Shown here: positions 1-59,295 of the stretch, one piece after another
Position numbering within the stretch: position 1 is the first letter of the stretch
Layout: each line of letters begins with the position of its first letter
DNA from: Catajapyx aquilonaris
Taxonomy: Eukaryota
Direction: 5' to 3'
DNA length: 59,295 bases
Assembly: GCA_000934665.2 (NCBI GenBank)
Contig: KZ538607.1
Coordinates: 1 to 59,295 of the forward strand
Position numbers and translations under genes: made by a program
Notes under the pieces: model-generated
The model's database searches: none
What the model saw: only the letters and a program-made list of their open reading frames with translations
Told to the model about the DNA's origin: nothing

Positions 1-857
1 GCGCGTTTTGGACTATCCCCTTTTCTGCCCTGTACGACGTGGACGTTCCTCGTTCTTCCCCAGTACGGGATATCTTCAAGCCATTATATCTCTGGAATTA
101 ACTCACTTCTACCCATGGGCACCCTCTAGGTATAAGGGGCACCTACGCTACTATTGTAATGTGCACTTGGCAGCAAACTCAATGGAATTGGACATTCCCC
201 CTTTTTCCCCTGTGGTCTTCAAATGGTGTTCAACGGAAGCAAGTTTTACTCTCTACGTTAGCAAATCCCTATTAACCGTAACATACACATAATACCTAGC
301 CTATAATATAATTTGTGCAAAAACTTGTAAAGCAGGTGAAAGTTGGACGTGATTAGTGGAAGAAAGGTGAACAAGTACTGCCACTACTTTTTGTTGAATC
401 TCTTCGAGAGTTTCTACGCATTCTTACATATTGCGGGTGGTCAGTAACTCCCATATAATGAGCATAATGACCTATTCCAAGGCCAAACTGCACTCTTTAT
501 ACACATCAATCTTGGTTTAGAGATATCAATGCAGCGTACCGAGTCAAGGAAGATCTAATCTACTGAAGTTGGAAATATATCCTGCTGGTTAGACAACTCG
601 ATGTCTAACGTGACAGTGGAATGTTATAATAAACAGCAGGAAATGTCATGTATCACCTTAGCGATGTCACAAAAAATTAAGAATCGTCGCACGCCATAAC
701 AGTGCCTCCCAGGTCAATATTGGAGTACTGGTAGTGTACGTATTTTTTATCTTGGAATAGGTAAATGAATCACTCTACTCTTGCTCACATTATGGGGAAG
801 ATACATTTGTGTATGAACTTTCAACACTTCGACAGGAAAATAAGAAATTGTGGTGTA

Positions 858-884
858 CCTGACCTGACCTGACCTGACCTGACC
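858..884. repeat. (GACCT)n short tandem repeat
   Basis: CCTGACCTGACCTGACCTGACCTGACC. Confidence 0.9.
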
Positions 885-3800
885 ATATAAGGCGGCTCTT
901 TCGAGCGAGACTAAAGAGAAAATACCACACAAGAAACGTATGCTGAATCAAATGCACATCGAAACCTACTGGGATATAATTTATTGAATTTGGGCGGAAA
1001 TGGTGAATCATTTCATGGCTGCAATTAGCAAGTCTAATTTCCCTTCATATCTACCGAAAATGGTGATAAGCCATACTATTTTAAATATGATATTATCCAT
1101 AAATATGGGAATTCCATGGCGAAAGTTGTTATAGTTTTTGATCCCACCTAAACGGAACAATGTGAAATATTTTATGCCAGGTTTTTTGTACACTTATTTG
1201 CTCATTCAACCGTGTATTACAAATACGCTCGTATCGATACAAGCCTTCATATGTATAATATTAGCCTGCCATAAGTCTTTACACATATCCAAAAAGTCAA
1301 CATAGAAAAAGCGTGAATCATTAAGTCAACATAGGAATGTACACGATAAAAGAGTAGTGCTCAGTTGCAGCTGTGCACAGAATGATCGAATGTCACTTCA
1401 CTATGAACGGATCCTGTTCGACGCCCGGTGACTTTTTGTCTTCTCAGTTTGGAAAAGGGACACCATTTGCAATCACTTGTCACTTCCTTCTCATGCGCAG
1501 TAATTAACTTGCGGCGTAATATATTATTGTGGGCAATAACGGATTCGCACGACAGCTTATGTACTGTTTTGTCTTAGCTTGCACCTGAAGTAAGTTAACT
1601 AATACTCCTTCACCGTCATTCTTATTAATTGTCTTAATATGATAGTGTAAAAAGCTGCTTGTATATACCATCGCAATTATTATTGGACTACAGACAGCTA
1701 AACATCATTTTCCTCATGAGCATGCCTATACATAATTATTGTATACGGTACCGCGTGCTTCATAATGAAGCTTATATTGTATTGGCAGAAATGTAGCGTA
1801 TATACACACGTCCTGTTGGCCACCTGAGGAGGAGAAAGGGAAAGATGGATGGGAAAAATGAAAATGAGTGAGGGGTATAGAGTGAGGGGTGCTCATATGC
1901 TTGTGCGTTCACTTCTTCTGACCTACCGGCTCAAATTGACGGGCTCAGGAGTACTTACGTGTCCACGACATTTTCATTGATGAAAATGTAAGATCGATTA
2001 TGAAACTCACTGTAGATAAAACGGTATTGAAATAACAAAATACTCAGCCCGATAAGAACTGACAGTTATTATATATATATATATATATAACTAGTAGCCT
2101 CTGTAAGCAATCTCATATACCGGTACATTTGTCAGCGCAACCTTCAAATAGTGTGTAGTATGAAATACGTACGGTACGTGCTAAGGTGCGAGTTGAGCAG
2201 GCTGGGCAGCCAGGTTACAACAGGCAAGAGCGGCCAACTACACCCGAGTGAAGTTAAATCCCCTACCAGCCCATTTCCAGCTTCTACCCCCTCGCCAAGC
2301 CTCTCTCCAATCCCATGTCCTATCGGAGAGCTGTAGCGCATGCCTTCCATAAAAATTGGTCAAAGAAACATTTTTACAGCTGTGGAGTGGGCGGGGATGT
2401 AATCATGTCTAAGCACATATGGAAATCCCTCAGCACGACTCTTGAATGCCTAATTATTTTCCTCTTTTTATATTTCTTATATATCTGTCCAAAATTATGT
2501 ATTGATGATGGGTTGGGTATTGAGCTGGTCATTACTTACTTTGGTGGCAAGTAGGTAACACTCCTCGCGGCCTGTGTCATGCTCTGGGGGAAATAATATT
2601 ATAGAGACAGTAATAATGGCAACTACTATGCTTCTTGAGATTGGTTTCCGATATCAAAAGTGTATTAGTCGCCATCACTTTCGTTTCCCTGGAGCCTTCT
2701 TGCTTCCAAATACGATTATTAACTCGATTATACGATTATAATAACTCCAGCCTCTGGGAGAGTAACTATTTAACGATGGCTAGGGCAAGGTGTCATTACA
2801 AAATTTCGCAACTCTAGTCCTTTCAGTGTGAAATTAGGATGCAATAACTTCTGAATTCAAATTATTGCACATCCTTCATACAGTGTGGCGAATTTTAGTA
2901 GACCACGAAATGCCGGGTTGTGTGCACTGCCGAGGCTCCAATTAAAATTAGGGGAGGGGTAGGAAGAGAATTTTGGGATTGTTCACTCTATCAACCAGTT
3001 TAAATATAATTAACCCGTTGGAAGTAATGATCAGAGCCACACAAGGTGATAACAAACGATCTTGTTAGTGTACTGTACACATAGGATTTATGGGATTTTT
3101 TGCAGGGATTTACATAGGGAATTGTGCGGGGATATACTGTCATTTGTGACCAAGTGTACACAAGATTTACGTAGTCGTTACCCCCTCGGAGTCACATTCA
3201 TTTGCCATGATTATTTCTTCGGAAGTTCACACTGGTTGACGCAGAAAACAATCCATAACTTCTCCCATTGAACTGGGGACTTGGGGCAGTGCATTACTGG
3301 GTATGAGCAGTTCCGCCCTTATTTGTTATATTGCGCTGTTTGATACATAATTAATGTCATTATCTTTAACGTAGTAACAAATCATCTTTATCTTGATATT
3401 CGACAGGGAGCCAGATATCTCTCGGATTTTGACATGCTTAAACATGAATTTATTATGATACGGTTCCTCAACCAGCAGTGTATACTGTACAGGCAATTTA
3501 TACATGGTGCTTCATAATTATTCAGACAAACGGCTTCATGCGTGCATTTGTACGGTCTTGTATACATGATTATAATTTATGTCTATGTGTGTCTGAGCTA
3601 GTAATCAGGTCACGTAAGCATATTAGCGCATGTCGCTGTACGCGACAAAATTGTAAGCAGTATATAGCAGGTTGGCTAATGAAGGGTTATTGGCCACTGT
3701 GCCAGTCGATATGGTAAAGGATAAGGTAATGGTTTATAAGTTGGTACATTCGTCACAACAAATACTCCCTGCAGGTTTCCCATTGGCACAAGACATACAT

Positions 3801-4264
3801 TGGGGTCATATATACCGTGTAATTATTAATTATACACAACGTAAGCATAAAATTAACTGATATGCATTAAACAATTTGTTTAAATTAATGCTAATTACTT
3901 CACTAATGTAACTATATAGTACAACGATTATTATTGTGATTTATATTACAATGCTTTTTAACATTTACGTGATAACCTCGTAAAAGGAATATTCTAATTT
4001 AGCCGATTAGGACCTATCCTTGTTTCAGCCAGAGAGTAACTGACGTTACAGTATAGGAAACAATTACTGTCAACAATATCAGCAATGAAATAAAATAACG
4101 TATGAAGGCTTGTGATGCCAATACCATTCTCTAGTTGAACCAATAATATGCCTTTTACCTCAAAAGTAACTCAGAGTCTATAACTCAAATTATGATTAAC
4201 AATATTCAAGACAATATTACTATGTAAGCGAAGGTGAAGTCCTGGGCACCGGAGAATCACTATA

Positions 4265-4826
4265 CAGGGTGTTTATTGTAACTCTGCAAAGACTTTCAGG
4301 GGTAATAGAGGGGACCAAGACAAATATTTTTGACATAGGAACCCGTGTCCGGAAACGCCATCTAGAGGGGGTTCATAGACAAGGAACGGGTGCGCTCAGA
4401 CGCGTCACGCAAGAGGCGCTCTGCGAGCTGACTGTTTTGTTGATAGATGGCGCACAGTTGTTGCCAGGTTATGGTGTATCGCGTCGTTGTAAGTACACAA
4501 CAACGCGATACGCCATAACCTGGCAACAACAGAACCGCTGTTGACTATCCGCGCGTCTCCTAGGAGGCGGACTTTAGTTGCTAGATGGCTCTGCTGTTGC
4601 CACGTTATGGCATATCGCATTGTTGGTTACTATCCGAGCGCCATCTATCAACAAAACAGTCCGCTCGCCTAGCGCCTCACGCGTGACGCGTCTGAGCGCA
4701 CCCGTTCCTTGTCTATGAACCCCCTCTAGATGGCGTTTCCGGACACGGGTTCCTATGTCAAAAATACTTGTCTTGGTCCCCTCTATTACCTCTGAAAGTT
4801 TTTGCTGAGTTACAATAAACACCCTG
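4265..4826. mobile_element. Tc1/mariner-type MITE with about 190-bp TIRs
   Basis: TA|CAGGGTGTTTATTGTAACTC...GAGTTACAATAAACACCCTG|TA. Confidence 0.9.
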
Positions 4827-4959
4827 TATAGAGCTGTCATTTGGTCTGTGCAGCCTCGTTGCGAGCTAATTGGCTTCAAGCACAAACTATCAAATATCCT
4901 GGCATGCATATAGGCTGCGGTATACATCCCCGGGACCAATGTTTTCAAATCAAAATGTA

Positions 4960-5330
4960 TATGCGTTACCCTTCAAGATTAATCTACAAAGGCATGCTGA
5001 TAATATTTTGCCTCCATGCACGTGTAATGTGTAATACATGTCACAGGATAATGCAGGTAACATCAAATGAAAGCCTCAAATGTCCTCTTCAAAACCATAT
5101 AACCTATTTACTTTTTACGTAATCACCATCACCAACCGCAGTACACTTGCGCCAACGATGTACTAGTTCTTCCCTGACGTCGCGTCGGCGTACAACTCAT
5201 GGTACCAAACGCGAACAGCAACCTCAAATTCTGCATTGGAGCTGTCAGGTGTGTCTTCAATTTTGGGAAAAGGAAGAAGTCATAGGGCACAAGATATGGG
5301 CTGTATACACCAGATGAGGAAGTACGAGGA
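4960..5330 (-). mobile_element. Decayed mariner 3' end
   Basis: Minus-strand 'LVHRWRKCTAVGDGDYVK' resembles the mariner C-terminus (RWxKCxxxxGDY); limits approximate. Confidence 0.55.
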
Positions 5331-5374
5331 AATAGAGTTTGTGGAGGGCATCTGCAGTGTGATTTCTTGATCAG

Positions 5375-5720
5375 GTCTTGACTAAGGTGTGGGGACGGAA
5401 GTCTGTGGTTTTACTGTAGCTGTGGGGACCAGTTCCAATTGTGGGGACATTTGTCGGTCCCCACAGTCTCACACACGCGAAGTGTACCATTACAGTGGGG
5501 ACATGTGTAAATTAGTGGGGACATGTCCCCACTATTTTCATTTGTGGTTTTCACAAAAGTCCATTTTTCTCAGCCTAGGTTACTTAGGGTAGGGTAGGTT
5601 AGGTAGGATAGGTTAGGTAAGGTAAGGTTAGGTTAGGTTAGGTTAGGTTAGGTTAGGTTAGATCAGTTTACACTCGCAGTGAAAAGTGATCAATGTCCGT
5701 CCCCACGCCTTAGTCAAGAC
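5375..5720. mobile_element. GGGGAC-repeat/TTAGG-carrying TIR element, copy 1
   Basis: 25-bp inverted ends GTCTTGACTAAGG(T/C)GTGGGGACGGA; internal GGGGAC motifs; TTAGG tract about 5575-5659. Confidence 0.85.
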
Positions 5721-5819
5721 AAGAGTGTGTGGGTGTGGTCGAGCATACATATCCTTTCCTGGGCGCATCCTGCTCACTTGGACCCAAATTCTCCGTCGAG
5801 TGTTCGCATGCACCTCAGA

Positions 5820-5960
5820 ATTCACAGTTTTGCGACCGGTCAGTAACTCGACATGCACGACACATTCTCCAGAGACTCAAATACGCTGTACTTCCTCGTC
5901 CGGCGAACAGTGCAGATCTTGCATCCTGCGCCTTCTTTCCTTCATTTCAGATATCTCAGG
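5820..5960 (+). mobile_element. Mariner transposase relic
   Basis: 'AVLPRPANSADLASCAFF' resembles VLPHPPYSPDLAPCDFF. Confidence 0.5.
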
Positions 5961-8116
5961 CAGTCTCCAAGCCGATGGAAGTGTCGTATGCTGTAGCCTA
6001 CCCGCGACAGATAATAGCACATATTCCGCGTGAAAATAACTCAATTTGAGCTACAAAATATAACTCACAATTATCCTTAAACATGAATTAATCAAACTGC
6101 GTTAATGGTATAAGGCACTCATTGATCCATGCTAATTATAGAGGTAAAGAGGCTGTGGAGACCAATTGATAACATGAAGTGATATGCTGGTGCCAAGAAG
6201 TCCATCTTAGAACTTTGTATGAAAGAGTATGAAACACTCTTTAGGGCTGACCAAGGAAATAATATTCTTACCTCATAAATAAAATCCGGGCAAGTTCCAG
6301 ATCCACACCCCGAAACGAAACCATCTTTTGACTTTGCGTGTAATCTTCGTGGGTGACCTTTTCTCTCTTCTTGGGCGTTTTAAGTTCATCCAATTAGGGC
6401 GCATTGTGGACAGGCAAATATAAACGGAAGCCTGGAGGTAACCACCGCAGGAGGATTACGTAGGCCTATATCTATAAAAAGCACTTCTTTCTTTTGTTCG
6501 ATGCGCACTTTGAAGCTAGGACAAAAGCTATGAGTGGGTGGACTAAAAGGCCAATTATAGTATATTCAGAGAAACTAGGGCAAAACAAGAAAGTTACAAA
6601 AATATACAGGAATACAGCCTGTTGCAGACTTAAGTTAGTAGTCCCAACACAGAATCGAACTGACGCATAAAAAATTCCAGACATTCGTAATAATGGTCAA
6701 AAGTGTTCAAAAAAATTCTCCGGAACAAACTGGTAGCGCCGCGCCGTCAGTTGCGATAAATCGCGCTCGGCTCATGGCAACTCGAACCTGCCCGCCGAGA
6801 CTCATTCCCTCACTCAATTTATACGTGACTGACGTTTGAGATCTGCTTGGAACCCATTACTGTACCACTCTAAACGGCCTCAACTGAATAGCCTACAACA
6901 GTGACTCTAGTGTTGATATGTATAAGGTACAGTACAGTAGGCTACAGTAAAGTATACTGGATATTTTTAGAATGTTCCGAGTTACGTAAAATTCGACTTA
7001 CGTACGTATATTGTTGCGGAATGATCCACTTATGTAAGTCAAAGGACTGGCTGTATTTCCATAGCAAGAAGAAAGCATTGGAAAAAGAATCTTGGGCAAA
7101 AGTTGCGAACGGCCGGATTGTCCAGCTTTCACTGAATCGAGTGAGTGCCATCGAGGGATGCATTGACCACGAATCTCTCCTGACACCAAAAGCAAACAGG
7201 AGTGACACTAGCCGGTGAGAAGTGGCTTTCATATCTGCGCAACGTTTTTCACTAACTTATATTCCATTTTACGCTTATTGGTTTTTGCCTCTGTTTTGGC
7301 GTCATATTTGTATTATAAACTTCTTGTATGAATACACTCCTGATGATTTTTCGTAAAATACTTTAGGATATTTATTACTTTAGTCATACTTTAAACTACC
7401 TTGGGTATAATAGAAGCAATTACAGTAAAATAATAGAGACCCCACACACGACGCAGGCACCAATCTTTTATTACGTATGTCTGGTAAAAAGGGGGGTTTT
7501 CAGTGTTATTGTACAGGGTTCCGGAAAAAAGTTTGTGAAAAGCAAAAGGGTGCCTCGATGGAACGAAAAGTACACGGACCGCTTTTACATAATATATTAT
7601 TGTAATACTGTCAGAAATACAAATGCGGAATAAAACCATTATAACGAGTGCTACAGAGGGAAAGTATCCATATGAATCATTAGTAAGAGAGGTGGCTAGA
7701 TGATGTGTAAAATACTGTATATTAGTGATGCCGATTACGCCAACTTATCACAAAGCACTACGTTGCGGAAACAAACAGTCAATGAGAATCAGGGGCTCAT
7801 TAACACCGATGTAAATGAAGATTGCGTTCTACAAATGAAAACAATAATTATATTTATACGTATGCAATTATTCAGAGTTTGTATTTCGAAGGACATGAAT
7901 TTTAGGAATCCTTATTGATAAGAAGCCACTTGACAAAATTCATCTTTTGCTAATGAAGGTCCTGTGCATGACGGGGTTAATAAAAAGTTCAAAGATGCGA
8001 CTATTGAATATCAACACGTAGTAAGAATATTAAAATCAGTTGTTATATTCTACGGACATTTTGCCGTACAACATTCAGTAGGCCTACTTCAAAAATTGCC
8101 CCAAAGTATGCTTACT

Positions 8117-8345
8117 TGGTGACGTACTTCAGCCTACTTGTGTAGGTGTAAGTGTGTGCACTTGGGAACATTTTGGAAAGAAGCTAAGGTGTAATAGCTG
8201 TGGGGGCCAGAGTGCTTCAAATCCCTTGGGCTTGTATCCATCAACTCAAAGTCCCCCCACAATAATAGGAAGTGTCCCTGCAGGGAGCAGGAGAGGTGGG
8301 GAGGGCAAATCCTCTTTTTTTTCATCACGTGTCCTCACTCTCTCC
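8117..8345 (-). other. Candidate non-coding or uORF-bearing exon
   Basis: Strong acceptor CCTCCTGTTTTATTTCCCAG and donor AA|GTAAGC; no through-going frame seen. Confidence 0.4.
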
Positions 8346-9899
8346 CTGGGAAATAAAACAGGAGGAAAATAACATCCACTCCAAGCACATCAAGAAATGT
8401 AATAGGCTCTCTTCTCCCAACTCCACTTACACAGTTATTATTGGGTCATTAAAACAACCGGCGAGGTCTCCCTTCATCAGTCTTCTTATTCTTTCCTTTC
8501 TATACGATTCATTAGAAACACAGTCAATACGACAATAGGCACAATCAGCTTACTCGATAAACACATTTGCTATTTTTGAAAAGAACCATTCACTGCAGAA
8601 GAATCCACCACAGGCGGTGTGCAGCATGCCTTCAGCTAACGACATTGCTTATGGGTCGCTGAGTTTAGAAAACTCAGGGGCAATAGTACATTACTCATGC
8701 CACGTACCAAGAGCTCTTGCACGTACTATATAGTTACTGTTCAAACTGTAAGGAAGGATGAGTGGTTATTTCTGCTGCCCATTTCAGCCTTTATTTGGTG
8801 CACTACACTGAGGACATGACACGAATCCACTTCGCGACAACAAATTGCACAAGAGCCGCAGGATCGATTCCTACTACGAACATAGAAAGTCCATGCAGTC
8901 TCACAATCAGTTTTTTGTTAAATGGCCGTTGGCAGTTGTTGGTAAGGAGTAATGGTAATCCTAGGAAGACATGGTTGGACCATGTGAGTGCGTGTCTCAA
9001 GCGCAAGCACACGTGGCTGAGACTGGTGTAATAAGTGGCGTCCGGGTTCAGAGCGGGTGATCTCGTATGTGTCATTCCACGGTAACGGGCGGGACAAAAT
9101 TAATGGATTTTTGTTTTGTCAAATATAAATTCCATAGGCATCAGAATGCTTTTGAACGTTATGTAACATTGCCAGGGCAACATAGTCATGTAGTTAACAT
9201 TGATGAAACTACAGATGTTGGTGATTTACGTTTTAACATGGTGATTTAATTTCATTAAGTCAGGTAACGGACGGGACATATTTGTCTCTGGGTAAAAACA
9301 GTTTTAAAAATTGGCCTGGCATTATCATTCATTTATTTTTCATGAAGATTATTCTACACAAACAAGTTGCAAGTGAAAGTTCGAAAAGCAAAATGATTTT
9401 CTTATTTTAAACGTGAATAGTTTTGAATTTTGTTTTACATGCAAAATTGGAAAATTGGAGAAAAATATATATTCTGGTCAGTGTTTTACAAGTCCTGGAA
9501 GGAAATGCATACTTGTATAATTTCCTCAACATCATCTTCTGTGTCTTGTGAAACCTGTAGTACTGTACAATTCCTACCCAACTACAGTCGACAGACGAAG
9601 TCCAATGTGAACTTCATCGACCTCAAACACGAGTAAAAAGGCGTGCGTGTGGTGGGGGGGGGGGGGGGAGTAAGGCTTCGGTATGGCGCGCAGTGCAAAC
9701 TGTTCAAATGCGTAACTGTGGCTGTCATATTACGAATGTGGCAGATGTTAATGCCTTTACTATGACTACATAGATAAATGGGTTTAACTCTATACTTTAC
9801 CGGCGGGTTATCGTACAATCTGTAAAATAGTTTCCGTGAGTTCTGGACCAAGTGCATTGGGGATTTTCCCGAGTTTTACTTGGCGGTTGGTATGGGGAT

Positions 9900-10200
9900 T
9901 GTGGTATTAATAATTTCCGATGTGGGACTTATTGTCAAAGCCACAATAACGTTCGTTGGCCTGGAAAATGACATTGTTGTCCAGTTGCGGTACCAAGGAG
10001 ATCTTGGAATGTCAAAGTATGGTCCTGCTCGTATTGTGCTGTCCTCAGAGAAGAAAAAGGTCTGTATAGCTGGTTACGCCACATCCAGCCTCTTTGGTCA
10101 CGATGCAGGGTCAATGCAGGCGCACCGAGTACAGTGCATGAATCTCCCATCTTACCTCACCAAACTGGCAGAATTTCAAGTTGGTACGGCTTATGTGTTG
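9900..10200 (-). mobile_element. Tc1/mariner-superfamily transposase relic
   Basis: Frameshifted 'PFFFSEDSTI...YFDI' and 'LVPQLDNNVIFQ' resemble GPFFF...YLDML...PQL...IFQQD; limits approximate. Confidence 0.45.
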
Positions 10201-10211
10201 ATTGTGATACC

Positions 10212-11046
10212 CAGGGCCGTATTACCGAAGGGGCACGTGCCCCGGGCCCAACGAAATTTAGGGGCCCCGCCGCGCCGGGGCCCAATCTTTTTAAAAACTG
10301 TAAGTTGTTTCCCTGCCGGTGGGCTTTTGTGGCCCTTTCAATCATTTTACCATCGGGAGATTACCCTGTCTCTTGGGATCTGTGCAGAAAAAAGGGCATA
10401 CAGTATGTAACTATGTATGCAGGGCCCAATCTAGTGTATCCCTAATACATCGATACACAGAGCGTGTACGGGTCGCTGGGCCCCTCCGACGGGGGCGTTA
10501 GGGGGGGCGAGGCGGCGCGGCGCGGCGCGGCGCTGCTAGTATGGGTCCCAGAAACTTATAATTTTTTAGGTAATTGGTAATAAATATCGAAAACATGCAC
10601 TAATTTCATAACAATCAAGGTTTGTAAAAAAATTTTAGATGCCACGGGTCCAAAAGGGCCCCTCTGCGCCGCGCCGGGCCCCTTCCTAACAGGTAAATAA
10701 TCGCAGGAGTCGAAATATTCGGATGCAAGGTGCAATAATTATTTTCACTCCAAAATATATTGTCATCTGCACTCCAAACTGAGCCTTGGAGTGCAAACTT
10801 TCCACTCCAAGGCCCAGTTAAAAGTTTTAAACATGGCTATACCCAATAATTAAAGAGAAGGGGATTTTTAAAAGTTCAAGGTCACACGAGTTAGGTGAAT
10901 GTAACTGACAAAGGACAGTGGAATCCTCCTATACAGTAAGCACATAGGATATACGCAAATAGAAATGTCGGGGCTCCCACCGGGTCCCCATGAGCCGCAG
11001 GCCCCACTGCGACTATGTCCCTGTCACCCCTATAACTACGGCCCTG
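10212..11046. mobile_element. hAT-like non-autonomous element
   Basis: CAGGGCCGTA...TACGGCCCTG termini, many GGGCCC subterminal motifs; TSD degenerate. Confidence 0.7.
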
Positions 11047-12135
11047 GTCATCACCTTCAACCAGATAAGCAGTAGCTCATTCTACAGTAGATGATCCTTA
11101 TTAACATGGAATATGATAGTTGAATTGACATGCCGATTTCCTGTAGCCTGCCTCTGAGGTGTTTGAAATCCATTTGGCCCAAGCACCATCACATGAATTA
11201 CAGGTAAATTAATCATGCAGCACTTTTCCACCAATCATTGCCTGCATCAAGGAGGTAGTCACTTTGTTGTTCTGGTGTATACCTCAGTTTTCTCTCAATG
11301 TGCTCCAAGGTGCTCAGTGGTGTTCAAAGCAGGCGTATGAAAATGCTCCAAAAGTACTGTACATCACAGTGGTCTGGAAGTGTTCCAGTGGTAGTCTGAG
11401 CATTTGGTGCTCCTGTGTCCTCTTTTAAAACTAGTACTGGTACCTATCCCCTTGGTTTACATTAATAACCCCAACAACCAGTTATCCTTGGTTCATGTAA
11501 CATTTGCTTATGATTTGCTGCATACTGGAAGTATGAACTGATCTTGTGATTGCCACTGAGTGATTTGGCTTCATCTTCTCCAAATGCATTACATCACAAT
11601 ATATTGTGTGATCATATTTACGTGCCCAAATGGTTAGCAATTTAGACACTAAGCTCCATATTATCAGGCAGTCAGCATGCTGGGTGGTTTTAGGACTAGT
11701 TTTAGTCTTAGTCTTACGCATTCGCCAATCAGTGTGGTCCACTCCATCCTGCGGCTGGATGAAGGTCAGAGAGGCCTCGCACCGATTGACAGATCCTTAC
11801 CATTAAGACTACAGGTAGTGCTAAAACTCCTCACTTAAGGTAGTTCTTGCGCTAAGTCCATTTATTGACAATTTCGTGAAAATCACACAATCCATTCCTG
11901 GGCATGTCGCACATACTCCTGTGAAGTTTCAAGAGGTTCGTCTATCTCGTTCGTGAGATATTAATTTTCAAAGTTGGGCTTCTGGCGGCCCCTTATGCAT
12001 GGAGCCTTATGGGAGCTGGTCTGCGGGCCTCGAGAAAAGTGTCCCTAGCTTCTTTAAAAACATACAGATGTTAACAAAAAACCATGTGGGGGAAAGTCGG
12101 GAGATTAATTTAGTGGCGATTTTCATAGGGGTCAC

Positions 12136-12225
12136 CTTGGTCCTTTCCCCGCAAATCGTCACTTTGTGAGGAGCCGACTCTACAGTTGGCGTCGAAGTGG
12201 CAACGCTGTAAGCGACGGTCGTCAT
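12136..12225 (-). other. Candidate first exon/ORF (MTTVAYSVATSTPTVESAPHKVTICGERTK) of a leftward gene
   Basis: GCCGCCATG Kozak match, AAG|GTGACC donor, CpG-rich context; no convincing downstream coding exon found. Confidence 0.3.
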
Positions 12226-13088
12226 GGCGGCCTTCGCTCGGGATTTGAAAGTCCCGAGCCGCCTAGGTTTCAGAATGGCATGTAACTGACAAGGGAAGTG
12301 CAAGTGTTGTCCGTGGAGTTTCTGAATGAAACGACGGTCCGGTACCGTATGATTGTGTATGTGAGATTGGTCTCTGGTCTCAAGTTATTGATCGACTAGA
12401 CAGTTACCTAAGTTACCAGCAAAAGAGGCACGTTCGAATGGGGCGGGGGAGATGGGACTATCGATGTATTGATATCGATATATCGATGGTTTACTTATAA
12501 AATATCGATGTCAGATAAGCTCAAATCACTGTAATTTTTATTAAAATATCGATGTAATAATCGGGGTCGAGGACTCAATATATCGCTGGGGGGAAATATC
12601 GATACATCGAAACATCGATACGTTGTTGACAAGGGCTACCAACGTATACAACGTTGCCGGATTTATCGCACTTTTTCCGGTATTTGGAACAGCCATATTT
12701 CTGCTCTTCTCCGGGACAAAAGTGCACGAGGGAATTATTATCCCCCAAATAAATGTTCACGTAACGTATCCGACGCGAAACACGTACTCAAAACTCTGTT
12801 TCAGAGAAATACTAGCAGAAATGTCTTACAATCGCAGAAGTTGGTATTGGCCAGCTCGCCCCATGTATAAACATAGGCTCAACACCCCACCCCCTTCCCT
12901 CAGTTTCCAAGCGCAAGAACTACCTTAAAGCAGTAACTTTTGAACAATTCTTGTAGTGATTAAAACATTAATTGCTAATATTAGATTGAATAGACTCAGT
13001 CACATACCAGGTGATACAAAATACTTGTCTGATTGATGTTACAATTATTTGCATTAACCAGCTTATTAAGCAGTTATTCTTGCAGTTA

Positions 13089-13599
13089 CCGTATTACCTC
13101 AACAAAGCGGCATGCCGGTATAGCGGAGGTCAACCAGTTTTTAGAAATGCACGATCTGGTGGCTATACCGTTATGCCCGTATAGGGAAAGGTATGCCGGT
13201 ATAAGGCGAGGTTTTCACATAAGTTACATTGAACGTGACATTTGTCTGAAAATCGAAATTCACGTACAGGTTATTGAAAAGGCACATTTTCCGAATATCT
13301 TGTTTTCAATTGCAGTGTCTGGCAATAACCTCTATTTAAAAGCAGGCTGACGATGGGATTGGTCTCACAATCTACATTAGAATATGCACTGTGCATATTC
13401 TCACAGCCTGTACACTCGCCCATTTCCATCAAAACATAATTTCAGTACACGGTACTAGCATTCCATTAAAAATGACAAGGATCAAAATTACGGAAATCTA
13501 CCTCAGTTATTGCTGCATGCCAGCCACCCCCCAGGTTATACCGGCATGCTGATCGACCTCATTTTATACCAGCATGCCTCTTTATGTGAGGTAATACAG
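13089..13599. mobile_element. TA-flanked pogo/Tc1-type MITE
   Basis: TA|CCGTATTACCTCA...TGAGGTAATACAG|TA with repeated ATGCCGGTATA subterminal motifs. Confidence 0.75.
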
Positions 13600-13659
13600 T
13601 ACTTTTATTGGGTATCAAAAGCATTGGCTACAAGTTCGAGTATGCAATTTGATCCAATA

Positions 13660-14526
13660 CAGTGAAACCTGTGTATTGCAGAATCGCATGGGAGACTTAT
13701 TTGCCAGTGAGAAGAGAGGAAAATGGTGAGGCAGGTCAACTAGCATATTACGAATCACAATTTTATTTATCCCAAACTAGCCGTGTCTGCATTTCCCAAC
13801 CAAATGCGCCATTTCCTCACCAATACATCTTCAAGGTCATGGGCCCGATTGCCAGCAATCATGAAACACATGGTGTCAGAAAGTCCACAAAAGGCTGACA
13901 CGAGGGGCCTGGAGGGATCAAGAGTGAACCTTGCAGGAGCTTACATTTTCATGTCAGTGGCTGGCAAGAGATTGTGTCAACATTTTGATTTCCGTTATGA
14001 AATGGAATTTTCTGTGAAGGGAGACAAAAATCATTTCCACATTGGGCAGTTCTGTTATATCCAGTGACGTATTACCAAATAGGCCGAGTAGGCATGTGCC
14101 TAGGGCGGCAAATTTTAGGGGGAGGCAAAATAATGCCATGGAGGCGGAAAATTTTATTGAGGAGAAAATTTTGACCCGTGCGAAAATATGTAATACATGG
14201 TGTCAGTCGCATCACCGTTCATGTGCCGCCACAAGATGAATCGCCCGATGCCCGATACCAGTATGGGCGAAAGTCGAGTGCACCCTTCCCCCCTAGGACA
14301 GTGGGGATCTGTGCAGTATCTACACGCGACTTTCGCCCGTACTGGTCTGGGCATCGGCCGATTCACCTTTGACTATGCCTAGGGGCTGCAAGAACCTAAA
14401 TACGTCACTGGTTATATCCGTCAAAAAATATACTACATGTGCTAAGTATACACCCCTTCCCAGAAAATATTCCACAATGGACAGGTTTCTGCTACACTCA
14501 GGGTCCGTTATGGACAGGTTTCACTG
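13660..14526. mobile_element. pogo/Tigger-like element (CAGTGAAACCTG termini); short related copy at 37846-38011
   Basis: CAGTGAAACCTGT...ACAGGTTTCACTG; both ends recur inverted at 37846-38011. Confidence 0.75.
14062..14410. mobile_element. hAT MITE nested in the previous element
   Basis: TIR CAGTGACGTATT; perfect 8-bp TSD GTTATATC (14054-14061 and 14411-14418). Confidence 0.9.
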
Positions 14527-15429
14527 TTCTACAAGCTAATACTTGTGATAACCACAAAAAGTAACTATGCAAGAGTGATGGTTTCATAAGCAGCAGCTTA
14601 GTAAGAAAGAAATGACAACAGCAATCAGAAAATTATTATTTAGGATCACCCTGTATTGCGTTTGTACCTGTACAGGCCAATTCCTGCAACTTGTCAAGGT
14701 GGCTTATGATTTGTTTAATATAAATTCTCAAAAGATCTGTGGTGTATTTCATGGACAATAGAGCTTTGTGTGTGGACCACATATTTGGATGTATGATTGT
14801 ATTGGATAGATTAAGATGCTCCAGCTCCTGAAATTTTGGCTGGGATCAAGTCCAATTTAAATCAAATTCCTTCTGTGTGCATCATGAAAAAGCAAGATGG
14901 AAATCTGCAGTTTCACACTAGCAGTGGTTACCTCCAATCTGAGGCACCGATTAGCTCCCATGCCATGCCTCAAGGGCACCTTCACCTTCCACTAACATCA
15001 CCTGCATCCTGCTGATTGTAACAGCTGGATGAGGTCTATGTATCTCCTTTCTGATTGGCAGATATGAATTGCAACCAAAAACATTAGCAGATAATACTAC
15101 CTTGTATCAAAAATAAGTTCCATAAATATTTGTTAAAATCCCCCCCCCCNCCCTCCCCTCCAACCAACATAGCCACATGATGGCTCAGGTCTTTGGCTCC
15201 TACTGAACACACACACCATCTCAAGTGTCACATTTTTCATATAGTGGTGTCAGATTTTGTAAGCCTACAGTATGTTGAGGCCACTCACCCCATACCATAC
15301 CATACCAGTCCCATAAGTAAGAGCTGTTTTGGTCTTTTAACATGTTGAAAGAATTTCCCCCAAGAAACCACATAGCAGCATGATTACACATACCTTTACC
15401 TAATACATAAACATAAGTGCATTGTAGAC

Positions 15430-15682
15430 AGGGCGACACGGTGGCGGAGTGGTTAGCGCCGCAGCCTTCCACCTCTAAGGTCCCGAGTTCAATCCCCGGG
15501 TCGGACGGAGGATGCTTAAGTGGATAGAGTTTCGATGGGTTCTCTCCGTGTTCGCGTGGGTTTTCTCGGGGTTCTCCCGTTTTCTCCCACTATCAAAATC
15601 CATCACAATACAGGCAAATGATTAAAGTCGGTTATTCAAAAGATGATCCCCTAAGAGGCCCATAACGGGGTATCCATTATTA
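15430..15682 (+). mobile_element. tRNA-derived SINE with V-domain-like core
   Basis: A box TGGCGGAGTGG, B box GAGTTCAATCC, core GTGTTCGCGTGGGTTTTCTCGGGGTTCTCCCGTTTTCTCCCAC; homologous to 38220-38490. Confidence 0.85.
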
Positions 15683-16299
15683 AGTGCAGTGTAGACTGAG
15701 GTACTGGCTCCAGTATGGCATCATCTTTTGTATGTCCTAGACAAACAACTTTGTCACCAAGCCATTTATTCAGTTCTGAAGATATGCTGTCCATCACTAA
15801 TATAATTTCTGCCAATTTGTTGAGATAGCAGAATAAGTGGTAATCACAAGGTGCCATATCTGGACTGTTAAGGAGTTGTGCAAATACCACATGACCGTTT
15901 TGGAGGGAGAGGGGTCTGCTGATATACCACGGTTGGTCACGGGGGAGGGNTCACATGATATCTCTGAACACTGTGAATGGGCACATATGGGAGCTTTTAC
16001 AGATGCACATGGGTTCAAAATAACCTAAAATTCGAAATCAGCGACCCCGAAAACATGGGGAGACATGTTTTTTTACGTGCTTGAACAGTTTAGTTGAGGA
16101 GCTATCATTTTCGATCGTGTTTTTTCTGATAACATTTCTGATACAAAAGAGGGGGGTGGGGGGTGGGGTGGGTTTTTATTTTAAAAAAATAATAATTCAT
16201 ACCCCGTTATCAGCCGGCAGTTCTTTAGGGGGGGAGTTCATCCCAATTTTTTTGTTTTGACTGGAACTCTTTGCTTTCATTTACTTCTCTTTTTGGGAT

Positions 16300-16480
16300 A
16301 GGATAGGGACGGAAGGAATCGGCTGTGGCCTATTATTATTTAGGAAGCAATCCCTGAATTCTCCTGGGGGGGACCGTGGGAAACCACAGAAAACCAGGGT
16401 TAGGATTGCCGGCCCTGGGACTCGAACCCAGGACCTTCCGATTAGCAGTCGAACACCTTATCCACTCCACCCAACTGCTT
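16300..16480 (-). mobile_element. Second tRNA-derived SINE family
   Basis: Minus strand GGGTGGAGTGG...GGTTCGAGTCC head, then GGTTTTCTGTGGTTTCCC...GGCCACAGCCGATTCCTTCC body. Confidence 0.75.
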
Positions 16481-16550
16481 CAGTGGGTGGGGTGGGTTCC
16501 AATGGATACCACAGTCTGTCAACTGGGGTGTGTGTGTGTGTGGGTGTTCA

Positions 16551-17259
16551 TGTCTTCAATTAGGTCTGGGGACGGAAGTTTGTGCTTTTACTGTAGCTGT
16601 GGGGACGTCTGTCCCCACAGTTCGAATTGCGGGGACATTTGTCGGTCCCCACAGTTTCACACACGCGATGTGTACTATTACAGTGGGGACATGTCTAAAT
16701 TAGTGGGGACATGTCTAAATTAGTGGGGACATGTCCCCACTATTTTCATTTGCAGGGTTTCACAAAAGTCCATTTTTCTCAGCCTAGGTTCGTTAGGTTA
16801 GATTAGGTTAGGTTAGTGTAGGTTAGTTTACACTAGCTTCGAAAAGTTGAATTTTCACGTCCCCACGCCTTAGTGAAGACAAGGCTGTGTGGGTGTGTGT
16901 GTGTGTTCGTGTCTTCAATAAGGTCTGGGGACGGAAGTTTCTGCTTTTACTGTAGCTGTGGGGACATCTGTCCCCACAGTTCGAATTGCGGGGACATTTG
17001 TCGGTCCCCACAGTCTCACACACGCGATGTGTACTATTACAGTGGGGACATTTCCATATTAGTGGGGACATGTCCCCACTATTTTCATTTGTAGGGTTTC
17101 ACAAAAGTCCATTTTTCTCAGCCTAGGTTCATTAGGGTAGGGTTGGTTAGGTAGCGTAGGTTAGGTTAGGTTAGGTTAGGTTAGGTTAGTGTAGGTTAGG
17201 TTAGTTTACACTAGCTTCGAAAAGTTGAATTTTCACGTCCCCACGCCTTAGTGAAGACA
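16551..17259. mobile_element. Head-to-tail dimer of the GGGGAC/TTAGG element (16551-16881, 16910-17259) embedded in (GT)n
   Basis: Two near-identical units, each with about 28-bp inverted ends and a TTAGG tract, separated and flanked by GT repeats. Confidence 0.88.
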
Positions 17260-18154
17260 AGGCTGTGTGTGTGTGTGTGTCAAAAAAGTGGCCTAAAATC
17301 AGTCACGTGGTATTTGCACGACCCCTAAGAGGATGCTCAAATAAGGACCACTTGAACTGTTCATGAAATGCATATCTACTGCCTGTGCAGTGCGGCAGAG
17401 CTTTAAAGTCATAAAAGTTATTTGAAGAAGGCATGTAAAAGATAGTGCCATACCACGAGCACGACCAATGCCAGTCCATGTGGGAATTATGTGCAGCAAT
17501 AGCTAAAGACCTGAGCCATTTCCCGCCCCCATGGTATCTCCACCTTATCGTGGTGGTGGGATTTGCGTTTCTCCCGTGACCGCAAGAGCTATGCCGGCGG
17601 TAGCTTCGTCTAGTGGTAGGGCCACCCAAACCGGACAGGTCTTTGGGATAGGAGACAGACTAAGAGAGATACCAGTCTTTTCCTCTCTTCTTTTGCCCTC
17701 TTTGTTTCTCTCTCCATCAGTCCCACCTTTGCGTCTTCTTACAGCCAGATAGCCATAGTTGCTTTGGCCTCTTCCTAATAAACCTAAACCTAAACCTGAG
17801 CCATCATGCAGCTATGTTGGCTTTCATAGAACATTCTTTAAAACATTTTCATGAATAAACAGAACTTACTGAGATGAAGTAATAGTTTTGACAGACCATA
17901 AAGTAACTATTCAAAAGTAATTGCTTAATATAATCAAATTAGTGGGGAAAAACTAACCAGTACAGACACTTCAACATTCTGTATATACATATCATCTCTT
18001 TTTTGCCAAATAATACAGTACTAACCAAATTTGAAAATTCACAGTGGTTGTGTAAATACTGCCAGATGTTCCTCAAATCAGTTGCTTGGTCACTGACAAT
18101 ATTGAAAAGCTTGTGGTCCAAACCTTCCTGATTAATCAGTCTCATTCACAGAGC

Positions 18155-18580
18155 TCAGTCAATGTTATCATCCAGTTCTTCCAAGGGAACCTGAATGCCC
18201 TCATCACCCACGGTAGAGGACAAACCAATGTGATCTGACATCTCTGGCAATAGCTCCTCTTCCTCACTCGGTGAAAAGTCAAAGCTGTTTACATGGTCAT
18301 TAATTCCTTCATTTTCCACATCATCTTGCTCCTCTTCTAACTGCTCCTCATCTTCCAGAGGAATTCTGTCCAATTGTCGCATCTCAATGTTCACGTTAAT
18401 CTCCAGCTGCATATGAACATCAAAGACCATAAAGCCTACCATAACAATGAGAGGCAATCGAAGACGTGATTCCCAAGCCAACTTGAAGAGGTAGGACAGC
18501 CCTGAACGGAACACCTCACTGTCCAGTCCAAGCACACTAGAAATACCAGGCACACTATCCACTGGTAACGAATCACTCAT
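18155..18580 (-). CDS. Uncharacterised 141-aa protein with a hydrophobic segment (LRLPLIVMVGFMVFDV) and an acidic C-terminal tail
   Basis: ATG in GCCATGA context at 18580; natural-looking composition; not inside any visible repeat; upstream acceptor AATTCAG at 18751. Confidence 0.7.
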   Translation of the reverse strand: MSDSLPVDSVPGISSVLGLDSEVFRSGLSYLFKLAWESRLRLPLIVMVGFMVFDVHMQLEINVNIEMRQLDRIPLEDEEQLEEEQDDVENEGINDHVNSFDFSPSEEEELLPEMSDHIGLSSTVGDEGIQVPLEELDDNID

Positions 18581-18848
18581 GGCAGAAGGTGGCAATGAAA
18601 CCTCTTCCAGGATGGACCGGGTTGGACTGAAAGTGAAGATTCAATTCATAGATGATGCAGTGAAATACGTTTGGTACAAGGCAATGCATAAACTGTCCTG
18701 TAATGCAGATACCGCTCCAAAACTTTCTTCAAGGCAGCAATTAACCTTCTCTGAATTTGTAATATCAATAATAACATACCGTGACTGTTAAATTGGTATG
18801 AAGCAAATTTTCACCATTTGGACTGCCATGAAATTGACAGGATTAATA

Positions 18849-19018
18849 CAGGGTGTTCCAAGTTCGTGGGGTCTTTTAGTTATAAGAAATTTCACTCGAA
18901 GCTGTTATTTTTTTGTAGCTTGTTGTGCCCTGGGGCACCTGGATTGGGGCACAAAAAATACCTACTTTGGGCGATATCATTGATAACTAAAAACTACCTA
19001 CAAACTTGGAACACCCTG
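18849..19018. mobile_element. Tc1/mariner MITE
   Basis: TA|CAGGGTGTTCCAAGT...ACTTGGAACACCCTG|TA; partial relative at about 29555. Confidence 0.85.
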
Positions 19019-19101
19019 TATAGTAGGTCCTCTTACACTATATTGGGGAAAAAAGGGAAAGGATTAACCTTGAAGCTCATGGTAAACTATTACTGAATTA
19101 C

Positions 19102-19222
19102 CTGCCATAGACCAACATACCAGTATGTAATTGGGCCGACCACGGGACAGGTACACTTTGGGGGATACGGCCAACCAATATAAAGTGGAGTAATTTTTGC
19201 GATTCTCTCCTTCCCTTTACAA
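19102..19222 (-). other. Candidate upstream exon of the 18.2-26 kb unit
   Basis: ACCAG acceptor and CAG|GTAATT donor; unique sequence bracketed by two TEs. Confidence 0.45.
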
Positions 19223-19300
19223 CTGGTATTCCCAATAAAATAAATGCAAATACTTTTAAATCTTTAACATATTTTATGTGGATACCAATATAAGGCTTAA

Positions 19301-20083
19301 GGGCGCCGGATACCTGCACGATTTTTCAGAATCGCGGGCCATAGAGCCACTGACGGAGTTTTGATCCATTAGAATCATAATTACAAGATCTACAGGGGGA
19401 AGAGTTTTTGAGAAGCGGCTTACAACATCTTGGCTCCAGATTCGGATTTGGGAAATATCTCGAAGGTCAGCAATGGAAAAAGTTGTCCTCTCTTACTCCT
19501 CCAAAGCGTAATTAATTTGGGCTATTGGTTTTTGCACAGCTATTAAAACGGTTTCATCACCTCGCCTCGCAAAATCGCCGGAGAACTTTTGAACGTATTG
19601 GTTCCCTGTCCAGGTTGCCAGGGAACCGGTTCAGGCTATATAATTAAAAAAGCGCGTTGGTAACAGGGAACCAACCGTTCTATTTCAGAAGTACTCCCTC
19701 CGATTTTACGAGGTGAGGTGGTGAAACAGTTTTAATAGCTGGGCAAAAACCAATAGCCCAAATTAATCGTGCTTTGGAGGAGTAAGAGAGGGCAACTTTT
19801 GCCATTGCTGACCGTCGAGCTATTTCCCAAATTCGAATCCGGAGCCAAGATGTCGCAAGCCGTTTTTCAAAAACTCTTCCCATTGTAGATCTCGCAATAA
19901 TTATTCCAATGGATCGAAAGTTCCGTCGGCGGCTCAATTGGCCCTTCCTCGCCATGCTGTGAAAATTTCAGGTCCGTACCTCCAGCGAGACGCCAGCATT
20001 GGCAGGGCAAAGAGAATGCTGCACCCGTGACTTGGTCAAACTTGTCCGGCGATTCTGAAAAATCGCATAGGTATCCGGCGCCA
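19301..20083. mobile_element. TTAA-flanked palindromic element (Kolobok-like by purine-starting termini); half copy at 47574 to about 48010
   Basis: TTAA|GGGCGCCGGATACCT...AGGTATCCGGCGCCA|TTAA; arms of about 330 bp. Confidence 0.8.
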
Positions 20084-20486
20084 TTAAGAAATAAATTCAC
20101 AGCCCCAGTAATATATTTTCCTCTGCTGTGTATTACTTACTGGAACATTAACAGTACATATTTTATTGCATAGGTCTACATCATGAGGTTCTCCAAACTC
20201 AAGGCAGTTACAGTATGTGTCTCTCAAATGAATCTCCTACTGGTGCATCGACAACAACAAAAATTTTCTGTAGCTAGGGGCTGTCCGTACGTTAATTTGA
20301 AGGGCAGGAGGTCAGTTGACGTCAGGCCAGGAAAAAAAGGTCTGGCTATAAGGACAGTCCAAAGTGACTTGAAACTATCTACAGCATCTCCTCAGAATCT
20401 CCCCCTCTCCTCCATGCCCATGGACCAAGGTGTTGCAGCAGAACAAGCTCCTCTGGACACTGAATGAAGGGGTCTCAGGAGGTTAA

Positions 20487-20608
20487 CCTCCTGAGACCCC
20501 TGGTACAGTATACTGTACCTTTGCTTTTTTTTTTTTACGCGTTTGAGTTAGTCAGAAGGTGCTGGAAAAAACAAAGGTACAGTATACTGTACCAGGGGTC
20601 TCGGGAGG
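20487..20608. mobile_element. piggyBac-like mini-MITE
   Basis: TTAA|CCTCCTGAGACCCCTGGTACAGTATACTGTACC...|TTAA; empty-site paralogue at about 22270. Confidence 0.85.
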
Positions 20609-20808
20609 TTAAAATAAAGGTCTGTGCTATACCTCCGAGGTCTGCACTACCCAATATTATTATATGATTATTATATTATAACATGCAAAATGAATACTTT
20701 ATTGTTATAGAAAATGTTGAATTATCATCACCTGCGATCTTTTTTCTATCATTTGAGACATGTTAGCGCTATGTAATCGTAATGCAATTGAATTAAGTTG
20801 AGACTTTA

Positions 20809-21150
20809 AGCTGCGTTTACATGTGGGGGATGTGATCAGCTATGGCATCACCCGTGAGTTGTAGCAGTTCTGAAGTCATGACGCAAGTGATAGTGCTTAT
20901 ACATCGCCCATGTGTTTACATGCCGGGGATATGCATCACCAAGGCATGCTAACAGTACAGTACAGGACAGCAACTGTACTGTTGGCATGCCGTGGCGATG
21001 TCATCACCATCGTCTTTTTCAAACAGGCCTGACTGATGCCCTCCCTTCATAAAGGCGATTGCTACTTTTGGCCCAAATCACTGCTTTGATTTGGATTTCA
21101 TGGCTCAGTGATGACATCACCGATCAAATCGGCCACATGTAAACACAGCT
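20809..21150. mobile_element. PIF/Harbinger MITE
   Basis: TTA TSD; TIR AGCTG(C/T)GTTTACATGTGG. Confidence 0.8.
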
Positions 21151-21163
21151 TTACACCCTGTAT

Positions 21164-21789
21164 CACGGACTAGATATCTAAGGACTGGCCACTCTCCCTC
21201 TAATCGCGTTGGGAGGTTAACTGGGGTGGTTATGCACTTCGGAGCCACAGGTGGCGCTGATCAGGGCCCAGATAATATATACTCTATGGCCCATACATGT
21301 GGTGCTCCTACTGGGGCCCTACGCAATGAGGTAGAAGAGAATCAGTGAGAGAAGCCAGTTTTGAATACGGCCCCGGTAGGAGCGCTACAGGTATGGGCCA
21401 TAGAGTATATATAATCTGGGCCTGTATATGATGGGCATTGTCCCATGAGCTTGCTTTCACTTCCTACATACTGGAGTGAGTTTCCCAAATTGGGGTGAGA
21501 TGATAATGGAGGTTTTGCAGCGTATAAGTATCATAATCTTGTCTCCTCCCCAAACACTTTCCTTTCTACCTAATGCGTGATGTACAAATGTAAGAGTAAG
21601 AATGTAAGGACGAGAGTCCCCCTTGGAAGGGCCACGGCCCACAGGGTAAACAAATAAATAAATAAACAATAAATATATAATCTGGGCCATGATCAGAGCC
21701 ACCTGTGACTCCGGAGCACATAACCACCCTGTTAGCCTCCCAACGCGATTAGAGGGGGAGTGACCAGTGCTTATTATTACTACTCCGTG
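21164..21789. mobile_element. P- or hAT-type MITE with about 110-bp TIRs
   Basis: CACGGA...TCCGTG termini; perfect 8-bp TSD CCCTGTAT; extra internal inverted repeat about 21263-21422. Confidence 0.85.
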
Positions 21790-22321
21790 CCCTGTATCAA
21801 CAAGCTACTCCCCCCCCNCCCCCCCCCCCCCCCCCAATTGGCCTGGCAAAACCTGCCAGAAACTACAGTAGTAGGAAAAATCTACTTTATTTGGGTGAAA
21901 TTCAATCGTCAATGTTCAATAGTTAATTAATTATAAATGATCCCTATGGGGAGCCTTGGGAGCCAGTTTGCAAGTATGGAATGCCATAAGTCGGGCCGTT
22001 TATAAACCGTGCACTTCCTGTGCTTTGAGCATTAATTTGAAATTTGGAATAATTCAGGAAATTCATTGCTAATCAATAGGAATGCTAAAGGGGAAAAAAA
22101 TTCTCCAGAAACATCAGTGGTTTTCACAAATTGAGTTTCTCCAGAGCAACATGCCTGCTTCCAAACAATCTACAGCATCTCCCCACATCTCCCCCATGCC
22201 TCCACGCCCATGGACCAAGGTGTTGCAGCAGAAAAAGATCCTCTGGACACTGAATGAATGCATTAAATTATTAAAATAAAGGTCTGTGCTATACCTCAGA
22301 GATGTCTGCACTACCCAATAA

Positions 22322-22430
22322 ACTAAACTCTGCCGCAGCGAAACAAAAGAGTAACAATAAAATAACAATAAGTAATATTGTTATTTTATTGTTACTCTTT
22401 TGTTTCGCTGCGGCAGTGGCAGAGTTTAGT
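22322..22430. repeat. Near-perfect short palindrome (about 50-bp arms)
   Basis: ACTAAACTCTGCCGCAGCGAAACAAAAGAGTAACAATAAAATAACAATA and its reverse complement. Confidence 0.85.
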
Positions 22431-22521
22431 AACATACTCATAGCTGGTCCCTTTTTGCAAAAATATTGTAAAAGTGATACATCTAAGCTGCACGTTTCAC
22501 ACCTTATACATAGTTACTTAC

Positions 22522-22644
22522 ATGCAGGCCAGTTTCTGAATCAGGTATTCCATAAAGTAATAATAATGCTCGGGCCCAGTACACTTGGTCACTGAAGAGT
22601 TGTTGGTTTATAAACCCCTTGTCTTCCTGTCTAATGGCTGTTCT
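22522..22644 (-). other. Candidate upstream exon of the 18.2-26 kb unit
   Basis: Strong acceptor ATTTTCATTGCAG and consensus donor GTAAGT; 123 nt; one frame open. Confidence 0.55.
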
Positions 22645-23037
22645 CTGCAATGAAAATGATAATGAATCATAATAAATCCAGCTATTCCTATTGTGTGAAT
22701 GACCAAAATGTTAAAATATTGCACGATTTGAATAGCGCTAGGGGCTTCAAAAAGGTGCCCCATACAAGTTGCACATTCTTTGCGCCTAGCCCAGACCTCT
22801 CAGCATAGTGCCAACAGCCTGCAGGAAACCTGCTTAAATATTGTCACTGGTCAAGCCATGAAATATTTCTGCCTACAATTTTGGTGTCAGCAAAAGCTTG
22901 GAATGTAATACAAAAGCTTGGAATGTAATACAAAACCTTTCACATTTGCATGCTGACCAGTTCCTCATGGACGCTATAGTCAACAGATGTCATAGAATGC
23001 ACTTGACACTGTTTGTTTACTCACAAGGGAAGTGTAA

Positions 23038-24572
23038 GGTCCGGTTCACACGTGACCACTTTTAGTGGTAGACGCTAGCCACAGCAACTGGCCACCGTTG
23101 CTTATACACATGATTAAATGGGAGCTTTCACACGTGGCCACTGCAGTGGCGAGGGTAGGCGTTTGTGGGCTCGGAGTGGCTTGGAAGTTGCTTGACCGCG
23201 CGATTGAGTGGCAGGCCCGAGCATCTTTGCTCCTACAAGTGCTCAAGGCCAGGCACCACTCGGTAGTGGACCATTGGTTTGCATTGGTGCATTCACATGG
23301 AGCCACAGCCACAGGCCGCTCACGCCCACAGGCCCAGTCATATGTCCACGTTACAGGGTCATCGAAAAAGAATGTCCCATTTTTAAAACCCTATAACTCG
23401 AAAACTTGTAGAGATATCTTAATGATTTAAGTTTTGAAATGTTAAGAAATGACTAAGGTTCTGGTCTTACCATAGTTTGTTTCGATATGAGCTCCATTTG
23501 TAGCTCAAAAAATGTAAATATGGTAACCGGTGTCCTACCTAACCCACTCAGGCATGTCTGGCATTACCGCTGAAATATTTTCTCGTAGGTGATGGTGGTG
23601 CCGAATCTTGTCACCATACATGTATCTCCACAAAAAAGTCCATCTGGGGAAAATCTGGGCTTCTGGAGGGGCTAGGCATGGAGAAACTTCTCATACAAGA
23701 CTTCTCACACTGGGAAGCTGAACAAATAAAAATTTTCTACGGCAGGTTTATTTCATGGATGAGGTGACTTTTTTTATTTGAATCATCAAGAACAATGTCT
23801 GTGGTGTAAATATCAGATATATCCAGCACCTACGGGATAAGATTGCAACAGTAACTCCAGATGTGATTGATAGGGTTTGTCCCGACACCTAATACAGGCT
23901 TTTAAATCTGCATAGCGATAAATGAAGCTCTCATCGAAAAAAAACTAACCTGAAACCAAAACTGTAGACCTTTCTTAACATTTCAAAACTTAAATCATTC
24001 AGACATGCCTGCAAGTTTTTCGAGTTATAGGGTTTTTTAAATTGGACATTCTATTTCAATGACCCTGTATTTCATGCCGCGAGGAAAGGGCAGTTTACCA
24101 CCTTGGATTGTGCAATTAGTGAAGGAAATTAATATCGAAGACTTTATATCTGACGTTGAGGTCTATGCGCCTAGCCCGATATTTGGGACGCATCAGTTGC
24201 CGAAAATACCGGGGGGAAAAAACCTTTCATTGCCTCAGATCTTGGAATAGTATATGGTACAGTCCTTTCGACGACGACCTTTCCAGGCAAGGATGAACAT
24301 GAATTTTCCTGTTTTGCCTGCACTTTTTATTCCTTGTCAATAGAAGGAGTAGCAATAATGCATTTGCTACTGGTTGCCATACTGAATCTGGCCCACCTGC
24401 TGTGGCGAGCGTCTGCCCCAGTGCAGTGGGCGATTCGAGCGCTTGCAGTGCCGGAAGCCAGCGACTGCAGTAGGCTGTGGCGCGCGACTGAAGTGGCCAC
24501 GTGTGAACCGGCCCGAGCGACTGCAGTGGTCAGTTGCGGCGCGCGACTAAAGTGGCTACGCGTGAACAGGCC
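23038..24572 (-). mobile_element. Deleted PIF/Harbinger transposon with transposase N-terminal relic
   Basis: TAA TSD; TIR GG..GTTCAC; minus-strand 'RKIHVHPCLERSSSKGLYHILFQDLR...YFRQL' (about 24190-24330) resembles the Harbinger transposase N-terminus. Confidence 0.8.
23354..24067 (-). mobile_element. Tc1/mariner deletion derivative nested in the Harbinger element
   Basis: TA|CAGGGTCAT...ATGACCCTG|TA, about 100-bp TIRs; relic 'PSRSPDFPQMDFF' resembles WPPRSPDLxPxDFF. Confidence 0.85.
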
Positions 24573-24618
24573 TAAGTGTTGATAATGGAGTTGCTGAATG
24601 AAACTTGGCACAATAATA

Positions 24619-25302
24619 GAGGCCGGTTAGTTATTAAAGAAAATGCAAACAATTTAGGCAGAACCATACAAGGTCAAAAGTTCTGCGCTCTCGAACTCAC
24701 AAGGGACACTTTCCAAGGTCTTACCGATTTTCTTGAAATCCGGTACATTGGTAGCCCACCCCAAAGGATGAAAAACCCACCTAGAGTGACCTGCTCAAAA
24801 TGACCCGGTGAGCCCCGGGGGGGGGGGGGGGGGGGGGNNNNNNNNNNNNNNNNNNNNNNNNNNNNNNNNNNNNNNNNNNNNNNNNNNNNNNNNNNNNNNN
24901 NNNNNNNNNNNNNNNNNNNNNNNNNNNNNNNNNNNNNNNNNNNNNNNNNNNNNNNNNNNNNNNNNNNNNNNNNNNNNNNNNNNNNNNNNNNNNNNNNNNN
25001 NNNNNNNNNNNNNNNNNNNNNNNNNNNNNNNNNNNNNNNNNNNNNNNNNNNNACCCCCCCCCCCCCCTACAAATTTCCTGGCTACGCCGCTGGGTAGCCC
25101 CCAAAAAGGGGTCAGCGGGTCATTTTGAGCAAGTCACTTTAGGTGGGTTTTTCATCCCTTCGGGTGGTACCAATGTACCGAATTTCAAGAAAATCTGCAA
25201 GACCTTGGAAAGTGTCCCTTGTGAGTTCGAAAGGTCATAACTTTTGACCTTGTATGGTTCTGACTAAATTTTTTGCATTTTGTTTAATAACTAACCTGCC
25301 TC
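24619..25302. mobile_element. MITE with about 190-bp TIRs spanning the assembly gap
   Basis: GAGGCCGGTTAGTTATTAAA...TTTAATAACTAACCTGCCTC. Confidence 0.8.
24838..25052. other. Assembly gap (215 N) between poly-G and poly-C runs
   Basis: Run of N. Confidence 1.
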
Positions 25303-25331
25303 TATTATTCTATCAACAGTTCAACACTTAC

Positions 25332-25438
25332 ACGTCCCTTGTCAGATTGTTGAGTGAGGGCATCTCCATGGAAACGTGAAAAGTAGGAAGTTCCAGAAGT
25401 GCATTATAGGATGTCCATTGACTATATCAAATTGAAAT
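25332..25438 (-). other. Candidate upstream exon of the 18.2-26 kb unit
   Basis: TCTCAG acceptor, GTAAGT donor; contains short ATG-initiated ORFs. Confidence 0.4.
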
Positions 25439-25659
25439 CTGAGATTACATAAGTTACTTCGGTCACTCTGAAACACAAGAACCCTGGTACCATCAGAACT
25501 TTTGCAAAGCATCATTATCAACTGCTGCAATAAGCAATGCTTTCACTGGAAGAAAAAATCCATACACTCACATTTTAACGTATTATTTGGTGAGGTATGA
25601 TGTATGAGTATGGAATTTTTTCAATAAAAACATGTTGATTGCATCAATTCATACTTTAC

Positions 25660-25759
25660 CTACACATCTTTCTATGTTCCACCCTTGACTGTAGAATGAG
25701 CATTCGGCATGGCATTGTTTTCTACAACTCCAACGCCAAGTAGGGTAGGCAGGGGTGAG
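25660..25759 (-). other. Candidate upstream exon of the 18.2-26 kb unit
   Basis: CTTGTAG acceptor, AG|GTAAAG donor; 58-nt intron to the next upstream donor at 25817. Confidence 0.5.
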
Positions 25760-25817
25760 CTACAAGGTAATCAAGATATAAAACTAGAACGGGCACAGCA
25801 CATGATATTGGAGATAC

Positions 25818-26250
25818 CTTCGTGTTTCATTCTCTGAATCTGCGCACCGTCTGCCACTATAAGCACTATAACTCTCTGCCTGTCCATAACCAAAGACTTG
25901 AGATATATACCTAGATCCTAGAGGACAAATCCAATCCAAAAGTGTGTTTGCATCTGTCGCCCGCCTTCCCCCACTTTCTACTCTCGTTCCAACATTGCCC
26001 GTTTGTCGGCGCTGTTCCACTGCCTGGGAGTGGGGCGCACTAAGCGGCCAGTGTCAACACTACTATCTGGTTTATCCTTTATGTCAAGAGCACGGTCAAG
26101 AGAGGTCAAGAGCGTCCTATTCCTCCGTGGAGCGTCACAGCTAAAAAAGTGGTTTGACTACTGAACGCCTGATGGCGCTCTGCCTAGAGCACTGGAGTCA
26201 GCGTCGACCAACGGTATCTTTTAAAACCTTCAGACGGGCCGCGGGTGGGG
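25818..26250 (-). promoter_or_regulatory. Putative CpG-rich promoter and first exon of the 18.2-26 kb unit
   Basis: Local CpG enrichment, GATGGCG motif, donors AAG|GTATCT (25817) and TAG|GTATAT (25910). Confidence 0.4.
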
Positions 26251-26487
26251 AGGGCCACGCTATAATATCTACTCGTTTCTCACTTTCTCTGACTAAGTCA
26301 ATGCCATACTGCATGCAGTACGTGCTGTTCTCTGTCGGCAATTATCCAACTAATATGGAGTCCACGGTGATGGAGTCACAAAGTCTCTCGAGGCCACCCC
26401 TCCTCCTCCCCGGAACAGTCTACAACAGCATTCAAAAATGACCGCGGCATCTCCTTTCACTTCCATTGCCTCATGCTTTTTAAAAAA

Positions 26488-26549
<62 letters not shown>

Positions 26550-26559
26550 CAACAATAAC

Positions 26560-26631
<72 letters not shown>
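26488..26631. repeat. (AAT)n microsatellite
   Basis: Direct observation. Confidence 0.98.
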
Positions 26632-28329
26632 TTGACGTAATCCGAACCTGTAATTACTCTGCCCAGTTGCGTGTGTAGGGGAAAGTGGACAGTTATACTG
26701 ACCACGAAAGAAAAATTGATGATTTTTAAAATGAACGTTACGGTACAGTACATGTCACACCGAAGTAGGCAAGTAGCTATAATAAAGATCATTAAGCAAT
26801 TGTATGAGACTATGAAATACAGTATTTTCAATATATTGTGGCATTCTAAATATTATACCAGTATTTCAAACTCAGCAAAACAGTTGTGATTGGCCACTAA
26901 GGTATATAGTTTCACTATACCAAAAGACTCGAGAGCATCTTACATTAACCCAGATATGCCTGGAAAAGTTTTTGTTGAATTTTTAAGCTTTTTTTGTTTC
27001 TATTATTAGTTCATATTAGTACCCAAAACACAAAAAGTGAGATGAAACATTTTTCTGACTGCTTGTTTGCGAGAAAATGGCTATATAACAGTTGTTGATT
27101 ACATTACCATGACAACAGTGACATTCAGCAATATCCATAGTTTCATAATATCACCACTGATTGATTGTTGTCTATTGCATTACCATTGGAAACAGGCCAC
27201 CCAAAGAATGGGTTGTAATTGAGTAACAATCAACAACAATCAAGGATTGTTGCAACGGTTGCCATGTTAACCAATTGGCATGTAATCTCATTTTAATTGT
27301 ATGGATTCATTAAAATACAGTTCAACAAATCATACAAAATCCACACACATACTTCACTTGTCTAATGTGGGTGCATTGGCCTCTTTGTTCCCCCGAAGGT
27401 TGTTTGGTTGGTTGGTAGGAAGGGTTACCCAGCTTGTATGGCTCTGTCTGAGTCGAGCCTTGGCAGCCGGGGGTAGGAGAGGAAGGTGTGGGATTGCAAG
27501 GTAGGGGTGGGTGAGAAGGGTGGGGGAGAGGAGGGCTGCCCCCAGCTGTACTGCAATGCCGGGTCCAACCCAGGGACGGGGGTGGGATATTTTCCCAAGC
27601 ACCCCGTCCGACCAAGAAATGCGAGTCAGGTCCGCAGAGAGTACCGTCGCTGGCGAACCAGCCGGGACCTCATACAACCCAATTGATTAATTATCAAATA
27701 AATTCTTCCCTTCTGTGTTGTGATTAGTGTTCCCCCAAAGGGACGCCAGATTTCAGCACTACTCTCAGACAAGGAGAGTAAAAAACATTCCAATATTTCC
27801 ACATCGACATCATCATTCATAAGTTTTCTAAGTATTACAAACAAAAAATAACTCATAATGCTAATCAACATTCGAGAATTAATTACTAATCGTCTTCGGA
27901 ACATGGAGGTGCAGCCATTATTTCCTGAGTTGAAATTCAAACACCTTAACTCTTAAAAATCTGAAGCAATATTGAGCAGGTTTGAACCTGTATCGTTAGC
28001 TGGGACTCTCCTGAAGCCCCCGTCACTACTGCCAGCTCTTTAGCAGCAGAAGAACCTGCACAAAAAATTAAAATGTAACAACTGTGCAGGTGTCCCCTAT
28101 AGGGGACACTCGGCATATCTGAGTTAAGATAGACATTTATACTTGCCACTCTTATGGCCTGTTAAAAGTATTCATATGGGCTATGGCTGCTATTTTGCTC
28201 TTTTGGGAGGGTTGGAAAGAAACCCTGTCTGGTGTGTTACAGGCCATGAATGGCAGGATGACTGTGGGCAGGACATAAGCAGGATTGCAACCAGCACAGT
28301 CAGGAGCACGGTCAGGAGGCTTTGTAGAT

Positions 28330-29260
28330 ATAATAATTATGTGAATTCGAAGCGGTTTCACTCTAGAATATATTGTTACTGCTGCTGATGCAACGTGGGT
28401 CCAGCACCATGATCCTAAGACAAAGTGGAAACATAAAAGTTCACCTCCTCCCAATGAAGTTTTATGTGCAGGTCCTGGTCAGTAGGGAGGTCACTATTAA
28501 TCATTTTCTGGAACCAGTGTGGTGTTTTGAGGTAGACTTCATACCACATCACACCTCAATCATGGGAAGTGTGCAATGTGCATGCTGACACTCTGAAACA
28601 TCTCTGTTGGTCAGTGATCCACGAGAAGCATCCAGAAAAAGTGGAATCTGGAGTGATGCTTCTGTACAACAATGTGCCAGTCCACAAGTGTTATGCAGTA
28701 CAAGCTGTCATCTGTCAGGACAGCTACAAAGAACTTAACCCTGGAACCGTGACGTGGGGTCTTTTAGGACCCCAAAGGAATTAAAATGATAATTACGATG
28801 AACTTTTGCCATTTAAAAAAGTATATAACAGGAAGTGCATGTTTATTTTGAATTAGCGATCATTTTAGGCATTGTTCAAAGAACGATTGCATAATAATAT
28901 TATAGTCTATACATTGAAAAGTACTATATAAAAATTAATAAAAATTAAAATATGGATGGGGTCCTAAAAGACCCCACATCACGGTTCCATGGTTAAACAT
29001 CCCCTCCACAGTCTGGACCGATCTGGACCTAACCCCCAGTGACTTTCACTTGTTTTGTCACTTTAAGAAAAGTCTGTCAGGTCAGAGATTGCAAAGCGAC
29101 AGCAATGTCCAAGAGGCTCTGGAAACCTGATTGGAAGGGAGTAGGCCTACTTCAGACTTCTTTACTGCTGGAATATTTTCCTTGCCAGACAAATGGAGGA
29201 AATGCACTGATGTACAAGGAGACTTTGTCGAGAAGCAACAGCAGCATCACAACATTCTAG
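28330..29260 (+). pseudogene. Mariner (DD34D-type) transposase relic
   Basis: 'RIVTADATWVQHHDP'-like, 'VMLLYNNVPVH', and after removing the MITE 'ELKHPLHSLD...PSDFHLF', 'DKWRKC'. Confidence 0.8.
28739..28992. mobile_element. piggyBac-like MITE inserted in the mariner relic
   Basis: TTAA|CCCTGGAACCGTGACGTGGGGTCTTTTAGGACCCC...GGTTCCATGG|TTAA. Confidence 0.88.
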
Positions 29261-29267
29261 AAAAACT

Positions 29268-29466
29268 CCTCATGAGTCAATCAAGGGTCAGAGGAGGTCA
29301 ATTTAAAAAAAAATCTGGTACGTATAGTCCTGGCCGAATTTCGGAAGCATTTATATTTTGATGGTTTTGTTAGTAAGTTTGTAATCGAAAAGACGACGTG
29401 GGGTCCAAAGAGGACCCCACGTTGCAAGTTAAGCATGGCTAAATGAGGTTGCAAGTTAAGGGTTAA
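29268..29466. mobile_element. Right-end fragment of the piggyBac-like family seen at 37505-38613
   Basis: Homologous to 38133-38617 minus the SINE; ends GTTGCAAGTTAAGGG|TTAA. Confidence 0.8.
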
Positions 29467-30819
29467 TATTAGTATTACTACCATTACAACAGCAATTATT
29501 ATAATTTAGCCTTCAAACAGTAGTGATGTCACATGCCTATTACTTTTGTGTTATACAGTGTGTTCCAAGTATTTGGGTCCTTTTAGTTATTGCAAATTTT
29601 GCCTGATGTTGTTATTTTCATGTAGCTTTTAGTGCCCCAATTATTAATCAAAACTTGTGCTGTCATGCCTGAATGTGACTAGCAAGTAGACATAAGCTGA
29701 GATTTCCATAGGGTAATAGGAAGATTCAGGAAATAGCCCAAGGAGATATTCTAATTATCCCAATAAGCTATGTTTGGAACCAGGAAATGATCATTTCAGA
29801 AATTAACACATAGATACTCCACGTCAATGGAGCACTTCTTTCAGTCAAAATTCTCAGTGTGGTCAAAGAGAGTCCTCCTGGTAGACCATGAAATAATCCA
29901 ATCAAATGCCCACATGGGCCACAAACTTGCTATATGCATGGGCAGAGAAGTCGGAGAAACATTTCTTACACCTTTTGAGAGCTATTGATAATTTATTCCA
30001 GTAATAAAAATCTAACAAATTTGTCATTACATAGCCATCTTTATTCATGGCTAATTCACTGGATTGAAATCCAATATATTAATAATACCACTTTCCCAAG
30101 ACCTAATATTGCAGAAATCTTACTGTTGCATCTTTGGTTTATTGTAACTTTTATTTGGAAAACATACCACATTAAAAACACAAGAAGAGTGCATTTCAAT
30201 CTTCTTTACAACTTGTCATACAGGCAACTTGGCAAGAAACGCACCAGAAAGAGTGCTCACAAAAGTTTATGACATTTTTGGGAAGTTGTCCCTTTGTGAG
30301 CACAGATTGCTTCAATATTCAAGGTGTGGCCTTCGACAATCTGCCATGCTCCATTTCAGTGTCCATGTCATAATGGGGGGTGCGGAGGTGGGGGCTTGTG
30401 TGCTCCAACCACCTCCAGAGAGCTATGACAGTGATGCTTGGCTACTAGAAGCTGCTCCCAAAATATGGAAATGGGGCAGACGGCAGATCAAGAGAGATGA
30501 ACCTATCCTGCCATCGAAGAAAGGGAAGTTAACCCTTTTCTTCTCTTTTCTCTCTCTTCCTCCTCCTATCTCTTTTTTACTGTACAGTCGCGACCATAAG
30601 ATGCTGAGAGTAGACCAGAGCTCTTCTTCTGCCCTACCATCCACATCTTTATGCTCGTGACTGTACATCCAGAGGAAATCAATCATTTTTAAAAAACAGC
30701 AGAATTTCTCTTCAGGCCTCACAATAATGTCTCAAGGAAAAAACTAATTTTCATATCATCTTGCCTGAACAAAAGAGACAGGGGTATGGAACCAATGGGC
30801 AGTGAAACTAAATTCTATA

Positions 30820-31267
30820 CAGGGTGAAGGGAAACTTGCGGACAATCGCCAGGTAAACTTGTAGTACTCGCAAAACTAATATAGGGATGTGCAATTAGTT
30901 TTTGGCTCCGTTGCATAGTTAATGCATACGGCGCCCTTAAAATGAAGACTGTAGAGGGCCGGATGGTGGAATATGAGACCAAAATGACAAAATGAATGGG
31001 TGTCGTACCCGAATTCTTACTCTGACGGGATTTGATTGCCTTTTGCACGTGGATGATGTGTTAGGGGACCAAGGCAAGGGACCAGAGGCCCTCAAACTGA
31101 CTTTTGCTTCTAGAAGCTGGCGGAATGGATGTGACGTCACAAAACTTTGACGGCGCCGTACGCATTAACTACGCAATGGAGCCCAAAACTAATTGCACAT
31201 CCCTATGTTAGTTTTACGAGTACTATGAGTCTACCTGCCGATTGTCCACGAGTTTCCCTTCACCCTG
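30820..31267. mobile_element. Tc1/mariner MITE, about 115-bp TIRs
   Basis: TA|CAGGGTGAAGGGAAACT...AGTTTCCCTTCACCCTG|TA. Confidence 0.9.
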
Positions 31268-31529
31268 TATTATCATGGGATACCAAAACAAGAAATACAT
31301 ATTTTGTATTGAGAAATGTGTGCCCAATTGTTGAAGCCACCATTTTACATGTCTTTCTGGTGCATTACAAGCTCAAGTACCTACAATTTCAAAATCTACA
31401 GCCACCATCATTTTAACTTTCTACACCAGCACAAAATTCTCATGTAAAAAAATCACCCTGTACAAAGACAAACTAAATACCTTCATTTCAGTCACATTAT
31501 GCCTAATAAGAAGTTGCAGTCAAGATATA

Positions 31530-33506
31530 CAGTACTTGCCCAACACCAATGAAGTTCGCCTAGCACAAAAATCACTTGCATGTCGATGTTACAAATACGA
31601 ATTACTTGAGAATGAGTCATGTTTTAATAGCCCAACTTATATGCTAATGAGCCACATGGAAGAGCAATGTTGGTGCGAGATATCAATGCATTTGTCAGTG
31701 GAACGAGAAGAATAGGACAGTATTGATGCGGCACACCGGGGGCAATGGAGTTCGCCCAGAGCACTAAACGGCCACAAAGTTCGCCCACTGTTAGATCTTA
31801 GATGCAGACTGATGTGGTTGTGTCAGATGAAAAAAAAAGTGCAGGTCTCTTGCACTGTGCCACAATGCACTCATTGACTGTGTCTGAAAATAACCATGGG
31901 TCATGGGAGTTGGTAAGCCCATTCCTCAAGAGGTACGCAAGGTGATGCAGAAGAGCTCTGGAGAATAAGGAAAGTCTGCGTATGTGGTAGCACAAGAAGG
32001 GCATGTGTCATGCTCTATGGTAAGGGGCATCACATGAAGTAACAAAACTACAAGAACCATCCAGAAAAACCTCATTATGGATGTCACCAGGCAACAGCAG
32101 CAAGGAAAAACTGCGAGCTGAGAAAAATGTCACTAAATCGGGGAAAGGAGCAGCGACAATCAATTTAAATATGGTCAGAGGTGACCCAAACGGTGGTCCC
32201 TACAACAACCTGTCAACTCTGCATCTATGGCATGAAGATGAACTTTTATGCTAACTTCTCAAAGACTAACAGGAAATTCATGAAATCAGGACCTGCCCTC
32301 TTGACAATAGGCCAAGAAGAAACCACTCTTGATGCCACTGCAACATCAAAAAGACTTGCATGGGAGAAGGAATGGAATCATTTGGCACATCAGATGTCGA
32401 ATTAGTAATGTTTCGCGACGAATGAGTCAGTACAGGGACATCCATAATAGAAGGGTTCGGGAGTAGAAGGTGATAACCCTCAAATGGGTCGGAATTGAGT
32501 TATCACCTTCTTCTCCCGAACCCTTCATTATCCCTCTTCTTTTTTTGGACATATGGATTACAATAGGGTTCGGGAGAAGAAGGTGATAACTCAATTACGA
32601 CCCATTTGAGGGATATCACCTTCTACTCCCGAACCCTTCATTGAGTACTGCGAACAAAGGAAGAGACGTACCATCCCAATGTCTCACCAGAACCGTCAAA
32701 CATGCACACAGCATTATGGTGTGGGGATGCATGGGTAGTGTCGGCCTTGGCAACTTTCATGGCATCATTCGCATCAATGGCACCATCGATACAACAATGT
32801 TTCAGGAGATTTTGAGAGGCCATCTGCTGTGTATGCCCTCAATAGCAACCTTATGGTTCCAAAAAGATGGTAAGGCCCTAGCACGAGGTATAAAAAACAA
32901 AAACAAACACAAAAAAAGCAACCTTACATCTGGATGTCAACATAATATTTCAACAGGACTTTGCATCATGCCAAAACAGTGGAAGCAAGTGGCTGGCAGA
33001 CAAGGGGATTGACAATCTACATGGCCATCTAGCAGCCTGGGCCTCAATCTGATTGAGACAGCCTGTAAAATCATGAAGAAGGTACTTCGGAGGAAACACC
33101 CTTGCACCAAGGCATCCCTGAGGACCAAACTACAGGAGGTTTAGGACAGCGTCACTTCAGCCGAGTGCCAGATCTCCTTCAACACAATGTCGTGTTGTGT
33201 GGAGGCTATCATTGCTGCCCATGGCGATGTCACCTGCTTCTAGGCGAATTTTGTGGTGCGTTTAGCGCTCTGGGCATGCCCGAACTCTCTTGCCCCCAGC
33301 GCGATACAAAAATACTGTCCCATTCTTCTTGTTCCACTGACAAAAATGCATTGATATCTCGCCCCAACATTGCTCTTCCATGTGGCTCATTAGCATATAA
33401 GTTGTGAGATTAAAACATGATTCATTTTCAAGTAATTCGTATTTGTAACATCAACATGCAGGCGATGTTCGTGCTAGGGGAACCTCATTGGTGTTGGGGA
33501 AGTACT
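31530..33506 (+). mobile_element. Decayed near full-length Tc1 element with long (about 250-bp) TIRs
   Basis: TA|CAGTACTT terminus; relics 'RTVKHAHSIMVWGCM...GLG...INGTID' and 'WPSSSLGLNLIE' (WPxxSPDLNPIE); frameshifts and stops. Confidence 0.88.
32450..32639. repeat. Double-hairpin insert within the Tc1 transposase
   Basis: Two units of about 77 bp, each self-complementary (AGGGTTCGGGAG(T/A)AGAAGGTGATA...TATCACCTTCT(T/A)CTCCCGAACCCT) and inverted relative to each other. Confidence 0.85.
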
Positions 33507-34255
33507 TATGGCTCTCAATACAACAATGGCCGATTCTGCATGGCCTGAGGCTATATGAACAGCAGCAGTGGAGGTTCTGCAACGGTATCTAGTCATCACC
33601 TTTAAATTAAGACACCGAACTAGGCTGGGAAACTTGTCATCATGTAGTACTGGTATTTTGAGTCCTTTTTCATGTTTGAGAAGTGTACTAATCCAAATCA
33701 ATTTCACTATCTTTTTAATCTTCGTAGAATACATTGTATAAAATTATTCATATTGCATGCCGAAATGATAAAAGCTCCCAAGTCTTCTACATTTCAACAT
33801 GCAAATTATAATAATTTTTTATTACACAGTAATTACCATGCATTCTTGGACAGACTGTATAAAATGAGGCTGACCAGGGTGCAAGTATACCTCAGGGAAG
33901 TATGCCAACCAGTATCAAAGGGAGTTCTTTTGTGATTTCCTTATGCCATTCAAAATGATCACAAGTTAATTAAGAAGTGATGCACCGCCAGAAGAGGTTC
34001 AGGGATTCACAAACAAATATTTCTTGTAATTTTTTGTGGTGCTTGTAAGTGATTAATATGGATCGTTTTTACCTTGCATGGTGCATGCAGCCTTCGGGAA
34101 CCACACAAAACACCAAATTGTTACATCTGCTCATTTCTATTGGACTTGGATATTTGAGTTTTGGCACAAGCAATTCAAGGCAATTTGTCCAAATTATACT
34201 GATTCCCAGCGTGTTATTTTTAACTCTGCTAATATTCTACTACACGAAGCACTGA

Positions 34256-34381
34256 GGGCCGGTTTCACCGAGCTCGGTATATGATAAAACTAGGTTTCTT
34301 TAGGAAAATCCATACAAATATGTAGGAATTTTCCGAAAGTACCCTGGTTTTATCATATACCGAGCTTGGTGAAACCAGCCC
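34256..34381. mobile_element. PIF/Harbinger-type mini-MITE
   Basis: 3-bp TSD TGA; TIR GGGC(C/T)GGTTTCACC.AGCTCGGTATATGATAAAAC. Confidence 0.85.
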
Positions 34382-36470
34382 TGAATGTGCAGTTTATAAA
34401 ATCTGGTCAAGTCCAATTTTACTGGCATGCCACAAGATGAGTGGTAATAAGTTAATAATTATCCTCTAAGTTTTACATAACTCAACTTGGTTGTTGTATG
34501 AGAGCCATAAAGTCTGTCAGTACTGCAAATAATGCCTTGAAAAACATAACAGTATGATAAATATTATACAAATAAAATGAAATCACTCACAGCAAACTCA
34601 AAAACCAAACCAAGAGTTTCTCCTTAAAAAAAAAAAAAAAAACCTCCACCACAATGGCACACAGAGTCAAAATACTGTCCCTCCAGTACATGCAGTGCAT
34701 TCACATAACAGCAGCACTATGTGGCAGCATAAAGAATGTAATTTTTTGTTATGTTCATTCCAATATACAGCAACAGATTTTCACCCTACATAATTATGAG
34801 CCCTTTACATAATGTGCTAGCATGTTTACATGGATTTATGTGCATAAGAATTGGTTCACAAATATATTACAGATACTCAATGTGTCAGCTTACACCATGT
34901 AACGAAAGGTGTAAATTTCATTCACAAATGCAAAACTTCCAATTCAGAAGTTGAAAATGCGATTATCAGGAAGATAGTTTAATGCAGACCACATATGAAT
35001 ATACAAATAGGTGGGGATACAATCGATGTCCTCAGGACATAAAGTGTCAAAAAATGTCACCCACATCCTCATCAACTATCACAGTCCAGCATTATTATTA
35101 TTGAATCTGCATGGGCCCATTTAGGGGCACGCCAATAAAAATCATTATAAAGATGCCTACTAATGCCCCTGGGTGTGTTGCTGTTCATTGGTGACAGGCA
35201 CCACACTACTGGGTCTCCGTCATGTTTCCTTGGTAGGATCCTGAACACCCACTTCTCTCCCAAAACTCTCTCTCCACCTTTCTCCCTGCTTAAGTTACCT
35301 CAGTTCTTCCAACCAACGCAACACAATACAGAACCAATCACTGTGCTGCTGCATCATACATTCTAAAAATGACAAGTCATAGGACTACCAAAAGGAAGCT
35401 GCGGCTGCTTTTCAAGTCACTGTCAGTCTTTGGTACAAGTTCTCAATTGTTAACATCTCCTTTCAATATTATTACCTCGCCTGTGAAAACTGAATTTGCC
35501 TGAACGTTCAATACGAATGCTCTCCACAGTATGGTATAAAATGCCATATTTGACATTTCTTGTCAGACCAGCAGTCTGACAAGACGCATAAATTTTGCAA
35601 GTAGATTGTTGCAAAGGCTGAATCTGAAGGTGCTCCTACACATAGCAGTCGATTGCTGTCAAAATGGTGAGAAAATCAGAGCACTCCCGATGTCACTTGG
35701 AGGATGGAGGTCAAATATTATGAGGGAATGTGGTGCTTGAACTTGGAGCAGAAGCATGCAAAGTTAGCTACCTAGCCCGCTGAGTGCTTCAGTGTAAGGA
35801 AATATAAAATGTCACACAATATGATAAGCAAAGTCACCAGGCCAGTGGTGGCCCTTCAATATACCGAAGCTGTTTCTTGGATTCCAGCTCTCATGATTGC
35901 TTCCTTCTTACTGAACCACAAGATGTGCAGATGCAGACCTATCAATGCAATGCAAAACTTTAAAAAACAGTCCTAATGCATCAAAGTTACCCAATTTTCT
36001 GGGAAGTCATAAAAATGTTGTAAATCTGCATTTATGGACTCATTGACCAAATGTCATTATCTTTAAATATGCTTTTCTATGCAAAACAAGACCCAAAATT
36101 TTAGGTTCAGAAAACCATAACTCAAGCTACTCTGGAACTCTGGCTATTCTGCATACACTGGCTCAAAATATGTAAAAACATAACTTTCCAACCTCTTGTG
36201 ATAACTGAGGGCCATAAGAAGCTCAGTGAGATGTCGAGTTGTCATATGCCATGCAACACAAAGTACCTTGGCATTTATCAGCCTGACCAGTCACCAGAGG
36301 GTTCATTGTATAGGTCAAACCAGATGGCCAGTTGCATATATCTGGTCATCACTGGCCACCCCTTAATGGGATCAAGACCGTGACGGATGTGATATATGAA
36401 GGATAACATAATTATCATTGTCTTGCTGAGCTCCTCACAGCCCTCAGTAATGATGGTAGTTTGTCCAGAT

Positions 36471-36817
36471 CAAAGATATCTGCTATATATACTGCTAGAT
36501 GCATAACTGCTAAGAAAAAGTGAAGCCAGTTTGTGCAGTCGCCCAAAGCAAAGATGGCGGCTTTGGGTGACTTGGATCGATCTGCCGTGGTGGCCTGTAC
36601 GTAGTTGGGCATCTTCATGGGATGCCCGGCGCCCCTGGAAACGTCCCACTGCTGTCCAGCCCATCTGCACAGGGGCCGCCCCTAAGGCCGCTTCTGCTGC
36701 CCCGCCCAAAGTAACGATGGCGCCATCTTTACTTTGGGCGTGATTTGGCTTCACTCGGCTTGTATGGAAAGGGATAGCGAGTTATGCATCTAGCAGTATA
36801 TATAGCAGATATCTTTG
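36471..36817. mobile_element. P-element-like MITE just downstream of the PDXDC1 stop
   Basis: 38-bp perfect TIR CAAAGATATCTGCTATATATACTGCTAGATGCATAACT; flanks GTCCAGAT/GTCCAGAG. Confidence 0.85.
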
Positions 36818-37143
36818 GTCCAGAGTGAGTGGTATTGAGGTAATGGAGTGGGTTGGATCTGCCTTTCAAGAGGATACTTAACATATCCCACTAGTTGCCT
36901 ATGAAGAAAGACCACAGAACTGTCCAAGTGATCATCCAGACATCAGTTTCTAACACTGTTTCACTATTGCTACTTGCAAAGGGTCCTTCAAGTATCATCG
37001 ATGATCTAAATTAAACACTGCCTATTTGGATAGAAGTTAACTGCTATGTGTAGGATCATCTTAAGATGGTGAAACAATATTCACCTACATTACTGTGCCT
37101 GCTTGTCTAGCTGAAATGTTACCAACCTGTATGATTCTGAAAT

Positions 37144-37403
37144 TTAGGAGGATGGTGCTTCCACCTCCTCCACAGGAACAAGGCCTTTAATGCCAACAGC
37201 AGTATTGCCTGGCTGGGATGTCTGAGAGCTGTGGGAGGACGAACGGGAATGACGAGGACTGGATGTGCCAGTGGAGTCTAGCTGAACTGGGGTCTGGACC
37301 ATAGGTTGAGGAGGTAACCTGGTTCCTGCTGAATTCAGGTTGGGTGACCCTTGCAGGATCTGCATATGGTACTTGTAGATGTTCTCTGTGCTCTCAACCA
37401 CAC
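37144..37403 (-). CDS. PDXDC1: PDXDC1 last coding exon 15 (GVVESTENIYKYHMQ...EAPSS*)
   Basis: Acceptor TTTTCCAG; 'ESTENIYKY' motif; TAA at 37146-37144; total CDS 2337 nt, divisible by 3. Confidence 0.9.
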
Positions 37404-37504
37404 CTGGAAAACAAAACAAGTGCTGTAGATGGTTAATGAGCAGATGGTGGTGGTGGTGGTGAGGGAATAATACAGAAAAACATTTTTACTGCAGTGATAA
37501 TTAA

Positions 37505-38613
37505 CCATTAACTTGCAACGTAGGGTCCTTTTCGGACCCCAGGGTATACTTATGTCACCCCCCTGAAGCATGTTTTTGTCAAAATGAAAATTCCCACACC
37601 TATATTACTGAAATATACTCATTGACAGCCGGAAAAAAATTATGAGCGACGAAAAAAAATTCTAAAGGGAGTTAACGTCATTTAAACGTTCACAAGCCTT
37701 CTTGGGGTCCAAAAAGGACCCCACGTTGCAAGTAAGCGACGAGTTTTTTTCGACCCTAAATAGACATGGCAAATTTATGATGTAGTAAGCATAAAAAATC
37801 GCACAGGTGTAAAAAAAAAATTATCCGTGTTTAGTATTGTACATGCAGTGAAACCTGTCCATAACGGACCCGAACAGAAACTTGTCCATTGCGGAATTTA
37901 TCCTGGGAACGGGCTTATCCACAGTACATGAATTCTGTGTCAAATGTAAAGGAAACCTGTCCATTACGGAAAATGTTATGGTTCCATGCAATTCCACTAT
38001 ACACAGGTTCACACCAACAGGAAGTCAAGCGTTAGTCAACCAGATCCAGTTTCACTTCTGCCACATGATAAGGAGACTGCCATTACAGCTGCTGGGTCAC
38101 TAACGTGGGATACGGGTAAACAGTAAAGAGCGGCTCATGAGTCAACCAAGGGTCAGAGGAGGGCAAATTTTTAAAAATCTGACACTTATAGTCCCGGCCG
38201 AATTTAGGAAGCATTTATAATAGAATAATAATAATGGATACCCCGTGCTAGGCCTCCTTGGGCCTCTTAGGGAATCATCTTTTATTTAACTGACTTTAAT
38301 CATTGCCTGTGCTGTGATGGATTTTGATAGCGGGAGGAAACGGGAGAACCCCGAGAAAACCCACGCGAAAACGGAGAGAACCCATCGAAACTCTATCCAC
38401 ATAAGAATCCTCCGTCCGACCCTGGGATCGAACTCGGGACCTTAGAGGTGGAAGGCTGCGGAGCTAACCACTCCGCCACCGTGTCGCCCTGGAAGCATTT
38501 ATATTTTGATGGTTTTGATAATGTAAGTTCGTAATCGAAAAAAAGGGCGTGGGATCCAAAAAGGACCCCACATTGCAAGTTAAGCATGGCTAAAAGAGGT
38601 TGCAAGTTAAGGG
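37505..38613. mobile_element. piggyBac-like non-autonomous element with nested MITE and SINE
   Basis: TTAA|CCATTAACTTGCAAC...GTTGCAAGTTAAGGG|TTAA; GGGTCC-N-GGACCCC subterminal palindromes. Confidence 0.8.
38220..38490 (-). mobile_element. V-domain-like tRNA SINE, full length
   Basis: 13-bp TSD GGAAGCATTTATA (38207-38219, 38491-38503); empty site at 29343-29355. Confidence 0.92.
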
Positions 38614-38942
38614 TTAAGAAGAATAACACATAAGGTCTAGGTGAAATAGGTGCCTCAAAATCTGTAGTGAAGTCTATGTAGGATAAGAATCACAGTAATC
38701 AAGCACTTGCTGAAAAAAGCCATGTAAACATGGAATATGTCCAATGTACAGCGTTGGACAATAATCGCGTCGTACTGCTAGCGACATTTTCCGAAGTGGC
38801 AGAAGAACGAATCAAAGCAATGGATAGTGAGAGCCGTGCAAGCAAGAATCCTTCTTCTGCTGCTTCAGAAAATGTCGCTAGCAGTATGACACGATTAATG
38901 TCCAACACTGTAGTACAGTCCATCAGGATTGCCACCCATGTA

Positions 38943-40238
38943 CGAGGGTGGTTCAATATATAATTCACGGAAAACGAGAGAACGATCGGACGTCATCGTT
39001 TCTTCCATTGTTGCTTTTTGTTGACACTGTTTACTCATATTGTTCCGTGAAAATATTTCCATGGGAAACTGTGATGACGTCAGATCATTCTCTCATTTTC
39101 TGTACATTAAGTTTCCTGGGTCTGGCATATCTAGAACATTAACAGCGGTTATGTGCTGTATATGTCAAATTAGCCACACATCACTGTTCCCATGTGACCA
39201 CTGCACATGCGTAGCTGATTAATCAGAAAAAGCGCACCACAAAAAGTAAGCTCGTGCTCTTCTGCTTGATTTTCTGGACACAGGGGAAACAATCATTGCT
39301 TTACCTTATTGCCTAACCTTGAACAAACTGAAATCTGCATTTTGTCACAATAGGCCAGGTCTCCTCACCTTTGTTGTCATTCTTTTTGATGACAATGCCA
39401 GTCCCTGCCCGTCCCTGCCCGTCCCAACTCAGGCAGGCTGACACAAGCCATTGCAGATTTCAGTTGGGGACCCCCTGACCATATCCTGATTTGGCCCCTA
39501 GAGATTTACACATAATCTTTCCAAGTTTGAAGAAGGTATCGGAAGGTCACCGTTTTCATACCAACCATCATGCATGACATGTCAGTGCACCATCTCCTTA
39601 TGGCCCAGAGCCCTATTTTCTTTGCGGGGGGGGGGGGGGGGGGTTCNCGAAGCTTGGGGACAAATGACTTAACATTGAAGATCATTATGTTAATAAATGA
39701 AGAAACAGTGTGGATAACTGGAAACAAATTTCTTGTGTATAAATAAAGTTGCTACAATGTGGCAGACCTGGGAAACTTATACAGGGTGAAGACATTTGTT
39801 GAGGGAACGCTTTGGGAAATGATGGAGGGGTTCTAGGCAATCACTTTAAGTGGTTGCAATATAGGTCTCCGCCGCATAGTGACCGAGATAATTAGCATTA
39901 AATAAAAAGTGCATTATCCCAGCTTATATGTTTCGGATACTGGTTACGACACTTCCATCGCCTGCTACCCCGCCATTCCCTGCTACACCCAACAGGATCG
40001 TACATTTAAATTAAATAACATGGTAACACCTTAAATTTATATGAAAAAGGTAAGGTCGCGACGAGGGACGGATACGTGCCAGGATATTTTATACCTTGTG
40101 CTTGAAGCACATTATCTCGGTAACTATGCAGCGGAGTCCCATGATGTGACCACTTTAGTGATCGCCTAGAACCCCATGATCATTTCCAAAAGCGATACCA
40201 CGACAAACGTCTTCACCATGTATATTGAACCACCCTCG
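38943..40238 (+). mobile_element. Decayed mariner element
   Basis: TA|CGAGGGTGGTTCAATA...TATTGAACCACCCTCG|TA; relics 'VILFDDNASP', 'PDLAPRDLH'. Confidence 0.85.
39782..40220. mobile_element. Tc1/mariner MITE inserted into the right TIR of the mariner element
   Basis: TA|CAGGGTGAAGAC...GTCTTCACCATG|TA. Confidence 0.8.
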
Positions 40239-40867
40239 TAGAATAAAGGCTAATAGTAGGCCAATAGAATAGTCCTTGGGGGTTTTCGATGCATGATGGT
40301 GCATTTAGGAGGGCCTTGTCGCCAAGAACTGTATGTGTGAATGTTGCGGAATGCAGCCTATATGTACTATCAACTAAAAACCCAGTTACATGGATTGTAA
40401 AAAGTTTACAATCAATGAGACCTTTCACCTATGATGTCATCCCATTAAAAATATCACAGGGGTGGCTTAATACCCATGAAAATATAAACTACAAACATTT
40501 CCTAATGCTATGGCTTAAGACATTTCCATCGGAGTTATAAGCCTACCAATGATTTTTTAAAAAATTGTGTGTGATAGACTTATAAGACTACCAAAATGGC
40601 ACGCAGTAAATGTAGGGTTAAATGGTTAGCAAGATACATACAGTAGTTGAGGGTGTTTCTAAGGTTTTAAAGATTTAATCTACAAGAATTTGACAAATTT
40701 AGTGCACCTAATATCATTTAATCCTATGGAATGGGACTTTATGGTCACTCTGTATATATCGCTCCTGATGCAACATGTCACCAGGTAATTTTAATTGGCC
40801 ATTGGTAATTTGGAGGTGAAAAAAAAAAGTTCAAATTGTTGGAACATTTGAACTGAACTTGTCCCAC

Positions 40868-41182
40868 CTGCTTGCAAGTTGAGACTGCGACCCTTGATTC
40901 CAGCTTCCTTCTTAGGTGGAGACCACCAATTGACAAATGAGCCAACAATAGGCACATGCCGCAGGATTCCCTCTTGCCAGATGCGGTCCTCATTCTCACG
41001 CTTCAGGTCTTCATTAACAGCCTCAATGCCCTTCTTAACAATCTCAGTCATCTTCTCAATGTAGCGTGATGACTCTTCGATTTCCTGTCCAGTGCTAAGA
41101 ACCAAATTAAGAAGCTCTTCAATATCCGTCTCTGATGTTACCATCCCGAACCGGACACACACCATCCCATCTTCGCCTTCAC
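40868..41182 (-). CDS. PDXDC1: PDXDC1 exon 14 (GEGEDGMVCVRFGMV...EGILRHVPIVGSFVNWWSP...GRSLNLQAG)
   Basis: Acceptor CAATAG, donor G|GTGGGA; 315 nt; recognisable PDXDC1 C-terminal signature. Confidence 0.95.
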
Positions 41183-41234
41183 CTATTGAAAATATTCATT
41201 ATAATCTCTGCCAAAGTATGGCACCTTTACTCAC

Positions 41235-41475
41235 CAATTGAGAATGCTGAATCAATGCTACGCAGCTGATTGACAAGTTCAGTGTTGAGTTGATTAGCCT
41301 CCTGCTTTGATTGGTCAGTGTCACGGTCGTCAGGATTTCGCAGCCAGCTGCTAGGAATGAATCGAACTCCACCCAAGCCTGCCCATTGTGGAACTGTTAC
41401 TGATTGCAGCTGGTCTACATGAGTCACCAGCTCCAGAAATGTGACCTTGTGTTTCACAGTGGCATCCAAAATATC
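41235..41475 (-). CDS. PDXDC1: PDXDC1 exon 13 (DILDATVKHK...WAGLGGVRFIP...DSAFSIG)
   Basis: Acceptor TTTTCAG, donor G|GTGAGT; 241 nt; WAGLGxVR motif typical of PDXDC1. Confidence 0.93.
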
Positions 41476-41527
41476 CTGAAAAATGTTTGTTAAAGAGGAT
41501 GCAATAACACTTCACAAAGTTTCGTAC

Positions 41528-41689
41528 AAGTTGTTGCTCAAGGCAGACAATAAAGTCATCCACATCCTGCTTGGTCACATCCACTGAAGAGAACTCCAAT
41601 GGACAGAAACGGATGGAGTAGCCGCATGCTTCAACATCCACTATCTCAATTGACAGCTGTGGGGCATCCCTCTGCAGAATCTGTCCTAA
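41528..41689 (-). CDS. PDXDC1: PDXDC1 exon 12 (LGQILQRDAP...IRFCPLE...CLEQQL)
   Basis: Acceptor TGGCAG, donor CTT|GTACGA; 162 nt. Confidence 0.92.
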
Positions 41690-41749
41690 CTGCCAACACA
41701 AAGAAATTGTAAAAATAGCTCTAACATAAGGTCATATAAAATTAGTTAC

Positions 41750-41854
41750 CCAGGAATTGAGATTGTCAAAGTAAGGAGGATTCCGCCCTTCTGTTTCTTC
41801 CCTTTCTGGTATGTAGTGAAATACAACAGTTGATAGTGCAACATCAAACAGGAT
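41750..41854 (-). CDS. PDXDC1: PDXDC1 exon 11 (ILFDVALSTVVFHY...YFDNLNSW)
   Basis: Acceptor TTTTAG, donor TGG|GTAACT; 105 nt. Confidence 0.9.
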
Positions 41855-41916
41855 CTAAAACAGACAGTTGTTTAACTGACAAACTTGAGACAAGGCTTAG
41901 TTAAGTTCATGCTTAC

Positions 41917-41991
41917 TGAAGGTCCCACAGGTTTGGTGTCCAAGTCATCTATGGAGTAACCTTGTCCTTCTTCCACTTCATGATGAGGACT
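41917..41991 (-). CDS. PDXDC1: PDXDC1 exon 10 (SPHHEVEEGQGYSIDDLDTKPVGPS)
   Basis: Acceptor CTATAG, donor TCA|GTAAGC; 75 nt; flanked by 62-nt introns. Confidence 0.82.
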
Positions 41992-42053
41992 CTATAGTAT
42001 GTAAGAATTGATTAACACCCCATCACATACTTTCACCTCCCAGCAGTACTTAC

Positions 42054-42155
42054 TAGAAGTTTCACATGTTTAAATGTGAGCAGTTTTGTTTCCAAATATC
42101 TTGTCAATTCAAAGGCTTGTCTAATTCGCATATGCACACCATCTTGTCCCAGCAC
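42054..42155 (-). CDS. PDXDC1: PDXDC1 exon 9 (VLGQDGVHMRIRQAFEL...HVKLL)
   Basis: Acceptor ATAAAG, donor CTA|GTAAGT; 102 nt. Confidence 0.88.
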
Positions 42156-42356
42156 CTTTATATGAAGAGATAACTGTTAGTGTGAAAGCCTCAATTGGTT
42201 TTTAGCAAGACAATGTCTACTTTTGTCAAATTCCCCATATAAAATGCCACTGTCCTGACCCATATTCTTGTCAGAGCAAGGGGCACTGCAGAAAATATGT
42301 GGTAACTTATTCAGGAATCTGAATTTATACTAGCAACTTGCATCACAATAACTCAC

Positions 42357-42461
42357 CTGCAGACACACCCAAAGGGGCAGACAATTCAGCCTAAACAGTA
42401 AATTGAAGGAACTTAGGCCTGCTGCATGGATAAGAGGGGCATCAGCAGATTTATACAATGT
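42357..42461 (-). CDS. PDXDC1: PDXDC1 exon 8 (TLYKSADAPLIHAAGL...LPLWVCLQ)
   Basis: Acceptor AATTAAG, donor CAG|GTGAGT; 105 nt. Confidence 0.9.
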
Positions 42462-42524
42462 CTTAATTTAAATTAAGGACATTTCCAAAAACAATGACAA
42501 ATACAAAACTAGTGAAAAGGATAC

Positions 42525-42596
42525 AACAAATGGAAGCCCAGGCACCCCCAGCCACTGGCCCAATGTCAGAGTCATGCTCTCTCCTGTTCTGGTGGC
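42525..42596 (-). CDS. PDXDC1: PDXDC1 exon 7 (ATRTGESMTLTLGQWLGVPGLPFV)
   Basis: Acceptor CTTCACAG, donor GTT|GTATCC; 72 nt; too short for the ORF track, translated by hand. Confidence 0.9.
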
Positions 42597-43381
42597 CTGT
42601 GAAGCATAAAACTAAATTTAGTAAATGATTGCACACACATTACCTCCCCATTTTTCTGTACCAATCCTCCCTTTTTAAAGCATATTTGTTGTAGTTTAAG
42701 GTGCATTCACATATCCGCAATTCCGTTCCCGTGACCGATTCGGTGCCCCGTCGCTGTCGCTGGAGCATTCATGTATCCATGACGCGGAGCCCCCAGCGAC
42801 AAAGTTCCTGTCCTGCGACCGATTTGGTGCCCGTCCCAGATCTGCTAGACCCAGATACCTGCGACGGCAGACACATGGTCGCTGGCGACAGAAGTCACAT
42901 GTAGGCCATTTTGGCCAATAGAACTGCAGCCTTGGAGGAAGGAAGACGGACAAACGTCTCCAGACAGCCTCTCCTCCTTGCCATCATGCGGGAAGGTGGG
43001 AAGGTGGGAGCTGGCGGGGAGATGATTGCAGGGGTGTTCGAATGGATGTGTGTTGAATATTTTGAATAAAGGAATGAAAAGGGGGTCCCCATGCCTTGTT
43101 AGGATCACTAGTATTAGTGCTGGTGATCCAGTAGACTGAGTAAAGTCATGGAAGTATTTATGACATGAGCCTGCCTGTCCCATCATGGCAAAGGAGTTCT
43201 CTGGGCCTTACTGAGTCCGCTTTCCATCTCCCGTTCTCATATTCATAAATCTTCTCTGGTGCTCCATGTTACTCGACCATTTTTCTTTCACCAGGATTTC
43301 TGATTTTAGGCAACCAGGCTGGCTTTTTGCCACTACATCTAACAAATGAACTGCATTCAGGTGCTTATAGATGTATGATTA

Positions 43382-43863
43382 TAGAGTCCAGATATTTAGT
43401 TGCGAAAAAAATCTTGAAATAGGCACGAAAAAACTGAAATGGGCCCAAAAATCTTACTTTTGTGGGTGTATGGAGGATGATGTTACAGAAAATCAAATGA
43501 GAGACACCAACTCTATAGCCCTAAACTCCTAAAGTATAAAATAATAAAAGGTCACAAACCAGAGCAAAAACCGAATAACAACGATAAACTAACAGGAAAT
43601 CACAAAACTTGGGCGAAAGACATAGTAACACTTGCTCTGGTCTCTACCGCTTATAGCCCATTTCCCAGAAAAGGCCAAATAGGCATGAATAGGCGCTAAA
43701 AGCCAGAATAGGCAAAATAGTTCCCAAAACCACAACATAGGCAATTTTAGGCGCTAGCCTACATTTTCTACATCCTGCACTTATGAAACACACAGTTCTC
43801 TTCACAAAACAATCCCAACTGTAAATGAACTAAATAGGCATTTGCCTAAAAATCCCGACTTTA
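43382..43863. mobile_element. hAT-like MITE with AATAGGC repeats (related to 52185-53537)
   Basis: Absent from the opposite arm of its host; TAGAGTCCAGAT...ATCCCGACTTTA ends. Confidence 0.65.
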
Positions 43864-43964
43864 GATATGACACTTATTGATTGCACCACTTTTAGAAAAC
43901 TTGAGAATATTTACCGTTTTTGCCATAACCTTATATGCATCTTATCCAACGGCAGAATGCATTT

Positions 43965-44210
43965 GAGGCGCTCAGAGGAAGAACAGCATATCCCAACCGA
44001 CCTCCAATTTTGAGATAGTAGTGCTGTTGCACTCTCCTGGCATCTACCTTTCACGTGCTGAAGTACCAAATGAATTGGGATATGTCAAAGCTCACATATT
44101 CCACTTGTTAAATTGTGCTTTCAGAGCTCAGTAGTAAAACAAAACACAAAAAGGCATTTTCCTCAAAATGAACTCCGCTTGGGATATGCCGTTCTGCCTC
44201 TGAGCGCCTC
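43965..44210. mobile_element. Sola-like MITE (GAG termini, 4-bp TSD)
   Basis: ATTT|GAGGCGCTCAGAGG...CCTCTGAGCGCCTC|ATTT; single ATTT in the opposite host arm. Confidence 0.8.
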
Positions 44211-46533
44211 ATTTATCTCCTGCACGAGCATGAATACACATATCCTCTTGAATTTCGTGGACATCTATACGGGTATTTTACTTCTTTTTTTCTTGTTCTT
44301 TTACATACGTGACTGCATGGCTATGCTCATACACGTTACCCAACACACATCACAGGAAGTGTTGGAAGTGGTCACCATGATATGCATGAGACACTTGTCC
44401 ATGTGGCAATGCATGCTGTTGGAAACATGTCTCAATGTTGCAACATCAAAGTTGCGGATTTTTTTACTGTATTAATGGTTTCCTGTAAGGCTTCAATAAT
44501 AATAATTCTACCTGGCTTGCACCTACAAAACCTCTCCGGGCTTGTCAGCTCAGGCTATCTTGGTGGCCACATACTTTGGAAATGACAATAGGTGAAATTT
44601 TCTTCCCACTGATAGCTACTGCTAACTTATTAGTACCAGTGTTGTCATGAATTTTCCATTGATTTTTGGCCATTTATTTACGAGATACCGTATAACACAA
44701 TTTTAGGGTACGAGTCTATAGGAATGCGTCATGAGTGTTATGTGTCGCTGCTATCACAAGCTAACGTGCATTTACACTGATTATTCTGTGTTGGGTAACA
44801 TATGCTAGACCAGCCATGATTGTAGTCATGCATGTAAAAGGACAAGAAAAGGAGGTAGAAATGACAGTACCAGTAGATGTCCACGTAATTGAAGAGAATA
44901 TGTGCATTAAGTAGGACACTGATGGTGAAGCAGGATATAAATGCATTTTGCCATATAAGATGCAAAAAGTTATGGCAAAGATGGAAAATATTTTCAGGTT
45001 CTCTAAAAGTGGTGCAAGTGTCATATCTAAGCACCTGAATGCTGTACCATTGTTATGCAGCATGTAGTGGCAGAAGCAGCCTAGTTGTCTAAAATCAGAA
45101 GTCCTGGTGAAAGAAAAATGGTCGAGTAACATGGAGCACCAGAGAAGATTTACTACGAATATAAGAACGGGAGATAGAAAGTGGACGCAAGCAAGGCCCA
45201 GAGAACTCTGTTGCCATGATGGGGCAGGCAGGCTCATGTCATAAATACTTCATACACACATACATGCATGCTTTTATAACATTATAAGTGGTAGCGTGAA
45301 ATGGAAAAGGAGATGCAAAAACATGAAAATACGCAAAATATGCATCATTCAAATGTGTGACCAAAATGCATAATTATGGTGTTATTTTCAGACATTCAAA
45401 ACCCGACCACAACATGTGAAGAAAAAATCAGCACCACGGTTCAGGTGCATTTATTGCAGTTTCCTCACTTTTCGTGGACAATTTGCTCCAAATTCTACGA
45501 ATAGGCGAAAAATCATGTCACCTACGCTAGGTCCATACTAATTTTTGCGGCCTCGTCGTGCTGCATGTTTGTCCGCACATCCCAATTATACCGGCAATAA
45601 ACTGCACGCGTTTTGATTGACCTGAAAGAAATGTGCTGCCCATTTTTTCCACTGCTACTCGCATACACTGGCGTATGTCTAAAGTCCCAGCACACTTTCC
45701 TGCCACATTTATGTAGTGTTTTGTAACTTCTTACAACTCTCCTTTTATTATAAACATCCATGGAACTCTGCTGTGACTGTAGCAGAAGATCAAAAGTGCT
45801 TTCATTCTGGAATTATGCCCCCAAACATTTATTTTGACGTGCTGTACCGTATTCAACATTTCCCCGGATTCAATTTCGAACCTCGCCGCCATCCTGCCTG
45901 CCTCTTATCTTGCTGGATACCACGGGCGATGCCTTGCATTAAAAACTTAAATGATTTTACTTTTACAAACGTCCATGGAGGTGGCCCCTGACCATAGCAG
46001 ATGGCCAGTTGCAAGTTTGTGACAGAAATATGCCTTCCAAGCGTGTACTTTGAGGGATAAGGCCGGCTCTCAGTGGAGGCCAGCGGAGCCTCCATCTTTT
46101 TTTTCGGGCATGAGATCGTGGCGACGGCTTACGTGAATGCTGTCACGACGTCATGCACCGAAGAGTGCTGCGACCGGGCCCCCAGCAGCTGGGTGATACC
46201 ATGCCCGAGACGTCGCTCGGGCACAGGGTCGTGGTCGCAGGCGCCGATATGTGAATGCACCTTAAAACCTGACAAGCTGATATGATTGATTGATTGATGG
46301 TTTAATGGCGCAACAGCAGCAATGGCTATACTGCGCCAAACAAGCTGATATGTCCCATGCAATCCACAACCAATGAAAATATCAGGGACTGGTCACTTTT
46401 TTCTAACCAATTCCCTTATGTTAGTCTTCCTCAGAAAGAACGCTATCTATGTTCAGGCAAAATATCTTGGCAAGAGCACCCTAAATTTTAGAGTAGAAAA
46501 ATGGGGCCTATGCATCGATAAATTTTGACTCAC

Positions 46534-46661
46534 AGCATTTGGAACTGCAATCATTGCTTGGGCAGCCAAGCTGTGACCTTCCACATGTAGCCATATCTCA
46601 TATTGCTTGCACAGTTCCTGTAGGCGTTGAATGTTATCCACATGTCCTGTGACAGGTGTCC
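46534..46661 (-). CDS. PDXDC1: PDXDC1 exon 6 (GTPVTGHVDNI...WLHVEGHSLAA...VPNA)
   Basis: Acceptor TTTTAG, donor GCT|GTGAGT; 128 nt; WLHVEG corresponds to WLHVDAA of group II decarboxylases. Confidence 0.93.
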
Positions 46662-46721
46662 CTAAAAGACAACAGGAAAATGCAATGGCTGGGGTGAGCA
46701 TTAGATAAACTCCTCCATTAC

Positions 46722-46869
46722 CTGCATTAGCTACTACAAGAAGCGGCACTTTTCGAGCTGCTAGATCATCATGCACTAGGCGTTCCAAAGCTGCCACATC
46801 CATCTTGTGTTGTGATCCAAACATGGTGTTGCAGGGAACTACACTTACGCATGAAAGGGGTAGTCCCAA
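46722..46869 (-). CDS. PDXDC1: PDXDC1 exon 5 (LGLPLSC...PLLVVANAG)
   Basis: Acceptor TTTGCAG, donor G|GTAATG; 148 nt; group II decarboxylase 'P-x-x-V-V-A-x-x-G-T' motif region. Confidence 0.93.
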
Positions 46870-46924
46870 CTGCAAAAGCAAAAATTTGAGTAGTGCACCA
46901 GTGGATCCATAATCATGTGTTTAC

Positions 46925-47114
46925 CTGGGAGCACAAGTAACGACCTAATCCATTTCGTCCAGCTGCACTTATGTAGATAACAGGTGGGCGTGAATAAAGG
47001 ACTTCAAATCCATCTGACCCATACTTAGGATACCGCACATGCATGACGAGTCGAGTCACTCTCACTAGCCCTTCTCGAACATCTTCATGGAAAAATGCTG
47101 AACCTTCAAAAAAT
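46925..47114 (-). CDS. PDXDC1: PDXDC1 exon 4 (FFEGSAFFHEDVREGLVRV...RYLCSQ)
   Basis: Acceptor TGTAG, donor CAG|GTAAAC; 190 nt, completes the split Arg codon. Confidence 0.92.
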
Positions 47115-47265
47115 CTACATAGATGCACACTGTTAGACATCAGATCCAAATATGAACAAGATTTTAAGAGCACAGGTAAATGAAGGATAAAGCGAAGCAG
47201 ATATGAAAAGATTGTTCAACAACATGCGCATTTGAACTACTGCGTTTAAATCTGTATTGTAGGTA

Positions 47266-47490
47266 CAGTGCTGGACATTAATGGTAGAGTACTGGCAGCG
47301 ACATTAGCCGAGGTGGCGAAAGAGCGCATCAAACCTTATCGAACCCATGAATAAGATCGGATGGCCCTGCAGTCAGTGACATCACCCATGGCCATCTGAT
47401 CTTATTCATGGGTTCGATAAGGTTTGATGCACTCTTTCGCCACCTCGGCTAATGTCGCTGCCAGTAGTCTACCATTAATGTCCAGCACTG
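47266..47490. mobile_element. Hairpin MITE, near-perfect arms of about 100 bp
   Basis: CAGTGCTGGACATTAATGGTAG...CTACCATTAATGTCCAGCACTG. Confidence 0.88.
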
Positions 47491-48026
47491 TTATGATTAA
47501 TTGCCTCCACACACACATACACAGTCTTCATATTTTTATTGTAACCCAGAGTCATTGAGACCATCCTAATTAAGGGCGCCGGATACCTAACTGATTTTTC
47601 AGAATCGCGTTCCAAGTTTGGCCGAGTCACAGGTGCAGCGTTCTCTTTGCACCCGATGCGGGCGTCTCACTGGACGTACGGACCGGAAATTTTCACAGAA
47701 TGGCAAGGAAGGGCCAATTGAGCCCCCGATGGAGTTTCGATCCATTAGAACAATAATTGCGAGATCTACAAGGGGAGGAGTTTTTGAAAAACGGTCACGA
47801 CATCTTGGCTCCGGATTCGAATTTGGGAAATATCTCGACAGTCATCGATAGCCAGAGTTGTCCTTTCTTACTCCAAAGCAGGATTAATTGGGCTATTGGT
47901 TTTTGCACAGCTATTTAAACGGTATCACCACTTCATCTCGTCAATTCGGCGGAAGTACTTCCGAAATAGAACGGTTGGTTCCCTGTTGCCCACGCGCTTT
48001 TTAAATTATTTAAAAATAACGTAGGA

Positions 48027-48438
48027 CAGTGGCGGATCCAGGGGGGGGGGGGGGNNGGGGGGAGTGCCAAGTATATTGGGCTAAAGTATGAAATATCCCC
48101 AATTAACAGTAATTGCAATACGATAAGTTTTGAAGTCGCCGAGCCACCGTCTGCCTTCATCATGCAGGTAGTTTACTCTAAACTTGCGTGACCTTGAACC
48201 GAAAAAATAATAATTTTCCCTGCGGAGTGCTTTTTCTACCCTTCTTCTTGTGCAGTTCTATAATTCGTTCGAATGACCGATGCTTGCGGTTCATAGTTCT
48301 GACATAGCCATGGTCTTCCTATACCAGCTATTCCATATCCTCAACACAAACGCTACTGTTTGTAATTGTGTCGGAAGTAAATAGAACAAGCAGGAGAAAA
48401 ATCGCCCCCACCAAAGATTTGACCTGGATCCGCCACTG
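48027..48438. mobile_element. hAT MITE
   Basis: TIR CAGTGGCGGATCCAGG; 8-bp flanks ACGTAGGA/GCGTAGGA. Confidence 0.88.
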
Positions 48439-48493
48439 GCGTAGGATTGTAGCCCATGTTAAGTCACCAGAACGCATAATGAAATTGACTCAC

Positions 48494-48684
48494 CGAAATA
48501 GTCTAGACACCCATAGACTTGTGTCAGATGTAATTCTGGTTGCCACATTCTTGATGTGATTGTGCTCCAAAGTCGAGACATATGCTGCAATTGTGTGCGT
48601 CACCACAGACAATCTTGCAGGCTTGTCCAGATGCTTTAAAATTGCTGTTGGTCCTTCTTCTACATCACCATACATTAAGAGTTC
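48494..48684 (-). CDS. PDXDC1: PDXDC1 exon 3 (ELLMYGDVEE...SLWVSRLFR)
   Basis: Acceptor TTTTGCAG, donor CG|GTGAGT; 191 nt; 'RITSDTSLWVSRLFR' resembles PDXDC1. Confidence 0.92.
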
Positions 48685-48690
48685 CTGCAA

Positions 48691-48739
<49 letters not shown>

Positions 48740-48748
48740 GTAATAATA

Positions 48749-48825
<77 letters not shown>
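48691..48825. repeat. (AAT)n microsatellite filling PDXDC1 intron 2
   Basis: Direct observation. Confidence 0.98.
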
Positions 48826-48872
48826 CTTCATGTAGTCATGCCTTCACTGGCAATCCAAAACAACAACTTCAC

Positions 48873-49049
48873 CTCAAGTGTTTTAAGGATCTCATCTTCT
48901 GGCTTTCCTTCAGCTGACAAGGGTCCCCCAAATGGCTTTTCCACATCATCTTCAGGTGGAGCATTGTCCTTGTTTTGACTAGACTGCAATCGCTCCACAA
49001 TTTCACTTGCCTGAACTTCAAGTTCAGCCATAGTTGGGTTACTGAAATT
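48873..49049 (-). CDS. PDXDC1: PDXDC1 exon 2 (NFSNPTMAELEVQ...ILKTLE)
   Basis: Acceptor TTTTATCACAG, donor GAG|GTGAAG; 177 nt, phase 0/0. Confidence 0.85.
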
Positions 49050-49535
49050 CTGTGATAAAAAATTGGGAATGAGCACATGCTTTAGCCTACCATGGTGAAT
49101 TTGCACATGTGAGGGTTTCGCTTCCTTGGTACCTGGCCTGAAAAGATAATTTGTTGTATACCAGAATAATTTTTTGTGGACGCTGTTCCTACTCATATTA
49201 GAATATCAGATGAAATAGTGAAACACAGTTTTTTTCATATTTGTTTTCTGAGTTGTAAAAATGTGGGCTTCCAAATGGCAAATTTTTTATTTATTTAGTT
49301 TTAAAATGGCTAATACATTGCTAATAACTAATGAATTTCTAGGTTGTTTTTTTTACCTAGGTACTTTTGATGATTAGATCACCTACACATTAGCTGGAAT
49401 ACAACTGGCCCTAATTTTTTTTTTTTTAAATTTATGATTGTGAAAGTATGGCTGCACAATGTGTTAACACTTCAAATGGGACATCTCATCAAGAATTATT
49501 GTACACACATCAATTTCATTTAAGTTCAGGTTTAA

Positions 49536-50201
49536 TGGGGAACTAGCCTTCATTTTGGAAACTACATAATAAATTCGCCCATATTTTTTGGATTTTTTTG
49601 GCATATTCCGTTTTAAGATATCAGTTCCCGTTCCGGAGTAATTGGGGTTTTTATGTAGGGAAATGGTGACGTCACTGTTTCCCTAGAAAATGTTGACGTC
49701 ACGCGAAGTGAAATGAACGCAAAAATGGTGTTATAGAACGCGCCCTGTCATTGTTGCAAAATGCTTCGCTGTTGTTAGCAACCGTCCCATTCCGTGAGCA
49801 AGATAGCGGCCGGGGCGCGTTTTTACTTCACGCCGCTCAATCAGCTAAGGGGCTGGCAGTGGTGCCACCAGGTCGGAATTATCTGTCACCCGAATTCGGC
49901 ACATGAAGGCCCCCCTTTTCCACCTCGATGGCCTACAGCCGCCTTGCGAATGCTTTCCGTCGCGTCTGCGGTTAATTCAAAGTCAAATTCCTCATATCTC
50001 GCAGTCAACCAGGCATTTCGGTGTACCCTTTCGATTGGCCTCAGCGTTTTTCCCGCCAATTTTGAAGGCACTTTTAAATGTGCCGTAATTTATCCAGTAA
50101 TGTCATTTTGATGCAACAGAGTGATGGAATGTATGTTTACGGGCATGGGCTAGCTAGTTATGAACAAAAATCCCAAATCCCAGACCAAGGCTAGTTCCCC
50201 A
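49536..50201. mobile_element. TTAA-flanked non-autonomous element
   Basis: TTAA|TGGGGAACTAGCCTT...AAGGCTAGTTCCCCA|TTAA; CpG-rich interior. Confidence 0.8.
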
Positions 50202-50829
50202 TTAACAAAATGAAAGTCTCAAAATAGGACATCATCTACCATTACTATAACAATTAAAAGAAATATTCTGAGAGGTTCCATGCACCTTCTTGGCCATTTG
50301 CAAAGTGACAAAATTGCACCTTTGTGTCTTCCAATCCAAATTTCACACCTTAGAAAACAAATAATTACTAACTCATTTTCACTTTTCCATCTAATAGTTA
50401 GGAACAATTCCCACAAATGTTTCCATACACAGCAAAATCTATCCCACAACAGATCCTTTAAATAGTTCATAACACCCCAATGTGCATTCGAATATGGTTC
50501 ATACAACCTTTTCTCTTGTGCCCTGGATAACAAGAGATATTTCAACCTGGATTGTCTTCAATCATTCCTTCCTGCAACTGACATATTGTCTAAAGGAATT
50601 TCAATATGTTATTAAAAACCAGAGTAATTACAACCTGACTGTCTTATTGCCTCCAGTTGTCACTATCTCAATATAGTTCATTCATGTGTATTTCTATATG
50701 ACTGGTAGATGTTGAACATATTTTTATTCTGTAAATAAAATATTGTAACCTGGGAACTTCTACCAAATCCAGACACCACAGGATATCCCTATTTTTTTTC
50801 TATTCCTGTGACACATAATCAGTCACAAG

Positions 50830-51050
50830 TGAGACAGTGGTTGGCACATAGCCTTCCACCTCTACGGTCCAGAGTTCAACCCCTACGCGAAGGATTTTTG
50901 CAGCTGGAAGAGTTTCAATGGGTTCTACCTGAGCTTGCATAGGTTTTCTTACGGTTCTCCTGTTTCCTCCTGTCAATGAATAAAGTTTGATGTTGAAATG
51001 AAGACTCCTTAAAATGGTCCCAGTACACCTATCGCAGGTTATCCTATTAC
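50830..51050 (+). mobile_element. Degenerate V-domain-like SINE
   Basis: AGCCTTCCACCTCTA...GAGTTCAA...GAGTTTCAATGGGTTCT similarity to the 15430 copy; limits approximate. Confidence 0.7.
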
Positions 51051-52184
51051 ACTGTACTCCTGATTATCCATGCTAATGAATGCACAGGTATGCATGGAAT
51101 ATAGGAAAACAGGGATAATCCGAAAATGGTCCGAGATACTGCACCAATGCACTATTCAAGGGTTTAATCAAAATAATAAAACTCATCAAATTATTATAAT
51201 TCTTCTCATAGGTATCACAGCACTAGCTTTGACCCATTTTTGCCTGATGCAATTTCACCTGAAGACATTTCAACAGTCTAGAGAATTCTTGTCTGACATT
51301 TGTCTGAAGAGACACTTCATCCAAAAACTTTCATGTGAAGACATCTCATCCAAATAATTTTGTGTGAAGGATTTCTGATCATATGTACTAGTACTACATT
51401 TCTGTCTGATAAAATTTTCTCTTCCTATGCATCCAAGGTTTTGGTTAATGGTTAATGTTTAGTCGAAATGGCCCTTTGGATGAAAAAGTACATCAGATGA
51501 TAATTCCATCAGATGAGATGCATTTGTATGAAAAAGGTTTATGGAATGAGAATTCTGTCATCCGAAATTTTATTTCCTGTTTCATCAGACAAGATGTCTT
51601 CACATGAAAATGTTTTGGGCATAGTGTTATGTAACCATTCAATGTGGTAGCATCTGTCCACCTGGTTTTGCCCAGGTAAACCTGGTAGGAGAGCTCTTGG
51701 AAGCATGCAAATGACTTCTTGTATAGAATGCTGCACTTGATGGTAAGATGGTTTCCTATCTGATACTGCCTGGAAGCTTATTAAAAGTGGAATGTTGATG
51801 CAACCAAATTAGATAAGAAAATAGGATTATTTCCACCAATAGAATTTCACCCTGGTTTGTTCAGTGACATTTGATCTCTTGATTGCTGATGCCTAGGCTA
51901 TTAATATAGGAACCAGCCAAGCTTATAAAATGCATTCAATTAAGAGATATTCTTATTGCAAGAGATGCAATATTAATTATGCTGTTGAATATTATCTGTG
52001 TAATCCAATCTATTGCAGTTCACTTGCTTTGTTTTTTAAATTCTCTGGTGCTTCTTACTCTCCCTGTATTTCCTGCCCTCCCACTATATTAAATATTATA
52101 ATTGTTGTTCTTGTGGGTTACCCATAATAGAACTGTAGCCTTTAAGAGAACCCTCGTTTACAAAAACTCTCTTTATCTGATTAC

Positions 52185-53537
52185 TAAGGAAAGGATTTTG
52201 AGGTTCTAAAAAACCCTCAAATAGGTAGGAATTTAGGCCCTGAAAACCATCAAAATAGGCTCTTAATAGGCAGTAAAAATCAAGCAGGTCCTAATTTATT
52301 TTCATTCCTACGCAATATTACAGACTATTTCTGGCCATTGAATTTTGCAGCACAGAACAAACTAGCAGTTGTTCCATATTTTCGTTGGTTAATCGCAGTC
52401 ATTCGGTGACGACTGTCTGACAATACATTTCTACAATCTGAAAATGACCTTTTGACGTCACACCAAACAACTGGATCATACTTAAAAAGTGAAATTTCTT
52501 CTATAGCCAGTTCATCCGGCATGCTTAGAGGTTCTTCGCCCGTCACAGATGGAAGTGGGAGGGATTCCTTGAATGTAAAACCTGCAGAACTCTCTAAAAT
52601 CTTACAAAATGGTGTCAAAAAGGTGGAAATAGGTGAAAATAGGCGCTAATAGGCCATTTAGGTTTCAACGTCCGAAATAGGCAATTTTAGGTGCTACAAG
52701 TGTTGATTCAAAAGAGATGACCTTTGCTGAGCTTTGAAGATCCAGCGATTACAATTTTATTGGGCATATATATGTCATCCATATCGCGAAGAGGGTGGGA
52801 AAACAAAGGGGGAATGTGACCCCCCCACCGCACCATCGGCCTATGACGGCCCGAGCCCGCCGCGCTTGGAGCTGTTGGACATTGCATGCTGGACACTCGG
52901 TGATGGACAACACGGGAGCTTGATTTCGAGTGTGGGACAAGTCAGAGCACTATGCTTAGGACTCTGAAAGACTGACAGGTCTCAGGAAGTTGGCATCCTC
53001 ACTGGTTCCTCGCCATCTCTTTGAGGTGCAAAAGTGCCCCCATTTTGCTCTCGCTTGGCACTCTATCGCATCGAGGGCGATGGTTTTTTAAAACTGTCTG
53101 TGGCGATAGCTGGCACATGGCTCCGGTCATAGTGCTCTGACTTGTCCCACACTCGAAAACAAGCTCCAGTGTTGTCCATCTCCGAGTGTCCCGCACGCAG
53201 CGTCCAACAGCTCCAAGCGCGGCACGCTTGGGCCCGTCTTAGGGCGATGGTGCGGTGAGGGGGTCACGATCCCCTTTTTTTTTCCAGCCCCCTCGCGATA
53301 TGGGCGACATCTATATGCCAGATAAAATTGTAATCACCGGATCTTCAAAACTCAGCAAAGGTCATCTCTGTATCTGTTACCGGTTTCGAATAAAAATATA
53401 CGCGCCAAAACTTTTGAATCAACCCTCGTATAAAATTTTGAGGTCCTTGTACAGTATTATGAAAGGATAGATATTTTGGTTCCGGTGCTCTGCCTACAAA
53501 ATAAAAAGTAGGTAAAAACCTAGAAATCCGTTCTCTA
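52185..53537 (-). mobile_element. hAT deletion derivative with C-terminal dimerisation-region relic
   Basis: Perfect 8-bp TSD CTGATTAC; 'FKYDPVVWCDVKRSFS...VLSDSRHRMT' resembles hAT 'P.TS.DVERSFS'; AATAGGC repeats. Confidence 0.85.
52709..53370. mobile_element. Palindromic MITE (arms of about 230 bp) nested in the hAT element
   Basis: AGAGATGACCTTTGCTGAG...CTCAGCAAAGGTCATCTCTG. Confidence 0.85.
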
Positions 53538-53899
53538 CTGATTACCATGCTGCTGTGACCGTACCGGTTTTTGCTATAGGTTCACTGCATCCCGAAACTG
53601 CCTTGCATCACTTACGTCACTGTATGTATTTTATTACCCCATTAGAGTCATTCCATACTATCTGCCTACTCATGTCATGTGACTTTTCATTAGCTCCCTC
53701 CCATCATGCATTGTGCTTGACTATAAGAAGGAGTGAGCTGTTTCACTCGAGGCCTTTCCCCGGGAGAATATCCTGGGGACTGGTCAGGCCACTTGTTTGG
53801 TCGACATCTCCCATCCCTGACCTTTTTCCTTTTCCCCTCACACACTCACCATGATGAAGAATGAACTGTACTTGATTGTCTACCCATTGGCTTTTATGT

Positions 53900-54090
53900 T
53901 CATCCAACTGGTGACACTGCTGATAGATTTTTATTTGAGGAGAAAATGGCAAAACTCTGAGAAAACCCATGCAAACACAGCTAACCTATTGGAATGTTTT
54001 CCACACGGGAAAGTCCTCTATCTGACTCGGGGATTGAACTTGAGGCCTAAGAGATGGAAGACTAGCACAAACCACCCTGCCATCATGCTG
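53900..54090 (-). mobile_element. Very degenerate V-domain-like SINE
   Basis: GAGAAAACCCATGCAAACAC and GGGGATTGAACT motifs match the family; limits approximate. Confidence 0.55.
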
Positions 54091-54659
54091 CTCTATCCTT
54101 CCTGATTATTTCAAGGTGGATAACATGAAGGTGTGGGGAAATGAATCTTGCTGCTAGGGAAGCAGTCTTGTGCAACACTCCATTGCATCAGACCATTACA
54201 GTTGACATTTCTCCTAGCTTTTGTGTCAATTCAGAACAATGATGTGCTCCTACTTGATGGCATTACTTTTCACAATGTGGCATTGCTATTTATGTCCTTC
54301 CACATCAAGGACATTCTAGAGCAAAAAAAAGAAACAGCCTCCAAAGATGCAGAACTACTGAATTTAATATACGATCCAGGGCAAATACCACGTGACCAAT
54401 TTTAGGCCACTTTTTGACACTCACCCCCCACCCCCATGTTAACAGACCTTTAAGAGGCATCGGGCCATTTGACTAATACCACATGAGAATACTGCCGTTT
54501 GCGTCGTGGCAAAACTGTGACAATTTTCATCAGTTTAATAACGTACCTTTATAAATATAGCATGCTGCATATCTCTACGAAGATTTATAACTCCCAATAA
54601 TAAAGCAGAGGTTTAGTTTTATAACCTGATACAACTTTCTAAACTTGTGCTAACATTCT

Positions 54660-54830
54660 ATGGGTTTTAAGTCAGTGTGTACTTTGCTGCAGCACATGCC
54701 AAAGGTCCATGTGATGACATAGGAGGACATATCAAAAAAAAATGATGAGTTAGTCTGCCAAGACCAACTGACAATCAAATTACAAGAGTAGCAGAGATGT
54801 TTGACCACTGACTGTCCCAATATCCACTGC
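54660..54830 (+). mobile_element. DNA transposase relic, superfamily uncertain
   Basis: 'FAAAHAKGPCDDIGGHIKK' resembles the HGKGPCDGxGG motif of some eukaryotic transposases. Confidence 0.45.
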
Positions 54831-56445
54831 TTGTTTGTGCACTAAGAAGAGGTAATTTCTTAGTCAAAAAAATTACAGTGAAGATTTGCATCATATCTGG
54901 GGATCAAGGAAATGCAACACCTACAACCCATTCTCTAACATGAGTTCCAGTTTTCTAACTCGCAGCTATACATAAACACCATAATGATCAAAGTATTTTT
55001 TGATCGCTGGTACCAGGATTTTCTAATAGTATCCCACGTACTTTCACTTCCAGTCTTATTCTTTCACCTCTCGGTCTTTCCCTTCACATAATTAACTGAA
55101 AGAGGGCACATCCTACAGTTACAGGAATGTATGAATTTTTAACGATTTATATGTAAAATAATGTCCCTGGTGTATTCTGTACACTCAAAAAAAGTGGAAT
55201 ACAAAAAGACAAAATTTCTGCATGTAGAGTGCAAGTGCCAATTTGAAAAGGATATGTTGCAGTCAATGTAAACAAAAGGCCAGGGATGGTCAAGAGGCCT
55301 CGTTGGCTTTGTAAACTTCAGCCATCTACTCTACTACCACACCTTGCCTGGAAGTTGAGCCAGTTTACAGACACTTACTGTTAGCCTGCAGGCTGTCACA
55401 GGCTTTTGGCCCAGGGTTGTTTTCACTCATAACTTGAAAATACACACATGGGCACTTACAACTTTTACCAATCAATTTTTGGCCTGACATGCATCTTTTG
55501 CATAATTTTCAGCCAAATCAGAGATCATCCTGTGTATGCCCCTTGTGAATATTACCTCCCTATGTTTAGACATATTAAGAAATTATTTGGCAGTAGACAG
55601 TAAAGGGATTGACCAAGGGAAAGAGTAGGCTTCACAACAAGAATGCAAGGACTAACAAAATCCTGTGCTCCAGTTCGAAAAACGCTCGACTATTATGGTA
55701 TTTGTGTCCGACAGCAGCGAAAAATCTGTACCATCACGTGGCTGAGTTAATTGCTTGAGGGATATTTTTAAAGCATGTTAAATGACCAAACTGTATTTAC
55801 TGATGAAATGCGGTAATATATTCTTGCTAATGAATTACATTAGTACCAACTGTTTCCCAGAGATTATCCGACGTTCAACTCTGAACTGAGACTTCCTTGG
55901 CTATGTCAAAAGAAGGACAAGTATGAACCAAGTTTATACCTTGCTAGGGGTTCAAACCTTATGTGGGACCTGGATGAGCCTACTGCATTGCAATTTTGAG
56001 CCAGTGTGAGAACCCTATAGTTCAAAATGACAATGCAGTAAAATAATCCCATTAAATCTAGTTCTGCCTCATAATAACATTCAGAGCCTACATAACAGCA
56101 AGAGCTGATAACAGCACGTAGTTTTACCCAGCAGTTGGTGTCTTTAACTCAATGAAAATAATCTGCACTTAACAACTGTCTTGGCCAGTCACCCATCAAG
56201 ACTTCGCCACTACTACCAATTTCTTTGACAATACATTCGTTTGCACGTCCTCAACCACCAACCACAACAGTGAGTGACAGGTGCAATGCTATAATGCAGA
56301 AGCATTATAGGAACTGGTAAACAAGACAGCTCAACATCAATTCCACTGTCATTCTCTCTACGTGACAAGCAATGTATACAATTTCGGCACAAATGTTAGG
56401 GACATTTTCAGCCACCCAATGTTGTGAAAGTGAGGTCTTAGATAC

Positions 56446-56511
56446 CTTTCCGACGGGCTCATCGGCGGTTTCGGGCGCGGGTGACATATTCTGCTCTTCC
56501 GCTTCGGCCAT
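56446..56511 (-). CDS. PDXDC1: PDXDC1 coding exon 1 (MAEAEEQNMSPAPETADEPVGK)
   Basis: ATG at 56511 in a CpG-rich stretch; donor AAG|GTATCT; 66 nt, phase 0, joins exon 2 in frame. This N-terminus is not recognisably conserved, so it is the least certain exon. Confidence 0.7.
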
Positions 56512-56750
56512 CGTGGCAATTTCGCTCACGTCACAGATCTCTCACTAATGCCAACCCTGACACTCTTACATTTACCATGATTCCCAAGTTAAGATACTAC
56601 TTATTTTAAATTTCTAATATGAATTTACATACAATTAAATTTACATTTTGTAAGAAAATGCTCCTGAGGTGAAAATTAGTGGTGCCATCTTGAGCCTACC
56701 GCGTCATTCATTCACGCGGTCCGATAAAAACCAGATAAAAAGGTTCAGGC
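56512..56750 (-). promoter_or_regulatory. Putative PDXDC1 promoter/5'UTR
   Basis: Immediately upstream of exon 1; contains TGACGTGA, CAGGGTTGGCA and AAGATGGC (YY1-like) on the minus strand; transcription start not determinable. Confidence 0.4.
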
Positions 56751-57054
56751 CCATGACCATATGACCTGGCAATGCATGTGCTTACCCCCTGGCTACTGTG
56801 TAGATGTAGATGGTGGTGCTACAGTGTGGCTGATGCTAGTTGGGGTCAATTGCACCTTGCTTCATAATATGCTTATATGCATACAGTATACTGACGTATG
56901 GTACTGCTGTACAATGAAGTGCAGGCATGTTGAATCAAATGATACCAAGATGATACATAATATGTACACAAGAGCTGATGTACACCATTCATTTCCCCAA
57001 ACTAAAAGCTGCACCGCAAGCCAATTTGACACTGTGTACGAGATATTATTTTAT

Positions 57055-57056
<2 letters not shown>

Positions 57057-57125
<69 letters not shown>

Positions 57126-57144
57126 CCACCATCATCATCATCAT
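57057..57144. repeat. (CAT)n microsatellite
   Basis: Direct observation. Confidence 0.98.
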
Positions 57145-57255
57145 CTTCACGGCGTTTCCCAAACAGATATGGGGTTGCCAGCGGATATTGAGGATGAGGT
57201 CCTTATTATCCTCGTATGACCACATACATACCGTAGGTATACAAAAAAATAATAT

Positions 57256-57759
57256 ATAAAAAATATATAAAAAACCTTTTTAAGAACACGCTTTATATTT
57301 CCAAGTGCACTAAAAAGTAGAAAATAATTTCTTCCTCAATCTTCAGCTTTCGCTTTTACCTTGAACTGAACAGAAGATTCATGACTTTCTTTCCATGGCA
57401 TTCAGCTACTGCAGTATTGTCTTGCTTTACTTATATTCTTATACGGCCTACATGACGAAAAATTAAGCGTGGGCACTAAAATTTTAACACTGTACATGGT
57501 TATATTTCATGCCATGGAAGTAGATAATGTGTCATTTAGTGCCCACGCTTTATTTTTCGTCATGTAGGCCGTATAAGAATATAAGTAAAGCAAGACAATA
57601 CTGCAGTAGCTGAATTCCATGGAAAGAAAGTCATGAATCTTCTGTTCAGTTCAAGGTAAAAGCGAAAGCTGAAGATTGAGGAAGAAATTATTTTCTACTT
57701 TTTAGTGCACTTGGAAATATAAAGCGTGTTCTTAAAAAGGTTTTTTTATATATTTTTAT
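57256..57759. repeat. Near-perfect inverted repeat, arms of about 225 bp with a spacer of about 50 bp
   Basis: 57256-57481 is the reverse complement of 57534-57759 with about 2 substitutions and 1 indel by eye. Confidence 0.95.
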
Positions 57760-57978
57760 TTTAACTGGTTTTTAGTGATAAAGTGGAAGGAATGACAGAT
57801 GTATATAGTACATGGGGAGTTAGGTGAATGGTGCCAGACTGTGATTTGTAATCTTTTCACTTTGTCACTAAAAAACAGTCTGGAGTATTTACTCCCGCCC
57901 TGTAGTTTGGAGGAAGGGAACTGGAAACTGAGAGCCAGTAACTCCGGTGACTGGCGTGGAGATTGCTAACAGACCGAC

Positions 57979-58300
57979 TCACGTGACTACTACCGCTAGT
58001 AGGTATGGAAGTTGCAAATTCACCCATCATGTGACTACTACCGCCAGACGGTAGGGAGGTAGCGAACACAGCCAATCACGTGACTACTACCGCTAGTAGG
58101 TATGGAAGTTGCAAATTCACCCATCATGTGACTTCTACCGCCAGACGGTAGGGAGGTAGCGAACACAGCAAATCACGTGACTACTACCGCCAGACGGTAG
58201 GGAGGTAGCGAACAGAGCCAATCACGTGACTACTACCGCCAGATGGTAGGGAGGTAGCGAACACAGCCAATCACGTGACTACCTCCCGACGATGTGGAGG
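57979..58300 (+). repeat. 48/49-bp minisatellite (A-B-A-B-B-B) followed by a duplication of about 120 bp to about 58565
   Basis: Units start TCA(C/T)GTGACT(A/T)CTACCGC. Confidence 0.92.
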
Positions 58301-59087
58301 AAGTAGCGACGGAGATGTGTAGCGATGTGACAACCTCACGTGACTATACTGCCGCCAACTGGTGTTGATGTGGCATAGTCACCCCTAATGTGAATACCAA
58401 CCGTTAGATGGTGTGGGAAGGCGAATCGCCTCCTAAAGATAGGAGGGAAGTAGCGACTACTACCGCCATCTGGCGTTGATGTTGCGAAAGTCACCCCTAA
58501 TGTGAATCACAACCGTTAGATGGTGTGGGAAGGCGAACCGCCCCTAAAGATAGGATGGAAGAGGACGTGACAACTAAAGCGAACGCGCTACAGGTGCAGA
58601 CAGACATCCATCCGGTCACAGACATCACTCACAGTGAAGCTAATATAAAGCGTGTAAAAAATAATTGTAGGGACGATAGTCCCTATAAGTAAGATCGTCA
58701 GGTAGTTTTCCAACAATTATTTTTTTTGCCTTGTTGGGACGATTTTGTGCCGAGCTCTACAGGCCTTATCCTTGCACACAGAGACTTCAAGTTTTGAACA
58801 TACCTCCGTAGGCCTACTGCACCAACTTATCCCCCTAACCTCTATGCAAATTAGCCTATTTCATCTCATAGCCAATTAAAAAATTAAATAAAAAATTTAA
58901 TAAAAAATCAATGAAATTAAATTTATTTTATTTTCTAATTGCCACGACGCAACTCATATCAACAAATGCCTCGCGCAACTGATTGTTATAGAGACCGAAG
59001 CATAAAAATTAACCTCAACAGACATTACGAATTGAGTTAGCGAATTGGAACGTGTGACTTCTTCCTATTATGTGACATCTCATATTC

Positions 59088-59295
59088 ATGTCCGGTAAGT
59101 CGAGCCGAAAAACTCGGTACAATAGCAAGAATCAGGAGGTTATTCATAAGAAGCAGGCCGTCTACCAGCATCTTCTGGCCGAGGTGCGAGTGGGCCTCGT
59201 CTCCGAGTCAACCCTCCATCTCTTGGCAAGCACCACGCTGGCATCCAAAGACAACAACGAAGCATGTGTCAGCATCTACAGCGGGTGCAAGGCAG
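59088..59295 (+). CDS. Open frame running off the window end (MSGKSSRKTRYNSKNQEVIHKKQAVYQHLLAEVRVG...), function unknown
   Basis: ATG 59088, no stop in 69 codons, GC-richer than flank; absent from the ORF track, probably because it is truncated. Confidence 0.35.
   Translation, partial: MSGKSSRKTRYNSKNQEVIHKKQAVYQHLLAEVRVGLVSESTLHLLASTTLASKDNNEACVSIYSGCKA

Follow-up and report, generated by a model that had tools for sequence, protein, structure and literature searches.

The closest known counterpart of the protein analysed here is the vertebrate SMIM10 family, small integral membrane proteins whose role is given as unknown in PMC8872619, which also names DUF4560 as the motif of SMIM10L2A. 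In mammals, one family member, SMIM10L3, sits in the 5′ UTR of FAM220A, according to PMC12807706. We analysed a window of 59,295 nt of arthropod DNA (Catajapyx aquilonaris, contig KZ538607.1) and find on its minus strand what is very probably (about 0.85) a protein-coding gene, in which three to four short non-coding exons are spliced to a last exon that starts at 18626, contains a whole 141-aa ORF and yields a small DUF4560/SMIM10-like protein. Of this explanation, the data establish the ORF, its splicing with alternative forms and its relationship to the family, while the mechanistic parts are worded as proposals where they are discussed.

The evidence for splicing comes from the contigs of one public run, X1, whose library type is not on record. 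This run was placed as contigs only, so that transcript ends, strand and rare isoforms lie beyond its reach. Altogether 73 contigs were placed, 46 of which are merely 90-95% alike. Six minus-strand joints are present among them (25818/25759, 25660/25421, 25332/22644, 25660/22644, 25664/22644 and 22522/18626), all of which have CT..AC ends on the plus strand, corresponding to GT..AG on the minus strand, and carry canonical splice-site sequences. They define three alternative leader forms. Exon 1 is covered only at its 3′ part (25818..25847, minus strand), namely by the 30-nt side of the joint 25818/25759 with the donor AAG/GTATCT, and the depth in the bin 25788-26108 equals these 30 nt of the joint contig. 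A pattern match at 25909 marks a TATA-like element (25904..25909, minus strand), a candidate promoter element that lies about 60 nt upstream of these 30 nt. Exon 2 (25660..25759, minus strand, 100 nt) is bounded by the joints 25818/25759, 25660/25421, 25660/22644 and 25664/22644, has an alternative donor at 25664, 4 nt upstream of 25660, and contains four upstream ATGs (uATGs; 25715, 25710, 25703 and 25667). Exon 3 (25332..25421, minus strand) is a 90-nt cassette exon holding four further uATGs; it is included through the joints 25660/25421 and 25332/22644 and skipped by 25660/22644 and 25664/22644.

The 3′ half of the model is carried by a 983-nt contig that spans 22644..22522 and 18626..17767 with 0 mismatches and includes the joint 22522/18626 across a last intron of 3895 nt. 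Exon 4 (22522..22644, minus strand, 123 nt) contains the stop at which the uORFs of the main frame all end (last base 22608). It also holds an ATG at 22553 whose frame is that of the main ORF. The last exon extends at least over 17767..18626 on the minus strand, with the acceptor CACTTTCAG/TCC, and comprises 46 nt of leader, the CDS of the 141-aa SMIM10-like protein including its stop codon (18155..18580, minus strand; an ORF with an ATG start and profile matches) and a 3′ UTR of no less than 388 nt. On the 17767 side the contig ends where a repeat starts, and a pattern scan of the covered 3′ UTR (18154..17767) yielded no canonical poly(A) signal. Contig cover is absent at 19047-19688 and 26109-26400, regions in which contigs alone can miss rare isoforms.

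A preliminary description of this DNA had proposed, from the letters alone, islands of unique sequence between repeats that are spliced into a multi-exon, uATG-bearing, non-coding leader and lead to an ORF lying wholly inside the last exon. The contig joints agree with this outline, as X1 contigs connect the proposed islands via minus-strand GT..AG introns and the ORF at 18155..18580 with its ATG start indeed lies entirely within the last exon. Ten exon boundaries had been predicted, and six of them (25818, 25759, 25660, 25332, 22644 and 22522) match contig joints exactly, whereas four are without support in the X1 contigs: the acceptor of exon 3 is found at 25421 instead of 25438, that of the last exon at 18626 instead of 18751, and both ends of a fifth leader exon (19222..19102) lack any joint. 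The repeats between the exons are likewise real and consist of inverted-repeat elements (19359-19919, 23401-24019 and 24605-25316) and, in the last intron, a MITE-like element whose 16-nt terminal inverted repeats are perfect (18848..19019, no strand assigned). The latter has three matches in the window, compared to 0.05 expected, and small contig 'skips' at 18900-18996 stem from other copies of it.

The same description had regarded the ORF as a candidate orphan gene. Starting from a search profile built of the window protein and its three first matches, we obtained 151 cluster representatives at E<=1e-3, of which 32 reached E<=1e-10, and the orphan reading was rejected in view of arthropod-wide relatives with DUF4560 as their top family. 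The window protein itself matches the Pfam family PF15118 (DUF4560) with 22.5 bits and an E-value of 1.1e-4, which is below the gathering score of 27 bits; this only Pfam match places residues 30-61 on positions 33-64 of the 64-position profile. For further comparison, we used an alignment (A2) of the window protein and 84 of the 150 profile matches listed, leaving out P0002 and P0003 as near-duplicates of P0001, all of the weakest entries (P0102-P0152) and 15 of the entries down to rank P0101, for the most part long proteins or matches deep within a protein. PF15118 is matched by 51 of the 85 aligned members at E<=1e-3 (best 3.3e-12) and is the top family for all 14 chosen relatives, three of which score at least 27 bits; a precomputed PF15118 label is found on 20 of 50 profile matches. 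Named relatives are uncharacterised proteins of Portunus, Petrolisthes, Homarus, barnacles, Odonata, Diptera, Hemiptera and spiders. Neither the ESM Atlas (no usable match) nor a PDB sequence search (best E 0.75, i.e. no match) added further relatives, and none of 542 candidates qualified as a longer or fused relative at E<=0.01, which is weak evidence. By its sequence, the 141-aa protein is hence a new arthropod member of the known, functionally uncharacterised DUF4560/SMIM10 family. Like the vertebrate proteins represented by PF15118 (SMIM10, SMIM10L1, SMIM10L2A/B and SMIM10L3) it is small, and two thirds of the model, at its C-terminal end, are covered by the match; unlike the 64-position model it has 141 residues because of a 75-residue acidic tail, and the likeness is one to the Pfam profile.

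Three decapod proteins (Portunus trituberculatus E2C01_030245, Homarus americanus Hamer_G011013 and Petrolisthes cinctipes Pcinc_026208) have a core that is 73% identical and have in common with the window protein the L-A-W-x-S-R-x-R-L-P hinge, the hydrophobic helix, the L-E-I-N-V-N-I-E motif and an acidic C-terminus. They differ in their length of 77-106 aa, their N-terminus (M-L-R-D...) and their short tail. The N-terminus of the window protein rather resembles that of another group (P0011, P0153 and P0158), and therefore it may be a paralogue or derive from a different lineage.

The conserved family core comprises residues 28-66 (18383..18499, minus strand), as delimited by the column counts of alignment A2, the Pfam match at residues 30-61 and the helices of the structure model. 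It runs from the end of helix 1 over the S-R-x-R-L-P hinge and a hydrophobic helix to a D-x-R/H-M-Q-L-E-I-N-V motif, and the positions that are near-invariant in the family are kept (A35, W36, S38, R39, R41, L42, P43, F50, M51, D54, Q58, E60, I61, N62 and V63). The predicted structure contains helices at residues 21-37 and 42-70 with a pLDDT of 79-87 in this block and a pTM of 0.28. The first helix is amphipathic and the second hydrophobic, followed by a variable, strongly acidic tail that is predicted to be disordered (residues 67-141; 18158..18382, minus strand) and to which the model assigns a pLDDT of 55-67 and no secondary structure. Among the 75 residues of this tail are 27 D+E and 2 K+R. 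The acidic tail is a trait of the family, since 61 of the 72 members with a tail of at least 15 residues are net negative and the median D+E share is 0.31. With 141 aa and one hydrophobic helix at residues 42-70, the protein has the build of the SMIM10 family, i.e. that of a small protein with one hydrophobic helix. This single helix would anchor the protein in a membrane, which would separate the basic residues N-terminal to the helix from the acidic tail. The best 15-residue hydropathy window (42-56) has a mean of 1.97. The hydrophobic run between R41 and D54, however, comprises only 12 residues, and the mean of the best 19-residue Kyte-Doolittle window is 1.53; therefore membrane insertion is not certain and the anchoring by one helix is a suggestion.

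Since exon 4 contains an in-frame ATG, we considered whether the main product might instead be a 167-aa form that starts at 22553 and whose CDS spans the last intron. The preliminary description had seen no long frame in the leader, which holds in general but not for the uATG at 22553: in each of the three isoforms, the frame that begins there stays open across the 22522/18626 joint and ends only with the stop at 18155. Several decapod relatives (P0166, P0169, P0170 and P0171) are also predicted with non-conserved N-terminal extensions before the conserved M. However, the context at 22553 is weak (T at -3), compared to a G at -3 for 18580, and the extension resembles that of no relative, the decapod extensions themselves varying among species. 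It would further place 53 residues before the core, whereas the family has a median of 16 (IQR 8-22) and a start at 18580 leaves 27. Three relatives also begin with M-S and share an S-S-V-L-G-L stretch near the N-terminus with the form starting at 18580. Hence, we regard the longer form as an unlikely main product.

As to the leader itself, the preliminary description had placed a fifth leader exon at 19222..19102 (minus strand), joined to an acceptor at 18751. Under that model, an overlapping uORF would lie on the mRNA, an arrangement that allows termination-reinitiation or ATF4-like control. The genomic splice sites of this exon are acceptable (donor CAG/GTAATT, polypyrimidine-poor acceptor ...AATTCAG/), and contigs lose rare variants, such that a minor isoform could exist. 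Against this, 19102-19222 has neither cover nor joint (depth 0 in the bin 19047-19367), exon 4 is joined directly to 18626 in the contig without mismatches, the main ATG is overlapped by no uORF in the three supported isoforms, and the open frame of the exon has no Pfam match. The exact model with a fifth exon is thus very unlikely. Since the last exon starts at 18626 and the fifth exon is unseen, two further features that had been described are intron sequence in the observed mRNA: a uORF (MHCLVPNVFH...) said to overlap the main start, which begins upstream of 18626, and a startless open frame across 19102/18750. The arrangement for termination-reinitiation via an overlapping uORF is accordingly absent from the observed mRNA.

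In the supported gene model with three to four leader exons, the many short ATG ORFs noted previously are present and amount to 10 uATGs in the 389-nt leader and to six in the leaders of 295-299 nt. Shuffled leaders of the same lengths contain 5.9 +/- 2.3 (P 0.07) and 4.7 +/- 2.0 uATGs (P 0.32-0.33), respectively. An enrichment of uATGs was thus rejected, and counts that do not exceed chance give no hint of uORFs being under selection. None of the uORFs in the three contig-supported isoforms overlaps the main ATG out of frame; the out-of-frame uORFs all end at or before 22643, and only from 22553, which is in frame, does an upstream ATG open a frame extending into the main ORF. A generic dampening of translation by uORFs is plausible but unproven. 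Scanning ribosomes could initiate upstream at the 6-10 uATGs, several of which have a purine at -3, and the main ATG could be reached through leaky scanning or reinitiation, since about 130 nt of mRNA lie between it and the stop of the last uORF (22608). In this way the leader would keep the output low, and both the skipping of exon 3, by which four uATGs are lost, and the 4-nt shift of the exon 2 donor, by which uORF frames are altered, could tune it. Such an arrangement resembles delayed reinitiation of the ATF4/GCN4 type in that the main ORF is preceded by several uORFs, the last of which stops about 130 nt before the main ATG. It differs in that the observed isoforms lack an inhibitory uORF overlapping the main ORF and in that the number of uATGs is at chance level.

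We also asked what lies downstream of the stop, since the transcript might be a bicistronic mRNA with the SMIM10-like ORF as upstream cistron and a second ORF beyond 17767, comparable to the position of SMIM10L3 in the FAM220A 5′ UTR. For this mammalian precedent, Ueda et al. 2009 is reportedly the source. The lack of a canonical poly(A) signal in 18154..17767 and the end of the contig in a repeat, not at a visible transcript end, would fit a longer mRNA. However, the stretch 16800-17767 shows no GT..AG joint leading downstream from the last exon, the 68-aa ORF that directly follows the stop is without a Pfam match, and none of the 19 stop-to-stop ORFs of at least 100 aa below 17800 matches Pfam, a search that short exons escape. 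Taken together, a bicistronic mRNA is highly improbable.

The preliminary description had further considered a lncRNA-like host, and a scan of 17000-26600 for Rfam families gave 12 matches at E<=1, the better of which are sub-threshold plant-type hairpin (MIR) models on inverted repeats. No match reached the gathering score, and a role as snoRNA or miRNA host was rejected on this ground. A non-coding or host RNA with an incidental ORF, as might be suspected from the long, uATG-laden and alternatively spliced leader, from a perfect hairpin within the last intron and from the handling of human SMIM10L2A/B as lncRNAs in several expression studies, is very improbable, as the ORF is conserved as a protein across arthropod orders.

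Because the protein is a member of the little-studied SMIM10 (DUF4560) family and not an orphan, most of the finding is ordinary, and nothing in it demonstrates an unusual mechanism. It corrects the orphan-gene call by placing the ORF in a widespread, functionally uncharacterised family of small proteins, DUF4560/SMIM10, with a large, mostly unnamed arthropod branch. The gene model with its contig-supported alternative leader forms is useful for annotation, since a small ORF that follows a long leader readily escapes notice or is taken for non-coding sequence. A broader parallel lies in the transcripts of the family: here the leader is alternatively spliced and carries many uATGs as well as an alternative start in frame; in mammals one member is nested in the FAM220A 5′ UTR (PMC12807706) and two were long filed as lncRNAs. 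That SMIM10-like microprotein ORFs habitually reside within translationally complex transcripts across animals is a speculative idea to which we give little credence. If it were true, and upstream initiation or splicing-dependent uORFs were an ancestral mode of control that gates a membrane microprotein sensitive to dosage, the arthropod genes would offer a tractable model for a family without known function.

The 141-amino-acid ORF that the preliminary description had placed in the last exon of a minus-strand gene is present in the sequence, where it runs from an ATG at 18580 to 18155. We placed contigs of a public sequencing run (X1; 32 million letters, kept as contigs, library type not on record) on positions 16800–26400. 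Of the words sampled from the last exon, 86% are present in X1, and the islands predicted to be spliced together are indeed connected by X1 contigs. Six joints were obtained on the minus strand, namely 25818|25759 (intron of 58 nt), 25660|25421, 25332|22644, 25660|22644, 25664|22644 and 22522|18626, and all of them show CT..AC ends on the plus strand, corresponding to GT..AG on the minus strand. One contig of 983 nt consists of 22644..22522 joined to 18626..17767 with 0 mismatches. Although X1 carries no RNA label, we treated these joints as spliced RNA because they occur in several alternative forms, have canonical ends, lie on a single strand and come from a run far below the size of an arthropod genome, a pattern that cDNA gives.

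Six of the ten predicted exon boundaries were exact (25818, 25759, 25660, 25332, 22644 and 22522). Exon 3 was thus correct on its donor side, but the X1 joints let it start at 25421 and not at 25438. It is a cassette exon, as forms including and skipping it are both found in X1, and exon 2 possesses a second donor at 25664, 4 nt upstream of 25660. A further predicted exon at 19222..19102 has zero cover and zero joints in the X1 contigs, and the last exon begins at 18626 instead of at the proposed acceptor 18751. Consequently, a uORF described as overlapping the start of the main ORF and a startless open frame across 19102/18750 are both intronic in the observed mRNA, which lends no support to regulation by this overlapping uORF. 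Since contigs can miss rare isoforms, a minor isoform with exon 19222..19102 or acceptor 18751 may exist. Between 18751 and 19101 lies a MITE-like element (18848–19019) with perfect 16-nt ends.

The gene had been regarded as an orphan, which it is not. The first search returned three proteins of 86–88 amino acids with 73% identity in the core, including a hypothetical protein from the crab Portunus trituberculatus, and a profile of these and the window protein matched 151 cluster representatives at E ≤ 1e-3 (32 at E ≤ 1e-10). When an 80-sequence alignment was used for a word-indexed search, 50 proteins were recovered; those with a name are uncharacterised and come from decapods (Portunus, Petrolisthes, Homarus), barnacles, dragonflies, damselflies, flies, one hemipteran and spiders. 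The sole Pfam match of the window protein is PF15118 (DUF4560; E 1.1e-4), at 22.5 bits below the gathering cut-off of 27 bits. The same family is matched by 51 of the 85 aligned members at E ≤ 1e-3 (best 3.3e-12) and is the top family in all 14 chosen relatives, 3 of which exceed the cut-off. The protein is hence a new member of the known, uncharacterised family DUF4560. The mRNA encoding this conserved small protein is spliced and alternatively processed. DUF4560 is named as a motif of human SMIM10L2A in the relevant part of PMC8872619, and the corresponding part of the HGNC paper (PMC12807706) gives SMIM10, SMIM10L1, SMIM10L2A, SMIM10L2B and SMIM10L3 as paralogues, with SMIM10L3 sitting within the FAM220A 5′ UTR. 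Among the matches listed for literature under the SMIM10 names, the titles concern expression and lncRNA-signature studies and none addresses protein function. The original report of SMIM10L3 in this 5′ UTR is said to be that of Ueda et al. in 2009.

The family core reads L-A-W-x-S-R-x-R-L-P, followed by a hydrophobic stretch and F-M-x-L-D-x-R-M-Q-L-E-I-N-V. P43 is invariant in the alignment, A35 and F50 are conserved to at least 95%, and the window protein retains every strongly conserved position. An AlphaFold2 model from an 85-row alignment (mean pLDDT 67, pTM 0.28) contains helices at 21–37 and 42–70 (block pLDDT 79–87) and an unstructured tail, while a PDB sequence comparison found no solved structure related to the window protein. 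The tail carries 27 acidic and 2 basic residues among 75, and 61 of the 72 family members with a tail of at least 15 residues are likewise net acidic there. According to the positive-inside rule, a basic flank faces the cytosol; on this basis the basic hinge would point toward the cytosol and the acidic tail to the other side, with the strongly hydrophobic run being short (12 residues).

A lncRNA-like or small-RNA host gene is unsupported, since a scan of 17000–26600 gave no match to an Rfam family at or above its gathering score. The introns are crowded with inverted-repeat elements. A near-perfect hairpin of ~108 nt (22320–22427; RNA fold −72.9 kcal/mol, z −13.9) lies ~95 nt into the last intron and gives matches below threshold, on either strand, to several MIR hairpin models of plant type. 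Most probably it represents a small palindromic repeat element; less probably, it may be an intronic small-RNA source. The intron between exons 3 and 4 harbors a perfect 250-nt palindrome (24818–25067) between 149-nt inverted arms (24605–25316), which looks like a foldback-type element. X1 contigs map to this region at 90–95% identity, indicating related copies in X1.

At the 3′ end, a longer, even bicistronic, transcript may exist, because a canonical poly(A) signal is absent from the covered 3′ UTR (18154..17767) and the X1 contig stops at the beginning of a repeat. ORF and Pfam scans of the window yielded nothing in favour of such a transcript, leaving the polycistronic reading unsupported. 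Contig depth in 16800–26400 peaks at 86.9 in the bin 17442–17762, where the contigs show mismatches, 1-nt deletions and loose ends. This bin contains a repeat family that is abundant in X1 and borders the covered 3′ UTR, where it probably interrupted the contig. Immediately downstream of the gene, an element containing runs of CCTAA/TTAGG, the pentamer unit of arthropod telomere type, is repeated in tandem (16528–17280; two copies, 92–95% identity), and a third, diverged copy lies 11 kb away at 5340–5742. Among the 57 stop-to-stop ORFs of at least 100 amino acids in the window, credible Pfam matches are confined to the SMIM10-like ORF and to three exons that belong to a PDXDC1-like gene with a pyridoxal-dependent decarboxylase domain. 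These exons lie upstream, likewise on the minus strand (40794–46920; PDXDC1-like_cen2 E 1.3e-15, PDXDC1-like_cen E 1.4e-14, Pyridoxal_deC E 2.8e-8). Two long trinucleotide microsatellites (26414–26860 and 48626–48870) appear as poly-I/poly-L in the ORF lists, the former ~0.5 kb upstream of the putative promoter.

The leader analysis was confined to RNA-supported sequence, which comprises exons 2 and 4, exon 3 in the isoform that includes it, 30 nt from exon 1 and 46 nt from the last exon. The isoform including exon 3 has a leader of 389 nt with 10 upstream ATGs (shuffles 5.9 ± 2.3, P 0.07), and the two isoforms skipping it have leaders of 299 and 295 nt with 6 (shuffles 4.7 ± 2.0, P 0.32–0.33), so that upstream ATGs are neither depleted nor enriched beyond chance. 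Six of them have a purine at −3. With one exception, the uORFs terminate no later than 22608 (counted at the final stop-codon base), and the main ATG follows ~130 nt of mRNA further on. The exception is the ATG at 22553, which shares the reading frame of the main ORF without an intervening stop and would give a 167-amino-acid form. We favour 18580 as start because it has G at −3 versus T at 22553, because three relatives start with M-S and share the window protein's S-S-V-L-G-L stretch near the N-terminus, and because its 27 residues before the conserved core already exceed the family median of 16 (interquartile range 8–22), compared to 53 in the long form. The upstream ATGs of the leader would be expected to lower translation of the main ORF, which would be reached via leaky scanning or reinitiation, and skipping of exon 3 as well as the 4-nt donor shift would alter the set of uORFs.
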